Positions 1-64,000 of a stretch of DNA of 64,000 nucleotides are shown here, piece after piece. The notes beneath the pieces were generated by a model. The model had not been told where the DNA came from. It saw nothing but the letters and a program-made list of their open reading frames with translations, and searched no databases. Each line of letters begins with the position of its first letter. Within the stretch, counting starts at the first letter, position 1. The DNA is from an uncultured Candidatus Saccharibacteria bacterium (lineage in GTDB: Bacteria > Patescibacteriota > Minisyncoccia > Phycocordibacterales > CAYSCM01): assembly GCA_964429815.1 (NCBI GenBank), contig CAYSCM010000001.1, forward strand, positions 256,001 to 320,000, in the 5' to 3' direction. A program made the translations under genes and the position numbers.

Positions 1-20
1 TCCGTATCATCGATATCGTT

Positions 21-55
21 TGAAAAGAAAAGCGCCCGACCAAAGAGTCGGGCGC
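21..55 (-). terminator. rho-independent terminator (GCGCCCGAC/GTCGGGCGC stem followed by T-run on minus strand)
   Basis: 9-bp GC stem at 32-40/47-55; minus-strand continuation is ttttcttttca. Confidence 0.6.
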
Positions 56-72
56 GAACAACAGAGGATGCA

Positions 73-531
73 CTAGGTTCGAATGGCGCGGACGTTATCT
101 TTTTTTCTTTGCTCACGCATTGCGCGTTGTATATCGACAGCAATACTCCGGACTTCGTGGGCGGCCGGCACGATGCCGATGATGAGCAGAACAACCAACG
201 GATCGGCCCAATTCCATGGAACGAAGCCAAACTTAGTTATGGGCCCGGCTAAACAGCCGAATATGTGGGCGGAAAGAATCAGTATGAAAGCGGAGAACCA
301 CTCGAGGGATTCATCTTCCATCATTTTGTTTATCATCCAGAAGGCATAGAGAATGAGATCGGCAAGGAACAGAAGACCCACCCATATAATGATCAGCCCG
401 GAGATGCCCCCTCTGTCTTTAGCCCCCCTCGCCGCGTCCTTCACGAAAGCCGTATTCACGGAGTCGCCAAGCCATACGGCAAAGTAGGCTATGACGAGGC
501 TGAGAGCAATAGTTAGGATTCGGTTGGACAT
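73..531 (-). CDS. hypothetical integral membrane protein
   Basis: ORF with several hydrophobic segments; internal ATG at 531 preceded by GGAGAGG RBS; longer ORF to 597 lacks RBS. Confidence 0.55.
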   Translation of the reverse strand: MSNRILTIALSLVIAYFAVWLGDSVNTAFVKDAARGAKDRGGISGLIIIWVGLLFLADLILYAFWMINKMMEDESLEWFSAFILILSAHIFGCLAGPITKFGFVPWNWADPLVVLLIIGIVPAAHEVRSIAVDIQRAMREQRKKDNVRAIRT

Positions 532-627
532 TTTCCTCTCCGCAGTTGGGAATGAACAGCTTCGTAAGTATTTAACAAAGATTTTTGTTTCTGTCAAGTT
601 TCAATACTTGCTGATATACTTTTTTGA

Positions 628-1050
628 ATGAAATTCACCATCTATACCGACGGGGGAGCGAGGGGAAATCCCGGACCTGCGGGACTCGGTGCGGTCATTG
701 TCGACGAGAAGGGGAAGGTTTTGAAAGAAATTTCTAAATTTCTCGGCCATCAGACGAATAATTTTGCCGAATACGAGGCGATTATTGCGGCGCTCACCGA
801 ACTTAAAAAAATTGTTCCCGAAGGAAAGCGAAAAGATACGCAGGTTGAGATGAAAATGGACAGCGAACTTGCTGTGCGGCAGCTCTCGGGGAAATACCAA
901 ATTAAAACAGAGAGTCTGTTTCCAAAATTTATAGCCATTCACAATATGCGGGTGAAAGATTTCCCGAATATCACCTTCACCCATGTGCGCCGAGAGCAAA
1001 ATAAGGAAGCGGACAGACTTGCGAACGAAGCGATGGACCGTGGTGCGTAA
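628..1050 (+). CDS. rnhA: ribonuclease H
   Basis: MKFTIYTDGGARGNPGPAGLGAVI... and C-terminal RREQNKEADRLAN are the classic RNase H fold motifs. Confidence 0.85.
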   Translation: MKFTIYTDGGARGNPGPAGLGAVIVDEKGKVLKEISKFLGHQTNNFAEYEAIIAALTELKKIVPEGKRKDTQVEMKMDSELAVRQLSGKYQIKTESLFPKFIAIHNMRVKDFPNITFTHVRREQNKEADRLANEAMDRGA

Positions 1051-1052
1051 GT

Positions 1053-2558
1053 ATGCGAGACAAAATTTTTCTCTGGCTCATTCTCGGGTTTGCGGGCGGG
1101 ATCCTGCTTCGTTCGTTTTTTGATTTCGGACTTTTTCTTCCGATCATTTTTTCGGTCGTCGCTTTTTCCGTCATTCTCTCCCGTGCGTTTTGGGATACAT
1201 CCACCGCCGCGGCACTCCTCGTCGCGGCGGCTCTCTTCGGCTGCTCCCTGGGCATGCTCCGCTATGAAAAAGCGGATCTTCCCAAAAATCCCCTCATTGA
1301 GTCGTTTCAGGAAAAAAATGTGGCAGCAGAGGGTGTAGTGGTAGGCGAGCCAGATGAGCGAGAAAACTCAACATTGCTCTACGTCCGGCTCGACAAGATC
1401 GAAGACCAAAGCGTCAACGAAAAAATTCTTGCGGTTGTGGAGCTGTATCCAAAAATATCCTACGGTGATGAAATTACGTTGTCTGGAAAGATTCAATACC
1501 CACAGAACTTTGAAACTGACACGGGAAGAGTATTCGATTACCGCGCATATCTTGCGAAAGAGGGAATTACGTACGAAATGACATTCCCGAAACTTTCAAT
1601 AGAAGGGCACGAGAAAGGAAATCCCGTTCTCGAAGCTCTATTTACACTTAAAGAAAAATTTTTACACAATGTCGAGCAGGTTATACCGGAGCCAGATGCA
1701 TCACTGCTCGGGGGTCTCGTCGTCGGCGCAAAACACTCGCTCGGAAAAGAGCTCCTCGATGATTTTCGCACCGTCGGCGTCGTGCATATCGTTGTGCTTT
1801 CCGGCTACAACGTCACCATTGTTGCTGACTTCATTCAAAAAGTATTCTCCTTTTTGCCCCGCTATGTCGGCATCGGGCTCGGCTCGCTTTCCATCGTCTT
1901 TTTCGCGCTCATGACCGGGGCGACCGCGACGACCGTGCGTGCGAGCATCATGGCACTCCTGGCGATTGTCGCCCGCGCGACAGGGCGCACCTACGTCATC
2001 ACCCGAGCTCTCGTGTTGGCGGGTTTTTTCATGCTTCTCCAAAATCCCCACATCCTCGTCTTCGATACCTCGTTTCAACTCTCGTTCCTCTCAACCCTTG
2101 CGCTCATCTATGTCTCCCCGCTCGTTGAGGCAAGACTTCTTTGGATTCCGGAGAAGTTTGGACTGCGCGAGATTGTGACCGCAACCATTTCGACACAAAT
2201 TTTCGTGTTACCGTTTCTCCTCTATACCACCGGCATCTTCTCTGTCGTTTCATTACCCGCCAACCTCCTCATTTTGCCTTTGGTGCCGGTGACCATGCTC
2301 TTCGGATTTCTCGCGGGTACCCTCGGTTTCGTGAATCTCATCGTGGCGGCACCGTTTTCTTGGGCCGCCACCGCGCTCCTCTCGTTCATGCTCTTTGTCG
2401 TCAAAGAATTAGCGTCGGCACCGTTTGCCGCTGTCGTACTGCCAGCGTTTCCGTTTCTCCTCGTCATGTTCTGGTACGGTCTATATGCGTATGGGTATGT
2501 AAAAATGAGAAAGCCCGCCGCAGCGGAAGCTGCGGCGGGCGCTGCTGCAAGAAGTTAA
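1053..2558 (+). CDS. comEC: ComEC/Rec2 family protein, membrane channel domain only (no MBL domain)
   Basis: polytopic membrane protein with DUF4131-like N-terminus and Competence domain; MBL domain encoded separately at 4268..5125. Confidence 0.7.
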   Translation: MRDKIFLWLILGFAGGILLRSFFDFGLFLPIIFSVVAFSVILSRAFWDTSTAAALLVAAALFGCSLGMLRYEKADLPKNPLIESFQEKNVAAEGVVVGEPDERENSTLLYVRLDKIEDQSVNEKILAVVELYPKISYGDEITLSGKIQYPQNFETDTGRVFDYRAYLAKEGITYEMTFPKLSIEGHEKGNPVLEALFTLKEKFLHNVEQVIPEPDASLLGGLVVGAKHSLGKELLDDFRTVGVVHIVVLSGYNVTIVADFIQKVFSFLPRYVGIGLGSLSIVFFALMTGATATTVRASIMALLAIVARATGRTYVITRALVLAGFFMLLQNPHILVFDTSFQLSFLSTLALIYVSPLVEARLLWIPEKFGLREIVTATISTQIFVLPFLLYTTGIFSVVSLPANLLILPLVPVTMLFGFLAGTLGFVNLIVAAPFSWAATALLSFMLFVVKELASAPFAAVVLPAFPFLLVMFWYGLYAYGYVKMRKPAAAEAAAGAAARS

Positions 2559-3145
2559 GACGCCGCGGAGAAGCGTTTCTCCGCGACACTCCAGTTGAGG
2601 TTGCTCCAGAATGCGTCGATGTAGTTTTTCTTTTCCGCCGGCGCGTAGTCGACCATAAAGGCGTGTTCCCACATATCGAGCGCGAGAATGATCGGAAGCC
2701 CGGCAAGCTGTCCGAGCTCATGATCACCTACCCAATAGATATGGGGTGTTTTTCCTTTACCATCCCACGCAAGCACGGTCCAGCCGATGCCGCGCATGAG
2801 CCCGATATTTTTGAAGTGCGATTCAAACTCGGCGAGGGAGCCGTATTTCTCGACAAGAACCTCACCGAGCGCTCCAGATTCCAAAAGGCCAGCGGGGCCA
2901 CTCTCCCACTGCTCGAAGTAGTACTCGTGCATGCGCATGCCGTTGAACTCGAAACCAAAGCGGCGCATCACCTCGCCGAGGGCGTACGCGTTCTTTTCGC
3001 TGTCGCTTCGAAGATCAGCAAGGACCTCCCGCAGATGGTTGGTGAATTTCACATAGCCAGCGTAGAGCTTGAGGTGCACGTCGAGCTGCTTCTGCGATAT
3101 TCCTCTGAGCTCGGGCAAGGAGAATTTCTGCTCTGCGTAGATCAT
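2555..3145 (-). CDS. sodA: Fe/Mn superoxide dismutase
   Basis: LPELRGISQKQLDVHLKLYAGYV..., DMWEHAF motif. Confidence 0.9.
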   Translation of the reverse strand: MIYAEQKFSLPELRGISQKQLDVHLKLYAGYVKFTNHLREVLADLRSDSEKNAYALGEVMRRFGFEFNGMRMHEYYFEQWESGPAGLLESGALGEVLVEKYGSLAEFESHFKNIGLMRGIGWTVLAWDGKGKTPHIYWVGDHELGQLAGLPIILALDMWEHAFMVDYAPAEKKNYIDAFWSNLNWSVAEKRFSAAS

Positions 3146-3261
3146 GGTGCCGCTTAGTATAGCATCGGCACAATGATTTTCCGGTGTGTCTACCTTGTGG
3201 CCATGTATCGGCGTGGTTCAATACAGGGAGCACCTCAGTTCTCTACAGAAAGGGCAAGAGC

Positions 3262-4209
3262 ATGAAACGACTCTTCCTCATCGTATTATTCTGCGTTTTC
3301 TCGGTGCCGACGTACGGCCAAGTGCAGCTCCTTCGTTCTGACCCTCATAAAGCGGTATGGGCCACATACGCCTACATTCTTCAGAACTCCCTGCGTCGTA
3401 TCGATGTAGCGACCTGTGGGGAGCCCATCCGACGCGCCATCGGAAAAGTTCTCGCGTCCAAAGATGACCCCTTCACCCTCGTCGAGCAGAACTTTATTTT
3501 GCAGACTCGCGGATGCTTTGATCATTACTCGCAGTTCGTCCTGTTCCGAAGGACTCCCAATCCGCCCCAAGAAAATACCTCCGGAGGAACAACGAAGCTC
3601 GCGTACCGGACGGTCATCGGTGCTCCGCTGACCGAGACGACGCAGTACGTACTTATCGAGCGTTTTGGCTCCATGACAGCGCGCGACTTTGCTCGGGAGC
3701 TGTCTTCCACCAGGGGAATGCGCAACCTCGTCCTTGACCTTCGGGACAATCCGGGCGGAAGCCTCGATGGCGCGCTTAGCATCGCGCACCTCTTTGCGCG
3801 CTCCGAGAAGCTTGTCCTCGCGGAGTACGTATTCAAGAACGGGGACGTCAAGACGCTCGTGACGACCTCCGCGGGAATATTCCGTCACGTTCGCATCATC
3901 ATGCTGGTCAACCGCAATACGGCCTCCGCGGGGGAGGCTCTTGCAGGGGCGATCCGGTGCAGCGCCGGGGATGCCCGCATTCTCGGGGAGAGGACGTACG
4001 GCAAGGGCGTGTTCCAAAACGCCCTCGTTCTCGATGAGGGCATTGGCCTCTATCTCACGGCCGGAGAGTACTTCGTCGCCGGGGACCGTGTTCGCGGCAA
4101 GATCCAGGGCATCGGGCTCCTGCCGGATGTACTTCTCCCGAATACGCGACCGACGGAGGTCGACCGCGATGTCGCTGTGAAAATGGCGCTTACGCTCCTC
4201 GAAAAGTAG
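3262..4209 (+). CDS. S41 family C-terminal processing peptidase with signal peptide
   Basis: MKRLFLIVLFCVFSVPTYG signal; NLVLDLRDNPGGSL and TASAGE S41 motifs; start chosen at signal peptide Met. Confidence 0.75.
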   Translation: MKRLFLIVLFCVFSVPTYGQVQLLRSDPHKAVWATYAYILQNSLRRIDVATCGEPIRRAIGKVLASKDDPFTLVEQNFILQTRGCFDHYSQFVLFRRTPNPPQENTSGGTTKLAYRTVIGAPLTETTQYVLIERFGSMTARDFARELSSTRGMRNLVLDLRDNPGGSLDGALSIAHLFARSEKLVLAEYVFKNGDVKTLVTTSAGIFRHVRIIMLVNRNTASAGEALAGAIRCSAGDARILGERTYGKGVFQNALVLDEGIGLYLTAGEYFVAGDRVRGKIQGIGLLPDVLLPNTRPTEVDRDVAVKMALTLLEK

Positions 4210-4212
4210 CGG

Positions 4213-4250
4213 ACGGGCGCGACCCTTGGTCGCGCCCTCTTTCTTTTTTA
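4213..4250 (+). terminator. rho-independent terminator
   Basis: GGGCGCGAC-cctt-GGTCGCGCCC hairpin followed by tctttctttttt. Confidence 0.65.
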
Positions 4251-4267
4251 TATATAGTAGTGCCGCT

Positions 4268-5125
4268 ATGCAGAGACTCCGTCAGCGCGTCCTACTCTCC
4301 ATCGTTCTCGTGCTCGCCGCCGCCGCAGCGCTTTCGCTCTATGCGCTCGTGCGCGAGAGCGCACATCTCCTCACCGTGGCCTTCCTCGATGTCGGACAGG
4401 GCGATGCCATCTATATAGAATCGCCAACAGGCACTCAAATCGTCGTCGATGGCGGCCCAAACAGCGCGCTCCTGCGTGAGCTTGGCAGAGTTATGCCGCT
4501 CTACGACCGCTCCCTCGACGCAATCGTGGTGACGAATCCCGATGCGGATCACTTCTCCGGTTTTATTGACCTGTTATCCCGTTACAAGGTTGGCATCGAG
4601 CTCGAGCCGGGAACGGAAAAACACACGGTAACCTATCAGACGCTCGAGAATACGCTTAGAGAAAAAGGCGTGAAGCAGATCATTGCGCGACGGGGGATGG
4701 TCTTTAATCTCGGCGGCGGTGCACACCTGGATGTTCTCTACCCCGACAAAGATGTCTCGACGTACACACCAAACGATGGCTCCATTGTCATGCGCCTTGT
4801 CTATGGAAGCACAAATATCCTCCTCATGGGCGACGCGACGGCAAAAGTGGAGAGTCGTCTCCTCGCCATCGCCTCATCGACCTCATACAAGACCGATATT
4901 TTAAAACTCGGCCACCACGGTTCCAAGACGAGCTCCTCGCAGGCATGGCTCGCAGCAGCCTCTCCCGCCTACGCTATAATCTCCGCCGGGCTCAAGAATC
5001 GCTATGGGCTACCGAGCCCGGTCGTCACAGAGCGCCTCGCGAGCGACAGCATCCCGACGCTTGAGACGTTTCGCGATGGCACCCTTATTTTTGAGTCAGA
5101 CGGGAAAAACTTTGTACGAAAGTAA
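4268..5125 (+). CDS. ComEC-type metallo-beta-lactamase domain protein (second half of split ComEC)
   Basis: N-terminal TM then FLDVGQGDAIYIE, HHGS MBL motifs typical of ComEC C-terminal domain. Confidence 0.7.
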   Translation: MQRLRQRVLLSIVLVLAAAAALSLYALVRESAHLLTVAFLDVGQGDAIYIESPTGTQIVVDGGPNSALLRELGRVMPLYDRSLDAIVVTNPDADHFSGFIDLLSRYKVGIELEPGTEKHTVTYQTLENTLREKGVKQIIARRGMVFNLGGGAHLDVLYPDKDVSTYTPNDGSIVMRLVYGSTNILLMGDATAKVESRLLAIASSTSYKTDILKLGHHGSKTSSSQAWLAAASPAYAIISAGLKNRYGLPSPVVTERLASDSIPTLETFRDGTLIFESDGKNFVRK

Positions 5126-5149
5126 AACCGCCCTGCAGGGCGGTTTTAC
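5124..5149. terminator. bidirectional terminator (palindrome AACCGCCCTGCAGGGCGGTT)
   Basis: perfect palindrome flanked by A-run and T-run between convergent genes. Confidence 0.7.
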
Positions 5150-5392
5150 TTAGATAATCCCGGCGTCTTTGAGAGCCCTGAACGCGCCTTTCTTGTTGAT
5201 GGTTTTGATGCCGGCGGTTGAGACGTTGAGCACAAAGGTTTTCTGTAGCTCGGGAACAAAGATGCGGCGGCGCTGGATGTTGGGCTGGCGGCGAACTTTG
5301 CCGGACGGGTTAAACTGCGTCGCGCGGACGCGATTGCTGTAGCGGCCCCCGACCAGCGAGCCCTTTCCGGTTATGGCGCAAACTTTAGCCAT
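5150..5392 (-). CDS. rpmB: 50S ribosomal protein L28
   Basis: MAKVCAITGKGSLVGGRYSNRVRATQ... L28 signature. Confidence 0.85.
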   Translation of the reverse strand: MAKVCAITGKGSLVGGRYSNRVRATQFNPSGKVRRQPNIQRRRIFVPELQKTFVLNVSTAGIKTINKKGAFRALKDAGII

Positions 5393-5448
5393 GATTTCGA
5401 GACCTTATCACAACTGCTGGATCTACGCAAAATCGGCTCTGTGCTAGG

Positions 5449-6090
5449 ATGGTCTTCACGATGGACACTCTCTTTCAGATCATCGTCCTCATTTTTTCCG
5501 TCATTCTCCACGAGGTCTCTCACGGCTATGTCGCGGAGCTCTACGGCGACCCGACCGCGCGGCTCCAGGGGCGCCTTACGCTAAATCCTCTGCGGCACAT
5601 CGACCCATTCGGCTCCGTCATACTTCCCGCACTCCTCGTGCTCTCCGGCTCGCGCGTCCTCATCGGCTGGGCCAAGCCAGTGCCCTACAACCCATACAAC
5701 CTCAAAGGCCGCTTCGCCGAGACCATGGTCGCGCTCGCCGGAGTATTCACAAACCTACTCATTGCCGTCCTTTTCGGCCTCCTCATCCGCTTTGCGGGAG
5801 CGATGATGTCGCCGGCATTTCTCTCGCTCATCAGCACCGTCGTTTACATAAATCTCGTGCTCGCTCTCTTCAATCTCGTGCCTATTCCGCCGCTCGATGG
5901 CTCGCGCGCACTCATTTCTCTCCTGCCGTACCGCCTTCTCGAAACATATCGCCGCTTCGAGGGCGCCATCGCGAGTTTCGGCCTTATCGCCTCGTTTCTT
6001 TTTCTCTTTCTCGTCATTCAGCTTATCTGGCCATTTTTCTCAACGCTCATCCAGTACCTCTTCGTGCTCATTACGGGTGTTTCGCTTTGA
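5449..6090 (+). CDS. site-2 protease family (peptidase M50) membrane metalloprotease
   Basis: HEVSHGYVAELYGD HExxH motif in TM helix, multiple TM segments. Confidence 0.75.
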   Translation: MVFTMDTLFQIIVLIFSVILHEVSHGYVAELYGDPTARLQGRLTLNPLRHIDPFGSVILPALLVLSGSRVLIGWAKPVPYNPYNLKGRFAETMVALAGVFTNLLIAVLFGLLIRFAGAMMSPAFLSLISTVVYINLVLALFNLVPIPPLDGSRALISLLPYRLLETYRRFEGAIASFGLIASFLFLFLVIQLIWPFFSTLIQYLFVLITGVSL

Positions 6091-6170
6091 AATGAAGGCG
6101 CGATTTGCGCCCCGGAGCTCTCTATAGTAGAGTGGCCATGCGCAAAAGGCGCGTTTTTGTTTTAGAAAAA

Positions 6171-6581
6171 ATGTCCACAATAAACCAGCTCGTGAAGCGA
6201 AAGCGCAAGGACGCGAAGCGCAAAACCAAGACGCTCGCTCTTACCTATGGCTTCAACACGCTTGAGAACCGCCCGAGCAATTTTAAGTCGCCCTTCAAGC
6301 GCGGTGTGTGCACGAAAGTCACCACCAAGACCCCTCGCAAGCCTAACTCTGCTATTCGCAAGATCGCCCGCGTTCGCCTCACCAACGGCACCGAAATCAC
6401 CGCCTACATTCCCGGTATGGGGCACACCCTCCAAGAGCATTCGGTAGTGCTTGTGCGTGGAGGTCGCGTAAAGGACGTTGGTCTTCGCTACCAGATTGTG
6501 CGTGGTAAGTACGATGCTACGGGTGTCGATACGCGCCGCCAGGGCCGCTCTCGCTACGGTAACAAGCGACCTAAGGGTTAA
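6171..6581 (+). CDS. rpsL: 30S ribosomal protein S12
   Basis: [13 protein letters not shown]...PKKPNSA..RGGRVKDLPGVRY pattern; start trimmed to conserved N-terminus. Confidence 0.95.
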
Positions 6582-6647
6582 AAATCAGGATATGAATAAT
6601 CTAGCTATAGCAAAGTTATTCATACGCCAACATCGACAAAGATAATC

Positions 6648-7112
6648 ATGAGAAGGAAAGTTAAGAAGCGAAATATTCCCGGACCGGATCTTGTCTATCA
6701 AAATCCGAAGGTTCACAAGCTCATCAACTACGTGATGAAGGAGGGGAAGAAGAACGCTGCACGCAAAATCGTGTACGGCGCGTTCGATATCATCAAAAAA
6801 GATCATGGCGATCCGGTCGAAGTCCTTGAGCTCGCGCTCAAAAACGTCGGCCCGACTATGGAGGTTCGCTCTCGCCGCGTCGGCGGTGCCAACTACCAGG
6901 TGCCGCGCGAAGTGCGCCCGGAGCGCCGACTCGCTCTCTCCTACCGCTGGCTCCTCGACGCTGCAAATGGCAAGAAGGGAAAGCCTATGGCCGTAAAACT
7001 TGCTGACGAAATTCTCTCTGCTTCGAAAAACGAGGGTTCAGCCGTGAAAAAGCGCGAAGATACGCACAAGATGGCGGAATCTAACCGCGCCTTTGCTCAC
7101 TTTGCGTGGTGA
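6648..7112 (+). CDS. rpsG: 30S ribosomal protein S7
   Basis: conserved S7 sequence (KEGKKNAARKIVYGAF..., ANYQVPREVRPERR). Confidence 0.95.
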   Translation: MRRKVKKRNIPGPDLVYQNPKVHKLINYVMKEGKKNAARKIVYGAFDIIKKDHGDPVEVLELALKNVGPTMEVRSRRVGGANYQVPREVRPERRLALSYRWLLDAANGKKGKPMAVKLADEILSASKNEGSAVKKREDTHKMAESNRAFAHFAW

Positions 7113-7143
7113 TTTTCGAGTAAAGCGAAGAAAATTCTAGTTG

Positions 7144-7177
7144 CAAATTGGAGCATCCCGCTCCAATTTTGTTTTTC
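7144..7177 (+). terminator. rho-independent terminator after rpsG
   Basis: 10-bp stem AAATTGGAGC/GCTCCAATTT then tgtttttct. Confidence 0.7.
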
Positions 7178-7365
7178 TGTAGAAGCCAAGGGACACAGTA
7201 CTACGATAGTATCGCAGTATCTCGCAAGGCGCGTGCGCAGGTAGCGTTTATCTCCTGGGCGAAGCGCCTTGCGTCTAAATAACCTCGCAAAATTGGGGTC
7301 GAGGCGCCCACTTCGCCTAGTAAAAATCGCTCAGAAACGAGCAGTTTTTACTTGAAGGCGAAAAT

Positions 7366-7395
7366 ATTGACAATTATAAAACTCCAATTTATAAT
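7366..7395 (+). promoter_or_regulatory. consensus sigma70 promoter (TTGACA-18-TATAAT)
   Basis: TTGACA at 7366-7371, TATAAT at 7390-7395. Confidence 0.6.
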
Positions 7396-7432
7396 GATCC
7401 TAGTGGAATGAGTTCCAACTTTGGAGGAGAAT

Positions 7433-7873
7433 ATGTCCGAGATCTCGCTGATCTGGGTGCTCAGGCTCATCGGTCTCACCACCCTTCTGGGGCTCATTGC
7501 CTTACCGACGGGGATCCATTTTGTTAGACTTTTTATTTACCGACTCGAAAAGAGATGCAGCGTGCGGTTGGAAGCGGCCTCGGCATCACTCTATTTACTT
7601 AGAGAAAGTTTTCGACCCCTGCTCTATATCCCAACTGCGCTAGGGTATCTGCTGTGGATCGCATCGTTTCTTTCGGTGGTTGGGACGACGCCTCTCTTCG
7701 TTCTTTATCTTTTTAAGTCAGACTACCCAATCGCTAGCGCCATCGAGGCCGCTGCCGTATTGGCTGCCTACATAATCGGCTGGCGACTTGGGTCAAGCCT
7801 TCATTTTCTCCAGCTAAAAAAGCTGAATGACGAAGCGCTCCTCGACCTGTATCCCCCGAGTTATGATTATTAG
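7433..7873 (+). CDS. hypothetical small membrane protein inserted between rpsG and fusA
   Basis: GGAGGAG RBS 3 nt upstream of ATG; 3-4 TM segments; own promoter and terminator. Confidence 0.6.
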   Translation: MSEISLIWVLRLIGLTTLLGLIALPTGIHFVRLFIYRLEKRCSVRLEAASASLYLLRESFRPLLYIPTALGYLLWIASFLSVVGTTPLFVLYLFKSDYPIASAIEAAAVLAAYIIGWRLGSSLHFLQLKKLNDEALLDLYPPSYDY

Positions 7874-7885
7874 TACTTTGACGTA

Positions 7886-7915
7886 GAGGACCCGCAACGC
7901 GGGTCCTCTTTTTGC
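7886..7915 (+). terminator. rho-independent terminator
   Basis: GAGGACCCGC..GCGGGTCCTC stem followed by ttttt. Confidence 0.75.
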
Positions 7916-7970
7916 AAATTTTCCGCTTTGGAGTATTCTACACATCACGCCACTGGCGCTTATTTTATTT

Positions 7971-10118
7971 ATGAACCGGGACTATCCACTGGAGCGAGTA
8001 CGAAACTTCGGCATCATCGCGCACATCGATGCGGGGAAGACCACCACGTCCGAGCGCGTCCTTTTTTATACCGGCTCCCAGCACAAAATCGGGGAGGTGC
8101 ACGAAGGTGAGACCACGACCGACTGGATGGAGCAGGAGCGCGAGCGCGGCATTACCATTACCGCGGCCGCCATCACTTGCTTCTGGAGCAGGACTGATGA
8201 GGTGGACAAGAATAACAAAGAAAAGAAAACGCGCTTCAACATCATCGACACCCCGGGACACATCGACTTCACCGTCGAAGTGAAGCGCTCGCTTCGCGTG
8301 CTCGACGGGGCCGTCGTCGTTTTCGACGGTGTTGCAGGGGTCGAGCCACAATCCGAAACTAACTGGCGCTACGCGGATGAGGCTTCGGTGCCGCGCATCT
8401 GTTTCATCAACAAACTCGATCGCATGGGCGCCTCCTTTGAGCGCTCCTATCAGTCAATTCTCGACCGCCTCAACAAGAGGGCGGTACGCATGCAGCTCCC
8501 GATCGGGGCAGAGGAAAACTTCTCGGGTGTTGTCGATCTTCTCAAGATGAAAGCGTATCGCTTCGAAGGAAAAATGGGTGAGACCGTCATCGAGATGGAG
8601 ATCCCGGCAGAGCTGATGGATGAGGTTAAGAAGTATCGCGCCGAGCTCATCGAGCGCATCGTTGAAAACGACGATGATGCCATGAATGCCTACCTCGAGG
8701 GCACGGAGCCGTCGATCGATGAGCTCAAGAAAATCCTCCGTAAAGCCGTCATCGCCAATAACATTTTCCCCGTCTACACCGGAAGCGCGCTCAAGAACAA
8801 AGGCGTACAGCTCGTTCTCGACGCCGTCGTCGACTACCTTCCGTCCCCTATCGACCTCCCGCCGGTTAGGGGTACTGACCCAAAGACGGGCGAGGCCATC
8901 GAGCGCAAGCCCTCCGATGCGGATCCGTTCTGTGCGCTCGCCTTTAAGCTCCAGACTGACCCCTTCGTCGGAGCGCTCACGTTCTTCCGCGTCTACTCAG
9001 GCACGGTGGAGGCGGGCTCCTATATCTACAACTCCACGACCAGTACCAAGGAGCGCCTTGGCCGCATCGTGCGCCTTCAAGCGGACAAGCGCGAAGAGGT
9101 GAAGAAGGTGTTTGCCGGTGAAATTGCCGCCGCGGTCGGCCTTAAGGACACAAAGACCTCCCACACGCTATGCGACGAGAGTAAGCCCATCGTGCTCGAG
9201 CAGATCAAATTCCCCGAGCCGGTCATTTCGATGCGCATCGAGCCGAAGACCAAGCAGGACCAGGAAAAAATGGGCATGGCGCTCAAGAAGCTCTCCGATG
9301 AAGATCCGACGTTTAAGGTCTCCGCTGATTCCGAAACTATGGAAACGCTCATCTCGGGCATGGGTGAGCTTCACCTTGAAATTATCGTCGACCGCATGAA
9401 GCGTGAGTTTGGTGTCGAGGCAAACGTCGGCAAACCGCAAGTCGCGTATCGCGAAACTATCCAGAAAGAGGCGGATGCGGAAGGCAAGTACATCAAGCAA
9501 ACCGGCGGTCGCGGCCAGTACGGACACGTACGTATTAAGATCCAACCGCTCCAGCCGATCGATCCAGAGGCGAAGGTCAAGAAAAATGTTTCGCGCGAAG
9601 ATCACTTCGAATTCGTCAACAACATCAAGGGCGGTGTCATTCCGCAGGAGTACATCCCCGCGGTCGAGAAGGGTATCAAGGAAGCGATGGAGCGCGGCAT
9701 CGTCGCGGGCTTCCGCATGGTGGATATTTCTGTCGAGCTCTATGACGGCTCCTATCACGATGTCGACTCCTCGGAAATCGCCTTTAAGATCGCTGGTTCC
9801 ATGGCATTCCAGGATGCCGCCAAGAACGCTCACCCTGTCCTTCTCGAGCCGATTATGAAAGTGGAAGTTGTCGTTCCGGAGAAATTCGTCGGCGACATCA
9901 CCGGCTCTATCAACGGCAAGCGCGGGCAGATCGAGGGTATGGAAGAGCGAGGTATGGCTCGCGCCGTGCGCGCCAAGGTGCCGCTCTCTGAAATGTTCGG
10001 CTATACGACCGCACTCCGCTCCATGACGGAAGGACGCGCTTCCTTCACCATGGAATTTGATCACTACGAAGTGGTACCGCCAAACGTCGCAAAAGAAATT
10101 ACTGAATCTCGCAAGTAG
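7971..10118 (+). CDS. fusA: elongation factor G
   Basis: [10 protein letters not shown]1 motif, full-length EF-G homology. Confidence 0.95.
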
Positions 10119-10120
10119 CA

Positions 10121-10146
10121 AAACCCGCTCTCTGGCGGGTTTTGCG
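10121..10146 (+). terminator. rho-independent terminator after fusA
   Basis: AACCCGC-tctctg-GCGGGTT then ttgcg. Confidence 0.6.
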
Positions 10147-10177
10147 CTAGTTTGTAAGAAGCACAGAGGAGTACCTC

Positions 10178-10351
10178 ATGAGTACGCAAAAAGCTAACCC
10201 CGATCCGTTCATCGAGGGCCATCTCCGTGATCGCTACGAGCGCGGCGAGCGGCCGGACTTTCGCGAGCCGCGAAATCCTCTGCCAAAGGTGCGTCCCGGT
10301 GCCTCGATGGAGGTCGTGCCGAGCTTTATCGCCGGACGTAAAAAGAAGTAG
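10178..10351 (+). CDS. small hypothetical protein (57 aa, basic)
   Basis: GAGGAG RBS 6 nt upstream; followed immediately by strong terminator; below ORF-track length cutoff. Confidence 0.45.
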   Translation: MSTQKANPDPFIEGHLRDRYERGERPDFREPRNPLPKVRPGASMEVVPSFIAGRKKK

Positions 10352-10352
10352 C

Positions 10353-10388
10353 GTGCGGGCCGCCCCTAGGCGGCCCGCGATTTATTTG
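10353..10388 (+). terminator. rho-independent terminator
   Basis: GCGGGCCGCC-cctag-GCGGCCCGC then gatttatttg. Confidence 0.7.
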
Positions 10389-10434
10389 CAATACTGCGGT
10401 TAACAACGTTCTTTCATAAACAGAGGAGAGAGTC

Positions 10435-10953
10435 ATGCTGGACACGTTCGGCCGCTCGATCATGGCCCTTTCGAACTCGTCCTCCAGTGGTTACTGGGCC
10501 AGCTGTCGCAGGTGGGAAGGCGTCATTGCCTTCCTCGTCATCATCGATGAAGAAAAGAAAAAGACGGCGGACGTACTGCTCCATCCGCACGACATCGAGC
10601 CTGTGCTCTATTTCTCTCTTACGGTCCCGGGCGTTCGTATCACGGAAAAGAACCGCGAGTCCGTAGGGAAGCTCGCTAGGATGGTCAACGCGCGCTTGCC
10701 GTACATCTCGATAAGCCCGGAGACGGGCGATGGCACGCTCTTCTGCTATTACGTATGGCGCTACCCCCGCATCATCGACGCCAAAGAATTCCGCGATAAC
10801 GTCGAGGAAATCACCGAAGATTTCGGTGAGGTCATGCGAACATTCCACCGCTATTTCCTCTGGCTCGTGCGCGGGAAAATAAGCCTCGAGGATCTGGAGA
10901 AGCTTCTCACTGAGCGCTTCCCCCTTGAGGGAGGCCCCCCGAGGCTCTCCTGA
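10435..10953 (+). CDS. hypothetical protein (YbjN-like fold suspected)
   Basis: GAGGAGAGAG RBS upstream of ATG 10435; protein-like composition; preferred over GC-rich antisense ORF 10414..11007. Confidence 0.5.
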   Translation: MLDTFGRSIMALSNSSSSGYWASCRRWEGVIAFLVIIDEEKKKTADVLLHPHDIEPVLYFSLTVPGVRITEKNRESVGKLARMVNARLPYISISPETGDGTLFCYYVWRYPRIIDAKEFRDNVEEITEDFGEVMRTFHRYFLWLVRGKISLEDLEKLLTERFPLEGGPPRLS

Positions 10954-10967
10954 AATCAAGACGCTCC

Positions 10968-11005
10968 CCGCGCGGCCCCTTGCGGCCGCGCGGTTTCTCT
11001 TTTTC
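10968..11005 (+). terminator. rho-independent terminator
   Basis: CCGCGCGGCC-cctt-GGCCGCGCGG then tttctctttttc. Confidence 0.75.
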
Positions 11006-11011
11006 ATTCAG

Positions 11012-11040
11012 TTGACTATTTTTAGAAGCCCCTCTACAAT
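11012..11040 (+). promoter_or_regulatory. sigma70 promoter for tuf (TTGACT-17-TACAAT)
   Basis: TTGACT 11012-11017, TACAAT 11035-11040; followed by ~160-nt leader. Confidence 0.6.
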
Positions 11041-11201
11041 TCCCCCTACGCAAGAGTGCGTTCTTTTTGTTTACCCCGGTGCACGGCCGAGGGTCACAGA
11101 GAGGCGCGCCAGGCAGATTAATAGAAGCCAAGTCTTCTTGGGTCAGGCGTCTCTCGCGCACTTACTCAAGACAGGGTTGGAAAAATTATAAACACATACA
11201 A

Positions 11202-12398
11202 ATGGCAACATTTGACCGTTCGAAGCCGCACGTCAACGTGGGCACCATCGGCCACGTCGACCACGGCAAAACGACGCTCACCGCCGGCATCCTCCATGTT
11301 CTCAACATGGCAGGAGGTGGCTACGGTGCACGCGCCGAAGCTGTCGATCAGATCGACAACGCTCCGGAAGAGAAGGCTCGTGGTATCACCATCGCCCTTC
11401 ATCACTCCGAGTACTGGACGCCTGCGCGCCACTATGCGCACATCGACGCTCCGGGCCACGCTGACTACATCAAAAACATGATCACGGGTGCCGCCCAGAT
11501 GGACGGCGCAGTGCTCGTCGTTGCAGCGACCGACGGTGTCATGCCGCAGACGCGCGAACACATCCTTCTCGCTCGCCAAGTCGGCGTGCCGAAGATCGTC
11601 GTCTTCCTCAACAAGGTAGACATGGTTCCGGATAAAGACCTCATCGACCTCGTCGAAGAGGAAGTCCGCGAGCTCCTTACCAAGAACAACTTCGATGGAG
11701 CTAATGCTCCGGTCATCCGCGGCTCGGGCCTCAAGGCGCTCGAATCGAAGGATATGAACGACGAGTACGCACAGAAGGTGCTCGAACTCGCCAAGGCACT
11801 GGATGAATACATCCCGACACCGGTTCGCGAGACGGACAAGCCGTTCCTCATGCCGATCGAAGACATCTTCTCGATCGAAGGGCGCGGTACTGTCGTCACG
11901 GGCCGCATCGAGCGCGGCAAGGTGAAAGTTGGCGAAGACGTCGAAATCGTCGGTATCAAGCCGACGGCCAAGACGACCGTGACCGGCATCGAAATGTTCA
12001 ACAAGCAGCTCGATGAGGGTCTCGCCGGCGACAACGCAGGCATCCTCCTTCGCGGCACGAAGAAAGAAGATGTACACCGCGGCCAGGTCATTTGTAAGCC
12101 AGGCTCGGTCACTCCTCACACGGAGTTTGAGTCAGAGGTCTACATCCTCAACAAGGATGAGGGCGGTCGCCACACGCCGTTCTTCACCGGCTACAAGCCG
12201 CAATTCTACGTCCGCACGACCGACGTCACCGGCGAGGTCACCCTCGCACAGGGCGTTGAAATGGTCATGCCGGGCGATACCGTTACCTTCAAAGTGAAAC
12301 TCACCGCTCCGGTAGCGCTTGAGGAAAAGCAGCGCTTCGCTATCCGCGAAGGCGGCAAGACCGTCGGCGCCGGCGTCGTCACCAAGATCGTCGCCTAA
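11202..12398 (+). CDS. tuf: elongation factor Tu
   Basis: [26 protein letters not shown]...; start trimmed from longer ORF to conserved N-terminus. Confidence 0.95.
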
Positions 12399-12427
12399 CC
12401 GCCTCTTACCTCTTCTGATTTCCGACC

Positions 12428-12805
12428 ATGGCAAGCGAAACCACCAAAAAACCCCGCGCACCTCGCACCAAAAAGGCCACTAAGGCCCCCGAGGCGCCGA
12501 TTCAGAAGCTTCGCATACGGGTGCGCGCCTACGAACACAAGCTTCTCGACGCGTCCGTAAAGCAGATCATCGACACGGCAATACGCTTCGACGCGACGGT
12601 CGTGGGGCCGGTTCCGCTTCCTACGGAAATTAAAAAATATACCGTCAATCGCTCGACCTTCGTCCACAAGAATGCGCGAGAGCAGTTCGAGATGCGGGTC
12701 CACAAACGAATGATGGATATCATGAATCCCAATCCGAAGGTGATCGAGGCACTCACGAACCTCAATCTTCCCTCCGGCGTCAACATCGACGTAAAGATGG
12801 TCTAA
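12428..12805 (+). CDS. rpsJ: 30S ribosomal protein S10 with ~25-aa Lys/Pro/Ala-rich N-terminal extension
   Basis: IRIRVRAYEHKLLDASVKQIIDTA... S10 core. Confidence 0.9.
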   Translation: MASETTKKPRAPRTKKATKAPEAPIQKLRIRVRAYEHKLLDASVKQIIDTAIRFDATVVGPVPLPTEIKKYTVNRSTFVHKNAREQFEMRVHKRMMDIMNPNPKVIEALTNLNLPSGVNIDVKMV

Positions 12806-12823
12806 CAAAAATGCGACCACCCA

Positions 12824-12852
12824 AAAACGCTCCCAATCAGGGCGTTTTTTGG
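12824..12852 (+). terminator. rho-independent terminator after rpsJ
   Basis: AACGC(T)CCC..GGGCGTT then tttttt. Confidence 0.65.
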
Positions 12853-12865
12853 TGTTACCGGCACA

Positions 12866-12894
12866 TTGACAAAATGGCCTAATTCGTGCTATAA
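12866..12894 (+). promoter_or_regulatory. consensus sigma70 promoter (TTGACA-17-TATAAT)
   Basis: TTGACA 12866-12871, TATAAT 12889-12894. Confidence 0.65.
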
Positions 12895-12962
12895 TGTGTG
12901 CAGTATTGAACATCCTGCACTGCAGGCCTGCACCTCAAGGTTTAGGGGTAGGAGTAACTCCG

Positions 12963-13352
12963 ATGACGACCGCCGAAATCAGGATCAGTGGCAAGCGCCC
13001 CCCGAACACTCATGGCATCATGCACCTCTATATTGAGGGACAGGCCAAGCCCATCTACATCTGGACGCCTGAGGAGATCGACTGGCTCTGCGGCCATGCC
13101 GTTCACCGGCTAGACCACGCGTATGACGCTTATCTAAGGGATCTGTCCTGTCCGGAATCGATCGAGAATCCCGAGCTTCGCGAAGCAGTCCGTGTCTGCC
13201 AGAAAGAGCGAGCGGAGAAGGTGCCCCACGAAAAACGCACCTGGCTCCTTCTCTCGCCGAGAAAGATTCGCTATTCGGCGTGGGCGGGGACGCTCGTCCT
13301 TGTCTCGAACCGTGCCCGCATCGAGGAGCTCCTCCAGCTCGCGGCGGCCTAA
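12963..13352 (+). CDS. hypothetical protein (129 aa)
   Basis: AGGAGT RBS 7 nt upstream; own promoter and terminator; inserted between rpsJ and rplC. Confidence 0.55.
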   Translation: MTTAEIRISGKRPPNTHGIMHLYIEGQAKPIYIWTPEEIDWLCGHAVHRLDHAYDAYLRDLSCPESIENPELREAVRVCQKERAEKVPHEKRTWLLLSPRKIRYSAWAGTLVLVSNRARIEELLQLAAA

Positions 13353-13373
13353 GCCCACACGCGCGAACCTATT

Positions 13374-13410
13374 CCGCCCGGAAGTCTCGAACCTCCGGGC
13401 GGTTTTCTTT
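13374..13410 (+). terminator. rho-independent terminator
   Basis: CCGCCCGGA..TCCGGGCGG then ttttctttt. Confidence 0.75.
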
Positions 13411-13438
13411 TGACTTTTTATTTTTTTGTGATATTATT
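13410..13438 (+). promoter_or_regulatory. sigma70 promoter (TTGACT-17-TATTAT)
   Basis: TTGACT 13410-13415, TATTAT 13433-13438. Confidence 0.5.
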
Positions 13439-13482
13439 TTGGAGGCGTCTAGAACCCCCTCAGCACAACTAGGAGTAAGAAT

Positions 13483-13926
13483 ATGAGAAACTCGACCTTC
13501 GGGAAACTCCGCCTCCTGCCTTGGGAGACACGATACACGCCGTTCTCATACTTCATCCGAAATGAAAGAAAAAAGAGAAACGTGTCGCTCAGGGCCTTCT
13601 ATAAATTTCTTGTTGACAGGCACGGAGGACCAATTGTCGGGGTCGATAATTCTCTAATCAGCAGATGGGAAACAGCAAATGCGGAACCGTCCGCTGATGC
13701 AGTGCAAGTTCTTGCAATTATTCTCGAAGTTCCACTGCAGGCGCTAGCATCTCTCATTCCGAGCGCGTGGTCGTTACTACTAATCGAGGTAGCGGATATC
13801 GTGCACATCCTCGCGGAAAGAAAATCCCAGGAGAACATGACGATTGGAGAGATGGTCCGTATGTTGCAGGACCATATTCGCCACAAATACTGGGATGAAA
13901 GCAACGATAGGATTTCACTCAAGTAA
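13483..13926 (+). CDS. XRE-family helix-turn-helix protein
   Basis: AGGAGT RBS; SLISRWETANAEPSADAVQVLAIILEV matches HTH_3 (Cro/C1) motif. Confidence 0.55.
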   Translation: MRNSTFGKLRLLPWETRYTPFSYFIRNERKKRNVSLRAFYKFLVDRHGGPIVGVDNSLISRWETANAEPSADAVQVLAIILEVPLQALASLIPSAWSLLLIEVADIVHILAERKSQENMTIGEMVRMLQDHIRHKYWDESNDRISLK

Positions 13927-13941
13927 CAGATTTTCACCCTT

Positions 13942-13982
13942 CCGCCCGGCAGTCTCGCGACTGCCGGGCGTTTTCTTTTTTA
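13942..13982 (+). terminator. rho-independent terminator
   Basis: CGCCCGGCAGTC-tcgc-GACTGCCGGGCG then ttttctttttt. Confidence 0.8.
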
Positions 13983-14112
13983 TTTGCATATTTTTAGAGG
14001 TTCCTGTAGTGTGTCCCCATTCGCTACGTTCTCTAGGGAATACCCGGTGGGAACCAATGGCAAGAAGGCTCTAAGAGCCCGGCGCCATTGTTGGCGTTTT
14101 TTTGTTTCAACC

Positions 14113-14748
14113 ATGAAATTCATCGTCGGATTCAAACAGCATATGACGCAGATCTTCGACGAAGCTGGCACGGTGCAGCCGGTTACCGTGCTTTCCGCTA
14201 CTCCTAACGTCGTGACTGCCATCAAGAGCAAAGAAAAGGATGGCTATATTGCGGTGCAGGTGGGTGCGGGGGAGCGCAAGGAAAAAAATATTTCAAAAGC
14301 CGTTAAGGGGCACGTGAAAGGCCACGGCAATTTTTCGGTACTTAAAGAGTTCCGCCCCGAAAATGTCGGCGACGAAGGTGAAGTCTCCAAAATGACACCA
14401 GGCACCGCGCTTGCGGTTGATGTGTTCGCTCCGGGCGACAAGGTGGTCGTCTCGGCAATTTCAAAAGGCAAAGGGTTCCAGGGTGTTGTGAAGCGCCACG
14501 GTTTCAAGGGAGATTCTCGCACGCACGGCCGCAAGCACTCCGAGCGCGCACCAGGTTCCATCGGCGGCGGAGGCCGCGCAGGAGGCCGTGTGGTGAAAGG
14601 TATGCGCATGGCAGGCCGCATGGGGTCTGATCGCATTACGGTAAAAAACCTCAAGGTGGTTGCTATCAATAAAGAAGCTGGAGAAATTCTTATTTCGGGA
14701 GCCGTTCCGGGTCGTCGGGGAACGGTCGTTGAAGTGCGCGGCATGTAA
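14113..14748 (+). CDS. rplC: 50S ribosomal protein L3
   Basis: MKFIVGFKQHMTQIFDEAGTVQPVTVL... L3; start trimmed. Confidence 0.95.
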   Translation: MKFIVGFKQHMTQIFDEAGTVQPVTVLSATPNVVTAIKSKEKDGYIAVQVGAGERKEKNISKAVKGHVKGHGNFSVLKEFRPENVGDEGEVSKMTPGTALAVDVFAPGDKVVVSAISKGKGFQGVVKRHGFKGDSRTHGRKHSERAPGSIGGGGRAGGRVVKGMRMAGRMGSDRITVKNLKVVAINKEAGEILISGAVPGRRGTVVEVRGM

Positions 14749-14753
14749 ACACT

Positions 14754-15416
14754 ATGGCTGAAGTAACTATCTACAATCAGAAGGGTGAATCGGCGGGGAA
14801 GGTAAAACTTCCGGGCTTCTTCGAGACGAAGTGGAAGGCGGATGTCGTCCACCAGGTGGTCGTCGCGGAAGCGGCAAACGCTCGTGTGTCTATCGCCAAC
14901 ACCAAGGATAGAAGCGATGTGCGCGGTGGCGGCCGCAAGCCGTGGCAGCAGAAGGGTACCGGCCGAGCTCGTCACGGATCTTCTCGCTCGCCGATCTGGC
15001 GCGGAGGCGGTTCCACCTTTGGTCCGCAGAAAGAAAAGGACTACTCGCAAAAAATCAATAAGTCGATGCGCCGCAGGGCTCTCGCTATGGCACTCTCCCG
15101 CAAGGCCGCCGATGGGGAAGTGATCTTTGTCGATAAGCTCGTCTTTGCAAAGCCTTCAGCTAAAGAGGCTAAGGCAACACTCCTCGCGCTCGGCAAAAAC
15201 AAGGACTTCTCCTCGCTCAAGGATCGCCGCAACAACGCCGCTCTCATCGCGCTTTCCGAAAATGATAAAGAAGCTAAGAAGAGTTTCCGCAATTTCGGCA
15301 ATGTACTGATCGAGGAGGCACGCAACATCACCGCATCCGAGATCCTCGGCAAGAAGTACCTCATCATCGAAAATCCAACCGCGACCCTTCCGCGCTGGGA
15401 AAAAATTCTTAACTAA
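14754..15416 (+). CDS. rplD: 50S ribosomal protein L4
   Basis: RGGGRKPWQQKGTGRARHGS... L4 signature. Confidence 0.95.
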   Translation: MAEVTIYNQKGESAGKVKLPGFFETKWKADVVHQVVVAEAANARVSIANTKDRSDVRGGGRKPWQQKGTGRARHGSSRSPIWRGGGSTFGPQKEKDYSQKINKSMRRRALAMALSRKAADGEVIFVDKLVFAKPSAKEAKATLLALGKNKDFSSLKDRRNNAALIALSENDKEAKKSFRNFGNVLIEEARNITASEILGKKYLIIENPTATLPRWEKILN

Positions 15417-15421
15417 CCACC

Positions 15422-15838
15422 ATGGCTCTCTTCAATTTTGGAAAAAAGAAAAAGGACGCTCCGAATCTTCCTAAGAAGGCGACCCAGGCCGTGGCCGCAC
15501 CGGCGAAAGACGTAAAGATTCCGAAGGCAGCAAAAGTCTCGGGGGAGGGAGCGGGACGCTACGCGCACGTGCTTCTTCGCCCGCGCATCACGGAAAAAGC
15601 GACCGATGTCACCTCAAATAGCGTCTACGTTTTTGAAATCGATCCGCGAAGCGACAAGCGTGCCGTGCGTGAGGCGGTCAAAACCCAGTACAAGGTAAAT
15701 CCGGTGAAGATTAACATCGTGAAGCTTCCCGCTAAGCGTGTCGAGTCAAAACTTCGCGGCGGATTTCCGGGCGCGACTGCCGCGACGAAGAAGGCCTACG
15801 TCTACCTTCCTAAAGGAACCACTATTGAACTTGCATAA
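15422..15838 (+). CDS. rplW: 50S ribosomal protein L23 with ~45-aa N-terminal extension
   Basis: C-terminal L23 core (RPRITEKAT...VFEIDPRSDKRAVREAV). Confidence 0.85.
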   Translation: MALFNFGKKKKDAPNLPKKATQAVAAPAKDVKIPKAAKVSGEGAGRYAHVLLRPRITEKATDVTSNSVYVFEIDPRSDKRAVREAVKTQYKVNPVKINIVKLPAKRVESKLRGGFPGATAATKKAYVYLPKGTTIELA

Positions 15839-15843
15839 CTATC

Positions 15844-16686
15844 ATGAAAAGCCATAACCCCACTTCAAAAGGCCGCCGTCAGCTTGTCTCGATCGAGTAC
15901 GGCAAATACCTCACCGCAAACGAGCCGTGGAAAGGACTCGTCTCGGGCGGCAAGCGCCGCGTCGGGCGCAACGCGTTCGGCCGTATCACGACTCGCCACA
16001 AGGGCGGCGGCCACAAGCGCCTCTTCCGCGATGTCGACTTCATGCTCACCAAGTTCGATATCCCGGCGCGCGTCGAGACTATTGAATACGACCCGAACCG
16101 CACGGCCTTTATCGCCCGCATCGTCTATCGCGATGGCGAGCGCCGCTACGTGCTCGCGAGCAAATCCATGCGTGTGGGCAATGAACTCCTCATTTCGGAG
16201 AAAGCCCCGGTGAAGCTTGGCAACCGCATGCCGCTTCGCAACATGCCGGTCGGCACTTTTGTCTACAATGTCGAGATTCAGCCGAAGGGGGGCGCCAAAC
16301 TCATCCGCTCGGCAGGGAACACTGCGGAAATCGTCGCGCAAGATGGTGACTACACAAACCTCAAGATGCCTAGTACCGAAGTGCGTCGCGTGCTCTCGGG
16401 GGCGTGGGCGACGATCGGTGAAGTATCCAACGATGAGAACAAGCTCCGCTCACTCGGAAAGGCCGGACGCTCCCGCTGGCTCGGCATTCGCCCGACCGTG
16501 CGCGGCTCCGTCATGAACCCGGTTGATCACCCACACGGCGGCGGCGAGGGTCGCCAGGGACGTGGTCGCCGACGCGCCATCTCCATCTACGGCAAACCGA
16601 CCGGCAAGGGCCAGAAGAGCCGCCGACCGAAGAAGTACAGCAACGGCATGATTCTCTCCCGACGTCGTGTCGGAAAAAACCGCTAA
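15844..16686 (+). CDS. rplB: 50S ribosomal protein L2
   Basis: full-length L2 (GRNAFGRITTRHKGGGHKR..., PHGGGEGR). Confidence 0.95.
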   Translation: MKSHNPTSKGRRQLVSIEYGKYLTANEPWKGLVSGGKRRVGRNAFGRITTRHKGGGHKRLFRDVDFMLTKFDIPARVETIEYDPNRTAFIARIVYRDGERRYVLASKSMRVGNELLISEKAPVKLGNRMPLRNMPVGTFVYNVEIQPKGGAKLIRSAGNTAEIVAQDGDYTNLKMPSTEVRRVLSGAWATIGEVSNDENKLRSLGKAGRSRWLGIRPTVRGSVMNPVDHPHGGGEGRQGRGRRRAISIYGKPTGKGQKSRRPKKYSNGMILSRRRVGKNR

Positions 16687-16694
16687 AACTGATG

Positions 16695-16730
16695 AAAAAC
16701 GCCGCGACTTCCGTCGCGGCGTTCGTGTTC
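16695..16730. terminator. hairpin terminator between convergent rplB and minus-strand gene
   Basis: AACGCCGCGAC-ttcc-GTCGCGGCGTT; T-run on minus side. Confidence 0.65.
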
Positions 16731-17391
16731 ACCAGTACGCAAAGGGATCGCGCCAGTCTGGGTAGTTATCATGGAGCCATCGGTATATTGGAGGATGCAG
16801 TTGCGGAAGTCTAGCTGCACGGCGTTTACTGTCTCTCGCCGCGTCTTCCTCAAGAAGGCGTGTATCTTCATCGGTTATTCCGTCGAACTTTCTTTCCTTC
16901 CGTTTTTCGACGTGCACAATGCCAATAAACTCGGCTGGTTTCTCTGGCTCAACAAAGGTACGGTCGATTACCACGTCGATGATATAGCCTCTTGGCCGTT
17001 CGATGGGAGCGGTGTGAATGTTGGGCGGATTCAAAGCGTAGCGACAATAGACTTGAGCGCTCTCTAAACCAAGTCGATCGTCGCTGAATTCCCGGTGTAT
17101 ATGTACCCGGAGATTCCCTTTCCTATCGAGAACATGAAGAATTCCAGAATCAGGCCTTCCGTAGGCATCGTATCCTTCGACCGCTCTCCAACCGGATGGG
17201 AGCACTACATCGAATCTCACATAATTTGGTGGCGGATTAGCCAACTCGTTAAAGAGTTGTCCATTGAGATCAAATGCTCTCAGCACCTGGAAACCTCCTC
17301 GTTGGAGCGTTTCGCGCATTCCCTTCAGTCCCTGCCAAGGGAATTCTGCATTTTCAAGAGTAAACCAGGGGAGTACTACGGTACCAGACAT
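16729..17391 (-). CDS. hypothetical protein (220 aa), antisense insertion within r-protein cluster
   Basis: AAGGAG RBS upstream of ATG at 17391; no recognisable family. Confidence 0.55.
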   Translation of the reverse strand: MSGTVVLPWFTLENAEFPWQGLKGMRETLQRGGFQVLRAFDLNGQLFNELANPPPNYVRFDVVLPSGWRAVEGYDAYGRPDSGILHVLDRKGNLRVHIHREFSDDRLGLESAQVYCRYALNPPNIHTAPIERPRGYIIDVVIDRTFVEPEKPAEFIGIVHVEKRKERKFDGITDEDTRLLEEDAARDSKRRAARLPQLHPPIYRWLHDNYPDWRDPFAYW

Positions 17392-17468
17392 GTAATCTCC
17401 TTTTGTTTGTGGATCAGTCCTGAGGTGACATTAAATTTAAACAGCGCTTTTTGCAATAAAAGAAATTC

Positions 17469-17494
17469 ACCCCGCACTTCTTTGTGCGGGGTGA
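17469..17494 (-). terminator. rho-independent terminator
   Basis: CACCCCGCAC..TGCGGGGTG; minus-strand T-run follows. Confidence 0.7.
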
Positions 17495-17499
17495 GTTCG

Positions 17500-17847
17500 T
17501 CATCCGGTCTCGGACGGCACGCTGTTTTCGAGCTGTGAGCCGACCAGAACGAACGAATTAACGAAGATGATGAGAATACCCGCGAGAATGCTAAGAAACC
17601 ACAGCGGGCTCGAGAGGAGTATAATGAAGAGCGTGTAGAGTAGGGTCGCCGTGACGGAAAGCGATGAAAGCCAGGCACTTTCCTCGTCCCAATCCCACTC
17701 CCACTTCACGAAGCTTTCAGCGACCAGATACAGGACGAGGGCCGGCCCGCCAAAGAAAAAGAGGAAAAATCTCGCCCCATCGATCGCCTGAGTCATCATG
17801 GCGTCGAGGGTCATCAGCACGTGCGCCATCGTCCACGGTTTCGTCAT
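17500..17847 (-). CDS. hypothetical membrane protein (115 aa)
   Basis: AAGGGAGA RBS upstream of internal ATG 17847; 3 TM segments. Confidence 0.5.
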   Translation of the reverse strand: MTKPWTMAHVLMTLDAMMTQAIDGARFFLFFFGGPALVLYLVAESFVKWEWDWDEESAWLSSLSVTATLLYTLFIILLSSPLWFLSILAGILIIFVNSFVLVGSQLENSVPSETG

Positions 17848-17937
17848 AGGTTCTCCCTTCACGGTCTCTTGCGGAACTGTAGATCTTCTTGGGATTTTTG
17901 CAAGAATTTGCAAGAATATGAGGGATCCGAAAGAAAA

Positions 17938-17973
17938 ACGCCGCGATCTGATGCATCGCGGCGGGGACCAAAA
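17938..17973 (-). terminator. rho-independent terminator
   Basis: CGCCGCGAT-ctgatgc-ATCGCGGCG; minus-strand tttttctttc follows. Confidence 0.7.
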
Positions 17974-17975
17974 AT

Positions 17976-18224
17976 TCAGGCAGCGTCCTTTTCGCCGGGG
18001 AATAGAGGGTCGCTAAGCCTGTACTTAGTGATTCCGTCGCGGCGGTAGAGCGTGCCGGGTGCGTAGCCATGGCCTCGCTTCAGGCAGTAGGCCGCGACGT
18101 AGGCCCTCGCTTCCCCTTCGCTCTCGGCCGAAAAGTACTCGAGTTTTTTCTCTGCACTTCGAGCTCCCGAGACGGGATTTCGGAAAAATTTTACGTAGTT
18201 GAACTCGAACTCCTGTCGGGGCAT
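17976..18224 (-). CDS. hypothetical small protein (82 aa)
   Basis: AAGGAG RBS 6 nt upstream of ATG at 18224 (MPRQEFEFNYVKF...). Confidence 0.5.
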   Translation of the reverse strand: MPRQEFEFNYVKFFRNPVSGARSAEKKLEYFSAESEGEARAYVAAYCLKRGHGYAPGTLYRRDGITKYRLSDPLFPGEKDAA

Positions 18225-18289
18225 GGAAGGCTCCTTCAGTTGCGCTCCGGCCACTCTAGACCCGTTCTGTCTCCCTCGCAAGCCTCCGT

Positions 18290-18318
18290 TTGACAGTGCG
18301 GGCTCGCGCGAGTAGTAT
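18290..18318 (+). promoter_or_regulatory. sigma70 promoter for rpsS block (TTGACA-17-TAGTAT)
   Basis: TTGACA 18290-18295, TAGTAT 18313-18318. Confidence 0.55.
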
Positions 18319-18358
18319 GTTGCCACAAGCTCTTCAGCGAGCTTTTTTGATTGAAATT

Positions 18359-18706
18359 ATGAGCCGATCGCTCAAAAAGGGACCCTACGTCGACGAGAAA
18401 CTCCTCAAGAAAATCGAGGGGAAGAAGCCCCAGTCAACCGGGGTTATTAAAACGTGGGCTCGCCGCTCCGTCATCGCTCCTACCATGGTCGGCTTCATCT
18501 TTGGCGTCTACAACGGCAAGCAGCACATCGACGTGCTGGTGACCGAGGAAATGGTAGGGCATCGCCTGGGGGAGTTCTCGCCGACCAAGAAGTTCACCCG
18601 CCATGGCGGCAAGATGCAGAAGGAGCTTGAAATTAAGAAGAAGGAGGCTGAAATTGCCGCCGCGCAGGCCGCAAAGACCGCTGCCGCGGATGCTGGCAAG
18701 AAATAA
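18359..18706 (+). CDS. rpsS: 30S ribosomal protein S19 with ~45-aa Lys/Ala-rich C-terminal extension
   Basis: [20 protein letters not shown]...[17 protein letters not shown]19 core. Confidence 0.9.
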
Positions 18707-18707
18707 T

Positions 18708-19076
18708 ATGAAAGCCTCTCTCAAAAACTATCGACAGGCTCCGCGAAAGGTGCGCCTCGTGACCGACATGGTGAAAGGGAAGAAAGTTCCTGAAGCTCTC
18801 GTTGCGCTCACCCATCTCCCCAAGCGTGCCGCGCTTCCCATGAAAAAACTCATCGAGTCGGCAAGCAGGAATGCCGAGAATCTCGGCATGAAGCGCGAAA
18901 ATCTTTTCATCAAAGATATTCGAGTCGACAAAGGGATCGTCTTCAAGCGCATCATGCCGCGCGCGCGTGGCCGCGGAGCCCTCATCCGTCGTGAGTCGAG
19001 CCACATTTCTCTTTCTCTTGCTGAAGGTAACCCGCCGAAGAAGGGTCGCAACGCCCCTAAAGCGGTCGCCGCATAA
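18708..19076 (+). CDS. rplV: 50S ribosomal protein L22
   Basis: MKASLKNYRQAPRKVRLVTDMVKGKKV... L22. Confidence 0.9.
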   Translation: MKASLKNYRQAPRKVRLVTDMVKGKKVPEALVALTHLPKRAALPMKKLIESASRNAENLGMKRENLFIKDIRVDKGIVFKRIMPRARGRGALIRRESSHISLSLAEGNPPKKGRNAPKAVAA

Positions 19077-19081
19077 ACACC

Positions 19082-19771
19082 ATGACGCACACCGTACATC
19101 CCTACGCACACCGACTTGGAATACTGCGCGACTGGAAAAGCCGTTGGATAACTTCTGATCCCAAGCGCTTCCGGGAATTTGTGAAATGTGATACGACTAT
19201 TCGCGAGTTCCTCACCAAGCGCTTGCGCGGCCTCTATGTCGCCGGCGTCGACATTGAGCGCAACAATAAAGTGCTTCGCGTCATCATAAAGACTTCCCGC
19301 CCCGGCATGCTCATTGGTCGCTCCGGAGAGGGGGCTGTTAAGCTCAAGGCCGAACTGGAAAAGCTCATCGCCAAGCTCGGGCTCTCCGATCCGGTGCAGC
19401 TCAAGCTCGATATCGAAGAGGTTCGCAATCCGGAAGGCAACGCCGCCATCGTAGCCTACATGGTCGCCGAGGGTCTCGAGAAACGCCTCACGTTCCGGCG
19501 CGTTCTTAAGATGACGGTCGAAAAGGTGATGGCAAACCGCGATGTCATCGGGGTGCGCATCGCCATCGCGGGGCGACTCGGCGGGGCCGACATGAGCCGT
19601 GCGGAGGAGATCAAGCGTGGTCGCATTCCGCTCCAGACACTGCGTGCCGACATTGATTTTGCCCGTGAGAAGGCGTACCTTCCCTACGGCGTTATAGGCG
19701 TCAAAGTCTGGATCTATAAGGGCGAAGTATTCGCCGACCGCAAGGGTAGTGCGCCGAAAACCGCTAAATAA
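19082..19771 (+). CDS. rpsC: 30S ribosomal protein S3
   Basis: full-length S3 with KH domain. Confidence 0.95.
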   Translation: MTHTVHPYAHRLGILRDWKSRWITSDPKRFREFVKCDTTIREFLTKRLRGLYVAGVDIERNNKVLRVIIKTSRPGMLIGRSGEGAVKLKAELEKLIAKLGLSDPVQLKLDIEEVRNPEGNAAIVAYMVAEGLEKRLTFRRVLKMTVEKVMANRDVIGVRIAIAGRLGGADMSRAEEIKRGRIPLQTLRADIDFAREKAYLPYGVIGVKVWIYKGEVFADRKGSAPKTAK

Positions 19772-19776
19772 TCACC

Positions 19777-20196
19777 ATGCTCTTTCCGAAAAAAGTAAAG
19801 CATCGCAAGTGGCAGACCGGACGCTGGAACCCCAAGCGCCTTACCCCCGACACGCGCGGCATTACCGTGGCGTTCGGTTCTTTTGGCCTTCGCGCGATGA
19901 CGCATGCTCGTGTCACGAGCAACCAGATCGAGGCCGGTCGCAAAGCGATATCGCGCCAACTGGGGAAGACCGGCAAGAGCTGGATACGAATTTTCCCCGA
20001 TCGACCGTTTACCAAGAAGCCGCCGGAAGTGAAGCTCGGGAAGGGAAAGGGCGACCCGCAGGGGTACGTCTTTGAGGTGCTCCCCGGGCGCATTCTCTTT
20101 GAGATAGACGGTGTTCCCGAGAGCGTGGCTCACGTAGCCCTGCGCAAGGCAGGCGCCAAACTTCCGGTGCGCACGAAGGTCGTTGCCCGAACATAA
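19777..20196 (+). CDS. rplP: 50S ribosomal protein L16
   Basis: MLFPKKVKHRKWQTGR... L16. Confidence 0.95.
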   Translation: MLFPKKVKHRKWQTGRWNPKRLTPDTRGITVAFGSFGLRAMTHARVTSNQIEAGRKAISRQLGKTGKSWIRIFPDRPFTKKPPEVKLGKGKGDPQGYVFEVLPGRILFEIDGVPESVAHVALRKAGAKLPVRTKVVART

Positions 20197-20198
20197 TC

Positions 20199-20387
20199 AT
20201 GGCTACAAACGATTTCAAACATACACCAGAGACGGAACTTCGGAATCTCGCCAACGACAAGCGGGAAGCTCTTCGCGCGTTCCGCTTCGGGGTTGCCGGC
20301 AGCAAGACCCGCAACATCCGCGAGGGGCGCAACCTCAAGCGCGACATTGCCCGCATCGAAACCGAGCTTAACGCTCGAAAGAAATAA
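20199..20387 (+). CDS. rpmC: 50S ribosomal protein L29
   Basis: 62-aa L29-like (ELRNLANDKREALRAFRF). Confidence 0.85.
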   Translation: MATNDFKHTPETELRNLANDKREALRAFRFGVAGSKTRNIREGRNLKRDIARIETELNARKK

Positions 20388-20388
20388 T

Positions 20389-20667
20389 ATGATTGCGAAA
20401 ACCACCACAGCATTCAAACGGAAGTTCCAGGGCGTCGTCGTCTCGGACAAAATGCAGCAGACCGCGGTCGTACTCGTCTCGCGCTACGTGAAGCATCCGA
20501 AATACAAGAAGTATCAGCGCCTCACGAAGCGCTACAAGGCGCACAACCCGGAGAACAAGGCAAAGACCGGCGACTCCGTCGTTATTGAGGAGTGCCGTCC
20601 AATAAGCAAGGATAAGCACTTTCAGATATTGTCCATAACGCCCGCCAATTCCGGGGCAGAAGCCTAA
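20389..20667 (+). CDS. rpsQ: 30S ribosomal protein S17
   Basis: FQGVVVSDKMQQTAVVLVSRYVKHPKYKKY S17; start trimmed. Confidence 0.9.
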   Translation: MIAKTTTAFKRKFQGVVVSDKMQQTAVVLVSRYVKHPKYKKYQRLTKRYKAHNPENKAKTGDSVVIEECRPISKDKHFQILSITPANSGAEA

Positions 20668-20671
20668 TATC

Positions 20672-21043
20672 ATGATCCAGCCCCAGACACTCGTCACCGT
20701 TGCAGACAATTCCGGCGCCAAAATTGCCCGTGTGTTCAAGATTCTTGGAAGCTCCAAGAAGCGCTACGCCGAAATAGGAGACCTCGTTGTCCTCTCGGTC
20801 CAGGTCGCCGAGCCGCGCAAGATGATGAAGAAAAAGGAGGTCGCGACCGCCGTCATCGTGCGCCAGAGGAAGCCTTTTAGGCGCAAGGACGGTTCCTACG
20901 TGCGCTTCGATGAGAACGCGGTCGTCATCATCGATAAAGCAAAAATGGAGCCGAAGGCCGGGCGCGTGTTCGGCCCTATTCCGCGCGAGCTAGGGGAGCG
21001 CGGTTTCCAGAAAATCGTCTCGCTTGCCCCCGAGGTCGTGTAA
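20672..21043 (+). CDS. rplN: 50S ribosomal protein L14
   Basis: MIQPQTLVTVADNSGAKIARVFKILG L14. Confidence 0.95.
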   Translation: MIQPQTLVTVADNSGAKIARVFKILGSSKKRYAEIGDLVVLSVQVAEPRKMMKKKEVATAVIVRQRKPFRRKDGSYVRFDENAVVIIDKAKMEPKAGRVFGPIPRELGERGFQKIVSLAPEVV

Positions 21044-21049
21044 TTCATC

Positions 21050-21352
21050 ATGAAAATCCACAAAGGCGATAGCGTCATAGTGATTTCCGGCAAGGACCGC
21101 GGCAAAACGGGCAAAGTTCTCCGCGCACTCCCATCCGAACACAAGGTCGTGGTCGAAGGCGTTAACTTGCTCAAGAAGCACCAGCGCCCCACGCAAAACA
21201 ACCAGAAGGGCCAAATCGTCGAGAAAACGATGCCCATCCATGTAAGTAACGTGATGCTCGTCGATGGGAAGGGTAAGCGCACGCGCGCCAGCTTCCGTCA
21301 CGTGGGAGAAAAGAAGCAGCGCTTTGCCAAAACGACGGGAAGTGAAATCTAA
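21050..21352 (+). CDS. rplX: 50S ribosomal protein L24
   Basis: MKIHKGDSVIVISGKDRGKTGKVL KOW motif. Confidence 0.9.
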   Translation: MKIHKGDSVIVISGKDRGKTGKVLRALPSEHKVVVEGVNLLKKHQRPTQNNQKGQIVEKTMPIHVSNVMLVDGKGKRTRASFRHVGEKKQRFAKTTGSEI

Positions 21353-21356
21353 TACC

Positions 21357-21878
21357 ATGCTCGAACTCATCAAAAAACAAAACGATGCGCACAAGGCGCT
21401 CTCCTACAAAAACGTAATGCAGACACCAAAGATCGAGAAGGTCATCGTCTCGATCGGCGTTGGCTCTGTGAAGGACAAGAAAAAATTTGACGTCATAACA
21501 GACCGCCTCGCGAAGATCACGGGCCAAAAGGCCGCTCCGCGCGCCGCCAAGAAATCGATTGCAACCTTTAAGCTGCGCCAGGGGGACGTCGTCGGGTTCC
21601 AAATCACGCTCCGAGGCTCGCGCATGAAGAATTTTCTCGAACGCCTTCTCGCGGTGGCGCTTCCACGTACCCGCGACTTCCGTGGGCTTGATCCTAAGGC
21701 TATCGACGAGATGGGTAACCTCACCATCGGCATTAAGGAGCACACTATTTTCCCTGAAACCTCTGACGAGGATCTCAAGGACGTCTTTGGATTTGCCGTG
21801 ACGGTGGTTACTACCGCCAAAAGTCGCGACGAGGCACTGAAGTATCTCACCTACCTCGGATTTCCTTTCAAGAAATAA
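21357..21878 (+). CDS. rplE: 50S ribosomal protein L5
   Basis: L5 core; start trimmed to MLELIKK. Confidence 0.9.
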   Translation: MLELIKKQNDAHKALSYKNVMQTPKIEKVIVSIGVGSVKDKKKFDVITDRLAKITGQKAAPRAAKKSIATFKLRQGDVVGFQITLRGSRMKNFLERLLAVALPRTRDFRGLDPKAIDEMGNLTIGIKEHTIFPETSDEDLKDVFGFAVTVVTTAKSRDEALKYLTYLGFPFKK

Positions 21879-21949
21879 AAAGCCCTAGCTTTCAGAGCAA
21901 TTTGTATTTTTTGGGCTTCAGCTTAGGTCGAGCTTTCGGACCGGAGCAG

Positions 21950-21979
21950 TTGACAATCTCCACTATTATATAGTATAAT
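21950..21979 (+). promoter_or_regulatory. consensus sigma70 promoter (TTGACA-18-TATAAT) driving DGR target gene
   Basis: TTGACA 21950-21955, TATAAT 21974-21979; ~135-nt leader to AAGGAGGT RBS. Confidence 0.6.
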
Positions 21980-22117
21980 TCTTTCCATAACACTAGTTCC
22001 TTGATTTGGTTTTGCCCTGGCAGGAAGAGCTTTCGTTGAGAGAATTTCCTGCTGTGGCAAAGCCCGTTCGGGCCGAGTCTGAACAGCACTGTAAAAACGC
22101 TCAAAGGAGGTAATCTC

Positions 22118-22759
22118 ATGAGCGAACAACAGATCGCCAAGCTCGCCGGCGCATTGGTGGAGCACCAACGGCATTTCGGTGCCATGCCAACCGAGGATCG
22201 CCAGTGGGCGATCCAGAATACTGAAGCGGCCATCGGTCTATTCGCCGTTGCAGTGAAGAACCGCGACAACGGCCAGACACAGAAACCAAGGACGCTCTTG
22301 AAGTTCGTGGCGAGCGTAAGCATCGCCGCGATCGAAGGCTTCAAAGTCTCCGAGAACTTCGAGGAGGGGAAGTTGGGCCCGGTCAGAATCTATTGGCTCG
22401 GCGACGACTTCAAGAAGCACTTCGGCCGCAAGACCGAGAGCGCTTTGGAAGCAGTCGAGCTGAAGGTTCACACTCTGACCAAGGCTTCGCTCGATGCCCC
22501 GATCATCGCGGAACTCGCGGGCAATGCGGAGATCACGATGGGCCAGTTCTTCGCTCTGCTATCGAAGCAGGGCAAGGGCGAGAGCGGGCCGCTCCTTACG
22601 AACGGCTACGCCAACATCGCCTACATCCGCGACGACGAGGGCGTCCTATGGGCGGTGGACGCCCACTGGCACGCCGGCCGCGGGGGCTGGGACGTCTACG
22701 CCGACTCAGTCGCCTACCCGGGCGAGTGGGACCGGGGTCGCCAGGTTCTTTCCCGCTGA
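22118..22759 (+). CDS. DGR variable (target) protein, 212 aa, VR at C-terminus
   Basis: strong AAGGAGGT RBS; C-terminal 36 codons form VR; no signal peptide visible. Confidence 0.8.
   Translation: MSEQQIAKLAGALVEHQRHFGAMPTEDRQWAIQNTEAAIGLFAVAVKNRDNGQTQKPRTLLKFVASVSIAAIEGFKVSENFEEGKLGPVRIYWLGDDFKKHFGRKTESALEAVELKVHTLTKASLDAPIIAELAGNAEITMGQFFALLSKQGKGESGPLLTNGYANIAYIRDDEGVLWAVDAHWHAGRGGWDVYADSVAYPGEWDRGRQVLSR
22649..22756 (+). repeat. DGR variable repeat (VR)
   Basis: 92/108 identical to TR; all 16 substitutions map to TR adenines (11 AAC and 2 GAC codons). Confidence 0.9.
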
Positions 22760-23097
22760 TTCTCGAACCCTTAAGCCCTCGGCCTGAGATCCTTTGACCC
22801 TCTGAAACTTTGCGAAGCAATTTGCGAAGGAGTAGGAGGGTCTTCTATTTTTTATTTTGATATAGTAAGACGTGAGGAGTGCTACTGATGCGGCGGCTAC
22901 GGCTTCCGCACAGCGCCTCGAGTATCTGTATCGCCAGAATCACGTCGGCTAAGGCTTGCGCGAGAGCGCGTGCAGGTACTCTTAAAAAAGATAAAGAATC
23001 GGTGCCTCATGCTGGCGGACTTCAAGGTCCCACATACGATACAGCTCGGAGAGTATTCGATGGGTGGTGTTATTGATGGCTTAAGGCACACAACGGA

Positions 23098-23206
23098 TGG
23101 GCGGTGAACGCCAACTGGAACGCCGACAACGGGGGCTGGAACGTCAACGCCAACTCAGTCGACAACCCGAACGAGTGGAACCGGGGTAACCAGGTTCTTT
23201 CCCGCT
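23098..23206 (+). repeat. DGR template repeat (TR), 11 AAC codons
   Basis: TGGGCGGTGAACGCCAACTGGAACGCCGACAACGGGGGCTGGAACGTCAACGCCAACTCAGTCGACAACCCGAACGAGTGGAACCGGGGTAACCAGGTTCTTTCCCGCT. Confidence 0.9.
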
Positions 23207-23570
23207 ATTCTTTTCTTCCCCCGCCCTTCGGCGGGGTTTTGCTTTCGAGGCCCCTCTTCCATCCCCCAACCATCCGACCCAGTTCGTGCACTTTTTCCGA
23301 GAGAGCAGCATACCTCTTTGTGTCAAGCGCGCGCAGCTCCCATGCGACTCGTAAAAGGAATTTCGCGGTGTCTATTTTTTTGAGTGTGTGAAAAAGTGTC
23401 GGCACTTTTTCACCCGAGCCCTGATAACTTGCGGTGAAGAGAAGTTCCAGCGTGTCTATGAGCGAAAAGTCGATGCGCTCACCGAGTGTATACCGGGCGT
23501 TTTTTGGAAAGTTGTTCCTGCACTCATGCCAGATTTTATATACTGCAACAGCATGTTCAATAACCGGCAA
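23205..23570 (-). CDS. avd: Avd-like accessory variability determinant (four-helix-bundle / 23S rRNA IVS protein family)
   Basis: 121 aa, basic; FPKNARYTLGERIDFSLIDTLE motif resembles FPKxExYxLxxQxxRAxxS of PF05635; stop codon abuts TR end; opposite strand to TR/RT. Confidence 0.6.
   Translation of the reverse strand: MPVIEHAVAVYKIWHECRNNFPKNARYTLGERIDFSLIDTLELLFTASYQGSGEKVPTLFHTLKKIDTAKFLLRVAWELRALDTKRYAALSEKVHELGRMVGGWKRGLESKTPPKGGGRKE
23218..23246 (+). terminator. GC hairpin plus T-run immediately 3' of TR
   Basis: CCCGCC-cttc-GGCGGG then gttttgcttt. Confidence 0.5.
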
Positions 23571-23590
23571 AAGTCGTTGGGGGGGTCGCT

Positions 23591-24592
23591 TTGAGGTCGC
23601 AACTCGCTCATACGTATGACGATATCATCTCGCTAGAAAATCTCCTTGCCGCATGGCAGGAATTCGTGCGCGGGAAGCGCAAAAAATGCGACGTGCAAGA
23701 GTTTCAGTTTCGGCTCGTGGACAATATTCTTGAGCTCTACCGTGACTTGAAAGAGAAAACATACACGCATGGGCCGTACCACCCTTTTAAAATAAGCGAC
23801 CCTAAACCCCGCGACATCCACAAGGCGAGCGTACGCGACCGGCTCCTCCACCACGCAATATATCGGAAACTCTATCCATTCTTCGACAAAATTTTCATTG
23901 CCGATTCGTACTCATGCAGGAAAGGCAAAGGAACACACAAGGCGATGAACCGTTTTCGTTCCTTTGCATACAAGGCGAGCTTAAATCACACAAAAACGCT
24001 TTGGGTGCTCAAGTGCGACATCAAAAAGTTCTTTGCATCAGTCGATCAGCATGTTCTCCTGGAGATTATTAGGCGCTGCATTTCTGACACCGACATCCTC
24101 TGGCTCATCGAGCGAGTCGTGCAGAGTTTCAATCCCAGCAGGGAGGGCACGGGTCTCCCGCTCGGCAATCTCACCTCGCAGCTTTTAGTGAATGTGTATA
24201 TGAACGAGTTTGACCAGTTTGTGAAGCGCACCCTCAAAGCGAAATACTACATCCGTTACGCCGATGATTTTGTGATTTTCTCGCAAGATGCGAAATGGCT
24301 CCAACAAATATGCAAATATATCAGCATATTCTTACGTGAACGGCTGAAACTCGAATTGCACCCTAATAAAGTATCGATCACAACGCTCGCATCCGGTATC
24401 GATTTTCTCGGCTGGGTGAATTTTCCTGATCATCGCGTGCTACGCACCTCGACAAAGCGGCGGATGTTGAAGCGAATGACTGGTGAGCAATCTAAAGAGA
24501 TCATCAAACCGTATTTAGGGCTTCTTCAACATGGGAACAGCAAAAAGCTGCAATTGAAAATCTTGTTTGACACAGCAGAGGCAATCAAGTAA
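23591..24592 (+). CDS. DGR-type reverse transcriptase
   Basis: 333 aa; [20 protein letters not shown] (DGR [ILV]GxxxSQ in place of group II QGxxxSP), [14 protein letters not shown] box. Confidence 0.9.
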
Positions 24593-24734
24593 GCTCATCC
24601 CACAAAGCCGAGTAGGGCTTTTCTTTTGGCAAGTGCTAAACCGTCTACGCGGTCGCATACTCCCAGAAGAAAGGGAAGAATACTTCTCTTTTTTCACTCC
24701 ACACGTGGGGGATTGCCAGAAGTTCGTATACCAC

Positions 24735-24920
24735 ATGGCAAAAACCTCAGTCATCGTTCGAAGCAAACGAAAGCCCAAGTTTAAGTCTCGGGTTGTTCGT
24801 CGCTGTTTCAAGTGCGGACGCAAGCGCAGCTACATGCGCGACTTTGACCTGTGCCGCATCTGCTTCCGCGAACTCGCGAACGAAGGCATGATCCCGGGCA
24901 TTAAGAAAAGCTCCTGGTAA
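24735..24920 (+). CDS. rpsN: 30S ribosomal protein S14 type Z (zinc-binding)
   Basis: 61 aa, CFKCGRK...CRIC zinc ribbon. Confidence 0.9.
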
Positions 24921-24925
24921 TTTCC

Positions 24926-25309
24926 ATGTTGATCACTGACCCAGTCGGAGATTTCATAGTGCGCCTCAAGAACGCGACCGACGCGGGACGCTCGTCGACG
25001 ACGGCGCCCTACAGCAAGCTGAGAGCCGCTATCGCGGAGAGTCTCAAGGGCCGCGGCTTCATCAAGAGCTACGACAAACGCGGCAAGAAGGCGAAAAAGG
25101 TCATCGAAATCGAACTCATCCCTGAGAAGATCCAAGGCGTCGCGCGCGTCAGCAAGCCGGGCCGCCGCCTCTACATTCGCGTCAACGAGATCAAGGCCGT
25201 CCGTTCCGGACAAGGAGCACTCGTGCTTTCGACCCCGAAGGGAATTCTCACCGATCGCGAAGCCCGCAAAGAAAACGTCGGCGGCGAAGCGCTCTTCAAA
25301 ATCTGGTAA
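24926..25309 (+). CDS. rpsH: 30S ribosomal protein S8
   Basis: MLITDPVGDFIVRLKNA S8. Confidence 0.95.
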   Translation: MLITDPVGDFIVRLKNATDAGRSSTTAPYSKLRAAIAESLKGRGFIKSYDKRGKKAKKVIEIELIPEKIQGVARVSKPGRRLYIRVNEIKAVRSGQGALVLSTPKGILTDREARKENVGGEALFKIW

Positions 25310-25313
25310 TTCT

Positions 25314-25850
25314 ATGAGCCGCGTCGGAAAACAAATCATCATGGTCCCCGAAAAAACCGAGCTCACCCTCACGGGAGACCTTGTGTCTGTGAAGGGGCCG
25401 CTTGGAGAGCTCTCCCGGGCACTCGATAGCCGCATCAAGGTGGAAGTAAACGGCAACGAAGTAAAAGTTCTTCCCGCAGTCGCCGGTAAAGAGGGAGACG
25501 TCCTCTCGGGAACCTACGTCGCTCATATCAAGAATATGGTCGAGGGCGTCAACAAGCCCTTTGTTAAAAAACTCATCATCGAGGGTATCGGCTACAAGGC
25601 CGACGCGCAGGGCGATACCATCACTTTCGGCCTCGGTTTCTCGCACCCGATCAAGGTGAAGATTCCGACGGGTCTCAAGGTTACGACCGAAAAAGGTGTC
25701 ATCACGATTTCGGGAAGCAACGTCGAGCAGGTCGGGCAGTTCGCCGCGGACCTGCGGGATCTTAAGCGCCCAGAGCCGTACAAGGGGAAGGGTATCCGCT
25801 ACGAGGGCGAGGTCATTCACCGCAAGGAAGGTAAGAAGAACGTCGCATAA
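25314..25850 (+). CDS. rplF: 50S ribosomal protein L6
   Basis: MSRVGKQIIMVPEKTELTL L6. Confidence 0.95.
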   Translation: MSRVGKQIIMVPEKTELTLTGDLVSVKGPLGELSRALDSRIKVEVNGNEVKVLPAVAGKEGDVLSGTYVAHIKNMVEGVNKPFVKKLIIEGIGYKADAQGDTITFGLGFSHPIKVKIPTGLKVTTEKGVITISGSNVEQVGQFAADLRDLKRPEPYKGKGIRYEGEVIHRKEGKKNVA

Positions 25851-25855
25851 CCGCT

Positions 25856-26197
25856 ATGGCTTCCCTCAAAGAACAAAAACGAGAACGCCGCCACAAAAAG
25901 ATCCGCACGCGTGTCGCGGGTACCGAGTCGCGCCCACGCCTAGCTGTCTTCCGCTCCAATAAGTTCCTCTACGCGCAGCTCATTGACGATGAGAAGGGCG
26001 TTACCATAGCAGCCGCAAAAACCTCTGAGGCAAACAAGCCGATGCACGAACGAGCCGCTGCTGCGGGGGAGGAAATCGCCAAGAAGGCCCTGGCAAAAAA
26101 AATCGAGAAGGTAGTGTTCGATCGGGGCGGTTTCAAGTATGCTGGCGCGATCAAGGCATTCGCGGACGCGGCAAGGAAGGGAGGGCTTCATTTTTAG
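25856..26197 (+). CDS. rplR: 50S ribosomal protein L18
   Basis: RPRLAVFRSNKFLYAQLIDDEKG L18. Confidence 0.9.
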   Translation: MASLKEQKRERRHKKIRTRVAGTESRPRLAVFRSNKFLYAQLIDDEKGVTIAAAKTSEANKPMHERAAAAGEEIAKKALAKKIEKVVFDRGGFKYAGAIKAFADAARKGGLHF

Positions 26198-26203
26198 ACG
26201 ACC

Positions 26204-26803
26204 ATGACTGAGGAAACAAAAACAACGGGAGAAAATGTCGCAGTCGTGCAGGCGGCGGCTCCGGCTTCTGTTCCAGGAGGACCGCAGCGCCCCGACATGC
26301 GCGAACGACGCGCCCCACGCGGACGCGGACGCGGTGAAGGCCGCCGCGGGCAGCGCCCGGAGCGTGCTCGAAGCGAATTCGACCAGAAGATAGTCACCAT
26401 TCGGCGCGTGACTCGCGTTATGGCAGGAGGGCGCCGTTTCAATTTCTCCGTCGCGCTCGTCGCGGGGGACCGCAAAGGGCGCGTGGGTGTGGGGCTGGGT
26501 AAAGGTGCCGATACGTCGCTTGCGATCGATAAGGCACTTCGCGCGGCGAAGAAACACATGATACGCGTGCCGCTCACTCCGGAAGGACGCATTCCACATG
26601 AGGTCTCCGCAAAATTTGCAGCGTCCCGCATCATCATGAAGCCAGCTCCGGGGAAGGGCTTGGTCGCAGGAAGCTCCGCTCGCACTGTGCTTGAGCTTGC
26701 TGGTGTCAAAGATATTTCCGCCAAGCTCCTCTCAGGAAGCAAAAATCGCATCAACAACGCCCAGGTTGCGCTTGAGGCGCTTAAAACGCTCAAAGCCCGC
26801 TAA
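26204..26803 (+). CDS. rpsE: 30S ribosomal protein S5 with Arg/Gly-rich N-terminal extension
   Basis: VTRVMAGGRRFNFSVALVAGDRKGRVGVGLGKG S5. Confidence 0.95.
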   Translation: MTEETKTTGENVAVVQAAAPASVPGGPQRPDMRERRAPRGRGRGEGRRGQRPERARSEFDQKIVTIRRVTRVMAGGRRFNFSVALVAGDRKGRVGVGLGKGADTSLAIDKALRAAKKHMIRVPLTPEGRIPHEVSAKFAASRIIMKPAPGKGLVAGSSARTVLELAGVKDISAKLLSGSKNRINNAQVALEALKTLKAR

Positions 26804-26807
26804 TACC

Positions 26808-27254
26808 ATGAATCTCACCACCCTTAAACCAGCGCATCCTCGGCATAAAACGCCTCGCGTCGGCCGCGGCGGCAAACGCGGCAAGACCTCGGGCCGCGGC
26901 GGCAAGGGGCAGACCGCGCGCGCTGGCGCAAAAATACGTCCGGAATTCCGGGACATTATCAAAAAACTTCCGAAGCGTCGCGGCTACGGCCGCAACCGCT
27001 CACGCACTGTCTACACGATGCGTCCGCGGCCTATACCCATCTCGTTCGCCGACGTACTTAACGCTTTCGATGTCGGTGCAGAGGTGAACCGCAAGGCCCT
27101 CCTTGAGAAAGGGCTCATCGAGCGTCGCGGCGGCAAGCTTCCGCAGGTAAAAATCATCGGCACGGGCGAAGGCAAGAAGCTTTCCCTTGTTGGGATCGAG
27201 GTTTCAATGTCAGCACGCGCGGCCATCGAGAAAGCAGGTGGCTCCATCGCCTAG
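26808..27254 (+). CDS. rplO: 50S ribosomal protein L15 (directly after rpsE; no L30 gene)
   Basis: MNLTTLKPAHPRHKTPRVGRGGKRGKTSGRGGKGQ L15. Confidence 0.9.
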   Translation: MNLTTLKPAHPRHKTPRVGRGGKRGKTSGRGGKGQTARAGAKIRPEFRDIIKKLPKRRGYGRNRSRTVYTMRPRPIPISFADVLNAFDVGAEVNRKALLEKGLIERRGGKLPQVKIIGTGEGKKLSLVGIEVSMSARAAIEKAGGSIA

Positions 27255-27257
27255 GCC

Positions 27258-28529
27258 ATGCAATCTTTTTTCGAAAAAATCCGAGTCATCATTACCGACG
27301 CAGCGCTCCGTAATCGCATCATCTTCGTGCTCGGCGCGCTCGTCGTCTTTCGGCTTCTCGCCATAATTCCGATCCCGGGCGTCAACACAACGGCCCTCAA
27401 CCAGCTCTTCTCCAACAACCAGCTCCTGGGACTCTTCAACACTTTCTCCGGCGGGGGCCTCAGCAACCTTTCGATCGTACTCCTTGGTGTCGGTCCCTAC
27501 ATCACCGCCTCGATCATCATGCAGCTTCTCACCATTATGTCGCCGCGCCTTAAGGCGCTCTATACCGAAGAGGGGGAGGCGGGTCGGGAGAGGTTTTCCC
27601 AATACAGCCGCCTCCTCACGCTCCCCTTGGCGCTCATCCAGTCCTTCGGTTTCCTCGTTCTCCTCGAACGACAAGGCGTCGTCTCGTCGCTCTCCAATTT
27701 CAACTTTGCGGTAAACGTTCTCGTGGTCGCGGCCGGCTCGATTCTTCTCATGTGGATCGGCGAGCTCATTACGGAGTACGGCATCGGCAACGGCGTCTCG
27801 CTTATCATCTTTGCCGGCATCGTCTCGCGCCTTCCCGCAACCATCTCCCAACTCGCCTTCACCTTCACTGCCTCCCAGATCCCGCTCTATCTCACGTTCG
27901 TGATCGCGGCGGTCGCCATCGTCGCAGCGGTCGTCATCCTCACGGAAGCCGAACGACCCATTCCCATAACCTACGCCAAGCGCGTACGTGGTATGAAGGT
28001 CTACGGCGGCACTTCTACCTACCTTCCGCTTCGGCTCAACCAGGCCGGAGTTATTCCCATCATCTTCGCGCTCTCGATACTGCTCTTCCCGCAGCTCATT
28101 TTCAATTTCCTCTCGCACGCGCACAGCGATGTGATCGTCGGTATCAGCAATGTGATACTACGCTTCCTCAACAATCCGTTCGCCTACGCTGCCATCTACT
28201 TCGTTCTCGTGTTCGCCTTCACGTACTTCTATACCGCGGTCACCTTCGATCCGGATTCCATCTCGCAAAACCTTCAAAGAAACGGCGCCTTCATTCCCGG
28301 CGTGCGTCCGGGCGAGACGACGTCGCGCTACCTCGCAAAGATTCTTACCCGCCTTACGCTCGTCGGCGCAATTTTCCTCGGCATCATCGCGGTATTGCCG
28401 CTTGCAGTGCGGGCGATCACTGGCATCCAGGCGCTCGCGATAGGCGGCACCGCGCTTCTCATCGTCGTGCAAGTGGTCATCGATTTCATCCGCCGCGTCG
28501 ATGCGCAGCTCTCCATCCGGGAATATTAA
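27258..28529 (+). CDS. secY: preprotein translocase subunit SecY
   Basis: 10-TM SecY homology. Confidence 0.95.
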   Translation: MQSFFEKIRVIITDAALRNRIIFVLGALVVFRLLAIIPIPGVNTTALNQLFSNNQLLGLFNTFSGGGLSNLSIVLLGVGPYITASIIMQLLTIMSPRLKALYTEEGEAGRERFSQYSRLLTLPLALIQSFGFLVLLERQGVVSSLSNFNFAVNVLVVAAGSILLMWIGELITEYGIGNGVSLIIFAGIVSRLPATISQLAFTFTASQIPLYLTFVIAAVAIVAAVVILTEAERPIPITYAKRVRGMKVYGGTSTYLPLRLNQAGVIPIIFALSILLFPQLIFNFLSHAHSDVIVGISNVILRFLNNPFAYAAIYFVLVFAFTYFYTAVTFDPDSISQNLQRNGAFIPGVRPGETTSRYLAKILTRLTLVGAIFLGIIAVLPLAVRAITGIQALAIGGTALLIVVQVVIDFIRRVDAQLSIREY

Positions 28530-28567
28530 ACTGCAAGGAGCGCAGTGTTGGTGATAAGCTACTCTCC

Positions 28568-29167
28568 ATGGGGCCGAAAACGTTCATTTTCACGGGCCGC
28601 TCCGGCTGCGGCAAGGGGACTCAAGCATCGCTTCTTATTGATGATTATGCCCACGAAGGCCAGCCAAGCTACCGCATCGAATCAGGGGCGATGTTCCGCT
28701 CGTTTATAAGCGAGCATGGCTATACGAATGCCCTTGCCGCCGATATCCTCAATTCCGGCAAGCTTCAACCCGAGTTTCTTTCTATCTGGGTGTGGAGCAA
28801 CCTCCTTATACGTGACTTCCAAGACCCCTCCCCGCATCTCGTGCTCGACGGTATGCCGCGACGGATTCACGAAGCGCCGGTACTTGATGGGGCCCTCGAT
28901 TTCTACGATCGGGCAGAACGATTCGTGATCTATCTCAATGTGTCGAGGAAGTGGTCCGAAGACCGACTCCGCGCTAGGAAGAGGGATGACGATGTGGAGC
29001 AGTACATACAGAATCGCCTTGATTGGTTTGAAAGCGAGGTGATGAAGGTAATCGAGTTTTTCAAGAAGAATACGAAGTACACGTTTCTTGATATCAATGG
29101 CGAGCAGCCCATTGAGAAGGTTCGGGTTGATATCGCCGCTGCCATCAATGCACATTCGAAACACTAA
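28568..29167 (+). CDS. adk: adenylate kinase
   Basis: FTGRSGCGKGTQA P-loop; gene sits at the conserved adk position between secY and map; ORF-track entry 27752..29167 is a frame artefact. Confidence 0.75.
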   Translation: MGPKTFIFTGRSGCGKGTQASLLIDDYAHEGQPSYRIESGAMFRSFISEHGYTNALAADILNSGKLQPEFLSIWVWSNLLIRDFQDPSPHLVLDGMPRRIHEAPVLDGALDFYDRAERFVIYLNVSRKWSEDRLRARKRDDDVEQYIQNRLDWFESEVMKVIEFFKKNTKYTFLDINGEQPIEKVRVDIAAAINAHSKH

Positions 29168-29918
29168 CGATATAGAAATTCTTCGCGAGGGAGGTCGCCG
29201 TTTGGCGGTGGTTTTGCGCCAGGTCGCTGCGGCCGTGAGGCCGGGAGTTTCCTCCGACGAGCTCAACAAGCTGGCGCAGAAACTCATCGAGGAGGGTGGC
29301 GACAGGCCGGCGTTTCTCGGCTACACGCCGGAAGGTGCTCCGCGCCCTTACCCCGCGGCGCTCTGCGTTTCCATCAACGACGAAGTCGTGCACGGTATTC
29401 CCAATGAGATACCGACCGTTCTGCGGGAGGGCGACATCGTCGCCCTCGACCTCGGGCTCATCCATAAAGGGCTCATTGTCGACGCGGCGGTTTCAGTTCC
29501 TGTCGGAAAGGTAGACGCAGAAGCACAAAGACTCATCACCACAACTAAAAAGGCTCTCGAGAAAGGCATCGCCGCTGCCCGTGGAGAGGCGAAGGTGGGC
29601 GACATCGGCGCGGCGATCCAGGCATTCGTCAAGCCGCACGGCTACGGCATCCCCCTTGAGCTCGGAGGCCACGGCGTTGGGATCAAGGTCCACGAGAAGC
29701 CCTACATTCCGAACGTTGGAAGGAAGGGGACGGGAGAGAGACTTACTGTCGGCATGGTCATTGCCATCGAACCCATGCTGAACGAAGGAAGGGCGGATGT
29801 GCGTATGGACAGCGATGATTACACCATACGGACCGCCGACGGCTCACGAAGCGCCCACTTCGAGCACACGATCTTGATAACTGAAGGCGCACCGGAAATT
29901 TTGACGAAAGAAAACTAA
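29148..29918 (+). CDS. map: type I methionine aminopeptidase
   Basis: IEILREGGRRLA..., metal ligands D/D/H/E/E pattern; overlaps adk by 20 nt. Confidence 0.9.
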   Translation: MHIRNTNDIEILREGGRRLAVVLRQVAAAVRPGVSSDELNKLAQKLIEEGGDRPAFLGYTPEGAPRPYPAALCVSINDEVVHGIPNEIPTVLREGDIVALDLGLIHKGLIVDAAVSVPVGKVDAEAQRLITTTKKALEKGIAAARGEAKVGDIGAAIQAFVKPHGYGIPLELGGHGVGIKVHEKPYIPNVGRKGTGERLTVGMVIAIEPMLNEGRADVRMDSDDYTIRTADGSRSAHFEHTILITEGAPEILTKEN

Positions 29919-29931
29919 ACAAGAGAGAATT

Positions 29932-29969
29932 AAAAACGCGGGACCCTAAGGGTCCCGCGCCGGTTTTTC
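29932..29969. terminator. strong hairpin terminator after map
   Basis: CGCGGGACCC-taa-GGGTCCCGCG then ccggttttt. Confidence 0.75.
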
Positions 29970-30224
29970 CGGAAGCATACCGAGAAAGTCGCTGGCGAGA
30001 CGGGACGCTCTACCTCGTCGCTGCGGCGCCTTGGCGCGCGCTCGCTCGATTTCCTGCTCGAGCGCGCGCTGCCCTTCGAGCTTTTTCCGCCTTCTTTCTT
30101 TTCGTCGCTCCCACAGCGAGTGGATAGTGGTGCGCATGAAACCCTCCAAAAAACGTTTCAGCGACTATACCGCAGGTGTGCATCTGTGCAAAGTCGCCGA
30201 TACGAGCGGGGTATACTAAGGTGC

Positions 30225-32945
30225 ATGGAAAAGATGGCTGCTGTCGAGGGAGTATTTCAAACCCCCGAGGAAGAAATAGCGCATTTACGTGAGCAGCTCA
30301 CACGGCACGAGATAGCCGCGATCGTCGGAACCTCCGGGCCGCCCGAGCCGCTCCAGCAGGTAATTCGCGCCTACGCGCAAAAGCCTCCTCACGAGGTCAT
30401 ACCCGGCCCCTCCATGCTTCCCGAAGGGCGTGCAGGCGAGATCGCCCTCGAGCTAAAACCCGAGTCGCATGACGAGAAGATGGCGGAGCTTCTTGGTATT
30501 CTCCAGGAACACGGAATAAAAAACGCTCTCACGGTCGCGGAGAAACTCGGTCCCCACGTTGAAGACGATTTCCACCGTTTTTTGGTCGAGTATCTACGCG
30601 AGGGGTTTTCCGTAAAAGGGTTCCACGAAGGAGGGGCGCTCTGGCGGCCGCTCCATATGAGGCTCTATGAGGTGCGCATATCACAGAAAGAAGAGGAGGC
30701 CGGCAAGGACCTCAAGAAAGCCCTCTCAGGAATGGAACAGCTCTACGCCGCACTCCTCGCCTCCTCCGGCAAGCGTGAGTTTCGCAAAGATTTCTTTACG
30801 CTCGAGATCGCGGTCGGAAATTCCTCGGAGGATATCGTCTTCTATGTTTCCGTGCTCGAGAGCAAAGCCGACCTCCTTCAAAAGCAGACACTCGCGCTCT
30901 TTCCGGGCGCGCGGATCGAGCTCCTGCGCGATGATTATAATATTTTTAACGAAAAAGGCGCCTCACTTGCTTCCTATGGCTCTCTTGCCCGGTCGCCGGT
31001 CTATCCGCTTCGGACCTATGATGAGTTCGACCACGATCCGCTAAGTGGCATCATTGCGGCGTTCTCCCGGATGCGCAAGGAGGGCGAGGGGGCCGCGTTC
31101 CAGCTCTCCGTCTCGCCCGTCGGAGACGAGTTCAATGCACGGTTTAAAAAGGCGGCAGTAGACCTCGAGAAGGGAGTCCCCGCGCCGAAGGCGACCAGGG
31201 TCGCCCTCTCCACGGGAGAGAAAATTGTCTCCGGCATCAGCAAACTCATCGGGGGAGAGGGCAAAAAGAGCGATACCCAGAAGCCGGTCGACTCCGTTGC
31301 GCTCGAGGAGGTAAAGAAAAAAATAGGCAGCCCCATAGTTCTCGCCGGCATTCGTCTCGTCGTTTCGGCCGAAAACGAAATGCGCGCGAGCGCCATCCTC
31401 TCCGACCTTGAAGCATCGTTTGGTCAATTCAGTGCGGCCCAGGGCAACGCGCTTTCGTTCAAACGGGTCCCTCGGAAAGCCCTCACGGCATTTCTTTCCG
31501 ACTTCTCCTTTCGCTCATTCGATGAGGGGAAGGGCATGCCCCTTAGCCTGCGTGAACTCACCAGCCTCTACCACCTCTCCGGTGCAGCGCTTGTCCCCAG
31601 CCGCGAGGTGAAGCAGACGCGCTTCAAAACGGCTCCGGCGCCGCTTGAGCTTGTCGAGGAAGGGATACGCCTCGGCAGCAACCGTCATGGAGGCGAGGAG
31701 CGTCCCGTGCGGTTTGCCGATACCGATCGACTCCGCCACCTCTACGTCATAGGGCAAACGGGCACCGGCAAGTCTGTGTTCCTCAAGAACATGGTCATCC
31801 AAGATATCGCACGAGGGGCCGGGGTGTGCTACATCGATCCGCATGGCTCGGATATCGAGGAAGTGCTCGGCGCGGTGCCGCCGGAGCGCGAGGGAGACGT
31901 CATCTACTTCAATCCGGCCGATCCTGAGCGCCCCTTGGGCCTCAATATGCTCGAGTACGATGCGCGCTTCCCCGAGCAGAAAACGTTCGTAGTCAACGAG
32001 CTTCTCTCCATTTTCAATAAGCTCTTCGACATGAAGGTCGCGGGAGGGCCCGCATTCGAGCAGTACTTCAGAAATTCAGCGCTTTTGGTTATGGAGCACC
32101 CGCAAAGCGGAAACACCCTTTTTGATATCGGGCGAGTTCTTGCGGACCGCGGCTTCAGGCAGATGAAGCTTTCTCACAGCCAAAATCCAACCATCCAACA
32201 ATTTTGGCGCACCGCTGAGGAGACGACCGGCGAGCAATCGCTTGCGAACTTCGTTCCCTACATCACCAATAAGTTCGACGTCTTTACGACCAACGACATC
32301 ATGCGCCCCATCATCGCGCAGGAGCGCTCGGCGCTCAACTTCCGGGAAATAATGGACTCGAAAAAGATTCTCTTGGTGAATCTCGCCAAGGGGCGTCTCG
32401 GCGACATCAACGCGAACCTCATCGGGCTTGTGCTCGTCGGCAAAATACTCATGGCCGCGCTCTCGCGAGTCGACTCATTCGGTGCAGATCTCCCGCCGTT
32501 CTACCTCTACATTGACGAGTTTCAGAACATCACCACTGACTCCATAGTTTCCATCCTCTCAGAGGCGCGTAAGTACGGCCTTTCGCTCACCATCGCGCAT
32601 CAATTCATCAAGCAAATACAGGAAAATATCCGCGACGCGGTCTTCGGGAACGTGGGGAGCCTCTGTACATTTCGGGTTGGAAGCGACGATGCGCAAGAGC
32701 TCGAAAAACTTTTCGCGCCCACCTTCAAGGCTATGGATCTTCAAAATCTCGACAACTACAACGCGATCCTCAAACTCCTCTCCGGTGGAAAACCCATGGT
32801 GCCGTTTTCCCTCGCCACCGCAGCGCCGGCTGCGACCGACCGCGACACGGCCGCCCGCATTAAGAAATCCTCCGCGCTTCGCTTCGGGCGCCCCAAGTTC
32901 GAGATTGAAAAAGAAATTGCCGCACGCTATAGTCAGCCCCTATGA
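30225..32945 (+). CDS. large soluble P-loop ATPase with VirD4/TraG/TrwB-like C-terminal domain (type IV secretion DNA-binding domain family)
   Basis: Walker A VIGQTGTGKS, Walker B FYLYIDEFQN, TIAHQ motif; ~500-aa N-terminal domain of unknown function, no TM segments. Confidence 0.6.
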   Translation: MEKMAAVEGVFQTPEEEIAHLREQLTRHEIAAIVGTSGPPEPLQQVIRAYAQKPPHEVIPGPSMLPEGRAGEIALELKPESHDEKMAELLGILQEHGIKNALTVAEKLGPHVEDDFHRFLVEYLREGFSVKGFHEGGALWRPLHMRLYEVRISQKEEEAGKDLKKALSGMEQLYAALLASSGKREFRKDFFTLEIAVGNSSEDIVFYVSVLESKADLLQKQTLALFPGARIELLRDDYNIFNEKGASLASYGSLARSPVYPLRTYDEFDHDPLSGIIAAFSRMRKEGEGAAFQLSVSPVGDEFNARFKKAAVDLEKGVPAPKATRVALSTGEKIVSGISKLIGGEGKKSDTQKPVDSVALEEVKKKIGSPIVLAGIRLVVSAENEMRASAILSDLEASFGQFSAAQGNALSFKRVPRKALTAFLSDFSFRSFDEGKGMPLSLRELTSLYHLSGAALVPSREVKQTRFKTAPAPLELVEEGIRLGSNRHGGEERPVRFADTDRLRHLYVIGQTGTGKSVFLKNMVIQDIARGAGVCYIDPHGSDIEEVLGAVPPEREGDVIYFNPADPERPLGLNMLEYDARFPEQKTFVVNELLSIFNKLFDMKVAGGPAFEQYFRNSALLVMEHPQSGNTLFDIGRVLADRGFRQMKLSHSQNPTIQQFWRTAEETTGEQSLANFVPYITNKFDVFTTNDIMRPIIAQERSALNFREIMDSKKILLVNLAKGRLGDINANLIGLVLVGKILMAALSRVDSFGADLPPFYLYIDEFQNITTDSIVSILSEARKYGLSLTIAHQFIKQIQENIRDAVFGNVGSLCTFRVGSDDAQELEKLFAPTFKAMDLQNLDNYNAILKLLSGGKPMVPFSLATAAPAATDRDTAARIKKSSALRFGRPKFEIEKEIAARYSQPL

Positions 32946-33547
32946 AACATCCTAAAGAAGAACGCACGCTCGTCCTCATAAAGCCGGACGGCATCCAGCG
33001 CACTCTTATCGGCGAGATCATGGGGCGCTATGAGCGCCTTGGGCTCAAGCTCGTCGGCCTCAAGATGCTCGTGCCGACCGAGAAGGAGGTCGAGGAGCAC
33101 TACACGCTCGACCCAAACTGGCGCCGCATCACCGGGGAGAAGCGCATCGCGAAGGCACGCGAGCGCGGCGAAAAGCCGCCGTCAGAGGACCCGCTCGAAA
33201 TAACCGCCATCATTCTCGAAAAGCTCAAAAAATACATGACCTCGGGTCCCGTCATCGCAATGGTCTGGCAGGGAGCGCACTCGGTCGAGCTGGTCCGCAA
33301 GCTCACTGGCGGCACCGAACCGAGAAGCTCCGATGTCGGCACTATCCGCGGGGATTTCGTACTCGACTCCTATGGCATGGCGGACACCGATGGTCGGGCT
33401 ATCCGCAACCTTATCCACGCCTCCGGCACGGTGCCTGAAGCGGAAAAGGAAATTCCACACTGGTTCTCCAGAAAAGAGCTCGTCGACTATCGTCTCGTGC
33501 AGGAGCAGATACTCTACGACGTTAATCTCGACGGAATCTTTGAGTAA
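32942..33547 (+). CDS. ndk: nucleoside diphosphate kinase (long form)
   Basis: ERTLVLIKPDGIQRTLIGEI NDK motif; ATGA overlap with upstream gene. Confidence 0.85.
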   Translation: MKHPKEERTLVLIKPDGIQRTLIGEIMGRYERLGLKLVGLKMLVPTEKEVEEHYTLDPNWRRITGEKRIAKARERGEKPPSEDPLEITAIILEKLKKYMTSGPVIAMVWQGAHSVELVRKLTGGTEPRSSDVGTIRGDFVLDSYGMADTDGRAIRNLIHASGTVPEAEKEIPHWFSRKELVDYRLVQEQILYDVNLDGIFE

Positions 33548-33711
33548 AGGCCAGCCGAAGTTCTAAAAAACACGCCTATTTTCAGCTGAAAATGTGCTCC
33601 GCTGGGCGCTGTCCCGCCTGCGCGAGGTTTTTCGTCCTTCGGCGGGAGAGTATTGAATGTAAAATACCGGACTACGTAACCTTAAGCCCTCTCTTTGGTA
33701 TACTGGAGGTA

Positions 33712-33895
33712 GGTTCGTCTGGCGTATTACCCCTTACGCAAACATTAGGGAGTCCTATATCTCGCCGCGTCCGTGATCGCCGGCCTAGCCGCGAACTACG
33801 ATGCGCCGTTGCGGACACCCACCTGGCGTAGCGCCAGGTAATACGCACAAATGAACCTCCACAGAGTGCTCCCGCGGTGCGGGGGCATTTTGTTT
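33712..33895 (+). ncRNA. candidate small structured RNA (unknown family)
   Basis: TGGTATACT extended -10 at 33696-33704; no ORF; long-range pairing GCGTATTACC/GGTAATACGC; terminator hairpin plus T-run at 33869-33897. Confidence 0.35.
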
Positions 33896-33916
33896 TTCGG
33901 GGTATACTGCTAGGTC

Positions 33917-35284
33917 ATGGCCAGCGGAAAGCTCACGCTCACATTTTACGGCGGCACTGGGGCCGTGACCGGCTCCAACTTCCTTCTCGACGACGGGGAG
34001 ACGAAACTCCTCATCGATTGCGGGCTCCAGCAGGGCACGAAGTTCGTCGAAGATTACAACCGCCAGAGTTTTCCTTACAATCCCCGTGATATCGCCGCAC
34101 TCGTCGTCACCCACACTCATCTCGACCACATCGGCCGCATCCCTAAACTTGTACGGCAAGGCTTCCGGGGCCCCATTTTTTCGACTCCGCCGACCAAAGC
34201 GCTCGCAGCCATCCTTCTTCGCGATGCGCTTTCCGTCATGGAGCACAACCATAAGCTCCACGGCGAACCCCCCATCTATGAAGCAGAGGATATCGAGCGG
34301 GCGCTTTCGCTGTGGCGGGGGGTGCCCTACCACGCGATGGAAAAGATCGCCGGCGATTTCTCCATCTATCTGAAAAATTCCGGCCACATTCTCGGCTCGG
34401 CTATCGTGCAGGTCTACCACCGAGGCATCTCGGTTGCTTTCACCGGCGACCTCGGCAATTCCCCTTCGCCCCTTCTTCCCGACTGCGAAGAGGTGACTGA
34501 CGTCGATTACCTCGTCATGGAGAGCGTGTATGGGGACCGCAATCACGAGAAACGCGACGAGCGCCGCGACGCACTTGAGGACATAATCGAAGACACAGCG
34601 CATCGCGGCGGCACGCTCCTCATCCCGGCGTTTTCCCTCGAGCGCAGCCAGATCCTCCTCTACGAAATAAACCGGCTCATGGAGGGAAGCAAGATACCGC
34701 TGCTGCCGGTGTTTCTCGACTCGCCGCTTGCCATCAAAGCGACCGTAGTCTACGAGCAATTCTGCGACTACCTCAAGAGCGATGTGCGCGGCCAGTTTAA
34801 AAAGTGCGAGGAGATTTTTTCCTTTCCCCAGCTCTTTCTCGCCCGGGAGCGCAAGGACGCGCAGCGCGTTTTGGAGGGGAGGGGCCCCCGTATCATCATC
34901 GCAGGCTCGGGCATGTCGATGGGAGGCCGGGCCCCCGAGCTCGAGAAAAAAATTCTCCCCGATCCGGACTCGACGCTCCTCCTCGCGGGGTTCCAGGTGC
35001 CGGGAACTATAGGCAGGCGTATTCTCGACGGGGCCAAGGAGGTGGTCATAAACGGAGAAACGGTGTCGGTGCGCGCCAGGGTGCTCTCGATACGCGGCTA
35101 CTCCGCGCACAAAGACTCTGATGCGCTTGTCGCGTTCGGACAGCGCGCGGCGGACGCGGCCAAAAAAATATTCGTCACGATGGGGGAGCCGAAAGCATCT
35201 CTTTTTCTCGCGCAGCGGCTTCGCGACTATGTTGGCGTCAATACGGTCGTGCCCAAGGCGGGAGATAGGGTCGAGCTCATCTGA
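33917..35284 (+). CDS. beta-CASP family MBL-fold ribonuclease (RNase J/CPSF-like)
   Basis: HTHLDHIG MBL motif, beta-CASP and RNA-specificity C-terminal region; TATACT 8 nt upstream of ATG. Confidence 0.8.
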   Translation: MASGKLTLTFYGGTGAVTGSNFLLDDGETKLLIDCGLQQGTKFVEDYNRQSFPYNPRDIAALVVTHTHLDHIGRIPKLVRQGFRGPIFSTPPTKALAAILLRDALSVMEHNHKLHGEPPIYEAEDIERALSLWRGVPYHAMEKIAGDFSIYLKNSGHILGSAIVQVYHRGISVAFTGDLGNSPSPLLPDCEEVTDVDYLVMESVYGDRNHEKRDERRDALEDIIEDTAHRGGTLLIPAFSLERSQILLYEINRLMEGSKIPLLPVFLDSPLAIKATVVYEQFCDYLKSDVRGQFKKCEEIFSFPQLFLARERKDAQRVLEGRGPRIIIAGSGMSMGGRAPELEKKILPDPDSTLLLAGFQVPGTIGRRILDGAKEVVINGETVSVRARVLSIRGYSAHKDSDALVAFGQRAADAAKKIFVTMGEPKASLFLAQRLRDYVGVNTVVPKAGDRVELI

Positions 35285-35328
35285 TTCTCCATACGCAAAA
35301 GGAGCTTTTGGACGTATAATCAATCTCC

Positions 35329-35913
35329 ATGGGCGAGGAAATGATCCGTCACGCACATACGAAGGTAAAGGTCTGCGTCTCCGGCGCGGCGGAGACGGGG
35401 CATTGCGGCCTCAATGCATTTGAAAAGGGAAAAGACCTTGGTCGCGAGATAGCTAAGCAGGGCGCGGTCCTGGTGACCGGCGCCACGACCGGCTTTCCCC
35501 TGTGGGCCGCGCAAGGGGCGAAAGAGGAAGACGGCCTCGTCATCGGTTTCTCGCCCGCTTCCTCCGAGCGCGAGCACGTCGAAGTGTTCCGGCTCCCCGT
35601 CGATTTTCATGACCTCATCGTCTACACCGGCTTTGGCTACCCCGGACGCGACCTCATCCTCACGCGCAGCTCCGACGCCGTCGCATTCGGTTGCGGCCGC
35701 ATCGGCACCATTCACGAGTTCACCATTGCCTTCGAGGATAGAAAGCCCATCGGCGTTTACGAGGCGGAGTGGGAGACCGACGAAGTTATACGTACCATCC
35801 TTGAGAAGGGACACCGCCCGGATGGCTTCGTCCTCTTCGATAAGGACCCCGGAGTTTTGGTAGGGAAGCTCATCAAAATGGTTCAAGACCGCAGAAAATC
35901 TTTGAAAATATAA
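35329..35913 (+). CDS. TIGR00725/LOG-like Rossmann-fold protein
   Basis: VCVSGAAETGHCG...AVLVTGATTGFP pattern of SLOG/LOG family. Confidence 0.55.
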   Translation: MGEEMIRHAHTKVKVCVSGAAETGHCGLNAFEKGKDLGREIAKQGAVLVTGATTGFPLWAAQGAKEEDGLVIGFSPASSEREHVEVFRLPVDFHDLIVYTGFGYPGRDLILTRSSDAVAFGCGRIGTIHEFTIAFEDRKPIGVYEAEWETDEVIRTILEKGHRPDGFVLFDKDPGVLVGKLIKMVQDRRKSLKI

Positions 35914-35915
35914 AA

Positions 35916-35946
35916 CAAAAACTCCCGCGCACGCGGGAGTTTTTGT
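35916..35946. terminator. bidirectional hairpin terminator
   Basis: AAACTCCCGCG-cac-CGCGGGAGTTT flanked by A- and T-runs. Confidence 0.75.
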
Positions 35947-36290
35947 TAGGTGACCGTTTTGACTACTTGCGCAAAGGTCTCGGGGTGCTTTTCGGCGAGG
36001 AGGGCGAGAATCTTTCTATCGAGTCCCACCTTTCCTTTAGCGAGCGCGGCGATGAATTTGCTGTAAGAGATGCCGTGTTTGCGGACCTCGGCGTTTATCT
36101 TTACTGTCCAGAGGGCGCGCATGTCTGCCTTTTTGTCACGGCGGTGCGCGAAGGCGTACTTGCCGGCATGGAAAATGGCCTCGCGGGCCTGGCGTTTCTT
36201 TTTGGAGCGGCCGAAGCGGAAGCCTTTCGTTTGGCGAAGAATGTACTTGCGGCGGCGTGTATTGACTACTCCTCCTTTGACGCGCGACAT
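35946..36290 (-). CDS. rplT: 50S ribosomal protein L20
   Basis: MSRVKGGVVNTRRRKYILRQTKGFRFGRS L20. Confidence 0.95.
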   Translation of the reverse strand: MSRVKGGVVNTRRRKYILRQTKGFRFGRSKKKRQAREAIFHAGKYAFAHRRDKKADMRALWTVKINAEVRKHGISYSKFIAALAKGKVGLDRKILALLAEKHPETFAQVVKTVT

Positions 36291-36293
36291 GGT

Positions 36294-36479
36294 CTAGCTG
36301 TTAGGCAAAAAGCGGCTCTTCTGCGCGTTGGTCATCTTGAGTTCAACGAGTCCACGGCGGTTGAGACGCCCCGTCTGCGACTCCTTGGCGTTGAAATGAT
36401 TCTGTCCGGCTTTGCGCGCCAAAATCTTCCCCTTGCGGGTGACCCGGAGCCTTTTGGTGAATGACTTGTTCGTTTTCAT
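36294..36479 (-). CDS. rpmI: 50S ribosomal protein L35
   Basis: MKTNKSFTKRLRVTRKGKILARKAG L35. Confidence 0.9.
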   Translation of the reverse strand: MKTNKSFTKRLRVTRKGKILARKAGQNHFNAKESQTGRLNRRGLVELKMTNAQKSRFLPNS

Positions 36480-37003
36480 GATGCTTTTTTGCTTTTATTC
36501 CGCTCGATGAGGACCGTGAAGCCCTTGGGCGACTTTTTTATCGGGTCGGCCACCCGGTGAGGCTCCCCGATGATGAGCATGAATCGCTCGAGCCGCTCCT
36601 TCAGGAATTTTTCGTCCATGTACTTGTAGCGTCCCCAGAGGAAGAGGTCGATTTTGACGCGATCTCCCTCCCGCAGCCACTCAGAGGCCTTCTTGGCCTT
36701 GAGCGCGAGGTCGTGCTCGCCGGTGCCTATCTTGATCTGCACGCTTTTTACCTCGGTGGTGTGGGCTTTGCCTTTTCCCTCCTGCTCTTTCTTCTTTTGG
36801 TCGTACTGAAACTTACCATAGTCCATTATTTTCGCAACGGGCGGGTTGGCACCCGGACTTATCTCGATTAGATCAAGTGTCGCTTCTTTTGCCCTTCTGA
36901 GAGCCTCCGAGGTCGGGATAATACCTAAATTGGCGCCGTCAGCGCCAATGACCCGCAGTTCGGGCACTCGGATGGACTCGTTGATTCTTACTTTTTCTGC
37001 CAC
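36476..37003 (-). CDS. infC: translation initiation factor IF-3
   Basis: IRVPELRVIGADGANLGIIPTSEALRRAKE IF3. Confidence 0.9.
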   Translation of the reverse strand: MAEKVRINESIRVPELRVIGADGANLGIIPTSEALRRAKEATLDLIEISPGANPPVAKIMDYGKFQYDQKKKEQEGKGKAHTTEVKSVQIKIGTGEHDLALKAKKASEWLREGDRVKIDLFLWGRYKYMDEKFLKERLERFMLIIGEPHRVADPIKKSPKGFTVLIERNKSKKAS

Positions 37004-37099
37004 AGGAACCGGCCTACTCTAGCATTTGCGAGCCGTTTTCGCAATTGGAACTCCGGGTCGATTTTTCTAGTATTGATACTAGATGAATTGGAGTTACCC

Positions 37100-37498
37100 A
37101 TGATCTTCACGTGCCTCGACCACGTCTCGGTCCTCTGTAGAGACTACGAAGTATCGAAGAAGTTTTACATCACGATCCTCGGCTTCAGGCTCATTCGTGA
37201 GGAATTCCGATGGGACCGTTTCTCCTGGAGGGGAGAATTGTCGCTTCGTGGACGCTACCTCGTCGAGCTCACCTCTCTCCCCAACGCTCCGGCACGCCTG
37301 ACTAATCCCGAAGCAACGGGCGGTAGGCACCTGGCGTTTGCATGCGGAGATTTCGACAGTGCCCTCGCACATTTGCGGGAGCGTTGTTCGGTTGAGAGCG
37401 TGCGTTTTGACGCCTTGCGAAAGCGGAGGTTCACGTTCTTTTTTGATCCGGACGGATTGCCCACCGAACTTGTCGAAGCGAAAAGGCCTCACGTATAG
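37100..37498 (+). CDS. VOC/glyoxalase family protein
   Basis: GGAG RBS; glyoxalase-like beta-alpha-beta-beta-beta pattern (MIFTCLDHVSVLCRDYEVSKKFYITILGF). Confidence 0.6.
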   Translation: MIFTCLDHVSVLCRDYEVSKKFYITILGFRLIREEFRWDRFSWRGELSLRGRYLVELTSLPNAPARLTNPEATGGRHLAFACGDFDSALAHLRERCSVESVRFDALRKRRFTFFFDPDGLPTELVEAKRPHV

Positions 37499-37508
37499 GG
37501 GCCTTTTT

Positions 37509-37865
37509 TCAGTCTTCAGGCGGGTACATCTCGTGTTTGATCGCCCGGAGCTTCGCGATCACGTCGGGATCAGTGATGCGCATGAAACGCTCGACCTCAT
37601 CACCGTCCTTTTTGGCCGCCTCGTAGAACATGTGAAGCGGTCGGTTATCGAACATCTTGCCGAGTTTGTATACCGTAGCCTCTTTGTACAAAGGTCTGTA
37701 ATTAAGCATGAACTGATCGATTGGCCGGCAGTCTTCTTCAGTATGGTGGCCGACGCCGTAGATGTAATAGGCGTAATTGTTAATCGCCCCCGCAGGATCG
37801 TGTTTGTAGTGGTAATAGTAGCCGGGCTCCGGCACTTTTTCTGGTGGTTGCGGATTGTTGCTCAT
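37509..37865 (-). CDS. DUF1653 family protein
   Basis: YYHYKHD...Y.YGVGHHTEE...YRPLY...MF pattern of DUF1653. Confidence 0.55.
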   Translation of the reverse strand: MSNNPQPPEKVPEPGYYYHYKHDPAGAINNYAYYIYGVGHHTEEDCRPIDQFMLNYRPLYKEATVYKLGKMFDNRPLHMFYEAAKKDGDEVERFMRITDPDVIAKLRAIKHEMYPPED

Positions 37866-37946
37866 GTGAAATTTCCTGTTGCCCCTCCAACCTTACTTCA
37901 GAATTTTAAAATACAAAACTCGCCATCGAACGTGTTTTGTGTTCGG

Positions 37947-37965
37947 GTAGAGAGGGGTGGAATCA
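37947..37965. repeat. degenerate copy of tmRNA 3' end (att-like)
   Basis: GTAGAGAGGGGTGGAATCA vs GTAGAGATGGGCGGAATCG (16/18). Confidence 0.35.
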
Positions 37966-38027
37966 TAGGGATATTCCTAACCACCTTAACGTGATATATT
38001 TCGATAAAGTTTTATCCTCCTGACTGA

Positions 38028-38564
38028 ATGCAAAAAAATATATACATAATCACTGGCGGACCTGGGTCTGGAAAAACGAGTATGATCGAGGAATTGAAGA
38101 AGCAGGGATTTAATGGCTCTGAAGAATTATCAAGGCAATTTATTAAGGAGCAGATACAGACGAAAGGGAGGTTACTTCCCTGGGTCGATAGATTGGGATA
38201 CAGCGAAGAGATGCTCAAAAGAAGAGTGAATCAGCATGAAAAAACCTCTTCCAGTGATTTATGGTTTTTTGATAGAGGAATTCCGGACTTAATTGCCTAT
38301 ATAAGAAAAGATAAGCTTAGCGTGCCCGAGATCTTCTATGTCTCAGCAAAAGAGTACAGGTACAATCACATTGTATTTTTAACACCTCCCTGGAAAGACA
38401 TATACGAAAACGATTCTGAACGAAGAGAAACTTTTGAGGAGGCAAAAAAAATTCACGCCGAGATTGTGAGCACCTACCTAAACCTAGGATATGAAACCCA
38501 TACTGTACCAAAGGGCACCATTGACGAGAGGGTCAGTTGGGTTTTGAATCTCGTCGGCGGCTGA
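38028..38564 (+). CDS. P-loop NTPase (AAA_28-like ATPase), in AT-rich segment
   Basis: IYIITGGPGSGKTS Walker A; locally much lower GC than surroundings. Confidence 0.7.
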   Translation: MQKNIYIITGGPGSGKTSMIEELKKQGFNGSEELSRQFIKEQIQTKGRLLPWVDRLGYSEEMLKRRVNQHEKTSSSDLWFFDRGIPDLIAYIRKDKLSVPEIFYVSAKEYRYNHIVFLTPPWKDIYENDSERRETFEEAKKIHAEIVSTYLNLGYETHTVPKGTIDERVSWVLNLVGG

Positions 38565-38633
38565 AGTTATCAAACTGAAAAATCCTCCAATACCCCAGGG
38601 CTTTTCGAGGTCTTTGTCAGTGAAACTCCTAGA

Positions 38634-38660
38634 TGTAGAGATGGGCGGAATCGACATACC
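38634..38660. repeat. partial duplicate of tmRNA 3' end (att-like)
   Basis: GAGATGGGCGGAATCGA identical to ssrA 3'-terminal 17 nt, ~155 bp downstream of ssrA. Confidence 0.5.
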
Positions 38661-38780
38661 AAGTCACTAATTCGCTTCGCTCATAAGTGCTTGCCGGCCC
38701 TCCTCGCCGTCGCGAAGCGACATGGCTCCGGCCGTTCGATTCCGACGAATGTGCCACATTCTCCAACAAAGGCAAAAGAA

Positions 38781-38812
38781 AAAACCGGCACAAAGCCGGT
38801 TTTTCTTTTGCT
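38781..38812. terminator. terminator after ssrA
   Basis: AAACCGGC-acaaa-GCCGGTTT with flanking A/T runs. Confidence 0.7.
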
Positions 38813-38813
38813 G

Positions 38814-39183
38814 TGGAGATGGGCGGAATCGAACCGCCGTGCAAAATAGGGTAAACGCGTTTCTACACTATCTAGTCTGCTCTCAATTCTCGAAGTTATG
38901 CGTTAAGAGCAAACAAAATCGCATACCTTCCAGTCTCGTAGTTTAGACGCGCTCGTGAGACACCAAATGCGTCGAGTCCGGAAATATTACACCCAAGAGT
39001 GCCTAACAGACTTCAACAAGCTGGATGGGATTAGGCCGTCGCGTAAGCGAAGGAGAAATCCTTTGCCGAAAAATACGGCGAAGTAACTGATTTTGCAGTT
39101 ATTTTTTCAGGATTTTAAGGAAGGTCCTGACTTCCACAGTGCACGTTAGTTTACGGATTATTTTGTCTAGGCCGATCATCCCC
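38814..39183 (-). ncRNA. ssrA: tmRNA (transfer-messenger RNA)
   Basis: 5' GGGGATG / 3' CATCTCC-A acceptor with G3-U70 wobble, T-arm GGCGGTTCGATTCCGCC, internal tag ORF GCA AAG GAT TTC TCC TTC GCT TAC GCG ACG GCC TAA (AKDFSFAYATA*); adjacent smpB. Confidence 0.75.
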
Positions 39184-39259
39184 GAGGAGGGCACGAGCGT
39201 GTTTCAGCGATTCACGTGTTTTGTTGAGGAGGCAAGTTTAACGCTTGCCTCTATTTTCT

Positions 39260-39385
39260 TTAGGTGGAACGTTTCCCTTTCACTGCAAGGTACAAGACCA
39301 TGATGAGACCTACTGCTAGCAGTACTCCCCACCCGAAAACGATGTTCTCGCTCACCCATATGAGATGAGCATTGAGATCGCACAT
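39260..39385 (-). CDS. possible 41-aa membrane peptide
   Basis: GGAGGTA RBS 4 nt upstream of ATG; single TM helix; speculative. Confidence 0.25.
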   Translation of the reverse strand: MCDLNAHLIWVSENIVFGWGVLLAVGLIMVLYLAVKGKRST

Positions 39386-39441
39386 GACTACCTCCAAGTT
39401 TCCTCAACAAAACACGCAACTCACGCCCTCTTTGGGAAGGC

Positions 39442-39891
39442 CTAGTATTCTTTTTTCAACGAACGCCCTATGTCTCTCTGCGCCTCGCGCTTCTTCATAT
39501 CTTGACGTTTGTCATGGAGTTTCTTACCACGCACGACCGCGATGGAGACCTTTATCTTGCGAGCCTTACCATACATCGAAATAGGCACTATTGTCAAGCC
39601 CTTTTTGCTCTCAAACCCCAGAAGCCGGGAGATTTCCGTGCGGGTAAGGAGAAGTTTTCGTGTGCGTTCCTGATCGTAGTTCTCGGGGGTGTTCTTCGGC
39701 TGGTAGGGCGGGAGCTGCATGCCAACGAGGTATGCTTCATTGCCGCGCACGACGATGCGCGCACCTTCCAGTTTTCCGCGCCCTTCGCGCAAGCTCTTTA
39801 CCTCAAGACCCAGCAATTCGATACCCGCCTCTAAGGTTTCGAGTATCTCGTAGGTCAGGCGCACTTTTTTGTTTTCGACCAAGGCGGCCAT
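39442..39891 (-). CDS. smpB: SsrA-binding protein SmpB
   Basis: KLEGARIVVRGNEAYLVGMQLPPY...GKARKIKVSIAVVRGKK SmpB. Confidence 0.9.
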   Translation of the reverse strand: MAALVENKKVRLTYEILETLEAGIELLGLEVKSLREGRGKLEGARIVVRGNEAYLVGMQLPPYQPKNTPENYDQERTRKLLLTRTEISRLLGFESKKGLTIVPISMYGKARKIKVSIAVVRGKKLHDKRQDMKKREAQRDIGRSLKKEY

Positions 39892-39988
39892 GCCCCCGAC
39901 TATAGCATTTTTCCTCAGGGAACCCTACCCAAATGCCGATTTTTGTTTTCTAGTATTTTCAGTCCTTTTGTGTATACTACTAGTCTCT

Positions 39989-41947
39989 ATGCCTCCGATG
40001 GGAGATCAAAAAGAGAAAAAAGGCGATAAAAAGCGTAATCCACGTCGTCCACTCTTTCCGCTTCCGGGAGGGGGTGGGTTGTGGGCCAATCTTTTTACCG
40101 CGCTCCTTATTTTTCTCCTGCTCGCCAGCATCTACTCATTCTTTGCGGGAAGCGCCGGCAACCCCGAGAATATTCCCCTTTCGCAGCTTGCCACCGACAT
40201 CACGGCGGGGAAGGTGAGCAGCATCGTTGTTTCTGGCGACGATCTCAAGATCACCTACGCGGACAAAAGCGAGAAAGCTTCGAAAAAGGAATCGGGCACC
40301 GCGCTCACGCAGACCCTCGATAACTACGGAGTCACCCCTGACGCGCTTCGGAAAGTTTCCATCTCGATCGAGAATCAGTCCGGGTTCCGTTTTTGGTTCC
40401 TCGAGCTTTCGCCCTTTATCCTCCCGCTCATTTTTATCGTCGCTCTCTTCTGGTTCCTTTCGCGACAGGTGCGTGGCGCGGGCATGCAAGCCTTTACGTT
40501 CGGCCAGAGCAAAGCGCGCATGATCGATCCCAATGACAAAAATCAGCGGGTGACTTTCAAAGACGTCGCTGGTGCCAAGGAGGCGAAAGAAGAGCTTACC
40601 GAAATAGTTGACTTCCTGCGCAACCCTAAGAAATTCCTCGACATCGGCGCGCGCATTCCGAAAGGGCTTCTCCTCATGGGCGCCCCGGGAACAGGGAAGA
40701 CCTTGCTTGCTCGCGCGGTCGCAGGTGAGGCAGGCGTGCCCTTCTTTACCATCTCCGGAAGCGAGTTCGTCGAAATGTTCGTCGGCGTCGGCGCCTCCCG
40801 CGTGCGCGACCTTTTCGCGATGGCTAAGCGCGCCGCTCCGGCCATTATTTTCGTCGATGAGATCGACGCTGTGGGGCGCGTGCGCGGCACCGGGGTCGGC
40901 GGCGGCAACGATGAACGCGAACAGACGCTGAATCAAATCCTCGTCGAAATGGACGGCTTTGAACCGAATGAAAAGGTGATCGTCATGGCTGCGACCAATC
41001 GTCCCGATGTACTCGATCCTGCACTCCTTCGCCCCGGTCGCTTCGATCGCCGCGTCGTCATCGACCTTCCCGATCGCTCCGACCGCGAGGAAATTCTCAA
41101 AATCCACGCACGCAAAAAGCCGCTCGCTGAAGATGTGAATCTCACGACGGTCGCCGAGCGAACGCCCGGCTTTTCAGGAGCCGATCTCTACTCGCTTATG
41201 AACGAGGGTGCCATTTTAGCCGCCCGCGAGAATAGGAAGCGCGTCTCGCAGTTCGACCTTATCCGCTCTATCGAGAAGGTGATGCTGGGGCCTGAGCGCA
41301 AGAGCCACCTTCTTAATAAAAAAGAGAAGGAAATAACTGCGTACCACGAAGCCGGACACGCCCTTGTCTCCTCAATTCTCCCGTATTCAGATCCAGTCCA
41401 TAAAATCTCGATCATTTCTCGTGGTCGCGCGGCAGGGTACACGCTCAAGCTTCCGTTTGAAGAGACGAAAATGCAGTCACGTCGTGAGTTTCTCGATGAC
41501 ATTGCCGTCTCCCTCGGCGGCTACATAGCGGAGCGTATTGTTTTCGGCGATCTCACGACCGGCCCAAGCAACGACCTCCAAGTTTTGACGGCGCTTGCGC
41601 GCAACATGGTCACCAAGTACGGCATGAGCGAAAAAATGGGACCCGTCGCACTCGAGGGCGAGGGAGGGGCTCTCTTTGGTGCGGGTGTAGGAAGCAAGGA
41701 GTACTCTGAGCGCGTCTCCGCGGAAGTGGATGCCGAAGTGAAAGGCATCATCGATGGGGCCTACAAGAAAGCAGAGACCACCATTAATGAACATCGCCAG
41801 CTCCTTGATGCTATTGCTAAGCGCCTCATCGAAGTCGAGACAATCGAACGCGATGACTTTGAAAAAATTCTCATTACGCACGGCGTGACGCCGAAGAAAA
41901 AAGACGAGCGCATTGATACGACCGAGACGCTCGTCATTCGAGACTAG
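39989..41947 (+). CDS. ftsH: ATP-dependent zinc metalloprotease FtsH
   Basis: GAPGTGKT Walker A, HEAGHAL zinc motif, N-terminal TM; start trimmed. Confidence 0.9.
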
Positions 41948-41954
41948 ATAAAAA

Positions 41955-41981
41955 AGCGGCCGCGACTCTCGTCGCGGCCGT
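41955..41981. terminator. hairpin terminator between convergent ftsH and minus gene
   Basis: GCGGCCGCGAC-tctc-GTCGCGGCCG. Confidence 0.6.
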
Positions 41982-41987
41982 CGTCGC

Positions 41988-42500
41988 TCAGGCGGCTTTC
42001 TTCTTCCGCATCTCCTCGATATCCTTGAGGATCACCTTGGGGATCTTGGGGTTGCCGTTGCGGTAGACGAATCGGAGCGCCTTGGCCCGCATCTGCGCAA
42101 TTTTCTGCACCGCTTTCTCGGAGAGGACTTCTACCGGATCGACGTGCTTTTCCCGCTCGTCAGCATACTTCACCGCAAATCGAATGACTTGTGCCATCGT
42201 GAGCGGCCGCTTTTGCTTCTGCAACTCCGCGATAATGAAAGGAGAACCTGAGACGCTCACTCCGAGAAGCGTGTTCTTCCGAAAACCGTGAAGATGGAGC
42301 ACGACGCTCCCATCGAAGGCGCGGTCCTCCACGTCTGTCTTATTGCGGTTTCGCCAGGGCATAAGTGTGAGCTCCTCAAAAAACGGCATCGCGAAGAAGT
42401 TGGTCGAAGGTGGTACGCGCGGGATCTGCCGCATGATCTCGGCGATCCCAGGGAAACCAACGAGACTAACGGTTTCCACGCGAGTTTTCTTTGTGCGCAT
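41988..42500 (-). CDS. hypothetical protein (170 aa), possible C-terminal HTH
   Basis: AGGAGAG RBS upstream of ATG at 42500. Confidence 0.5.
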   Translation of the reverse strand: MRTKKTRVETVSLVGFPGIAEIMRQIPRVPPSTNFFAMPFFEELTLMPWRNRNKTDVEDRAFDGSVVLHLHGFRKNTLLGVSVSGSPFIIAELQKQKRPLTMAQVIRFAVKYADEREKHVDPVEVLSEKAVQKIAQMRAKALRFVYRNGNPKIPKVILKDIEEMRKKKAA

Positions 42501-42732
42501 TGCTCTCTCCTGTTTTCTGGTCTCCAGAAAGGATACCCAGGCAGAAAAACTAATCAAGTACTTAAAGGAAGGCGAAAAAGGCTGCAACCGCTGCAATCTG
42601 CACCGCTTTAAGGACGGCACCTATAAAAATAAGTTGTTTCGCCTTTTTCTTGCTCACGTTTATGTAAACGTAGAGAGAGGCGTTTCGTTACAAATTCCTG
42701 ATTTACATGATGTGCGCTATAGTCCCGAGGAT

Positions 42733-42805
42733 GGGCGTGTAGCTCAACGGTTAGAGCACCAAGCTTATACCTTGGTGGTTCCTGGTTCGAATCCAGGCAC
42801 GCCCA
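42733..42805 (+). tRNA. tRNA-Ile with anticodon TAT (UAU)
   Basis: cloverleaf: acceptor GGGCGTG/CACGCCC, D-arm GCTC..GAGC, anticodon stem CCAAG/CTTGG loop CTTATAC, T-arm CCTGG TTCGAAT CCAGG; no encoded CCA. Confidence 0.8.
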
Positions 42806-44956
42806 CTATTCGAAGTGAAGGTTGGCAGACGCTTCGGCGGCTTTTGTAGCGACGTGTGGGTACTTAGCGAGGGTAGGATCCTCCTCAACAAGCGCCTCGG
42901 CCTCCGTGCGGGCCGCCTCTACCATTTTGAGATTGCTCATCGCTTCCATCGCGATATCCGAGATGCCCCACTGACGCCCTCCGCCGAGCTCGCCCGCACC
43001 ACGCAGCTTGAGATCAAATTCGGCGAGTTCAAAGCCATTTTTTGCTGTTTTGATGGCGCGTAAACGATCCGTGGTCTGCTTTCCCTTAGAATCCGCAAAC
43101 ACGTAGCAATATGCTTGATGTGTGGAGCGAAGCACGCGGCCACGAAGCTGGTGGAGTTGGGCCAGTCCAAAACGTTCCGCCCCCTCGATGACAATTACCG
43201 TCGCATTCGGAACATTCACGCCCACCTCGACAACCGACGTTGCAACCAATATCTGGATTTTATTCGCAGCGAATTGCTCCATAACGGAGTCCTTGTCCGA
43301 CGCACTCATTTTGCTGTGGAGTATGCCAACATCGAATTCCGGAAATACTTCATCAGCGAGGCGTTTCGCCTCTTTTTTCACCGATTTAGCGAGAAGAGCG
43401 AGCTCCTTGGTGGGATCGGGCTCGTCAATGCGCGGGCAAATGACGTAGGCTTGGCGGCCCGCTTTGAGCTCGGAGCGGATTTTTTCGTAGACACTTTCGC
43501 GCTCACTTGGTGCGACGATTTCTGTCACTATCGGCTTGCGTCCCGCGGGCATCTCGTCGAGGAGTGAGAGGTCGAGATCGCCGTAAATGGTAAGGGCAAG
43601 TGTGCGGGGGATGGGGGTCGCCGTCATAGAGAGAAGGTGAGGTGCAATGTCGTCCTTACGTACCAGTTTTTTCCGCTCCCTCGTGCCGAAGCGATGCTGC
43701 TCGTCGATGATGACGTAGGCAAGATTCTTAAATTTAACCGCCTTTTGAATGAGAGCGTGGGTGCCGATGAGGATGGGTATTTCGCCATTAGCGACCCACC
43801 TGAGAAGCTGTGCGCGGGAGATATCCGTAGCACCCTCGCGGTTAACTTTTGAGGGGAACTTTTTACAGCCCGAGCTCGTGAGGAGGCCGATGTTGATGGG
43901 AAGGTGCTTAAATAGCGCTATGAAAGATTCAAAGTGCTGCTTGGCGAGGATTTCGGTCGGTACCATGTAGGCGACCTGAAGATTGCCAAAATTCTGCCCC
44001 GCCGGTCGGGTCATCACGGTGGCGTACGCGGTCGCAGCGGCAACCGCGGTTTTCCCCGACCCCACATCGCCCTCGAGAAGGCGCGACATAGGGTGTCCCG
44101 ATTTCATATCAGACACAATGTTTTCAATAGATTTTTTTTGTGCACCGGTGAGGGGGAAAGAAAAGCGTGACGTAAATTCACTGATGTCGCGCTGCTCGAG
44201 TGCAATTTTGAACGATTGATGGTGTTCGTACTCACGACGCTCCTTAAACTTTCCGACCTGAATAAAAAATACTTCCTCAAAGGCGAAGCGCTTTTTTGCC
44301 GAAATTGAATCCCTAAGCGTTTTTGGGGTGTGGATCCACACCAGAGCGGCGGCTTTGGTGGGGAGGTGGTAGCGCTCGATGATCTCGGCGGGAATTGGGT
44401 CGACGATTTTCTCCAGAATGCCGCTTTTGAGGACACGGTCGATGGCATAGTAGAACCACTTCGAGGTGATGCCTCGGCTCTCGGGGTAGATGGGGTAGAG
44501 GCTCGAGGCGCTCATATCGGAAAACATGGGCCCCGTGCCGGCCTCGTTTATGTGAGCGGCTTCGATTTCGGGATTACCAAAGTACACACCCGATTTTCCC
44601 GAGCCGACTTTGCCGGCAATTTTTACAAAACTCCCGTCGGGATGCATTTTCGCGATGTAGGGCTGGTTGAACCAAATGAGTTTGACCTTGCCGCTCCCGT
44701 CCTCGAGGTAGCCCTCCGCAATGGGGACCTTGGAGCGGAAGGCGCGGCGTGTTTTGGGCCCTTTGAGAACGCCGTAGAGCGTTGCGGCCTCACCCGGGGC
44801 GAGCGTCGCCACCGTCTTCGTCCTCCCTAAATTTTCGTAGCGGGTCGGGTAGTGGGAGAGGAGGTCGTCGATCGTTGCGATGCTGAGTTTCCTGTGGGCC
44901 CGTTTTTGGACTTCTGAAATACGAAAATGTTTCTCGACGGCGTCGGTGAGTTCCAT
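42806..44956 (-). CDS. recG: ATP-dependent DNA helicase RecG
   Basis: wedge domain plus DEQHRFG and helicase motifs. Confidence 0.9.
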   Translation of the reverse strand: MELTDAVEKHFRISEVQKRAHRKLSIATIDDLLSHYPTRYENLGRTKTVATLAPGEAATLYGVLKGPKTRRAFRSKVPIAEGYLEDGSGKVKLIWFNQPYIAKMHPDGSFVKIAGKVGSGKSGVYFGNPEIEAAHINEAGTGPMFSDMSASSLYPIYPESRGITSKWFYYAIDRVLKSGILEKIVDPIPAEIIERYHLPTKAAALVWIHTPKTLRDSISAKKRFAFEEVFFIQVGKFKERREYEHHQSFKIALEQRDISEFTSRFSFPLTGAQKKSIENIVSDMKSGHPMSRLLEGDVGSGKTAVAAATAYATVMTRPAGQNFGNLQVAYMVPTEILAKQHFESFIALFKHLPINIGLLTSSGCKKFPSKVNREGATDISRAQLLRWVANGEIPILIGTHALIQKAVKFKNLAYVIIDEQHRFGTRERKKLVRKDDIAPHLLSMTATPIPRTLALTIYGDLDLSLLDEMPAGRKPIVTEIVAPSERESVYEKIRSELKAGRQAYVICPRIDEPDPTKELALLAKSVKKEAKRLADEVFPEFDVGILHSKMSASDKDSVMEQFAANKIQILVATSVVEVGVNVPNATVIVIEGAERFGLAQLHQLRGRVLRSTHQAYCYVFADSKGKQTTDRLRAIKTAKNGFELAEFDLKLRGAGELGGGRQWGISDIAMEAMSNLKMVEAARTEAEALVEEDPTLAKYPHVATKAAEASANLHFE

Positions 44957-45020
44957 GGGCCCTAGTATACGTTGGATAGGGAGGTTGTGAGAGGAGCGGG
45001 AATGACGCTACGATGGGGTA

Positions 45021-45509
45021 ATGAAACTCGAAGGCGGTGCGCCGGAGCGTCCCCGGATGGAACTGCGTAAATTAATACCTAAGACAGACTCGGAAGAGAG
45101 CTCGCTCTCTTCCGGACCTCTTTCCCCGATGGCGAAGCTCGTCCAGGAGATCCGCAAGGCGCCAAAGGGTGCCAAGGCGCCACAACCACATGAGCGACTG
45201 GAGAAGGAGCGTCCAGCACCTGCCAATATCAACTACGAGATAATCACCAACTGGGTCAGTCGGGTCACAACGGTAGACGATATCAAAAACTTACTCCAGG
45301 GTCTCTATGAAAAGCCCCTCGGCGATCCGAGCGACGAAGGACACTACCCCGGCTACCCGTGGGATGAAAACCCCGACGATATCATCGGCGCGCTCACGAC
45401 ATATCTCGCGAGCGAGCGTACCGACGAGGCTGCGCTTGAGCGCATACCGCAGGAGTGTGGTCTGCGCAAGAAGGTCGTCGAGCTAGTGCCGCCACAAACG
45501 GTGCATTAG
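45021..45509 (+). CDS. hypothetical protein
   Basis: ORF only. Confidence 0.35.
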   Translation: MKLEGGAPERPRMELRKLIPKTDSEESSLSSGPLSPMAKLVQEIRKAPKGAKAPQPHERLEKERPAPANINYEIITNWVSRVTTVDDIKNLLQGLYEKPLGDPSDEGHYPGYPWDENPDDIIGALTTYLASERTDEAALERIPQECGLRKKVVELVPPQTVH

Positions 45510-45571
45510 GAAAAAGACAAAAAAGTGTTATTGTTGGCGGTGAGAGGAGTTCTTCGCTAAGGAGAACGACG

Positions 45572-45823
45572 ATGACTATCATCCCCGACCCAGCTGTCGA
45601 GTTCCTCGAACTCGCGAAGCAGTCAATACAGACGACAGACCACTTCCACATGGCATGCCGCCTGGCGTCTCTCCACGATTTCGGCTCTGAAGGTAATAAG
45701 CTCGTGCATAGGGGACTCTGTGAGATCGGGGAGGGAGTTCTCGAGCGCATCCGCACCGACTTCGAGGCTGAGCTCGGCGCGCTAGCGCTTGCAAAAGCCG
45801 CGAGGTTCAAAATCGCGGCGTAA
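45572..45823 (+). CDS. hypothetical small protein (83 aa)
   Basis: AAGGAG RBS upstream of ATG 45572; followed by terminator. Confidence 0.45.
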   Translation: MTIIPDPAVEFLELAKQSIQTTDHFHMACRLASLHDFGSEGNKLVHRGLCEIGEGVLERIRTDFEAELGALALAKAARFKIAA

Positions 45824-45830
45824 AAAAACA

Positions 45831-45863
45831 AAGCCGCCGGTTCCTGACCGGCGGCTTTTTGTC
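45831..45863. terminator. bidirectional terminator
   Basis: AAGCCGCCGG-ttcctgac-CGGCGGCTT with A-run/T-run. Confidence 0.75.
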
Positions 45864-46230
45864 AGCTTGCTTTAGAGTGTCTTGCATCAAGCGCTAGCGC
45901 TAGCGCCATCGCGGCGATCGAGATGTCCCGGAAGAGGACAACAAACTGCGCACCGTTGAAGATTACGATCGCGGCGAGCATGAAGGTGGCAAGAGCGCAG
46001 GGGATGAGTATGCGCCAGCCCGAGAGGATCCAGAGAGCAATCACCACTTCAACAACTTCGAAGAGAGTGAGGAGTGTTGTGTCGGCGACGTAGCCGCGCA
46101 CGAGCTCAGGAAAGTAGCCTGTCCAACCACTCGGATCTCCTCCGAAGATCCACACTGACAGCGGCGGATAAAGAAACGCAAACGCGACGCCGGTGCGAAG
46201 GAGGAGCGAAGTGCGTTTATCCATATGCAC
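45862..46230 (-). CDS. DoxX family membrane protein
   Basis: four TM helices, DoxX-like. Confidence 0.55.
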   Translation of the reverse strand: MHMDKRTSLLLRTGVAFAFLYPPLSVWIFGGDPSGWTGYFPELVRGYVADTTLLTLFEVVEVVIALWILSGWRILIPCALATFMLAAIVIFNGAQFVVLFRDISIAAMALALALDARHSKAS

Positions 46231-46250
46231 TTAGTATCGCACGGCGGATT

Positions 46251-46772
46251 CTACTGCACGACGATGGTGCACTTCTGACTGGCGCGCAGGTGGTTGTGAC
46301 AGCCCCACTTTCCGGCATAACTGAAAGTAAAGTCGAAGTACTGTCCGGGCCCGAGCGCTTTGCAAGCGTCGAAGGAGCTTCCGAGACAATCTGAAGCGCT
46401 CTTTTGCGGGTAGAGCGAGTGTGTGGGATGAATGTCCGAGGCTGGCCAGAAGGATGCCGAGGTATCGTTGTTCATAAAACGCACCGTCTGGCCTTTTTTG
46501 ATCGTAATGGTTGTCGGGTTGAAGCCACTTGTGCTCCAATCCACCATGGCATCGTAGCCTTGCGTGTTGGTCGAGGAGCTCTCGTTTCCTGTCACGGTGC
46601 CGGTCTCCATGCCACTTCCCGTGGGGCCTCCTGGGGTATAGTCGGAGCCTCCGGAGGTTGTTTGCGTCTGCCCCGACGGAGAGGGGGAGGCGGTATTTTG
46701 GGAAATGAGGTACCAACCGCCTACGACGATGATAACGAGTATGACGATGATCCAAAGGGTACGCGTGCTCAT
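46251..46772 (-). CDS. secreted cupredoxin-like domain protein
   Basis: N-terminal TM anchor, Ser/Thr/Gly linker, C-terminal plastocyanin-like pattern (..ITIKKGQTVRFMNND...H..C..H). Confidence 0.5.
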   Translation of the reverse strand: MSTRTLWIIVILVIIVVGGWYLISQNTASPSPSGQTQTTSGGSDYTPGGPTGSGMETGTVTGNESSSTNTQGYDAMVDWSTSGFNPTTITIKKGQTVRFMNNDTSASFWPASDIHPTHSLYPQKSASDCLGSSFDACKALGPGQYFDFTFSYAGKWGCHNHLRASQKCTIVVQ

Positions 46773-46816
46773 GGAATGGACAAGGTTAATGAAAAAGAAG
46801 CCTTAGTATACCAAAT

Positions 46817-47596
46817 CTACGAAGTGGAGGCGTTTTTGGGTGCCGAGCGCTTCTCTACTTCGATCGCAAGAAAGAGGGGGATCTCTTTGCGGGAGTGATC
46901 TTCGGCAGCAGCCCGTGGGCCCTTCTCGCTCACCTTGTGCGAGATCCACTCTTCAAGGCGGGTGATGGAAAGCCCTGCCGAGCGAAGTGCCTTCGTATAG
47001 TCTTGCAGCGATCGGTGAAATGAATACGTAAATTCTTTCGCCGCCGAACCCGGGTGCGTATCTATTTCGATCTTCGCGGACGAAAGATAGGCATCGATTC
47101 TGCGATACTGCACCCTTTCTTTCTCATCGTAGCCCCAAGAACTTTTTTTCGGGATACGAAAGGCGGGATGATTAAGGACAAAGATAAAACGCCCCGTTTT
47201 CGTCAGCACGCGTGCCACCTCCGCAAACACCGGGGGAAGCGATTGCATATTTTGAAGCGCAAGGACGCACAGCACGACATCAAAAGAAGCGTCGGCGGCA
47301 AAGGAGAGGTGTGTCGCATTGGCAATATGAAAGGGTATCTTCGGTGAGGCAATTTTCGCCCGTTCGATAAGGGAAGGTGAGAGATCACACCCAACAATCG
47401 TTTTGGCGTTTTGTGCGAAAGCTCTCGTGAAGTATCCTTCTCCGCAAGCAAGATCAAGCACGGCCTCGGCCTTGTCGAGCTCGAGGATACGCTTGAGATT
47501 GGGGAGAAGCACTCTCGCGTGGTAGGTATCCCCCTCCTCGAGGTGTTGCCCGTACCAATCCGCGACATTTTCCCATGACGTGTCTTTCTTTTTCAT
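46817..47596 (-). CDS. class I SAM-dependent methyltransferase
   Basis: VLDLACGEGYFT motif I. Confidence 0.8.
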   Translation of the reverse strand: MKKKDTSWENVADWYGQHLEEGDTYHARVLLPNLKRILELDKAEAVLDLACGEGYFTRAFAQNAKTIVGCDLSPSLIERAKIASPKIPFHIANATHLSFAADASFDVVLCVLALQNMQSLPPVFAEVARVLTKTGRFIFVLNHPAFRIPKKSSWGYDEKERVQYRRIDAYLSSAKIEIDTHPGSAAKEFTYSFHRSLQDYTKALRSAGLSITRLEEWISHKVSEKGPRAAAEDHSRKEIPLFLAIEVEKRSAPKNASTS

Positions 47597-48183
47597 CTCT
47601 TTTCCAAAACAGCGATCACACGCTCGTACAGAGTGTCGATGGGGGAGGCTTTTATGAGTAAGAAATTGTTGGATTCTGCTTGTTTTTTGATCTTATTTCC
47701 GTATGTGTAGTGATACAGGGCATCTTTCTTTGCTCTCTCTCCTTCCTTATTACCACGCTTGCGCAGAGTCTGTCTCTCATAAATGGGCTCGACTTCGTCG
47801 TAAAGGAAGAGTGCCTTTATTTGGATCTAGTCTCTCGTGGCCAATAGATCGGGAATAATCCCATCACCTTCGAAAATTACCTCTTCATTGCATCGTATAT
47901 GTTTCGAAAGGAGTGTATTGAGAGAAGGCCATACTGCGTGGCCAACATCGAGTAATTTCTGAGCGAAAACCTCGGCAGAAAAATCTTCAAGATAATTTTG
48001 GTGATCGACAAACGTAAACAATGCTGGAGACCTTGAGCTGTCGGCCACTTCGCGGATCGCAATTCGTATGTCGTCTATCTCGGTCAGGGGAATCTGATAT
48101 TTATTTGCAATCTGTCGAGCCAAATACGATTTTCCTACGCCGGAACTTCCGCCAATAAGGAGGACTGTCCATTCTTTCTCCAT
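47593..48183 (-). pseudogene. P-loop kinase/ATPase gene interrupted by a single in-frame TAG (47824-47826)
   Basis: GGSSGVGKS Walker A; reading frame continues uninterrupted for 76 codons after TAG and ends in ATGA overlap with methyltransferase start. Confidence 0.55.
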
Positions 48184-48204
48184 CCTTCAATTATAAGGCG
48201 AGCT

Positions 48205-48288
48205 ACTCTGGATTCAGAAAACCGTCGTCAATCCCCATAAGGGTATTTTAGCGCTTCTAAAGACGACTTGTTGAGGCTCTCAGGTCGC
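48205..48288. repeat. intergenic repeat family, copy A
   Basis: shares ggattca..tcaatcccc..gggtatttt..gacttgttgaggc.ctc.ggtcg with copies B and C. Confidence 0.5.
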
Positions 48289-48656
48289 TAAGATTTATGC
48301 ACCGCTTCAAGATTGTGGCCGTTGGGGTCAATTACAAACGCAGCAAAATATCCAGGCTCATAATCGCGCAGGCCGGGAGCACCATTATCAGTCGCGCCAC
48401 GGGTAAGTGCAATTTTGTAAAATTCCTCAACGGCCTGCCTGCTCTTTGCGGTCAGGGCTATGTGTACGGATTTTGAAAGGGGCATGTCCACTCCGGCCTG
48501 GCTTATTTCGAGCATGTCGTGAGGGTTAGACCCAAAGCCAACTACGACACCTTCAATTTCAAATACGACATTGTACCCGAGTGCCCCAAGTACCGCTTCG
48601 TAAAACAAGCGGTTCTTTGCGAAATCTGTTACTTTAATTTGTACGTGGTCAAACAT
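48288..48656 (-). CDS. VOC/glyoxalase family protein
   Basis: MFDHVQIKVTDFAKNRLFYEAVLG glyoxalase pattern. Confidence 0.7.
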   Translation of the reverse strand: MFDHVQIKVTDFAKNRLFYEAVLGALGYNVVFEIEGVVVGFGSNPHDMLEISQAGVDMPLSKSVHIALTAKSRQAVEEFYKIALTRGATDNGAPGLRDYEPGYFAAFVIDPNGHNLEAVHKS

Positions 48657-48685
48657 ACTTACATTATAGTCGAGTGTTGATACCC

Positions 48686-48803
48686 GGATCTGTCCGATAC
48701 AAAAGTCTTCGGGCGGGCCGCTCGGGATTCAAACTTTTAAGCTCAATAAACACGAGGGTATTTTTGGCCCATCTTGGTGCAATCTGTTGAGGCCTTCGAG
48801 TCG
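48686..48803. repeat. intergenic repeat family, copy B (contains both sub-motifs)
   Basis: ggatctgtccgatacaaaag..cgggcgg + ctcgggattcaaacttttaagctcaat..gggtattttt..ctgttgaggccttcgagtcgc. Confidence 0.5.
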
Positions 48804-48863
48804 CAAAGGTTTCTTTGGGATTATCCGAATTGAACTCCGGGAAGATCCTTTCGACGTAACCTG

Positions 48864-49553
48864 CTACCATTGTCCGAGATCAAGAACCGGCTTGCCGATA
48901 ACCGCGTTTTGTGCGACGGTCCAAGTGGAGGTTGCGGACGGATTGTCCTTGGAAAGATACCACTCGCCGCTCTGAATTGTCGTTCCGTTTATTATTTCAC
49001 CAGGAACGCCAATAACCCGAGCGATGATATTGTGCGAACTTTGGCCAGAACCAACTCTGGCAAGAATGATATCGCCTTTTTGTACGGAGCGATCATATTT
49101 TTCAATTATGAGATATTCATTTGCCGGATAAGTTGGCGCCATCGAATCCCCGCTCATCAGAAAAGGTTCGAGGAGAAAACCCCGAAAAGCTACAATGATT
49201 ATAATCGCAAACAACCAGAACGCGACAGAGCCGGTGAGGAGGGCAGGTAAAAATTTCCAGAAGGTGACGGCAAAATATTTCCGATACAGAAAATACGCAA
49301 CAGCGTAGAAAACTAAAGTTATCGAGAGCTTAAAGATGCCTGCTCCAAGCCAGAAAACCAGCACGCCCACGATGGCTGACGCGACTGTGGAAAGAAAAAG
49401 AATTATTGCAACGCGCCCAAAAGTGCTTGTTTTGATCCCATACAATTTATTTGCCAAATTCACAAACTCGATGCTACCAATGAAAAACAGTCCGCCAACA
49501 ATCAGTATGGGCACAAGAATAGTAAGACTCATGTTAAGATTATACCTTTCCAA
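48864..49553 (-). CDS. lepB: signal peptidase I with extended N-terminal TM region
   Basis: SGDSMAPTY catalytic Ser box, ...GDNR-like region. Confidence 0.75.
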   Translation of the reverse strand: MERYNLNMSLTILVPILIVGGLFFIGSIEFVNLANKLYGIKTSTFGRVAIILFLSTVASAIVGVLVFWLGAGIFKLSITLVFYAVAYFLYRKYFAVTFWKFLPALLTGSVAFWLFAIIIIVAFRGFLLEPFLMSGDSMAPTYPANEYLIIEKYDRSVQKGDIILARVGSGQSSHNIIARVIGVPGEIINGTTIQSGEWYLSKDNPSATSTWTVAQNAVIGKPVLDLGQW

Positions 49554-49584
49554 AAAGGTTACTTACATTGTTCACTCAAACCCT

Positions 49585-49680
49585 CAGGTCTACCGATAAA
49601 AAGTTGTCAATGCGGAGAGGGCCGGTCTAGAACTCGGCCTCGTCAAGCAGTGTAAGGGTTTCTTGGCAACTTGGCGACCA
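49585..49680. repeat. intergenic repeat family, copy E
   Basis: caggtctaccgataaaaagttgtcaatgcggagagggccggtctag matches copies B/D sub-motif 1. Confidence 0.45.
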
Positions 49681-49721
49681 CGCGTTTTCAGGGAGAACGG
49701 TCGGGAGCTGTTGAATGCGAC

Positions 49722-50294
49722 CTAATGTAATCTCTTACCAGATCGCATCATCGCGAGAAGTACTTCCATACGGCGAGCTCTCGTTTCTAGCCTTTTAGCC
49801 GTTTGGAGTCTCCACGCAATCGCGTAGGTATTCACACGATTGAGTGACTTGAAAAAATCGTAAGCCTTCGGATCTTTTTTTACCGCTTCAACAAAATCCG
49901 CGGGGACCTCCGCCGTACTCCCGACGTCATAGGCTCGATCCCATCGGCCATCCTTTTTTGCCGCGTCTATCTCCCTCTTCCCAGCAGCGGTCATGCGGCC
50001 TTCTTTAAGTAGACGAAGGACGTGCTCGCGATTCCGCTTCGACCACATGCTTTGTGGACGGCGTGGCGTAAATTTTTGCAAGAATGAACCGGCATCATAG
50101 GCCTTCTTTTGCCCGTCAATCCATCCATAACAAAGCGCTTCATCGAGGGCTTCATCATAGGTTGCGGATTTGTGGCCGGAACCTTTTTTGTAAATACGGA
50201 GCCAAACACCTTCCGAACGCGAGTAATGCTTTGAAAGCCACGAACGCCAACTCGCAGCCATAGCAAACAATTTGATCGGAATTTTTTTCGCCAT
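49722..50294 (-). CDS. YdeI/OmpD-associated family protein
   Basis: pattern typical of PF13376 (LRIYKKGSG..., YAIAWRLQTAKR). Confidence 0.55.
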   Translation of the reverse strand: MAKKIPIKLFAMAASWRSWLSKHYSRSEGVWLRIYKKGSGHKSATYDEALDEALCYGWIDGQKKAYDAGSFLQKFTPRRPQSMWSKRNREHVLRLLKEGRMTAAGKREIDAAKKDGRWDRAYDVGSTAEVPADFVEAVKKDPKAYDFFKSLNRVNTYAIAWRLQTAKRLETRARRMEVLLAMMRSGKRLH

Positions 50295-50310
50295 GAGCCA
50301 AACGTTTTGC

Positions 50311-50398
50311 GGGCCACTCGGGATTCAACTTTTAGAGGTCAATCCCCGCAAGAGTATTTTGGTGGATTCAATGCCGACTTGTTGAGGCACTCGGGTCG
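50311..50398. repeat. intergenic repeat family, copy C
   Basis: gggccactcgggattcaacttttagaggtcaatccccgcaagagtattttgg..gacttgttgaggcactcgggtcgg. Confidence 0.5.
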
Positions 50399-50436
50399 GA
50401 GTCTATAAAGCAGTGGGCTTACTAAATTGCCTGAGG

Positions 50437-51051
50437 CTACCTGGCATCTGTTTTGATCATTTTAACGATTTCCGGGAATCGCTCGATGTTGAAATGTCCG
50501 TTTTTGCTCTTGAAGATAGTTATTTGCGCAGTTGGAAGTTTTGCTCGATATTTTTCTGCGTGCGCGACTGGGACAACATCGTCATCTTTCGAGAACAGAA
50601 GGTAAAGATTCTTACAGTTCTGCTGAATCATCGAAAGGTTTTTCTTAAGCTCAAAGCCTCCGGCTAGCCTGTCGCCTGGCATGTCGTCGTCAAACGGAGG
50701 ACATACGAGATATATCGAAATTGCTTTCTTGGACAGTTTGTTTTCAGAAAGATATTTAGCGAGGAAAATGCCACCGAGAGAGCCACCAATGAGAATGAAA
50801 GGTCGTCTAAGGAGCAGGAGATAATTCTCGAACATAATCTTCCAATCACGATACTGCGAATTGTCCTGCAGCGGCATTCGTGGAATCGTCACAACAAACT
50901 TGGCGCCCAGATCTTTTTGGAGATTATCGCTGTTCCAGCGGATCCGTTTACCCAGCGTTACCTTCTTAGTTTTAAGATATTTGACATATTCCTTGTCGGA
51001 CACAAAAGTATTGCCACCATGGATATAGAGGACATCTATTTTCCTTTTCAT
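50437..51051 (-). CDS. alpha/beta hydrolase (YdeN/RBBP9-like serine hydrolase)
   Basis: GGSLGG nucleophile elbow; AT-richer than flanks. Confidence 0.6.
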   Translation of the reverse strand: MKRKIDVLYIHGGNTFVSDKEYVKYLKTKKVTLGKRIRWNSDNLQKDLGAKFVVTIPRMPLQDNSQYRDWKIMFENYLLLLRRPFILIGGSLGGIFLAKYLSENKLSKKAISIYLVCPPFDDDMPGDRLAGGFELKKNLSMIQQNCKNLYLLFSKDDDVVPVAHAEKYRAKLPTAQITIFKSKNGHFNIERFPEIVKMIKTDAR

Positions 51052-51087
51052 ATTAGAACTATAGCAATAATGAGGGCCAAGATCTTC

Positions 51088-51150
51088 GGGTCTGTCCGAT
51101 AATAAAGTTTTCGGGCGGAGAGGGTGGGATTAGGTCACAAGTATTTTTCT
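51088..51150. repeat. intergenic repeat family, copy D
   Basis: gggtctgtccgataataaagttttcgggcggagagggtgggattaggtcacaagtattttt. Confidence 0.45.
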
Positions 51151-51261
51151 GCTGAAAAATCTCGCGACCCCGCCTCGCGCCAGCGCTGCGGCTTTCGAAT
51201 CCCATCCCTACCGCAATGATGAATCGCGCAGACGCCTCCCCGGGCGTCTTTGCGAATCATT

Positions 51262-51350
51262 GCGGAGAGGGTGGGATTTGAACCCACGGTCCAGTTTCCC
51301 GGACTCCGCATTTCGAGTGCGGTGCCTTCGACCAACTCAGCCACCTCTCC
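51262..51350 (-). tRNA. tRNA-Ser (anticodon CGA)
   Basis: GGAGAGG acceptor, anticodon loop CTCGAAA, long variable arm GTCCGGGAAACTGGACC, T-arm GTGGG TTCAAAT CCCAC; followed by long imperfect hairpin 51205-51260. Confidence 0.85.
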
Positions 51351-51431
51351 AACCTGCAAAACATACCATAGCTCAGACAATTTTCATCTTTGTAAGGAGT
51401 CGCACCAGGTCCGTTTCCTACACGGTGAGCT

Positions 51432-52061
51432 CTAATGCGCCAGTGCGATGAGGACGACTTCGCGCGCTCCGGGAAGCCGGAGCGCGCGTTTTGCTTCCGA
51501 GAGCGTAGCACCGGTGGTCATGACGTCGTCGACGACGATAAGAAGGCCCTCCGGCAAGGCTCCGGTCAGAGCGAAAGTCCCTTCAACATTCTGAAGCCTC
51601 CCCTGCCGGGAGAGCGAAGTCTGGGGCGCTGTGTCGCGCATCTTTTTTAAAAGTCCCGCGACACGGGCCTCGCCGAGCCTTCGTGCCGCAACGGCGAGAA
51701 CAAGCTCGACCTGGTTAAAACCCCGCGCACGCAGGCGCTCTTGCGAGAGCGGAGAGGGGATGAGAACGAGCGGGCGCTCGAGCACGCCCTCGTCTTCCAC
51801 AAACGACAGCAGGGCCTCGGCGAGTGCGCTTCCGAGAATCTCCGCACTGCGCCTATCCCTTCTGTACTTAAGCTCTCGTATGAGCGCGCAGACAAGGGGA
51901 TCTTTGTAGGAGGAGAGGACATGTATACCGTCGACAACGGTGCCGAAGGAGAATTTCGAAAGCGCTTCTGCGTCGCTTGTCGCGGCGATGAGCGCGGCTT
52001 CTCTGCGTTGCGGCAAGAGGAGGTTGAGAAGTTCCAAAAGCGCACGGCGAACTTTCTCCAT
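51432..52061 (-). CDS. comFC: ComF family phosphoribosyltransferase-domain competence protein
   Basis: C-terminal PRTase motif LIVVDDVMTTGATL. Confidence 0.75.
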   Translation of the reverse strand: MEKVRRALLELLNLLLPQRREAALIAATSDAEALSKFSFGTVVDGIHVLSSYKDPLVCALIRELKYRRDRRSAEILGSALAEALLSFVEDEGVLERPLVLIPSPLSQERLRARGFNQVELVLAVAARRLGEARVAGLLKKMRDTAPQTSLSRQGRLQNVEGTFALTGALPEGLLIVVDDVMTTGATLSEAKRALRLPGAREVVLIALAH

Positions 52062-52115
52062 GACCTTAATCTAGCCACGCTAACGTTGTGGGCGCAACGG
52101 GGTATACTACAAGGA

Positions 52116-53252
52116 ATGGTACGTTTAGGTGCTTCACTTTCTTCGCTTTTTGGCGGTGTGTTTTCGCAAAAACCCGCCGAAAGCGTCGTGGGCGTCGACA
52201 TAGGCTCTTCTTCTATAAAGGTCGTACAGTTGCGGCGTAAGTCCGGCGTTCCCGTCCTTGAGACGTACGGCGAGCTCGCGCTCGGCCCTTACGGCGGAGT
52301 CGAGATCGGTCGCGCCACGAATCTAGGGCCCGACGTCATAGCCAAAGCGCTCAATGATGTTGTGCGCGAGGCCAATGTCACCGCAACCTCCGGCGGCTTC
52401 TCCATCCCCTTCAGCGCCTCACTCATTTCACTCATCGAGCTTCCGCAGGTGCCTCCCGGTCAGCTCGCCCAGATGATCCCGCTCGAGGCGCGCAAGTACA
52501 TCCCCGTCTCAATCGGCGAGGTGACGCTCGACTGGTTCGTCATACCCAAAGAAGAAGCGCGCTACCTGTCCCTTTCGGAAGATAAGGAAAAGGCGCCGGA
52601 AGCGTCCAAAATAAACGTGCTCCTTGTCGCTATCCACAATGACACGCTCAGCAAGTACCGCGACATCATAAAACAGACCAAGCTTACACCAGGATTTTTC
52701 GAGATAGAGATCTTCAGCGCCGCTCGCGCTTCACTCGAGCAAGGCATTGCACCGGTCATGGTCCTCGACCTCGGGGCTGCGACCACGAAGCTCTACATCG
52801 TCGAGTACGGCATCGTGCGTGCCTCCCACAACATCAACCGCGGCGGGCAGGACGTGACGCTCGCACTTTCCCGCACCCTCGGCGTTTCCGTCCAAAAAGC
52901 GGAGGAGATGAAGCGCGAACTCGGGCTCCTGCCGGGGCAAAACGGCACGGGGGTATCGGAGACGGCGCTCCTCTCCCTCGAATACATTTTTTCGGAAGCC
53001 AATCGTGTGCTTCTCTCCTATGAGCGGCGTTTCAATAAAAACGTCAGCAAGGTGGCCCTCGTCGGCGGCGGAGCCATTATGAAGGGACTTCTTGAGGTCT
53101 CGAAAAAACATTTCCAGACGGACGTTGTGCTCGGGAACCCTTTTGCGAAAGTCGAGGCTCCAGCGTTCCTGGAGCATGTTTTGCGACAGGCCGGGCCGGA
53201 ATTTTCCGTCGCGACGGGACTTGCCCTTCGAAAGCTCTCCGAGCAGGGATAA
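52116..53252 (+). CDS. pilM: type IV pilus assembly protein PilM
   Basis: actin-like ATPase fold, VGVDIGSSSIKVVQL; TATACT 7 nt upstream. Confidence 0.8.
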   Translation: MVRLGASLSSLFGGVFSQKPAESVVGVDIGSSSIKVVQLRRKSGVPVLETYGELALGPYGGVEIGRATNLGPDVIAKALNDVVREANVTATSGGFSIPFSASLISLIELPQVPPGQLAQMIPLEARKYIPVSIGEVTLDWFVIPKEEARYLSLSEDKEKAPEASKINVLLVAIHNDTLSKYRDIIKQTKLTPGFFEIEIFSAARASLEQGIAPVMVLDLGAATTKLYIVEYGIVRASHNINRGGQDVTLALSRTLGVSVQKAEEMKRELGLLPGQNGTGVSETALLSLEYIFSEANRVLLSYERRFNKNVSKVALVGGGAIMKGLLEVSKKHFQTDVVLGNPFAKVEAPAFLEHVLRQAGPEFSVATGLALRKLSEQG

Positions 53253-53297
53253 CTTGCTTGGAAGAGAATGTGAGCGTCGCCTATACTATAGAGTGAA

Positions 53298-53945
53298 ATG
53301 GAACCGAAGTTCCGTACATCTTTCATTCCAAAGCAGCCCATCGTGGCCGTCCCGGCGAAATCAACGCGTCGTGGCGGCGGGCTTCTCTTTCTCGTCGCGC
53401 TCATAATTTTTCTTGCTGCAGTCACCCTCGCCGGCGCGGTATTTCTCTACCAGCAGTACCTCAAGCAGGCGATAAGCTCCAATAAAGCTTCCCTTGAACG
53501 CGCACGGGCCGCGTTCGAGCCGGCGCTCATCCAGGAACTTGAGCGGCTCGACAGCCGCATAACGGTCGCCGGGCAGCTTCTCGGGAAACATACCGCTCCG
53601 GCAGAGCTTCTCACCTTCCTCGCCGACAACACGCTCCAGGACGTGCGCTTTACCGACTTCAATTACACCGCATCTGCGGACAAGATATCGCTCACCATGA
53701 AAGGGGAAGCCAAAAGTTTCGCCGCGGTCGTCCTACAATCGGATGCATTCGCTAAAACCCACGATCTCCACGAGCCTATTTTCTCCAATCTCAATCTCGA
53801 CGATAGGGGGAATGTCCAGTTCGACTTCGCCGCGTACGTAGAACCCGGCCTCGTTTCCTACGCCGCGTCTCTCGATCGAGGGCTCGGCGCAGCCGGTACG
53901 CAGCAGGGGACGAATGGTTCACAGCACGCCACCTCAACACCATGA
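53298..53945 (+). CDS. pilN: PilN-like pilus assembly protein
   Basis: N-terminal TM then coiled coil, position after pilM. Confidence 0.5.
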   Translation: MEPKFRTSFIPKQPIVAVPAKSTRRGGGLLFLVALIIFLAAVTLAGAVFLYQQYLKQAISSNKASLERARAAFEPALIQELERLDSRITVAGQLLGKHTAPAELLTFLADNTLQDVRFTDFNYTASADKISLTMKGEAKSFAAVVLQSDAFAKTHDLHEPIFSNLNLDDRGNVQFDFAAYVEPGLVSYAASLDRGLGAAGTQQGTNGSQHATSTP

Positions 53946-54484
53946 TAAAGTTCCTTATTCCCATCATCTTCGTTGGCACCGCAGCCGGGCTCTTCTTCGG
54001 CTACATCGACCCCACATACTCGAGCGTGAAAGGGCTTAAGGGGGAGAACCAGCAGTACTCCGATGCGCTCGATAAGGCCAAAGAGCTCCAGGCAGTGCGC
54101 GATCGCCTCCTCTCCAAGTACAACACCTTCCAGGGCTCCGACCTCGACCGTCTCCAGAAGCTCCTGCCGGATGCCATCGACAACGTGCGTCTCATCCTCG
54201 ACCTCGATAACATGGCAAGCCGCTACGCAATGCGCACTCGCAACGTCACCGTAAGTAACGAAAGCGCTCCCGCGCAAGGAACCGTTGGGCCGGACGTAAA
54301 CCGTTTCGGCACGGCGACCATCACCTTCTCGGTCATCGGCTCTTATGAAAATTTCCTTGCTTACTTGCGTGACCTTGAGACAAGCCTGCGACTCGTCGAT
54401 ATCACGACTGTTGTCTTTCAGGTCAACCAGGGAAGCGACCTCAACACCTACACCATTACCGTGAAGACCTATTGGCTCAAGTAA
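53942..54484 (+). CDS. pilO: PilO-like pilus assembly protein
   Basis: N-terminal TM, coiled coil, operon position. Confidence 0.5.
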   Translation: MIKFLIPIIFVGTAAGLFFGYIDPTYSSVKGLKGENQQYSDALDKAKELQAVRDRLLSKYNTFQGSDLDRLQKLLPDAIDNVRLILDLDNMASRYAMRTRNVTVSNESAPAQGTVGPDVNRFGTATITFSVIGSYENFLAYLRDLETSLRLVDITTVVFQVNQGSDLNTYTITVKTYWLK

Positions 54485-54486
54485 CC

Positions 54487-54825
54487 ATGAACTTTTTCGC
54501 AAAATACAAGAACATAACCGTCACCGTCGTTATCGCGATCCTTCTCTACCTCGGCTATTCTTATTTCTTCGGTGGCGTGAGCGCTCCGTCGAACATCGTC
54601 ACGGAGACCGCGAACCCGGCGCAGAGCGAAGTCGGCGGAGACCTTCTTCAGACGCTTCTCACACTGCGCTCGCTTACCCTCAACGAGGGGATTTTCACCG
54701 ACAAGGTGTTCGTCTCGCTCAGAGATTTCAGCCAGCCCATCACACCACTGCCTGTCGGCCGCAAGAACCCCTTCGCTCCGTTCACCGCCGCAGCGACGAA
54801 CCAAAAAGCGGGAACGACGCGCTAG
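54487..54825 (+). CDS. hypothetical pilus-operon membrane protein (PilP-like position)
   Basis: N-terminal TM; between pilO and pilB. Confidence 0.35.
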   Translation: MNFFAKYKNITVTVVIAILLYLGYSYFFGGVSAPSNIVTETANPAQSEVGGDLLQTLLTLRSLTLNEGIFTDKVFVSLRDFSQPITPLPVGRKNPFAPFTAAATNQKAGTTR

Positions 54826-54867
54826 TGCGCGGGAGGGCACAAGCGCGAGTTCGGCGTCAGGAGGACC

Positions 54868-56643
54868 ATGGAAAAACTACTTGAACTTTTAGTCGACAAG
54901 GGAGTTCTCAGCGCTTCCGATGCCGCTGCAATAAGCTCGCAAGCCACCGCCGAAGAGGGGGCCGAAGAGCAGCTTCAAAAGCGCGGCGTGAGCGCCGAAG
55001 ACATCCTTACCACAAAGAGCGATTACTACAAAGTTCCCTGGAAGACACTTGGCGACGAGACGGTCGCCATCGAGACCCTGCGCTATATTCCCGAAGAGTC
55101 GGCGGCGCACTACCGCTTCGTGCCGCTCGCACAGCGCGACGGGGTCCTTGAGGTTGGTATCCTCGACCCGGACAATATCGAAGCGCTCGATGCCCTTAAT
55201 TTCATAAGTTCGAAAATGGGTGTGCCCTACAAGGTGTTCCTCATCACCGAAGAGGATTTCAAAAAAGTCATTGGCATGTACAAGGGCCTCTCCTCCGAAG
55301 TGGGGAAGGCGCTATCCGAGCTCGGCGGGGAGCTTGGAGAGGCTGACGACCTTGAGACTCAGCTCTCGGAGGTGAAGGGGAAACTCAAAGAGGACGAAGA
55401 GCACATCAAGGAAGATGCCCCGGTCACGAAGATGGTCGCCACCATCATCCGCTATGCGGTCGAAGGGCGTGCTTCGGACATACACATCGAACCCACCGCC
55501 ACGAATGTGCGCGTGCGTTTCCGCGTCGACGGCGATCTCTACACGTCGCTCACTCTTCCCGCTGCCGTACAGAAAGCCATCGTCGCGCGCATCAAAATAC
55601 TCTCCCTCATCAAGCTCGATGAGAAGCGGAAGCCGCAGGACGGTCGTTTTTCGGCCATGGTCGACAACCGGCGCATCGATTTCCGCGTTTCGACTTTTCC
55701 CACCTCCTACGGTGAAAAGGTCGTGATGCGCATCCTTGACCGCGACAAGGGAGCCATCAAGCTCACCGACCTCGGGATGGAAGAGGAGCAGCTTGCGGCG
55801 GTCCGCGACATGATAAAGCACCCCTACGGCATCATTCTTCTCTCGGGCCCGACCGGCTCCGGTAAGTCGACAAGCCTCTACGCGATGCTCAACGAGATGG
55901 ACCGCGAAAAGAAAAACGTCGTCTCGCTCGAGGACCCGGTCGAGTATGACATCCAGGGCGTCGCGCAGTCTCAGGTCCGCCCGGAGATAGGCTATACGTT
56001 CGCTTCGGGGCTCCGTTCTATACTGCGCCAAGACCCGAACGTCATCATGGTCGGCGAGATCCGTGACAAGGAAACGGCCCAGCTTGCGGTGCAAGCGGCC
56101 CTCACCGGACACCTCGTCCTCTCGACCATCCACACCAACACGGCTGTCGGCGCAATACCGCGCCTCATCGATCTTGGCGTCGATCCGTTTCTCATCGCGC
56201 CGACCTTGATCGGCGTCATCGCCCAACGTCTCGTCCGTGTGCTCTGTAAGGGAAGCGGCAAGAAAATGCCGGTCGAAGGGAGCATCAAAATAATGCTCGA
56301 GAAACAGTTCGCTGATCTACCCGCCAAGTACCGCAGCCAGATCCCAACCGGAAAGTCCGTCTACGGTCTCGATCCGACGCCAGAGTGCCCCTCGGGGACC
56401 CGCGGGCGCACGGGGGTGTTCGAATTCCTCACCATGGATGCGGCGATCGAATCGATCATCCTCAAGCATCCGGTCGAGGAGGAGATCTGGACCATTGCGC
56501 GCGGTCGAGGCATGTTCACCATGAAGGAAGACGCGATCAAGAAAGCGATGAAAGGAGAGATACCGTTCGAGGAAATAAATACCCTCGGCGGGGCGCTCCT
56601 CACCGACGAAGAAGCGCCGCAAGGGGAAGAGGCGAAGTCATAG
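54868..56643 (+). CDS. pilB: type IV pilus assembly ATPase PilB (GspE family)
   Basis: N-terminal GSPII_E_N domain, Walker A GPTGSGKST, Asp/His boxes. Confidence 0.9.
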   Translation: MEKLLELLVDKGVLSASDAAAISSQATAEEGAEEQLQKRGVSAEDILTTKSDYYKVPWKTLGDETVAIETLRYIPEESAAHYRFVPLAQRDGVLEVGILDPDNIEALDALNFISSKMGVPYKVFLITEEDFKKVIGMYKGLSSEVGKALSELGGELGEADDLETQLSEVKGKLKEDEEHIKEDAPVTKMVATIIRYAVEGRASDIHIEPTATNVRVRFRVDGDLYTSLTLPAAVQKAIVARIKILSLIKLDEKRKPQDGRFSAMVDNRRIDFRVSTFPTSYGEKVVMRILDRDKGAIKLTDLGMEEEQLAAVRDMIKHPYGIILLSGPTGSGKSTSLYAMLNEMDREKKNVVSLEDPVEYDIQGVAQSQVRPEIGYTFASGLRSILRQDPNVIMVGEIRDKETAQLAVQAALTGHLVLSTIHTNTAVGAIPRLIDLGVDPFLIAPTLIGVIAQRLVRVLCKGSGKKMPVEGSIKIMLEKQFADLPAKYRSQIPTGKSVYGLDPTPECPSGTRGRTGVFEFLTMDAAIESIILKHPVEEEIWTIARGRGMFTMKEDAIKKAMKGEIPFEEINTLGGALLTDEEAPQGEEAKS

Positions 56644-56694
56644 TCTGTTGAAAAGCGGCGCGGATAGGCTCATGAGGGCGGTATACTGAGGGGC

Positions 56695-57081
56695 ATGGCA
56701 CTCCAGAGCAAATCGATCCTCATCGTCGACGATGACCGGTTTCTCATCGATATGTACTCGCTGAAGTTCAAAGAAGAAGGGTTCACGGTCTCCTCGGCGC
56801 AGGGCGGGGAAGAAGCCATCAGCAAGCTCTCGACTGAAGCTCCGGACGTCGTACTCCTCGATCTCATCATGCCGGGCGTCGACGGCCTCGAAGTGTTGCG
56901 GACCGTTCGGGAAAAGAATCTTGCGAAAGACACCACGTTCATCGTGCTTAGCAACCAAAGCCAAACCGACGACATAGCGCGCGCCAAGGAGCTCGGCGCC
57001 AATCACTACATCGTCAAGGCGAGCGCCGTACCCTCCGAAGTGGTCGCTGAGGTGCGCAAAAAATTAGCACAAACGTCATAA
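56695..57081 (+). CDS. single-domain response regulator (CheY-like receiver)
   Basis: ILIVDDD...D(57)-equivalent LLDLIMPGVDG, K box. Confidence 0.8.
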   Translation: MALQSKSILIVDDDRFLIDMYSLKFKEEGFTVSSAQGGEEAISKLSTEAPDVVLLDLIMPGVDGLEVLRTVREKNLAKDTTFIVLSNQSQTDDIARAKELGANHYIVKASAVPSEVVAEVRKKLAQTS

Positions 57082-57085
57082 TCGT

Positions 57086-58147
57086 ATGGACTATAAAAAA
57101 GAGCTCGTCGAACTTATCGAGACCGTCATAGCGGAGGGCGCTTCCGACCTCCACTTCACCGCCGGTCGACAGCCGACCATCCGCGTTTCCGGCTCGCTTC
57201 TTCCCCTTATCAAAAAACAGACGCTAACACCCGCCGATACCCTCGGCTTCCTCACCGAGCTCTTGCGGCCGGAGAAGAAAAAAGAATTCCTCGACACCCA
57301 GGAGATCGACTTCTCCTACGCCTTTAAGGACAAAGGACGTTTCCGCGGCAACGCTTTTTTCCAGCAGGGCACCATCGCGGTAGCGCTGCGCCTCATTCCT
57401 CGTGACATCCGGCCTCTCTCCGAGCTCAACTTGCCGCCCATTCTCGGAGAATTTACCAAGCGCGAACAAGGTTTCTTCCTGCTCGTGGGTCCCGTCGGGC
57501 AGGGAAAGTCGACCACCCTTGCGGCGCTCCTTGAGATGATCAACCAGGAGCGCTCTGAGCATATCGTGACCATCGAGGACCCGATCGAGTACCTTTTTCA
57601 GCCGAAAAAATCCCTCGTCGAGCAGCGCGAGGTGCGCATCGACACCAAGGATTTCCACATCGCGCTTAGGCAGGTATTCCGTCAGGACGTCGACGTCATT
57701 ATGATCGGCGAGATGCGATCGCCGGAGACCATATCGACCGCGGTCACCGCCGCGGAGACTGGCCACCTCGTCTTCTCGACGCTCCACACCAACAACGCCG
57801 CCCAGACCATCGACCGCATTATCGACTCGTTCCCCTCCGGACAGCAGGAGCAGATCCGCATCCAGCTTGCCGGCTCGCTTGCGGGTATTTTCTCGCAGCG
57901 CCTCATCCCGCGCATCTCCGGGGGGCTTGTGCCGGCCTATGAGCTTCTCATCAATAACGCTGCAGTCGCCAACCTCATCCGTGAAAAGCGCTCCCACGAG
58001 ATAAACACCGTCATCGAAACGGGCGCCGACCAAGGCATGATCGACATGAATCGCTCCCTTGCGGAGCTGGTCCGGCGGGGCGAAATTACGGTGGAAAACG
58101 CCTTCATGCGCTCCCTTAATCCCAAGGTTCTGGAGCGCCTCGTCTAG
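57086..58147 (+). CDS. pilT: twitching motility ATPase PilT
   Basis: GPVGQGKSTT Walker A, PilT family length and motifs. Confidence 0.9.
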   Translation: MDYKKELVELIETVIAEGASDLHFTAGRQPTIRVSGSLLPLIKKQTLTPADTLGFLTELLRPEKKKEFLDTQEIDFSYAFKDKGRFRGNAFFQQGTIAVALRLIPRDIRPLSELNLPPILGEFTKREQGFFLLVGPVGQGKSTTLAALLEMINQERSEHIVTIEDPIEYLFQPKKSLVEQREVRIDTKDFHIALRQVFRQDVDVIMIGEMRSPETISTAVTAAETGHLVFSTLHTNNAAQTIDRIIDSFPSGQQEQIRIQLAGSLAGIFSQRLIPRISGGLVPAYELLINNAAVANLIREKRSHEINTVIETGADQGMIDMNRSLAELVRRGEITVENAFMRSLNPKVLERLV

Positions 58148-58149
58148 CC

Positions 58150-59358
58150 ATGCTTTTCTCCTATAAAGCCATCGACGAAACAGGTGCCGCACGTGAGGGT
58201 ACCATCGATGCGGTCTCGCAGGACGCCGCGATAGCGGCCTTGCAGCGGCGAAATCTGGTCTTGACCTCCATTGGTGAAGCCGGAAAAGGCGGCGGACTCT
58301 CGCTCAATCTCGCTATTTTTGAGAGGGTTAAGTCGAAGGATATTGTCTTTCTCTCGCGCCAGATCTCGACCCTCTTCGAGGCTCAGGTCTCAGCGCTTCG
58401 TGTCTTCCGCCTCCTTGCCGCGGAATCGCCAAGCCCGGTGCTCGGTAAAAAATTGGCCGACGTCTCCGACGAGCTCCAGGGGGGAAGTTCCATCAGCAAG
58501 GCTTTGAGCAAGCACCCCGAGGTCTTTTCCGATTTTTACGTCAACATGGTGCGTGCGGGGGAAGAGTCGGGAAAACTCGACGAGATTTTCCGTTACCTTG
58601 CCGACTACCTCGACCGCTCCTACGAGGTGACCTCGAAGGTGCGCAATGCCCTTATCTATCCGGCGTTCGTCATCGTAACCTTCGTCGTCGTCATGATACT
58701 CATGCTCACCCTCGTCATCCCGAAGCTCTCCGTCATTCTCCTCGAGGCGGGGCAAAAAGTCCCCATCTATACGCGCATCATAATCGGGCTTTCGCAATTT
58801 TTCGTGAACTACGGCGTCTTTCTTTTCATCCTCGCCGGCATCGGCGGCGTCTTCGCCTGGCGCTTCGCGCGCACGAACAACGGGAGCTACTATTTCGATT
58901 CCCTTAAAATAAACATCCCCTACGTCGGAGACCTCTATCGCAAGCTCTACCTCTCTCGCGTGGCGGACAATCTATCCACCATGCTCCAGAGCGGCATCCC
59001 CATGGTGCGCGCTGTCGAGATATCTGCCTCCGTAGTCGGCAATTCTGTCTACCAGAAGGTGCTCCTCGAGACGCTCGAGAGCATCAAGGGCGGTATCTCG
59101 CTCTCCGATACCCTGGCGCGCTACCCTGCGGAGATCCCGGGCATTCTCGTCCAGATGACGCGGGTAGGCGAGGAGTCCGGCGAGCTCGGCTCTATCCTCA
59201 AGACCCTGGCCAAGTTCTACCAACGCGAGGTAAGCAATGCCGTCGACACCTTGGTGGGGCTTATCGAACCGGTCATGATAGTGGCGCTCGGCCTTGGCGT
59301 CGGCATCCTTCTCGCGGCAGTACTCCTACCCATCTACAACATCGCAAGCGCGGTGTAG
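58150..59358 (+). CDS. pilC: type IV pilus platform protein PilC (GspF family)
   Basis: two GspF repeats, 3 TM. Confidence 0.9.
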   Translation: MLFSYKAIDETGAAREGTIDAVSQDAAIAALQRRNLVLTSIGEAGKGGGLSLNLAIFERVKSKDIVFLSRQISTLFEAQVSALRVFRLLAAESPSPVLGKKLADVSDELQGGSSISKALSKHPEVFSDFYVNMVRAGEESGKLDEIFRYLADYLDRSYEVTSKVRNALIYPAFVIVTFVVVMILMLTLVIPKLSVILLEAGQKVPIYTRIIIGLSQFFVNYGVFLFILAGIGGVFAWRFARTNNGSYYFDSLKINIPYVGDLYRKLYLSRVADNLSTMLQSGIPMVRAVEISASVVGNSVYQKVLLETLESIKGGISLSDTLARYPAEIPGILVQMTRVGEESGELGSILKTLAKFYQREVSNAVDTLVGLIEPVMIVALGLGVGILLAAVLLPIYNIASAV

Positions 59359-59482
59359 AGCCCTGCTACGGCCGTCTCGTTATCCACACGCGCCTGCGTG
59401 GGGCATGGGGTAGCGACGTATACTTATGGCGTACGCTTTAGCATAAAAAGCGGTCGAAATTTAACGGTATTAATCAGTAACC

Positions 59483-59977
59483 ATGTTTACAAGAACTACT
59501 ACATCCAAAGGCTTCACCCTCATCGAGCTCCTCGTGGTCATCGCCATCATCGGCATACTCTCCTCGGTCGTCCTTGCTTCGCTTTCGACCGCTCGTGCCA
59601 AGAGCCGTGATGCAGCACGTGTCGCATCGCTCAAGGAAATGGCGAAATCCATTGCGCTTGCGGACGCAGACCCCGCTCCTGCACTTACGACCTGCACGGC
59701 AGCCGGCGCCAAGGCGAACACCTGCAATGGTCCCTCACCGGTCAACTTCGCAAGCTACTGCGACCCAACAGCCGGTTGTGGCGGCACAGCGTGTACGACG
59801 ACCAATGGCTCGGCTTGTCAGTATGCGATAGGCAAGGCAACCCTCGCAACGGCCAACCCAACCACCCAAAGTTGGGAGATCTGTATCTTCCTCGAAACCG
59901 GCGCAGGTTCGCTGAGTTCGGGTATGGTCCATTCCGGCTCCGATACCGGCGGCGGCGTCGTAGCGACCTGCAACTAG
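59483..59977 (+). CDS. type IV pilin (copy 1)
   Basis: KGFTLIELLVVIAIIGIL prepilin N-terminal methylation motif; Cys-rich C-terminal region. Confidence 0.85.
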   Translation: MFTRTTTSKGFTLIELLVVIAIIGILSSVVLASLSTARAKSRDAARVASLKEMAKSIALADADPAPALTTCTAAGAKANTCNGPSPVNFASYCDPTAGCGGTACTTTNGSACQYAIGKATLATANPTTQSWEICIFLETGAGSLSSGMVHSGSDTGGGVVATCN

Positions 59978-60051
59978 CCTCTATTTCTCACGAAATATCG
60001 AAATCCCCAGCGGTCGCTGGGGATTTCGCTTTATAGCGCTATACTTTTCCT

Positions 60052-60543
60052 ATGAGAAAACCCTATCGCCGCGGCTTCACCCTCATCGAGCTCCTCGTGG
60101 TCATCGCCATCATCGGCATACTCTCCTCGGTCGTCCTTGCTTCGCTTTCGACCGCTCGTGCCAAGAGCCGTGATGCAGCACGTGTCGCATCGCTCAAGGA
60201 AATGGCGAAATCCATTGCGCTTGCGGACGCAGACCCCGCTCCTGCACTTACGACCTGCACGGCAGCCGGCGCCAAGGCGAACACCTGCAATGGTCCCTCA
60301 CCGGTCAACTTCGCAAGCTACTGCGACCCAACAGCCGGTTGTGGCGGCACAGCGTGTACGACGACCAATGGCTCGGCTTGTCAGTATGCGATAGGACTCT
60401 CCTCGGCAATTGGGACCGGTGGCGCGACCACGCAGAATTACCAAATATGTACGTGGCTTGAGACCGGGGCCGGCTCACTTACACAGGGTCCGGTGAGCGT
60501 GCGAAGCGACACAGGAGGTGGCGTCGTGCAAAATTGCATCTAA
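60052..60543 (+). CDS. type IV pilin (copy 2); 5' ~350 nt identical to copy 1, divergent 3' end
   Basis: first ~118 aa identical to copy 1; ORF track shows identical antisense ORFs 59574..59831 and 60137..60394. Confidence 0.85.
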   Translation: MRKPYRRGFTLIELLVVIAIIGILSSVVLASLSTARAKSRDAARVASLKEMAKSIALADADPAPALTTCTAAGAKANTCNGPSPVNFASYCDPTAGCGGTACTTTNGSACQYAIGLSSAIGTGGATTQNYQICTWLETGAGSLTQGPVSVRSDTGGGVVQNCI

Positions 60544-60593
60544 ATCCCCAAGTTCTTGGAATTTGTTGTCGGGAGTGGATATATACTTAGTGT

Positions 60594-61103
60594 ATGAAAG
60601 AGTGCATGAAAGAGAAGCGCGGCTTCACCCTCATCGAGCTCCTCGTGGTCATCGCCATCATCGGCATACTCTCCTCGGTCGTCCTTGCTTCGCTCCAAAC
60701 TGCGCGCGCCAAGAGCCGTGACGCTAAGCGCATATCCGACCTGCGCCAGGTACAACTTGCGCTCGAGCTCTACTATGACGTCAATCGGGCATATCCATCG
60801 GCCATCACGACGGCGACCCTCGTGACCCCCGGCTACATCCCTTCGATACCCACGGACCCGACGACAGGCGTTTCGTATAAGTATTCGGTGCGCAATGCCA
60901 CCTGCACCAGCTATCACCTCGGCGCGGACCTCGAACAGACGAGCAATATCGCGCTCAACAACGACTCCGACGCAACGGCCGTCGCCGCAACGAGCGCCAC
61001 GTGCCCCGACGCATCCGTGACGACGAGCGACTTCAGTGGTGGATTCCCGACATGCTCTGCGACCTCGGGTACTCCTGACGGTTGTTATGATCTAACGCCG
61101 TAG
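60594..61103 (+). CDS. type IV pilin (copy 3); shares only the prepilin N-terminus with copies 1/2
   Basis: RGFTLIELLVVIAIIGILSSVVLASL then divergent. Confidence 0.85.
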   Translation: MKECMKEKRGFTLIELLVVIAIIGILSSVVLASLQTARAKSRDAKRISDLRQVQLALELYYDVNRAYPSAITTATLVTPGYIPSIPTDPTTGVSYKYSVRNATCTSYHLGADLEQTSNIALNNDSDATAVAATSATCPDASVTTSDFSGGFPTCSATSGTPDGCYDLTP

Positions 61104-61169
61104 CGTGCAAGGGAAAACCCGCGCCCGCTCTCAGCGGGGCCCGGTTTCTTTCGCGTTATACTAAGATGA

Positions 61170-61946
61170 ATGGCTCTTATCGGTATTGGCGCGTTCATGC
61201 TCGGAACCATCATCGGCAGTTTCCTTAACGTCGTCGTCCTCCGGCTTGGCTCGGGGCGCTCCGTGACGGGGCGCAGCGCCTGCCTTTCCTGTGGGACGAC
61301 GCTTGAAGCCGTCGATCTCGTTCCTATCCTCTCCTATCTTTTTCTTCGCGGCCGGTGCCGTCGCTGCGGGAGTCGCATGTCAGCCCAGTACCCGCTCGTC
61401 GAGCTTGCGACCGGCATATTGTTTCTCCTCGTCGCACTCCTCCCTTTTTCGCCCTATGAGATGATCTATCTTGCTATCCTCGTGTCCCTTCTTGTCGCCA
61501 TTGCCGCCTATGACATCAGGCACAAAATAGTACCCGATGTGCTCGTCTATCCGTTTATCGCACTTGCCCTCCTCCATGCCGCATTCGCCGCGTTCATCTT
61601 CATTCCCGCCACACCCTTTGCTCTCTATGTAGTCTCCGGATTTTCCTTCGCGCTACCCCTTGTCCTTATCTGGTATCTTTCTCATGGCCGCGCGATGGGG
61701 CTAGGTGACGGGAAGCTCGCGCTCGGACTGGGCTTCATGCTCGGTCCCATCGGGACCATCTCGGCATTCGTCTTTTCATTTTGGAGCGGCGCGCTTGTTG
61801 GGGTTGCGCTCATCGCTATTCAGCGCGTTGCTTTGCGGGCGAGGGGCAAGGCTCTTACAATGAAAAGCGAGATTCCCTTCGCCCCCTTCCTCATCTTCGG
61901 GGCGATGCTCGTAAAGCTCCTGGGAGTCGAGCTGCCGCTTTTTTAA
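61170..61946 (+). CDS. pilD: prepilin peptidase (A24 family)
   Basis: N-terminal CxxC..CxxC zinc motif and DUF/peptidase A24 TM core. Confidence 0.85.
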   Translation: MALIGIGAFMLGTIIGSFLNVVVLRLGSGRSVTGRSACLSCGTTLEAVDLVPILSYLFLRGRCRRCGSRMSAQYPLVELATGILFLLVALLPFSPYEMIYLAILVSLLVAIAAYDIRHKIVPDVLVYPFIALALLHAAFAAFIFIPATPFALYVVSGFSFALPLVLIWYLSHGRAMGLGDGKLALGLGFMLGPIGTISAFVFSFWSGALVGVALIAIQRVALRARGKALTMKSEIPFAPFLIFGAMLVKLLGVELPLF

Positions 61947-61956
61947 TCCCTACTCC

Positions 61957-62697
61957 ATGCACCCTAGAGACGACCACGCTCGATACCCTAAGGGCTTTAC
62001 GCTCGTGGAACTTCTCGTTACGGTCTCTATTCTCGTCGTCATCACTGCTATCATACTCGTGAGCCAAAACCGCTTTGGCGGTCAAATAACTCTCACGAAC
62101 CTTGCATACTCCCTGGCACTTTCCATTCGGCAAGCTCAAACGTACGGACTCGCTGTACGTGAGGTGAACTCCGGAAGCGGAAACTTCTCCGCTGCGTTCG
62201 GCGTCCACTTCGACCCCGCGACGCCGTCCCAGTACATCATCTTCGCGGATCTCGACGGCAACGGTCGCTACACAGACTCAAGCGAGAACTATTCGTTCAT
62301 CAGGATAACGAGCGGCGGCAAGATATCTTCCGTGTGCGGCGTGCTCGCCAATGCCACCAACAAGTGCAACCCCGACATTTCAACCCTCGATATCGTCTTC
62401 AAGCGCCCCAATCCCGACGCGCTCATCAAGAGTAATGTCCTCACCGACACCTATGGCGGCGCCAAAATAGTCCTCACCTCGCCGCAAGGGGATACCCGCT
62501 ACGTCTATGTTGCCGCGACCGGTCAGATCTCGGTCCAGCAGGCCGCCACGACGCTCTATACGCAGGCCTCCTACTATGCGCAGGGGTACTACCAGTCCTC
62601 CTACTACAGCCAGAGCTACTACCAGAGCACTTACTACAGCCAGGGCTACTACCAGAGTTACTACGAGAGTTCCTATCAACCCGGTTATGCATTCTAA
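61957..62697 (+). CDS. pseudopilin/minor pilin with C-terminal Tyr/Ser/Gln-rich repeat ending GYAF
   Basis: KGFTLVELLV prepilin motif; C-terminus ASYYAQGYYQSSYYSQSYYQSTYYSQGYYQSYYESSYQPGYAF. Confidence 0.75.
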   Translation: MHPRDDHARYPKGFTLVELLVTVSILVVITAIILVSQNRFGGQITLTNLAYSLALSIRQAQTYGLAVREVNSGSGNFSAAFGVHFDPATPSQYIIFADLDGNGRYTDSSENYSFIRITSGGKISSVCGVLANATNKCNPDISTLDIVFKRPNPDALIKSNVLTDTYGGAKIVLTSPQGDTRYVYVAATGQISVQQAATTLYTQASYYAQGYYQSSYYSQSYYQSTYYSQGYYQSYYESSYQPGYAF

Positions 62698-62710
62698 GTA
62701 TTTCGCGACA

Positions 62711-63292
62711 ATGAAGAGGGACGAAAAGCTTCGCGACGGCGGCTTCACGCTCATCGAGATCCTTGTCGCCATCACCATTTTTGCAATCGTCATGATGATC
62801 GCGGTCGCAGCACTTCTTGCTCTCGTCGACGGCTCTCGAAAAGCGCAAGCGCTCGAGTCGGTCATGAACAACCTCAACTTTGCGCTCGAGAACATGACGC
62901 GCTCCATCCGCGTTGGGACGCTCTATCACTGTCAGACGACGAACACCCCCTCATCAAACCTTCAGACCCCTCAAGACTGCACGACCGGTGGCGTACTCCT
63001 CGCGTTCGAAGGGGCAACGGGGGATACAACCACGAACAGCGACCAGATCATTTACCGCCTTAATGGGGCTCAGCTTGAGCGCAGTACCGATGGCGGTGGC
63101 ACCTTCATTGCCATTACGGCTCCTGAAGTCAATATCCAAAGTTTTGCATTTTACGTGAGCGGCACCACACGGGGGGACGGACAGCAGCCCAGAGTCCTCA
63201 TGACCATACGCGGCATTGCCGGCGTCTCCCCGAAGGTACAAACTCCTTTCTATCTGGAGTCCATGGCTTCCCAGCGCCTTCTCGACCTTTAA
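62711..63292 (+). CDS. pseudopilin (GspH/FimT-like)
   Basis: GGFTLIEILVAITIFAIVMM prepilin motif. Confidence 0.7.
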   Translation: MKRDEKLRDGGFTLIEILVAITIFAIVMMIAVAALLALVDGSRKAQALESVMNNLNFALENMTRSIRVGTLYHCQTTNTPSSNLQTPQDCTTGGVLLAFEGATGDTTTNSDQIIYRLNGAQLERSTDGGGTFIAITAPEVNIQSFAFYVSGTTRGDGQQPRVLMTIRGIAGVSPKVQTPFYLESMASQRLLDL

Positions 63293-63293
63293 T

Positions 63294-63911
63294 ATGGCCT
63301 CTTTCCAGAGAAAAACCGGATTTACCCTCATTGAGACGCTTGTCGCCATCTCAGTCCTTCTCGTGTCGATCGCGGGACCGCTCACCATCGCTTCTAAGAG
63401 CCTCACCTCCGCCCTTTTCGCCCGCGATCAGGTAACCTCTTTCTACCTCGCGCAAGAGGGCATCGAATTCGTCCGTAATTGGCGCGACAACAATGCGCTC
63501 GCGAGTGCGGCTTGGCTCACGGGGCTTAGCAACTGCATCTCACCGAATGTCTGTTCGGTCGATCCGAAAAATAACCTCATCGTTGCCTGCGCCGGAGGTG
63601 TGTGTCCCGCGCTCAAGTACGACAGTGCTTCCGGTTTTTACAACACTCAAACTGGTGCCAACTCTATATTTACCCGCACTATTAAGTTAACCCAGATAAC
63701 CGCCGATGAGTACGCGATTTCATCAAAAATTTCGTGGACCTCGGGGCTTTTTCCCAAGACCTTTCAGGTACGCGATAACATTTACAATTGGGCGGGCACC
63801 GCCGTCTACGCGCAAGGAGCCTACTACAGCCAAGGCACCTACTATAGCCAGGGCACTTACTACAGCCAGGGCTACTACCAGAGTACCTATCAGTCAGGGT
63901 ACGCGTTCTAA
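63294..63911 (+). CDS. pseudopilin with C-terminal YYSQG repeats ending GYAF
   Basis: TGFTLIETLVAISVLLV prepilin motif; C-terminus AQGAYYSQGTYYSQGTYYSQGYYQSTYQSGYAF. Confidence 0.75.
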   Translation: MASFQRKTGFTLIETLVAISVLLVSIAGPLTIASKSLTSALFARDQVTSFYLAQEGIEFVRNWRDNNALASAAWLTGLSNCISPNVCSVDPKNNLIVACAGGVCPALKYDSASGFYNTQTGANSIFTRTIKLTQITADEYAISSKISWTSGLFPKTFQVRDNIYNWAGTAVYAQGAYYSQGTYYSQGTYYSQGYYQSTYQSGYAF

Positions 63912-63917
63912 AATACC

Positions 63918-64000
63918 ATGTCTCGCTCCTCAGACGGATTCACTCTCTTGCTCGCAGTCCTCATCAGCAGCGTCCTTCTGACGCTTGGACTCGCTATCTT
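63918..64000 (+). CDS. pseudopilin, 5' partial (runs off window)
   Basis: DGFTLLLAVLISSVLL prepilin motif. Confidence 0.5.
   Translation, partial: MSRSSDGFTLLLAVLISSVLLTLGLAI

Follow-up and report, generated by a model that had tools for sequence, protein, structure and literature searches.

The str-S10-spc ribosomal protein supercluster analyzed here is interrupted at five junctions, and these junctions are probably old, lineage-wide variable slots whose occupants turn over and are of mixed ages. Throughout, the window means the whole 64,000-nt stretch of DNA. The window comes from a Paceibacteria (CPR/Patescibacteria) genome, and its supercluster would consist of six separately transcribed blocks (rpsL-rpsG; fusA; tuf-rpsJ; rplC-rplD-rplW-rplB; rpsS through rplE; and rpsN through secY-adk-map), with the five inter-block junctions acting as permissive sites. 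In the window, four slots (rpsG/fusA, fusA/tuf, rpsJ/rplC, and rplB/rpsS) hold eight small non-ribosomal genes. The fifth, rplE/rpsN, which lies beyond the region described in an earlier sequence-only reading, holds a complete diversity-generating retroelement (DGR) at 21879-24734.

The sequence-only reading had reported four interruptions, and the ORF list together with the sequence places all four where it had them. The internal layouts also agree: a terminator, a consensus promoter, a gene for a hydrophobic protein, and a terminator at rpsG/fusA; two ORFs with SDs and terminators ahead of the tuf promoter and leader at fusA/tuf; an ORF behind a perfect promoter and a helix-turn-helix gene behind a second, imperfect promoter at rpsJ/rplC; and three minus-strand genes with SDs and terminators ahead of the rpsS promoter at rplB/rpsS. 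The insC1 promoter is a 12/12 match with a spacer of 18 nt, against 17 in that reading. The promoters, terminators, and block boundaries listed below are predictions from sequence.

6138-6154: hairpin followed by a U-tract, immediately 5' of rpsL
6171-7112, plus strand: block 1, rpsL (probable start 6171) and rpsG (6648-7112), from ORF translations, with Pfam labels via an identical public contig
7145-7179, plus: predicted intrinsic terminator of rpsG, 10-bp stem and T-run
7367-7395, plus: predicted insA promoter, TTGACA-17-TATAAT, 12/12 match
7433-7873, plus: insA, 146 aa, hydrophobic segments (membrane-like); SD GGAGG 7 nt upstream
7886-7913, plus: predicted insA terminator, 9-bp GC stem and T5
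7912-7939: fusA promoter-like site, TTGCAA-16-TATTCT, its -35 overlapping the insA terminator
7971-10118, plus: block 2, fusA (EF-G), without SD, preceded by a hairpin (7948-7958) and a U-rich tract
10178-10351, plus: insB1, 57 aa, basic, pI 10.3; SD GAGGAG; predicted terminator 10354-10379
10435-10953, plus: insB2, 172 aa, ORFan; SD GAGGAG; predicted terminator 10968-10993
11012-11040, plus: predicted tuf promoter, TTGACT-17-TACAAT, then leader up to 11201
11202-12805, plus: block 3, tuf (11202-12398) and rpsJ (12428-12805), spaced by 29 nt
12818-12854, plus: predicted rpsJ terminator hairpin, an inverted repeat
12866-12895, plus: predicted insC1 promoter, perfect TTGACA-18-TATAAT
12963-13352, plus: insC1, 129 aa, ORFan; SD AGGAG; predicted terminator 13374-13402
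13410-13437, plus: predicted insC2 promoter, TTGACT-16-TATTAT, with TG extension
13483-13926, plus: insC2, 147 aa, helix-turn-helix (marginal HTH_3); SD AGGAG; predicted terminator 13943-13970
13984-14112, plus: rplC leader, with TTGCAT-17-TAGTGT and the motif GAACCAATGGC (14051-14061); at its 3' end a hairpin (14081-14098) and U7 abut the ATG
14113-16686, plus: block 4, rplC-rplD-rplW-rplB, gaps of 5 nt, SD-less
16694-16725: hairpin between the convergent rplB and insD1
16729-17391, minus: insD1, 220 aa, rare conserved family; SD AAGGAG; predicted terminator present
17500-17847, minus: insD2, 115 aa, acidic, two hydrophobic segments; SD GGGAG; predicted terminator 17467-17494
17976-18224, minus: insD3, 82 aa, basic, pI 9.1; SD AAGGAG; predicted terminator 17939-17963
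18290-18318, plus: predicted rpsS promoter, TTGACA-17-TAGTAT, in the region 18290-18358; the short leader has a hairpin (18327-18344) and a U-tract
18359-21878, plus: block 5, rpsS-rplV-rpsC-rplP-rpmC-rpsQ-rplN-rplX-rplE, tightly packed
21950-21979: predicted DGR promoter, 12/12 match
22118-22759: DGR target gene, with the variable repeat (VR) at 22648-22757
23097-23206: DGR template repeat (TR)
23205-23570, minus: DGR Avd
23591-24592: DGR reverse transcriptase (RT)
24735: start of rpsN, downstream of the DGR

The strong SDs claimed for the inserted genes are present: duplexes of -6.8 kcal/mol or below occur at 9/9 inserted versus 3/35 native genes (Fisher p = 3e-7), and each of the eight small genes combines a correctly spaced SD with a terminator. 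Among related loci, SDs at homology-defined starts are rare, at only 1% of 622 ribosomal and EF genes. The native genes, earlier called leaderless-style, are better described as SD-less rather than strictly leaderless; each appears to be translationally coupled or to follow a short hairpin and a U-rich leader. Sigma70 promoters had been assigned to all inserts; strong matches were found for four inserts (insA, insC1, insC2, and, with its 12/12 promoter, the DGR) but not for insB1, insB2, or insD1-3. Perfect TTGACA-N16-18-TATAAT sites number three in 64 kb versus 0.01 expected, all three upstream of inserted genes. Terminator-like sites number 42 in positions 6000-25500 versus 24.8 +/- 5.0 expected, and 26 versus 24.1 in a comparison stretch (25500-45000). 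The tuf leader of 161 nt is structured (fold z = -3.0) and had no match in an Rfam search.

The arrangement is not an assembly artefact, as independent Logan assemblies from two sequencing runs reproduce parts of it: one is 100% identical over 12360-22805 (10.4 kb), and the other has the same order rpsG-insA-fusA. It is hardly credible that the inserts are spurious ORFs in non-coding spacers or that the locus is a chimera. An antisense ORF longer than insB2 does exist, and searches returned no full-length homologue for either insB2 or insC1; however, SDs and terminators accompany 8/8 genes, all eight show the coding pattern GC1 > GC2 < GC3, the insD1 family alignment has 41 invariant columns, and public gene calls agree.

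The pattern of interruption is junction-specific. We compared 156 distinct related loci, all Paceibacteria-like, counting a junction as open when its gap was above 300 bp. The same four junctions are open in 51-89% of relatives (rpsG>fusA 18/31, fusA>tuf 63/71, rpsJ>rplC 53/104, rplB>rpsS 45/60), versus 0-5% for the remaining 13 from rpsL to rplE. The rplE>rpsN gap passes the same limit in 52% of 27 loci, and the six junctions downstream of it never do; tuf>rpsJ is tight in 97% of relatives, and the junctions on either side of rplN are never open. In a midpoint-rooted NJ tree, rpsJ>rplC and rplB>rpsS are tight in an early-splitting group, and all four junctions are open, at 0.3 to 7 kb, in the large clade that includes the window. 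Conservation across a broad lineage, which the sequence-only reading had named as the sign of an ancestral arrangement, is thus found for the positions and not for their contents.

Slot contents are largely unshared. Crude longest-ORF calls in the relatives gave 486 slot ORFs, 342 of them singletons, and a Pfam search with 148 representatives returned 94 families, nearly all single occurrences. Three different slots have secreted-protein families in common. Comparison of the window inserts with these contents gave no credible relative for any insert. Homologous slot genes of the relatives occupy the same slot, and in 91/92 pairs their conservation does not exceed that of the core, being lower in diverged pairs and equal in identical duplicate loci (core versus slot identity, for example, 97% versus 91%, 85% versus 68%, and 76% versus ~60%). 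Slot genes thus stay in their slot by descent while evolving faster than the core, so that an absence of homologues at the window's distance is expected even without transfer. The nearest ribosomal proteins are ~60% identical to those of the window (L3, L4, L2); no close relative was found, and therefore the history of its particular occupants is not traceable.

Block leaders are conserved in the sister clade whatever the size of the slot (0.3-7 kb). A ~215-nt tuf leader with a covarying hairpin is kept in 41 loci, and a ~150-nt rplC leader is kept in ~35 loci, where the adjoining slots measure 283-7156 bp. Profile searches (nhmmer for rplC) detected no homology between these and the tuf and rplC leaders of the window, but the core motif GAACCAATGGC is common to the rplC leaders of the window and its relatives. 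Block-specific leaders that persist regardless of slot size, together with the shared open junctions, indicate that the breakpoints are old and lineage-wide and that the occupants turn over.

The DGR in the fifth slot resembles the DGRs of CPR bacteria in its RT and Avd, in TR/VR differences confined to adenines (16/16 mismatches lie at TR adenines), and in a VR at the C-terminus of the target. It is unlike them in its position inside a ribosomal cluster, between rplE and rpsN, and in a target protein without a Pfam match. DGRs occupy three different slots in three genomes.

Codon usage and GC3, proposed earlier as a check on foreignness, divide the inserts. Three genes, insA (GC3 0.58), insC2 (0.55), and insD1 (0.47), are atypical and have negative codon scores; insB1 (0.67), insB2 (0.75), and insC1 (0.74) are host-like in GC3, and codon usage is host-like in these and in insD2 and insD3. 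No protein family matched insA, and insC2 matches Pfam HTH_3 marginally (23.2 bits, cutoff 23; E = 7e-5). Among 5.8 billion proteins, insB2 and insC1 each matched only themselves; among 1.84 billion representatives, insB2 had no full-length homologue, its other match being to a repeat at residues 111-156 only. The AF2 model of insC1 has a pLDDT of 43 and is uninformative. Host-like codons and this lack of homologues fit old, fast-diverging residents. For the five host-like genes, a foreign origin is unproven, and either old residence or a compositionally similar donor is compatible with the data. For insD1, fold assignment was attempted and none obtained. Seven homologues at 45-50% identity were found, and those examined are all at non-ribosomal loci of other genomes; judged from these unrelated locations, insD1 has demonstrably moved.

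The sequence-only reading had concluded that foreign cassettes were acquired repeatedly. Self-contained units, unshared occupants, three atypical genes, and the movement of insD1 are in keeping with this; junctions open across relatives and five host-like genes out of eight are not. In its stronger form, in which four (or five) recent, independent, genome-specific acquisitions broke a contiguous cluster, the idea is unlikely. It would explain the low GC3 and negative codon scores of the three atypical genes and of the DGR Avd and RT, as well as the strong SDs and the three perfect E. coli-type promoters, neither of which the native genes have. It could also draw on the short direct repeats around insC2 and the insD1-insD2 segment: insC2 is flanked by a 56-nt direct repeat (75%) made of two terminators (13372-13427 and 13940-13995), and the insD1 and insD3 terminator regions (hairpin 16694-16725; 17933-17946) share an exact 14-mer that occurs nowhere else in the window. 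However, the same junctions are open in most relatives and throughout the window's clade, which does not support independent hits at arbitrary sites, and relatives' slot genes are inherited in place. A search of the window slots found no integrase, transposase, or att-like structure, and the four inserts scanned against IMG/VR viral contigs had no relatives there.

It is rather improbable that selection maintains the slots as a platform for exchange or expression, in which conserved flanks (fusA, tuf, rpsJ, rplB, rpsS) anchor homologous recombination that moves accessory genes between diverged Paceibacteria, or high expression favors the site. On the one hand, every slot has one or more of the most conserved genes next to it, secreted-protein families and DGRs recur in different slots, and the window encodes ComEC and type IV pilus genes. 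On the other hand, equally conserved rplN adjoins junctions that never open, hydrophobic N-termini are not enriched in slot ORFs over flanking genes (45% versus 40%, p = 0.2), and in no genome pair bar one did a slot gene surpass the adjacent core genes in similarity, the signature expected of transfer; the exception appears artefactual, a 411-aa ORF that, by its size, may be a second copy of EF-Tu. Very improbable is a role of the inserts as lineage-specific ribosome or translation factors placed for co-regulation. Their position, two small basic proteins (insB1 and insD3), and the absence of uL30 from CPR ribosomes (in the window, rpsE directly adjoins rplO) would suit it, but the inserts are not conserved even in relatives, three lie on the opposite strand, their own predicted promoters and terminators would insulate them from ribosomal transcripts, and insD1 has its homologues outside ribosomal clusters.

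Pangenome hotspots are fixed positions between core genes with variable content, many without recognizable mobile-element genes, and are as a rule described at the level of strains or species. The slots are likewise fixed between conserved genes and variable in content, but they span a class-level lineage and show no transfer signature; hotspots are not known for lying inside a ribosomal protein cluster. In Archaea, the S10 gene follows that of EF-1alpha at the end of a str-like operon, and L3 opens the next operon. The window similarly keeps tuf and rpsJ together with a unit boundary before rplC, but the host is bacterial, and further boundaries with accessory genes exist at rpsG/fusA, fusA/tuf, rplB/rpsS, and rplE/rpsN. 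Known invasions of ribosomal clusters include bfd-bfr between str and S10 and tusDCB between rpoBC and str; there, 65% of 115 rearrangements were between classical operons, and insertions were sporadic, often followed by full separation (Brandis 2019, PMC6735719; Brandis 2021, PMC8046335). Common to both cases are non-ribosomal genes within the translation cluster, tolerated at transcription-unit borders, and no signature of long-distance HGT. Unlike in those invasions, the classical borders tuf/rpsJ and rpsQ/rplN are tight here, the open sites are internal to the classical str, S10, and spc operons, five sites recur class-wide, the blocks are 0.9-2.9 kb apart, and contents turn over.

Old permissive slots thus remain the probable explanation. 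Within blocks, insertions would not be tolerated because the genes are a few bases apart, lack SDs, and are presumably coupled; we infer that translational coupling protects these junctions. At a boundary, the upstream block would end at a terminator and the downstream block restart from its own promoter and leader, so that extra DNA could fit without breaking ribosomal gene expression. Duplicated terminator or promoter sequence around insC2 hints at entry by illegitimate or duplicative recombination rather than by a dedicated recombinase. The present occupants, eight small genes and the DGR, would be of mixed origin: insB1, insB2, insC1, insD2, and insD3 may be long-resident, fast-diverging orphans, and insA, insC2, and insD1, with their atypical composition, later arrivals. 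Over time, the slots of this lineage would gain and lose lineage-specific genes, each a unit of promoter, SD, ORF, and terminator.

The str-S10-spc cluster is the textbook case of a gene order frozen across bacteria. In the window, which has a GC content of 56% and comes from a CPR bacterium (the best S10 matches, at 70-87% identity, are in MAGs labelled Kaiserbacteria, Paceibacteria, Parcubacteria and similar), the cluster runs rpsL-rpsG, slot 1, fusA, slot 2, tuf-rpsJ, slot 3, rplC-rplD-rplW-rplB, slot 4, rpsS-rplV-rpsC-rplP-rpmC-rpsQ-rplN-rplX-rplE, slot 5, rpsN-rpsH-rplF-rplR-rpsE-rplO-secY-adk-map. We refer to the tight ribosomal gene runs between slots as blocks. The first four slots are gaps of 858, 1083, 1307 and 1672 bp containing eight ORFs, namely insA (slot 1), insB1 and insB2 (slot 2), insC1 and insC2 (slot 3), and insD1 to insD3 (slot 4, minus strand). 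The fifth interruption, a 2.9-kb gap with a diversity-generating retroelement (DGR), lay outside the sequence-only reading, which had described four insertions of autonomous small genes and suggested repeated acquisition of foreign cassettes. Less than 10 kb of non-cluster genes lies between any neighboring cluster genes, the range within which an interruption counts as an insertion into the str-S10-spc cluster. The gene for uL30 is missing between rpsE and rplO, an absence reported for CPR bacteria (PMC9297842). An assembly artefact is ruled out by Logan assemblies from SRR12313480, where positions 12360-22805 are 100% identical, and from SRR12313482, where a contig has the same rpsG-insA-fusA order. 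A 501-kb NCBI contig encodes the same proteins, and a 152-aa variant of insC1 is on record in a second NCBI contig; the Logan contig, being identical to the window, is uninformative on variation within the population.

Every junction was measured in 160 related loci (156 distinct) anchored on S10, and the four junctions interrupted by small genes in the window proved to be open in many of them.

Open junctions in related Paceibacteria loci (loci with a gap above 300 bp; median gap)
rpsG>fusA: 18 of 31 loci; 935 bp
fusA>tuf: 63 of 71 loci; 1810 bp
rpsJ>rplC: 53 of 104 loci; 341 bp
rplB>rpsS: 45 of 60 loci; 1021 bp

Of 27 loci, 52% are open at the fifth junction, rplE>rpsN. The 13 other junctions from rpsL to rplE are wider than 300 bp in 0-5% of loci (medians of -16 to 40 bp), and the six junctions downstream of rplE>rpsN are never open in these loci. 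The two classical borders, tuf|rpsJ and rpsQ|rplN, are both tight (29 and 4 nt in the window; medians of 40 and -16 for the relatives). The open sites fall within classical operons (str, S10, and spc) and therefore do not qualify as insertions at an operon border. The blocks are collinear in the window, and no flanking units are separated by more than 10 kb there; the largest gap between anchored genes in relatives is 7.5 kb, in loci that span only 10 kb on either side of rpsJ, so that separations above 10 kb would escape detection. A neighbor-joining tree of seven concatenated proteins contains an early-splitting group in which rpsJ>rplC and rplB>rpsS are tight, and a large clade, including the window, in which all four junctions are open, by 0.3 to 7 kb. 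Because the open junctions are shared throughout the window's clade, the slot positions are old and shared.

The contents of the slots are another matter. The relatives' slot ORFs with 60 aa or more number 486, of which 342 are singletons at E < 1e-4, and Pfam assigned 94 families to 148 slot-ORF representatives, nearly every one seen once. Where slot genes of different genomes are homologous, they occupy the same slot. In 91 of 92 pairs the slot genes are not more conserved than the flanking core genes: conservation is equal in identical duplicate loci and lower in diverged pairs (for example, core versus slot identities of 97% versus 91%, 85% versus 68%, and 76% versus ~60%). Nothing in this pattern points to recent transfer between the genomes compared. 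In scans of GTDB and JGI data for closer relatives of the window, the best matches reached ~60% identity for L3, L4, and L2; slot genes diverge so fast that orthologues would be undetectable at this distance, and thus orphan status is no evidence of foreign origin. In some relatives, two to four genes for paralogous Cys-rich proteins, each with a hydrophobic segment at the N terminus, fill a single slot in tandem (L061 5972-11097, L068 7791-13297, and L014 3529-5762, coordinates being those of the related loci), and the families of these arrays were found in three different slots across genomes. The idea that slots are generally richer in secreted or membrane proteins was dropped, as the proportion was 45% versus 40% in flanking genes (p = 0.2).

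All eight inserts of the window have the coding pattern GC1 > GC2 < GC3, and searches of all of them with Pfam, PHROGs, NCBIfam, and PADLOC returned nothing but a marginal XRE-type match in insC2 (HTH_3, 23.2 bits against a cutoff of 23, i.e., 0.2 above it; E = 7e-5; residues 52-87 only). An MqsA-type match of the same protein scored 15.9 bits against a cutoff of 61.8. A type II toxin-antitoxin pair of insC1 and insC2 was considered and rejected: a terminator and a promoter lie between the two genes, insC1 has no family, and insC2 has only the weak HTH. Among 5.8 billion proteins, insB2 and insC1 matched only themselves; an exhaustive HMMER search of insB2 against 1.84 billion representatives added solely a 4384-aa protein (P0011), whose eight-fold repeat is matched by insB2 residues 111-156 (window 10765-10902, E = 7e-11) and in which Pfam finds no informative domains. 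We therefore regard both insB2 and insC1 as strict orphans. By contrast with these, insD1 belongs to a rare family: its seven homologues are 45-50% identical, and 41 columns are invariant. The three homologues that could be located are neighbors of a gene for a CCA-adding enzyme or sit between murA and def, and none is in a ribosomal cluster; hence insD1 has moved in the course of evolution. Neither insD1 nor insC1 yielded a usable fold in structure prediction (single-sequence pLDDT of 43 for insC1), and IMG/VR scans found no viral relatives of insA, insC1, insC2, or insD1. A phmmer comparison of the inserts with the 486 slot ORFs of relatives (E < 5) gave one insignificant match and no credible relative, and tblastn of the relatives' slot genes against the window's slots found no remnants outside the DGR.

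The claim of repeated foreign acquisition can be set against these results. On the one hand, insD1 has relocated, the slot contents are not shared with relatives, and three of the eight inserts (insA, insC2, and insD1), along with the Avd and RT genes of the DGR, deviate from the host in composition, with GC3 of 0.47-0.59 and negative codon scores. On the other hand, the remaining five (insB1, insB2, insC1, insD2, and insD3) cannot be told from the ribosomal genes by composition, and the same junctions are open across a broad lineage. Repeated acquisition of foreign cassettes into this genome is thus only partly borne out. The account that we consider probable is that the junctions are ancient, permissive across the lineage, and set between blocks transcribed independently of each other, and that fast-evolving occupants of mixed age turn over in them.

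Two kinds of regions in the window may be mentioned beside the slots. In slot 1, ~200 nt of unassigned sequence (7170-7366) separate the terminator of rpsG from the promoter of insA, with a hairpin resembling a bidirectional terminator (7319-7352) at the 3' end; this segment could be a remnant of an earlier slot occupant. Outside the cluster, the stretches 37000-39000 and 47000-51000 have a GC content of 0.44-0.49 versus ~0.57 elsewhere in the window and may be further accessory regions; the former contains a gene for an AAA_28 ATPase (38028-38564) beside tmRNA and smpB. A tRNA-Ile with the anticodon UAU, an uncommon bacterial means of reading AUA, is encoded at 42733-42806.

The element in the fifth slot (21879-24734, between rplE and rpsN) comprises the following parts.

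Predicted components of the DGR
21950: promoter, 12 of 12 consensus positions
22118-22759: target gene; its last 110 nt are the variable repeat (VR, 22648-22757), which ends at the stop codon
23097-23206: template repeat (TR), 449 nt downstream
23205-23570, minus strand: Avd
23591-24592: reverse transcriptase (RT)

The TR/VR repeat is 110 nt long, and all 16 mismatches fall at TR adenines. The RT matches RVT_1 (4e-26), and Avd is recognized by PHROG (2.8e-21) and by NCBIfam with an E-value of 1.5e-20 but 73.4 bits, under the model's cutoff of 80 bits. Judged by these features, the element qualifies as a complete diversity-generating retroelement. Homologues of its Avd and RT occur in other slots of two relatives, at rpsJ|rplC in L011 (2578-4518) and downstream of rplB in L050 (8369-9650).

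Promoters, terminators, and Shine-Dalgarno (SD) signals were all predicted from sequence. Every such element listed in the sequence-only reading was found at its position, and its description of the inserted genes as autonomous was right. SD sequences and terminators accompany the inserts, and some of them also have strong promoter matches. A perfect TTGACA-N16-18-TATAAT promoter occurs three times in 64 kb versus 0.01 expected (7367, 12866, and 21950), each time directly upstream of an inserted gene; for insB1, insB2, and insD1 to insD3, a strong promoter match was looked for and none was found. Terminator-like hairpins are enriched between 6000 and 25500 (42 versus 24.8 +/- 5.0 expected) and not in the next 19.5 kb (26 versus 24.1). 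All eight inserts and the DGR target gene, versus 3 of 35 native genes, are preceded by a properly spaced SD whose duplex reaches -6.8 kcal/mol or lower (Fisher p = 3e-7), and in relatives only 1% of 622 ribosomal and elongation factor genes have an SD at the homology-defined start. Native genes instead begin in one of three ways: within a few bases of the preceding stop codon; at the heads of four blocks, with a short GC hairpin and a U-rich tract directly before the AUG and no SD; or, elsewhere in the window, with a TATACT/TATAGT box whose end lies 7-10 nt upstream of the ATG, again without an SD.

Native starts without an SD
6138-6170: hairpin and U-rich tract before rpsL
7948-7970: the same before fusA
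14081-14112: the same before rplC
18327-18358: the same before rpsS
Upstream of 30228, 32942, 33917, 39989, 53298, and 56695, and of 39891 (minus strand): examples of the TATACT/TATAGT box

The box precedes many native genes that come first in their transcription units, and its position suggests leaderless or near-leaderless mRNAs for them. In relatives, consensus promoter sites with at least 11 of 12 matches are ~3-fold denser per kb in slots than elsewhere, which is unremarkable for intergenic-rich DNA.

The blocks may also carry regulatory leaders of their own. In a sister clade, a ~215-nt leader lies directly upstream of tuf in 41 loci (e.g., L025 8530-8743, L085 5236-5452, and L075 8577-8791). 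Its hairpin has compensatory changes in 15 of 17 pairs, and CTGTG(C/T)GG occurs twice farther downstream, where each copy could pair with a 5' segment of the leader, CCGCACACAG. Rfam has no family in window positions 7100-18400, nor in the tuf leader of a relative, and this leader is a candidate for a new cis-regulatory RNA. The same clade has a ~150-nt leader directly upstream of rplC in ~35 loci (e.g., L061 11164-11316; the window's own rplC leader segment is at 14051-14112), with the core GRACCAATGGGCAC followed by nested hairpins; only 4 of its 11 predicted pairs covary, and the slots that adjoin it range from 283 to 7156 bp. In the window, the tuf leader is structured (z = -3.0), and the rplC leader consists of GAACCAATGGC and then a terminator-like hairpin (14081-14098) with U7 abutting the ATG; CCAATGGC could pair with GCCATTG in the 5' arm of this hairpin, in an attenuator-like manner. 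An autoregulatory leader of the S10/L4 attenuator type, which would be bound by a ribosomal protein, is one possible identity for these predicted rplC structures. Profiles built from the relatives' leaders detected neither window leader, so homology between the two sets is unproven. Taken together, the ribosomal blocks look like old independent units.

How new genes enter the slots can be addressed through local traces. Pfam, PHROGs, NCBIfam, and PADLOC found no integrase, recombinase, or transposase in the slot ORFs, no integrase or transposase is among the 25 best-represented of 50 families in the rest of the window, and the cluster offers no tRNA target. As for the flanking direct repeats of att type expected of a genomic island or integrative mobile element, the search yielded only local copies derived from terminators. 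The terminators bracketing insC2 (13372-13427 and 13940-13995) repeat each other directly over 56 nt (75% identity), with changes in the stem that compensate one another, and the terminators of insD1 and insD3 (16694-16707 and 17933-17946), around insD1-insD2, have in common a 14-mer that matches exactly and occurs nowhere else in the window; a 14-nt repeat around insA, with two mismatches, is at chance level by estimate. These local duplications hint, with low confidence, that new genes might enter where terminator and promoter sequences recombine, by a duplicative or illegitimate route. A genome-wide repeat family among the terminators was rejected, as similar terminators occur only in adjacent cassettes, and so was an integron cassette array: there is no integrase and no attC-like repeat family, the genes have their own promoters and rho-independent terminators, and three are on the opposite strand.

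Rearrangements of this cluster are known from other bacteria. Of 115 described, 65% break the concatenation between operons and leave the operons intact, and 67% result from gene insertions (PMC8046335; PMC6735719). The window slots represent the same kind of event as the "invasion" of Brandis. Four features set them apart: genes are closely packed at the classical borders tuf|rpsJ and rpsQ|rplN, and the gaps fall within the str, S10, and spc operons; one set of five sites recurs throughout a lineage of class rank; the blocks stay collinear and close; and the slot contents turn over. Full-text literature searches returned no account of such a slot pattern in CPR bacteria. The union of tuf and rpsJ, with a boundary before rplC, is reminiscent of the archaeal arrangement. 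One can go further and view the five Paceibacteria junctions as a conserved, selected "accessory-gene dock," its blocks kept independent by the undescribed cis-regulatory leaders of tuf and rplC. Orphans, arrays of secreted proteins, and DGRs would be born or lodged there and strongly expressed from their own consensus signals, and occupants would possibly be exchanged through recombination in the ultra-conserved flanks. We consider this reading improbable and prefer permissive junctions with a changing set of occupants.

Marker sets for placing and binning uncultivated lineages are built around the str-S10-spc cluster, and in metagenome assemblies slots of this kind can break up ribosomal scaffolds or mislead their annotation. 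They also provide fixed, easily found sites for sampling the lineage-specific genes of unculturable organisms, and they have drawn attention to two candidate regulatory RNAs, upstream of tuf and rplC. The classical operon borders of E. coli are not universal: a class of CPR bacteria whose cluster is collinear and yet opened at the same five internal points reveals which links in it are truly constrained, and these are probably the links of translational coupling inside the blocks.

Follow-up and report, generated by a model that had tools for sequence, protein, structure and literature searches.

A complete DGR was found between rplE (L5) and rpsN (S14) in the window, the whole stretch of 64,000 nucleotides that was analysed, and it is probably the current cargo of one of two slots in the ribosomal protein cluster that are typical of the lineage. 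The rplE gene (21357-21878, + strand; Pfam Ribosomal_L5 and L5_C) closed the block from rpsS to rplE, and rpsN (24735-24920, + strand; the 61-aa form of S14, Pfam Ribosomal_S14 3e-21) opened the block from rpsN to map, with 2.86 kb between the end of the former and the start of the latter. The L5|S14 slot, filled here by the DGR cassette, was delimited at 21880-24562 (about 2.68 kb) by the points at which homology with the relative L171 broke off and resumed. These domain matches, with L5 ending at 21878 and S14 starting at 24735, confirmed the location given in the initial annotation, while its interpretation was partly supported. The location had been called unusual, which is agreed for bacteria in general. 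The genome, a MAG, belongs to Patescibacteria (Paceibacteria). As L5|S14 appears to be a promoter-bounded gap between operons that often contains accessory genes, the placement is typical of this lineage and the operon is not disrupted.

Besides a promoter-like site, the cassette contained a target gene bearing the VR at its C-terminal end, together with a TR, an RT gene and an avd gene; the last was on the minus strand, which the initial annotation had not mentioned. The promoter-like site (TTGACA-18-TATAAT, 21950-21979, + strand), which matched the consensus at 12/12 positions in the promoter scan, was located 138 nt 5' of the target gene, as had been noted when the retroelement was said to carry its own consensus promoter. 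It was not common to the other target/DGR loci, whose homology began at about 22049-22080. The target gene (22118-22759, + strand) encoded a protein of 213 aa without any match in Pfam and NCBIfam, in which an N-terminal three-helix bundle was followed by a C-type-lectin/FGE-like domain bearing the VR at the C-terminus, the C-type-lectin-like arrangement of DGR targets. The protein would be small and apparently cytoplasmic; neither a transmembrane segment nor a signal sequence was apparent on inspection.

The VR (22648-22757, + strand) could be aligned with the TR (23097-23206, + strand) over 110 nt with 16 mismatches, all of which fell at TR adenines and affected the first or second codon position. 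Sixteen of the 28 adenines in the TR were substituted in the VR, with zero mismatches at non-A positions of the TR, and the VR consensus was the same in all 4 assemblies. The last 14 nt of the VR (22744-22757) were identical to the end of the TR (23193-23206); this GC-rich stretch, GGTTCTTTCCCGCT, occurred nowhere else in the window and is a candidate IMH. Directly 3' of the TR, a terminator-like hairpin (CCCCGCC-CTTC-GGCGGGG, followed by a T-run; 23219-23246, + strand) was identified, which overlapped the final avd codons on the opposite strand and was kept together with its T-run at the same position in the clade alignment.

The avd gene (23205-23570, - strand), which runs towards the TR and away from the RT gene, was assigned by Pfam bAvd (6.2e-14, above cut-off) and also matched NCBIfam DivGenRetAVD (1.5e-20) with 73.4 bits, slightly below the 80-bit cut-off. 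The RT (23591-24592, + strand; 333 aa, TTG start) was recognized by RVT_1 (4e-26), there being no DGR-specific RT model in NCBIfam. Its YxDD catalytic motif was intact, and the motifs YADD and LGNLTSQ were conserved with the RT of L011. Identities of 61-71% were obtained with 80 metagenomic RTs, all of which had an Avd gene and/or a TR as neighbour, and the Avd(-)/RT(+) layout was observed in every related locus with a visible avd. No convincing promoter for RT or avd was revealed by a relaxed promoter scan. Judged from its sequence, the DGR would be an ordinary and apparently functional member of a clade restricted to Patescibacteria.

A conserved structured RNA domain (22975-23100, + strand) was found directly 5' of the TR, with a helix P1 (23004-23013 with about 23075-23084) and two inner helices. 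Twenty-one pairs were predicted by RNAalifold, 18 of them with compensatory changes, and 94.7% of cells were paired vs 73.7% in shuffles (0/500). A covariance model of the domain gave one copy per DGR and 63 matches in total, and the covarying RNA was present throughout the DGR clade. No relevant family was obtained from Rfam for 21800-24800 at E up to 1, and only tmRNA and two tRNAs were recognized in the whole window at gathering scores. Neither the covarying RNA 5' of the TR nor the clade layout, target/structured RNA/TR/terminator/avd(-)/RT(+), was found described in Roux et al. 2021 (PMC8144416) or Wu et al. 2018 (PMC5758913). As avd is inverted in this clade, the RNA model of Bordetella phage BPP-1 is not directly applicable, and the domain offers a concrete element for DGR biochemists.

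Promoter-like sites were present in front of both ribosomal protein blocks. Upstream of rpsN, the site TTGACA-17-TAAGCT (24568-24596, + strand) had a conserved counterpart in an intergenic position of L171. In the window the last codons of RT extended into it, and the RT stop codon TAA made up the first 3 nt of its -10 hexamer, which matched the consensus at 3/6 positions; the site was below the threshold of the scan tool. It was followed by a structured 5' leader (24600-24734, + strand) with a hairpin and T-run (24604-24630) and a long-range helix (24622-24632 with 24715-24724), for which the MFE was -49.7 kcal/mol vs -31.8 in shuffles (z = -4.97) and whose sequence was conserved with L171. 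Upstream of rpsS, the promoter scan gave TTGACA-17-TAGTAT (18290-18318, + strand), also conserved in L171; a hairpin followed in the 5' UTR at 18327-18344, and rpsS itself started at 18359. Such sites were observed upstream of rpsN in 17/23 relatives, against 1.3 expected, and upstream of rpsS in 35/39, against 2.6 expected. Thus the DGR would lie between transcription units. By these sequence predictions the cassette does not form one transcription unit with the flanking ribosomal protein genes, because it has its own promoter and a hairpin after the TR, and the rpsN promoter-like site and leader are conserved. No strong + strand terminator was found after rplE in this genome, so that transcripts from rplE may run on into the target gene.

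The nearest relative, L171, whose L5 was 83% identical, carried no DGR in the L5|S14 slot and had two unrelated ORFs there, neither of which gave a match in Pfam and NCBIfam. DNA homology between the two genomes stopped at 21879 and resumed at about 24563, and the resumed part included TTGACA-17-TAAGCT and the structured rpsN leader. The proposal that rpsN must be served by read-through from RT or by a new promoter is not borne out, since this site and leader are common to a genome without the DGR and similar sites occur in those 17 of 23 relatives. At rplB|rpsS, homology stopped at 16677 and resumed at 18280, so that all four homology breakpoints were common to this genome and L171.

When 19 junctions from L3 to SecY were surveyed in 80 relatives, only two, L2|S19 and L5|S14, were open. 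Of 48 loci, 28 had an L2|S19 gap of 500 nt or more. The L5|S14 gap was this wide in 24 of 62 relatives, was at least 1 kb in 16 and had a maximum of 4.7 kb; in 10 further relatives, none of the genes from S14 to SecY occurred within 6 kb downstream of L5. The split is not universal in the lineage, as about a third of the relatives had a short L5|S14 gap of roughly 25-110 nt. The cargo of relatives was diverse and included DKNYY, PKD/Ig-like, TerC/DUF475, methyltransferase, PaaX-like and MGS-like proteins and many ORFs without assignment. L5 and S14 had been taken as nearly always adjacent, with the reservation that accessory genes might normally separate them in this lineage. The reservation applies here, as shown by the 24 of 62 wide gaps, often with accessory genes, and by the occupied slot of L171. 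A full-text literature search returned no paper on ribosomal protein operon synteny in Patescibacteria.

From these data, the S10-spc cluster of Paceibacteria (Kaiserbacteria/Zambryskibacteria-like) would not be one operon and would be split at L2|S19 and L5|S14, each ribosomal protein block having a promoter and a structured 5' UTR of its own at its start, and varied accessory genes would gather between the blocks and turn over, with the location itself neutral for the cargo. In the present slot, the promoter at 21950 would drive the target mRNA, and transcription would probably run on through the structured RNA and the TR, since no terminator lies in between, and end at the hairpin and T-run at 23219-23246. 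In an active DGR, RT and Avd would reverse-transcribe the TR with adenine-specific errors, then the cDNA would replace the VR and thereby alter at least 16 codon positions in the ligand-binding face of the C-type-lectin-like domain. The rpsN gene and the genes downstream of it would be transcribed from the promoter-like site at 24568-24596, which is probably older than the arrival of the DGR.

A DGR contig wrongly joined to ribosomal protein contigs during assembly or binning is an extremely improbable source of this arrangement. Some Logan contigs did stop at the VR/TR repeat or close to it (L164 ended at 23275 and L001 started at 23290). However, one 26.5-kb Logan contig from SRR12313480 (overlapping loci L163/L165) covered the region from rplC through map at 100% identity, and the SRR12313479 contigs L164 and L001 covered the two DGR junctions separately, also at 100% identity; the proteins were present on a 501,704-nt NCBI contig too. 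This genome is contained in runs SRR12313479, SRR12313480 and SRR12313482. As the same junctions occur in independent assemblies from other runs, the chimera that had been named as a possible objection can be set aside. Arrival within a phage, a transposon or an integrative element targeting this site is quite unlikely as well. The target/TR/avd/RT cassette does occur in differing genomic contexts among related genomes. One 10-nt inverted repeat, AAAAGCCCTA / TAGGGCTTTT, was also observed at the two junctions, with a chance probability of about 2.5%, but its right arm belongs to the rpsN leader hairpin that is present in L171 without a DGR, and the repeat is explained by this conserved hairpin. 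The cargo consisted of DGR parts only, with no integrase, transposase or phage gene. The search for a target-site duplication or att-like sequence, which the initial annotation had suggested, gave no direct repeat of at least 8 nt at the junctions, and the integrase or transposase combined with terminal repeats or a target-site duplication that marks a site-specific mobile element was thus not found.

It is also unlikely that selection placed the DGR in the cluster, with its expression following growth-rate-controlled transcription or its target acting on the translation apparatus. DGRs of the same clade were indeed observed at other junctions of the cluster (S10|L3 in L141, directly upstream of rpsS in L114, upstream of tuf in L160 and after secY in L011 and L004), always co-oriented with the ribosomal protein genes, and rplE has no strong terminator after it. 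Against this, translation-cluster genes accompanied 5 of 80 RT loci, where about 3.2 would be expected from the visible flank length, and a DGR stood directly upstream of a cluster gene in 3 of about 62 informative loci, where about 2.3 would be expected. Matches to EF-Tu/EF-G beside the RTs of L110, L123, L125 and L146 were discarded, as they were other GTPases with about 30% identity. Two DGRs occurred among the 80 loci (about 12 kb each) sampled by L5, and in neither sampling, by RT or by L5, were DGRs significantly enriched in the translation cluster. The majority of homologous DGRs and targets are located elsewhere, and the slot of L171 holds unrelated genes. Of the closest target homologues, two stood alone between HIT and recJ (L166, L169), a site that is empty in this genome, and one was found with Avd and RT beside genes for cupin and GH18 proteins (L168). 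The earlier suggestion of a coupling to growth-rate-controlled transcription finds no support; the cassette has a predicted promoter of its own, a strong terminator-like hairpin after the TR and an antisense avd. A broader proposal is equally doubtful: L2|S19 and L5|S14 would be selected expression docks whose cargo is swapped by recombination between the conserved flanking ribosomal protein genes, DGRs would be captured repeatedly as upstream read-through ties the synthesis of target/TR RNA, and hence diversification, to growth, and the covarying RNA that precedes the TR would represent an RT/Avd recognition module not described before, one that defines this DGR class.

Cellular DGRs of Patescibacteria/CPR are reportedly the subject of Paul et al. 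2017. Those of DGR clade 2 (Roux et al. 2021, PMC8144416) and of the CPR set (Wu et al. 2018, PMC5758913) resemble the present one in being chromosomal and not phage-borne, in having a small target that lacks recognisable domains and bears its VR at the C-terminus, in the presence of Avd and RT, and in adenine-specific changes from TR to VR. The DGR is a routine member of this clade, and what is added here is the L5|S14 site as a promoter-bounded slot in its lineage context. The prototype from Bordetella phage BPP-1 (mtd-avd-TR-brt) also shares the RT, Avd, a TR and VR with mutagenesis at A, a target of C-type-lectin fold whose VR is C-terminal, and 3' ends of VR and TR that have an identical GC-rich stretch in common. 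In BPP-1, however, all genes are co-oriented with avd upstream of the TR, whereas avd is inverted and downstream of the TR here; the functional RNA of BPP-1 comprises the 3' end of avd, the TR and a spacer, whereas here the TR is flanked by a dedicated structured domain on its 5' side and by a terminator hairpin on its 3' side; and the BPP-1 element is phage-borne while this one is cellular.

In other bacterial groups, small accessory sets (tusDCB, bfd-bfr, nrdHEF, ilv-leu) are likewise found at operon-operon boundaries of a very conserved cluster, and synteny becomes looser once an insertion has occurred. There the breaks fall at classical operon borders, whereas L2|S19 and L5|S14 are internal to the E. 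coli S10 and spc operons; these two are also filled in a considerable fraction of species, with cargo that changes rapidly. What had been described as the most conserved operon of the genome would be modular in this lineage, with two recurrent promoter-delimited breakpoints and turnover of accessory genes, which matters for the use of ribosomal protein synteny in binning and phylogeny and wherever operon continuity is assumed. Wu et al. 2018 (PMC5758913) reported five CPR DGRs interspersed with ribosomal protein genes and left this unexplained; the slot model accounts for it.

The second slot, rplB|rpsS (16687-18289, - strand), contained three open reading frames on the minus strand. They gave no match in Pfam and NCBIfam and had no homologues in the loci of other organisms compared, matching only contigs of their own organism. 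Further upstream, an ORF at 13483-13926 that had been considered as S10 was rejected, since it encodes an HTH protein, and the genuine rpsJ (S10) was located at 12428-12805.

The str-S10-spc ribosomal protein cluster was located on the + strand of the window, in the order rpsL (6105), rpsG (6648), fusA (7971), tuf (11067) and rpsJ (12428-12805), then rplC (13984), rplD, rplW and rplB (ending at 16686), then rpsS (18359-18706), rplV, rpsC, rplP, rpmC, rpsQ, rplN, rplX and rplE (21357-21878), followed by rpsN (24735-24920), rpsH, rplF, rplR, rpsE, rplO, secY, adk and map. The gene for L30 was absent from the rpsE-rplO interval, and L5 identity to GTDB species representatives reached 72% at most. 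Judged from its sequence, the organism is placed in Patescibacteria/CPR, class Paceibacteria (Kaiserbacteria/Zambryskibacteria-like), because the L30 gene is lacking and because of its best matches.

All parts of a DGR were found between rplE (end 21878) and rpsN (start 24735), as the initial annotation had claimed. A sigma-70-type promoter-like site (21950-21979, 12/12) was followed by a target ORF of 213 aa (22118-22759), which contained the VR (22648-22757), and then by the TR (23097-23206). VR and TR formed a 110-nt repeat pair with 16 differences, 16/16 of them on TR adenines and all at codon position 1 or 2. The reverse transcriptase with YADD (23591-24592) and avd (23205-23570, matching Pfam bAvd and NCBIfam DivGenRetAVD) were divergent and just 20 nt apart. 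The promoter, target, TR, avd and RT described earlier were thus present, while the inversion of avd onto the minus strand had been missed. A GC hairpin with T-run (23219-23246) lay directly after TR, a position kept across the DGR clade. No + strand terminator-like site was found from the target stop to TR, and the promoter search located none for RT or avd.

An assembly chimera, considered earlier as a possible refutation, was ruled out, since both junctions were reproduced at 100% identity in Logan contigs independently assembled from other runs. One 26.5-kb contig (SRR12313480) covered rplC to map in one piece, and SRR12313479 gave two contigs with one junction each. The proteins were also present on a 501.7-kb NCBI contig.

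Strong conservation of the S10-spc-type cluster has been documented (Brandis 2021, PMC8046335), and the separation of L5 and S14 had been regarded as exceptional. This was not the case among relatives. Gaps were measured between all adjacent genes from L3 to SecY in 80 loci of GTDB species representatives, collected with an L5 query (L5 58-72% identical). Seventeen junctions were tight, 16 of them without any gap of at least 300 nt and L16-L29 with two. Two junctions were open: L2-S19 had a gap of at least 500 nt in 28/48 loci (median 825 nt), and L5-S14 in 24/62 loci, with 16 gaps of at least 1 kb and a maximum of 4,678 nt; another 10 loci had no gene from S14 to SecY within the 6 kb downstream of L5. 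Accessory genes at L5-S14 in related genomes, named earlier as a finding that would speak against the exceptional reading, were thus observed. The cargo of the relatives was heterogeneous and on both strands, including a DKNYY protein, a PKD/Ig-like surface protein, TerC/DUF475, two SAM methyltransferases, a PaaX-like protein, an MGS-like protein and many family-less ORFs, with no DGR among it. The placement of the DGR looks striking against bacteria generally, but is ordinary within the lineage. No published description of L2-S19 and L5-S14 as recurrent break points was found, and these two lineage-wide break points are an interesting by-product of the analysis.

The window was interrupted at both open junctions (16687-18358 and 21879-24734). 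The rplB-rpsS slot held three minus-strand ORFs (16729-17391, 17500-17913 and 17976-18326) to which no function was assigned; they had no Pfam/NCBIfam match and no homologue in comparison loci of other organisms. Terminator-like minus-strand hairpins (17494-17467, 17963-17939) were also observed, one after each ORF.

The nearest relative (P0106, metagenomic, on a 402-kb and a 120-kb contig) had an L5 83% identical and the same gene order. DNA homology between the two was broken at four junctions, S10-L3, L2-S19, L5-S14 and post-secY. Its L5-S14 slot carried no RT but two ORFs on the + strand, 330 and 136 aa long, that lacked any Pfam/NCBIfam match. Homology restarted at about 24563, within the last RT codons, and a promoter-like site for rpsN (TTGACA-17-TAAGCT, 24568-24596) was common to both, the TAA stop of RT being the first three bases of its -10 hexamer. 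A hairpin with T-run and the remaining rpsN leader were shared as well, and the pre-rpsS region of both contained TTGACA-17-TAGTAT and a 5'-UTR hairpin. The rpsN leader (24600-24737, +) folded at -49.7 kcal/mol against -31.8 kcal/mol for shuffles (z = -4.97); it had no Rfam match, and its role could be ribosomal protein autoregulation or attenuation. A long-range helix closing just before the start codon, with an inner hairpin then U6, was noticed in this leader.

In relatives with room for a promoter, the pattern TTGAC[A/T]-16..18-TAnnnT within 220 nt upstream was present for rpsN in 17/23 (1.3 expected from shuffles) and for rpsS in 35/39 (2.6 expected). L2-S19 and L5-S14 would thus be transcription-unit boundaries in the lineage, with the DGR between operons and not within one, and rpsN is probably served by a promoter-like site older than the DGR. 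The genes from rpsN onward had been thought to depend on read-through or a new promoter; with a conserved promoter-like site and leader of their own, such a need is not supported, and the proposed growth-rate coupling of DGR expression was unsupported. Read-through from rplE into the cassette is possible. L5-S14 in this lineage appears as a frequently occupied, promoter-bounded gap.

Arrival of the DGR as a site-specific mobile element was considered, a search for target-site duplications or att-like sequences at the junctions having been suggested earlier. The single inverted repeat there, 10 nt long with a chance probability of about 2.5%, had its right arm within the leader hairpin that also occurs in the DGR-free relative. 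No direct repeat of at least 8 nt was found between the two junctions, and the slot had no integrase, transposase or phage gene, so such an element is unlikely. Exchange of slot content by recombination between conserved flanking genes is plausible.

The closest target homologues were found elsewhere. In two relatives, a target homologue (L166 5265-5906, L169 9001-9627; identities of 65% and 59% for the pair) occupied the HIT-recJ interval by itself, its surroundings lacking avd, RT and TR; these copies could be either remote DGR targets or non-diversified paralogues. Another, 63% identical (L168), was accompanied by Avd and RT and had cupin and GH18 genes as neighbours. HIT adjoins recJ in the genome of the window (compare L174 6837-8971); the cassette therefore relocates.

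A Patescibacteria-restricted cellular DGR clade, with targets without recognisable domains, was reported by Roux et al. 2021 (PMC8144416). In five CPR DGRs, interleaved ribosomal protein genes had already been noted by Wu et al. 2018 (PMC5758913). Here, 80 metagenomic loci had an RT 61-71% identical to that of the window, with the Avd(-)/RT(+) layout wherever avd was visible. In one (L141) the order was tuf, rpsJ, target, avd, RT, rplC, with S10 identity confirmed; in L114 RT ended 100 nt before rpsS, in L160 RT was followed by a small ORF and tuf, and the distance from the DGR to a downstream fusA was 3.5 kb in L098 and 7 kb in L159. Two loci of the L5-anchored set (L011, L004) had a clade DGR directly after secY. 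Each cluster-associated DGR had a VR/TR pair with mismatches overwhelmingly on TR adenines, and target and RT, where visible, were co-stranded with the ribosomal protein genes in all cases. Of the RT loci, 5/80 touched the cluster, with about 3.2 expected by random placement (548 kb visible flank, genome assumed about 800 kb), and 3 of about 62 informative loci had a DGR directly upstream of a cluster gene (about 2.3 expected). The cluster location is recurrent, not enriched.

A conserved structured RNA domain of about 100 nt (22975-23100, +) lay immediately 5' of TR, and is among the more interesting by-products. Three helices with 21 pairs were predicted by RNAalifold from 31 loci, 18/21 with compensatory double changes. 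In a counting test, paired cells reached 94.7% (73.7% in shuffles; slid controls 35-47%) and double-change cells 152 (41 in shuffles), values reached by 0/500 shuffles. The + strand was assigned because of frequent G-U pairs. The covariance model gave 63 matches, about 30 in loci outside the seed, with exactly one copy per DGR; neither the nearest relative nor the isolated target homologues gave any. The domain also occurred in L004 (8365-8488), L011 (10814-10948), L168 (2675-2802) and some 58 members of the set L083-L162; every clade DGR whose TR-5' region was visible had it. It had no Rfam match, and no description was found in the DGR literature searched. The DGR RNA would be a discrete unit of structured 5' domain, TR, 12-nt linker and terminator hairpin, arising either as the trailing part of the target mRNA or with a start of its own; it would serve RT and Avd in making adenine-mutagenic cDNA, leading to VR replacement.

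Other interruptions of the cluster were also observed. An unknown ORF (10414-11007, -) separated fusA from tuf, and the rpsJ-rplC gap contained two ORFs (12894-13352 and 13483-13926, both +), one an HTH_3 protein; other small ORFs occupied this site in the nearest relative. Directly after map, where infA-rpmJ-rpsM are usual, a 941-aa protein (30120-32945, +) that weakly matched ATPase domains of HerA/TraG/type IV secretion coupling proteins was followed by ndk, which in the nearest relative took the post-map position without the 941-aa gene. A tRNA-Ile with anticodon TAT (UAU) was predicted by ARAGORN and Rfam at 42733-42806 (+).

Follow-up and report, generated by a model that had tools for sequence, protein, structure and literature searches.

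A complete diversity-generating retroelement of B3 architecture within the ribosomal spc operon of a patescibacterial chromosome, with a covarying RNA domain upstream of its template repeat

The window analyzed here, i.e., the whole stretch of 64,000 nucleotides under study, carries a cassette wedged between the uL5 and uS14 genes of the spc operon, in which a target gene ending in a variable repeat (VR) on the forward strand is followed by a template repeat (TR) on the forward strand, an avd gene on the reverse strand and a reverse transcriptase (RT) gene on the forward strand, with all parts contained within 2.7 kb. The uL5-uS14 junction is normally contiguous in the spc operon; in the window, uS8 and uL6 come after uS14 (Pfam Ribosomal S8 and L6). 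The genes and repeats of the cassette and its boundaries are:

21357-21878, forward strand: uL5 (rplE), the left neighbor (Pfam Ribosomal_L5 and L5_C)
22118-22759, forward strand: target (variable protein) gene, 213 aa, with the VR at its C-terminal end
22648-22757, forward strand: VR, the final 36 codons of the target, from the TR/VR alignment
23097-23206, forward strand: TR, non-coding, with 28 adenines, from the TR/VR alignment
23205-23570, reverse strand: avd (accessory variability determinant), 121 aa, divergent from the RT gene and lying between it and the TR
23591-24592, forward strand: diversity-generating retroelement (DGR) reverse transcriptase, 333 aa, with a TTG start (RVT_1, 4e-26)
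24604-24627, forward strand: hairpin resembling a terminator, between the RT gene and rpsN
24735-24920, forward strand: uS14 (zinc type, 61 aa), the right neighbor (Pfam Ribosomal_S14)

Around 85 related loci were examined for their surroundings, and none has ribosomal protein genes within 5 kb. A 15-nt inverted repeat flanks the cassette (21873-21887 and 24613-24627); we judged its arms to be probable halves of two terminator-like hairpins rather than transposon ends.

The sequence-only reading of this locus had described a repeat of 108 bp with 92 of 108 positions identical. The repeat itself stands, while its length is corrected to 110 bp, with 94 of 110 identities in an ungapped alignment of VR 22648-22757 against TR 23097-23206 at an offset of 449. 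As that reading had proposed, every one of the 16 differences lies at a TR adenine and none at a non-A position, the chance of 16 random mismatches all falling on A being 4.4e-12. They change 16 of the 28 TR adenines (A to G in nine cases, A to C in five and A to T in two) and alter all 11 AAC codons as well as both GAC codons; the TR and VR peptides that had been quoted are both present in the translation. The homology ends abruptly at both flanks, VR (TGATTC) and TR (TATTCT) diverging right past the 17 nt that they share at the end of the repeat. As 15 amino acids are accessible to an NNC codon, the AAC codons alone provide for 15^11 = 8.6e12 variants, in agreement with the earlier estimate of a repertoire above 10^12. 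The variable VR codons match the positions that vary among near-identical target homologs. The TR lies 385 bp upstream of the RT gene with no conserved ORF over it, and a search of both strands of the 64-kb window that scored only non-A TR positions found no second VR. The related loci were searched with 12 closer sequences, and in 50 related loci 891 of the 965 TR/VR mismatches (92%) occur at TR adenines.

The target gene, which encodes 213 aa and not the 212 initially counted, is accompanied by the following elements:

21950-21979, forward strand: promoter-like site of the target gene, TTGACA and TATAAT with an 18-nt spacer, 12 of 12 consensus matches
21980-22117, forward strand: target 5' leader with a hairpin (inverted repeat, arms 22008-22026 and 22046-22064)
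22741-22757, forward strand: IMH-like segment, 17 nt shared by VR and TR past the last A-site difference, assigned by position only
22770-22788, forward strand: short imperfect hairpin CTTAAGCC/GGCCTGAG, 11 nt past the target stop, tentatively read from the sequence and alignment
22796-22857, forward strand: terminator-like element for the target gene, in which GACCCTC (22796-22802) and GAGGGTC (22836-22842) form a stem followed by a T-rich run

The target protein consists of an N-terminal three-helix region and a C-terminal domain ending in the VR, and has neither a signal peptide nor a membrane helix. Pfam has no entry for its family, although this is very large, with over 4000 clusters at 50% identity. 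In the structural model, the variable domain appears to bear a weak resemblance to the C-type lectin fold, the named comparison for DGR variable proteins of that type being TvpA of Treponema denticola (PDB 2y3c), along with FGE-sulfatase-type domains; a Foldseek search of the target model against the PDB gave no match with E below 0.6, and the target-family profile matched none of the PDB sequences. Upstream of the gene, alignment shows that homologous target genes carry a TTGACA..TATAAT-like pair at the same place, and the leader sequence, with hairpin arms of 19 nt that are 79% complementary, is kept upstream of homologous targets, even those without an adjacent RT. Downstream, the terminator stem is kept in 10 of 10 aligned target loci, and most related loci place a GC hairpin and a T-run ahead of the DGR-RNA promoter. 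By analogy with the BPP-1 model as summarised in PMC5758913, the segment at 22741-22757 would function as the IMH. The hairpin at 22770-22788, for which relatives have a longer counterpart at the equivalent position, may be the inverted repeat downstream of the IMH; RNAalifold analysis of the region downstream of the VR supported only the terminator stem and not this hairpin.

The product of the reverse-strand gene is recognized as an Avd by Pfam PF22296 (bAvd; 52.8 bits, cut-off 40) and scores just under the cut-off of 80 with the NCBIfam model DivGenRetAVD (73.4 bits), with no match among PDB sequences. The sequence-only reading had correctly set an Avd-like gene between TR and RT, its opposite orientation having been left unstated. 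The avd stop codon overlaps the final bases of the TR; in most of the approximately 55 related loci with a detected TR/VR pair the TR abuts the avd stop codon, and avd is reversed in every related locus with enough upstream sequence. The entire order and orientation are common to four individually compared loci and are the same in every one of 80 metagenome relatives with enough upstream sequence. In the survey by Wu et al. 2018 (PMC5758913), the TR-(avd)-RT order with avd on the reverse strand is designated B3 and makes up 90% of the CPR DGR set; the element therefore belongs to a known kind. It shares with the CPR/DPANN B3 DGRs the order and orientation, the reversed avd, a single upstream target with a C-terminal VR, an AAC-rich TR and a host among the Patescibacteria, with homologs named from Kaiserbacteria and Adlerbacteria. 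It differs from them in that the entire cassette sits between uL5 and uS14, the ribosomal genes not being inside the cassette. With its A-only VR/TR pair, VR in the 3' end of the target, non-coding TR, Avd and DGR-type RT, it is a complete and intact chromosomal DGR of the CPR-typical B3 architecture, as the claim of a complete element had held. [quoted passage not shown]

The interval between the target terminator and the avd gene contains, in addition to the TR, several elements that bear on the template RNA:

22858-22866, forward strand: putative promoter motif of the extended -10 type, TGATATAGT, for the template (DGR) RNA, at a conserved position
22873-23096, forward strand: conserved structured RNA domain of about 225 nt directly 5' of the TR, with seven helices and covariation
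22988-22999, forward strand: A-rich strand AAGATAAAGAAT, which can pair, apart from one bulged U, with the 11 nt past the TR; proposed primer-side strand
23207-23217, forward strand: U-rich strand ATTCTTTTCTT, directly 3' of the TR, pairing with 22988-22999
23219-23240, forward strand: GC hairpin CCCCGCC-CTTC-GGCGGGG followed by TTTT, 12 nt past the TR; terminator-like site

Of 56 related loci, 39 carry a TGnTAnnnT motif ahead of the RNA domain, its distance from the domain being nearly constant. An alignment of 44 loci defines 44 pairs in the domain, 37 of which show compensatory changes; 92.8% of the cells are paired as against 40-49% with slid partners, and the covariation score is 0.744 as against 0.13-0.17, with none of 500 shuffles reaching the observed values. 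The window retains 40 of the 44 pairs. The helices include 22889-22898/22901-22910, 22943-22950/22953-22960, 23017-23020/23027-23030 and 23044-23051/23058-23065, and the domain is closed by a covarying 12-bp helix (23002-23013/23078-23089) that ends 7 nt before the TR. A covariance model of the 3' half of the 241-position RNA (R1) yields one forward-strand match per DGR locus, which in the window covers 22970-23097 with 109.9 bits. No Rfam family matches the domain, and the Rfam RT motifs all stay below their gathering scores, both in the window and in 17 related loci; the sole sub-threshold match, RT-15 (16 bits versus a cut-off of 82, E 0.5), falls outside the best-conserved half of the domain. 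RT-1 to RT-19 are likewise structured RNAs beside bacterial RT genes (Weinberg et al. 2017, PMC5737381). The portion of the CPR DGR survey text available in PMC5758913 has no description of an RNA domain 5' of the TR, and Paul et al. 2017 might mention one. A 65-aa ORF lying over the domain (22879-23076) was rejected as a gene, given its lack of a Pfam match, the covariation of the helices and indels that are not multiples of three.

The A-rich strand within this domain and the U-rich strand past the TR co-vary across loci (AAATGAAGA/TCTTCATTT, AATGAAGC/GCTTCATT and AAATAAAGT/ACTTTATTT). Cognate duplexes average -7.6 kcal/mol as compared with -5.7 for non-cognate ones, and a repeat of the comparison with tighter flanks gave -7.26 versus -4.72, with 0 of 5000 permutations reaching the observed value in either case. 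The duplex starts 0-5 nt past the end of the TR/VR homology in 30 of 44 loci. Relatives also keep a hairpin at the position of the ensuing GC hairpin, and one change among them is compensatory (CCCCG/CGGGG to CTCCG/CGGAG); the hairpin may terminate the template RNA, bind Avd as a stem-loop, or do both, stem-loops just downstream of the TR having been described as putative Avd-binding elements in 207 DGRs including those of CPR (bioRxiv 10.1101/2023.10.23.563531). Beyond it, the TR-to-RT interval is taken up by the antisense avd.

The best explanation for these features, and one in which we place high confidence, is a complete chromosomal B3 DGR that would work by a mechanism of the Bordetella phage type. 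A template RNA of about 370 nt would be transcribed from its own extended -10 promoter (start at approximately 22873) to the hairpin and U-run (approximately 23240); the RT, together with Avd, would copy the TR into cDNA with misincorporation opposite adenines; and the cDNA would replace the VR, thereby recoding up to 13 codons (11 AAC and 2 GAC) at the C-terminus of the target. In this account, the parts and their intactness, the A-only TR/VR differences, the kinship of RT and Avd with those of DGRs, the conserved layout, the confinement of variation to the VR among sister clusters and the conserved RNA structure are observed; the transcription boundaries, the priming of the cDNA, homing, activity at the present day and whatever the target binds or does are what we infer. 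The element resembles the BPP-1 system (mtd-avd-TR-brt) in its Avd, its A-specific TR/VR differences, the C-terminal location of the VR in the target, and a GC-containing segment, identical in the two repeats, with which VR and TR end before they diverge. Unlike BPP-1, it is chromosomal rather than phage-borne, its avd is inverted and downstream of the TR, and only 12 nt and the hairpin with its U-run follow the TR, as against about 225 nt of covarying RNA ahead of it. Further, the pairing partner of the TR 3' flank comes from upstream, whereas the priming strand of BPP-1 (Sp 53-56, A56) is downstream of the TR.

The affinity of the RT bears on the alternative that it is a group II intron, retron or defense RT that happens to adjoin an unrelated duplication of a gene 3' end. 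In favor of this, the group II RT/maturase model TIGR04416 gives the highest NCBIfam score on the RT, evidently because NCBIfam seems to have no DGR-RT model; that score, 153 bits, is far under its cut-off of 300, and the remaining group II, retron and DRT models likewise fall below their own cut-offs, the best retron model reaching 66 bits versus 235. Among PDB sequences the best match is BPP-1 Brt (8ub7_A; E 3.6e-45, 158 bits), homologous over the whole length with the fingers and palm motifs aligned, as against at most 78 bits for group II RTs and 25 for retron RTs, the latter at E 7.6e-5 or worse. The DGR motifs quoted in the sequence-only reading are present in the translation, LGNLTSQ aligning with IGSLTSQ of Brt. 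No group II intron or retron RNA is matched by Rfam in the window, and neither mismatches confined to adenines nor an adjoining Avd would be expected of a plain duplication. The RT thus belongs, by sequence, with the DGR RTs and closest to the BPP-1 enzyme, and we consider the alternative ruled out by the scores, the RNA searches, the A-only mismatches and Avd, leaving it with practically no probability. It is likewise improbable, but much less so, that the element is intact but quiescent or fossil, its VR having been diversified formerly and since become fixed, and the cassette being no more than a passenger of the ribosomal operon. This would fit the single VR sequence on record for the strain (three contigs and the NCBI genome) and the failure of a pattern query, left free at every TR-A position, to retrieve any same-strain VR variant from JGI metagenome contigs, and it would fit the report that 50-75% of DGRs show signs of recent activity, cellular DGRs being less active than those of phages (PMC8632793, citing Roux et al.). 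Against it, RT, Avd and TR are intact in the window, with full-length ORFs and catalytic motifs; TR and VR lack the non-A differences that drift would add; the RNA domain retains most of its pairs; and in sister clusters variation is restricted to the VR. In 90%-identity clusters of target homologs, the last 40 residues hold 18 of 20, 11 of 12, 8 of 9 and 11 of 12 variable columns, the share falling to 13 of 21 and 16 of 38 in the two clusters with the greatest divergence.

The layout of the template RNA admits two readings. The arrangement of the conserved elements suggests that those for priming and stopping are upstream of the template and not downstream as in BPP-1. On this basis we advance, tentatively and as something short of probable, that the template RNA of this element and of the whole CPR B3 clade is a permuted version of the BPP-1 DGR RNA, with the primer-pairing strand and the stop helix upstream of the TR, both within the covarying domain of about 225 nt, and with the RNA ending at the hairpin and U-run 12 nt past the TR. 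The strand at 22988-22999 pairs with the 3' flank of the TR (23207-23217) and would therefore position the primer for cis-primed reverse transcription, and the helix 23002-23013/23078-23089 would halt the growing cDNA at the 5' end of the TR. Almost as likely is that the RNA is BPP-1-like, i.e., that the transcript reads through the hairpin into the avd-antisense region, which would supply the priming spacer, leaving the 5' domain, paired as it is with the TR 3' flank, no role other than that of a stop duplex or a folding scaffold. TR and RT are on the same strand, making co-transcription possible, and the coding of avd constrains the region past the hairpin, such that RNA conservation there cannot be judged. 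However, the 155 nt past the hairpin pair no better with the TR 3' flank of their own locus than with those of other loci (cognate -11.13 versus non-cognate -11.16 kcal/mol, with 2657 of 5000 permutations as low), in contrast to the 5' A-rich strand. RT-10, the Rfam motif that represents the BPP-1 TR-to-RT spacer RNA (PMC5737381), is not matched even at E up to 5. Moreover, the duplex is at the 3' end of the TR, where reverse transcription must start, whereas a stop is needed at the 5' end, ahead of which the 12-bp covarying helix ends; and a hairpin and U-run follow the TR.

As such, the element adds one example to a class of DGRs catalogued by the thousand in CPR, and its value lies in serving as a clean reference case, intact in all its parts, whose differences are A-only. 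Two features take it beyond an ordinary DGR, namely its position in a ribosomal operon and a structured RNA absent from Rfam. With regard to the former, uL5-uS14 is interrupted by a hypermutation cassette that brings its own consensus promoter and terminator-like sites, which leads one to ask by what means the ribosomal genes beyond it are expressed and whether its position couples expression of the DGR to growth. To our knowledge, the mechanism of DGR priming and stopping has so far been worked out only for the phage prototype, whose RNA has another layout. The covarying domain ahead of the TR offers a testable model of how cDNA synthesis may be primed and stopped in the commonest DGR architecture of the CPR.

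As to what kind of element this is, a functional diversity-generating retroelement (DGR) is very probable, and it consists of a target gene ending in a variable repeat (VR), a template repeat (TR), an accessory variability determinant (avd) and a reverse transcriptase (RT).

Features of the DGR cassette and its neighbours (window coordinates)
21357-21878: uL5 gene (Pfam), left neighbour of the cassette
21950-21979: target promoter, the cassette's own, a perfect TTGACA-18-TATAAT
22118-22759, + strand: target gene, 213 aa
22796-22802/22836-22842: stem of the target terminator, conserved in 10 of 10 aligned target loci
22858-22866: extended -10 motif, TGATATAGT, after the target terminator
22873-23096: RNA domain of about 225 nt directly 5' of the TR, with strong covariation and conservation across more than 60 related DGR loci
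23205-23570, - strand: avd, 121 aa, between TR and RT
23219-23240: GC hairpin with UUUU, 12 nt after the TR
23591-24592, + strand: RT, 333 aa, TTG start, RVT_1 domain
24735-24920: uS14 gene (Pfam), right neighbour of the cassette

Ungapped alignment of the VR (22648-22757) with the TR (23097-23206) at an offset of 449 shows 94 of 110 positions to be identical, with all 16 differences at TR adenines and none at its C, G or T positions. Sixteen of the 28 TR adenines are changed (nine A to G, five A to C and two A to T), altering all 11 AAC and both GAC codons in the frame of the ORF at 22118-22759; were 16 mismatches placed at random, they would all land on A with a probability of 4.4e-12. Identity is lost directly beyond both repeat ends, the pair is the sole long direct repeat found by a repeat search of the region, and no further VR emerged when both strands of the entire window were scanned with only the non-A TR positions scored. 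The sequence-only reading had rightly described the adenine-only differences and the alteration of every AAC and of two GAC codons, and the TR and VR peptides that it quoted match the translations in this frame exactly. The repeat pair is likewise real, though 110 bp long rather than 108 bp with 92 identities, and the target protein has 213 residues, not 212.

The RT had been assigned to the DGR type, and profile comparisons uphold this. Among solved structures it most closely matches 8ub7_A (E 3.6e-45, 158 bits, residues 8-296 aligned), which on checking is Brt, the RT of the prototype DGR of Bordetella phage BPP-1, as against at most 78 bits for solved group II intron RTs and about 25 bits for retron RTs; its scores with the NCBIfam group II, retron and DRT models all lie far under the cut-offs. 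The RT motif LGNLTSQ aligns with IGSLTSQ of Brt, and YADD with YMDD. The Avd-like gene is indeed present between TR and RT, its product reaching 52.8 bits with the Pfam bAvd model, above the cut-off of 40, and 73.4 bits with NCBIfam DivGenRetAVD, below the cut-off of 80, but it lies on the opposite strand, the one correction to a DGR interpretation that is otherwise supported. Only 20 bp separate it from the divergently oriented RT gene, and at its other end the stop codon overlaps the final TR bases. This stop (CTA, TCA or TTA on the + strand) at 23205-23207 falls, likewise in related loci, inside the last TR bases or the U-rich strand pairing with the 5' domain, so that one short stretch ends the protein, bounds the template and takes part in the RNA duplex.

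The TR-(avd)-RT order with a reverse-strand avd corresponds to architecture B3 of Wu et al. [quoted passage not shown] The relatives compared, drawn from at least 588 candidates, comprise four genomic loci with the full cassette and 80 metagenomic ones found by RT (61-71% identity). The avd is inverted and adjoins the RT in every relative with sufficient upstream sequence, and in most related loci its stop codon abuts the TR, and the VR is found about 450 nt farther upstream in the same orientation. Across 50 related loci, TR adenines account for 891 of 965 TR/VR mismatches (92%). The B3 order and orientation, and the relatives sharing this layout, mark the element as a textbook example of a class that is known and abundant; as a DGR it is ordinary, and its kind has already been well described. 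In one related locus (L012, 1151-2135) the RT matches as two overlapping pieces, which may reflect a frameshift or an assembly error; 23 of its 27 TR/VR differences are still at adenines.

The VR-to-TR interval of 339 nt is not filler. The extended -10 motif recurs in 39 of 56 related loci, at nearly the same distance from the RNA domain. The stretch from this motif to the TR can be aligned over 44 loci; five relatives share 82% identity in it, although their RT proteins share only about 63%. RNAalifold predicts from these 44 loci a structure of 44 base pairs in seven helices, with compensatory changes in 37 pairs. In the same alignment, standard pairs occupy 92.8% of cells; sliding the partners by 1-3 columns lowers this to 40-49%, and lowers the covariation score from 0.744 to 0.13-0.17. 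Shuffling gives a score of 0.28, and not one of 500 shuffles matches the observed values; 40 of the 44 pairs are intact in the window. A covariance model of the 3' half of the domain (R1) finds one hit per DGR locus in 624 kb, at 22970-23097 (109.9 bits) in the window, and none in the orphan-target loci. Its 66 hits take in about 25 loci outside the model-building set, and all are on the RT strand just upstream of the TR, excepting a second, reverse-strand hit in L035 (1530-1608, minus strand, at the contig end), which suggests a second, inverted DGR close to the first. Rfam 15 holds no family for the domain in the window or in 17 relatives: the sole sub-threshold hit is RT-15, at 16 bits (gathering score 82), and RT-10, the BPP-1 spacer motif (PMC5737381), gives no match. 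The only above-threshold Rfam matches in the window are a tmRNA gene (93 bits; 38811-39183, -) and two tRNA genes (42733-42805, +; 51263-51350, -).

Within this domain an A-rich strand at 22988-22999 (AAGAUAAAGAAU) is the complement, but for one bulged U, of the 11 nt directly after the TR (23207-23217, AUUCUUUUCUU). In 30 of 44 loci an equivalent duplex begins 0-5 nt from the point where TR/VR homology ends, and its strands change in concert from locus to locus, as in AAAUGAAGA/UCUUCAUUU, AAUGAAGC/GCUUCAUU, AAAUAAAGU/ACUUUAUUU and GACAGU/ACUGUC. Cognate strands pair at -7.6 kcal/mol versus -5.7 for non-cognate ones (0 of 5000 permutations); the compensatory changes are the stronger evidence, because related sequences inflate such permutation tests. 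A covarying 12-bp helix (23002-23013/23078-23089) starts 2 nt past the A-rich strand, its 3' strand ending 7 nt before the TR. The GC hairpin after the TR is kept at that place in relatives, with one compensatory change, and the 155 nt beyond it, antisense to avd, have no locus-specific complementarity to the TR flank (-11.13 vs -11.16 kcal/mol). In BPP-1, the priming strand (Sp 53-56, with priming from A56) pairs with the TR 3' end and the adjacent stop-duplex strand (Sp 59-70) with a segment just upstream of the TR, both strands lying downstream of the TR (bioRxiv 10.1101/2023.10.23.563531). In contrast, the corresponding two adjacent strands of the present element seem to lie upstream of the TR, in which case both the priming and the stop-duplex strand would be supplied from there and the RNA would be a permuted version of the phage RNA. 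We put this permuted-priming model forward tentatively, as somewhat short of an even chance; parts of this RNA layout in CPR DGRs may have been seen by earlier authors and read differently.

With respect to activity, a single VR sequence is on record for the strain (a 90% cluster with one member, on three contigs), and a pattern with N at every TR-A site matched no VR variants in JGI metagenome contigs; this search says little for or against activity because assemblies collapse such variation. Among nine clusters of target homologues (at least 90% identity), the variable columns lie mostly within the last 40 residues (18/20, 11/12, 8/9, 11/12, 13/21 and 16/38 in six of the nine) and coincide with AAC-codon positions. 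Fifty-six more distant homologues keep the scaffold LWAV.A.W...GGW.V.A.SV..P..W..G.QVLSR while the AAC-coded positions vary. These sequence comparisons provide good family-level evidence that such elements would be active, and in the window RT, Avd and TR are all intact, with no non-A TR/VR difference of the kind expected from drift.

Pfam identifies uL14, uL24 and uL5 directly upstream of the cassette and uS14, uS8 and uL6 directly downstream, so that the 2.86-kb cassette splits the spc operon at its uL5-uS14 junction. The uL5 and uS14 genes are normally adjacent. We found no description of this exact placement in the literature, and none of uL5, uS14, uL24, uS8, uL14, uL6 and uS17 occurs within 5 kb of about 85 related DGR loci. 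[quoted passage not shown] G+C is about 0.56-0.60 before it falls to 0.44-0.49 over avd and RT. By region, it is 0.44-0.49 over 23200-24600, against 0.55-0.64 in the target gene and flanking ribosomal genes.

The target matches no Pfam or NCBIfam family. AlphaFold2, run on a 56-sequence alignment, models it confidently (mean pLDDT 90.8) as three helices at the N-terminus (residues 3-47), joined by a disordered linker to an α/β domain that starts near residue 60 and runs to the C-terminus. The sequence contains no hydrophobic segment (the highest Kyte-Doolittle mean over 19 residues is 1.38), and no signal peptide is evident. The family numbers 4099 representative clusters at E ≤1e-3 and 816 at E ≤1e-30, with named homologues from Candidatus Kaiserbacteria, Adlerbacteria and other Patescibacteria; the exact protein is also present on a 501,704-bp NCBI contig. 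One 926-aa protein (P0142) contains the target's C-terminal, weakly C-type-lectin-like domain (profile positions 56-213) five times in tandem. Promoter and 5' leader of the target gene together span 21950-22117. The promoter is a perfect sigma-70 consensus; the leader, about 135 nt in length, includes a long hairpin (GCC.CAGC.../...GCTG.GGC), is conserved upstream of homologous targets (L002, L004, L005, L007, L009, L011) even without an adjoining DGR and may be regulatory. In L002 (6001-6627) and L005 (5265-5906), as also in L008, L009 and L011, homologues with VR-like C-termini and the same 3' terminator region are flanked by HIT and RecJ genes, and neither RT nor avd occurs within 5-6 kb. 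They may serve as distant targets for a DGR located elsewhere in the same genome, or may have been orphaned.

The interest of the present element lies mainly in its being a clean example, in its unusual site within a ribosomal operon, and in the entry that it offers to an uncurated, strongly supported RNA domain of CPR DGRs.
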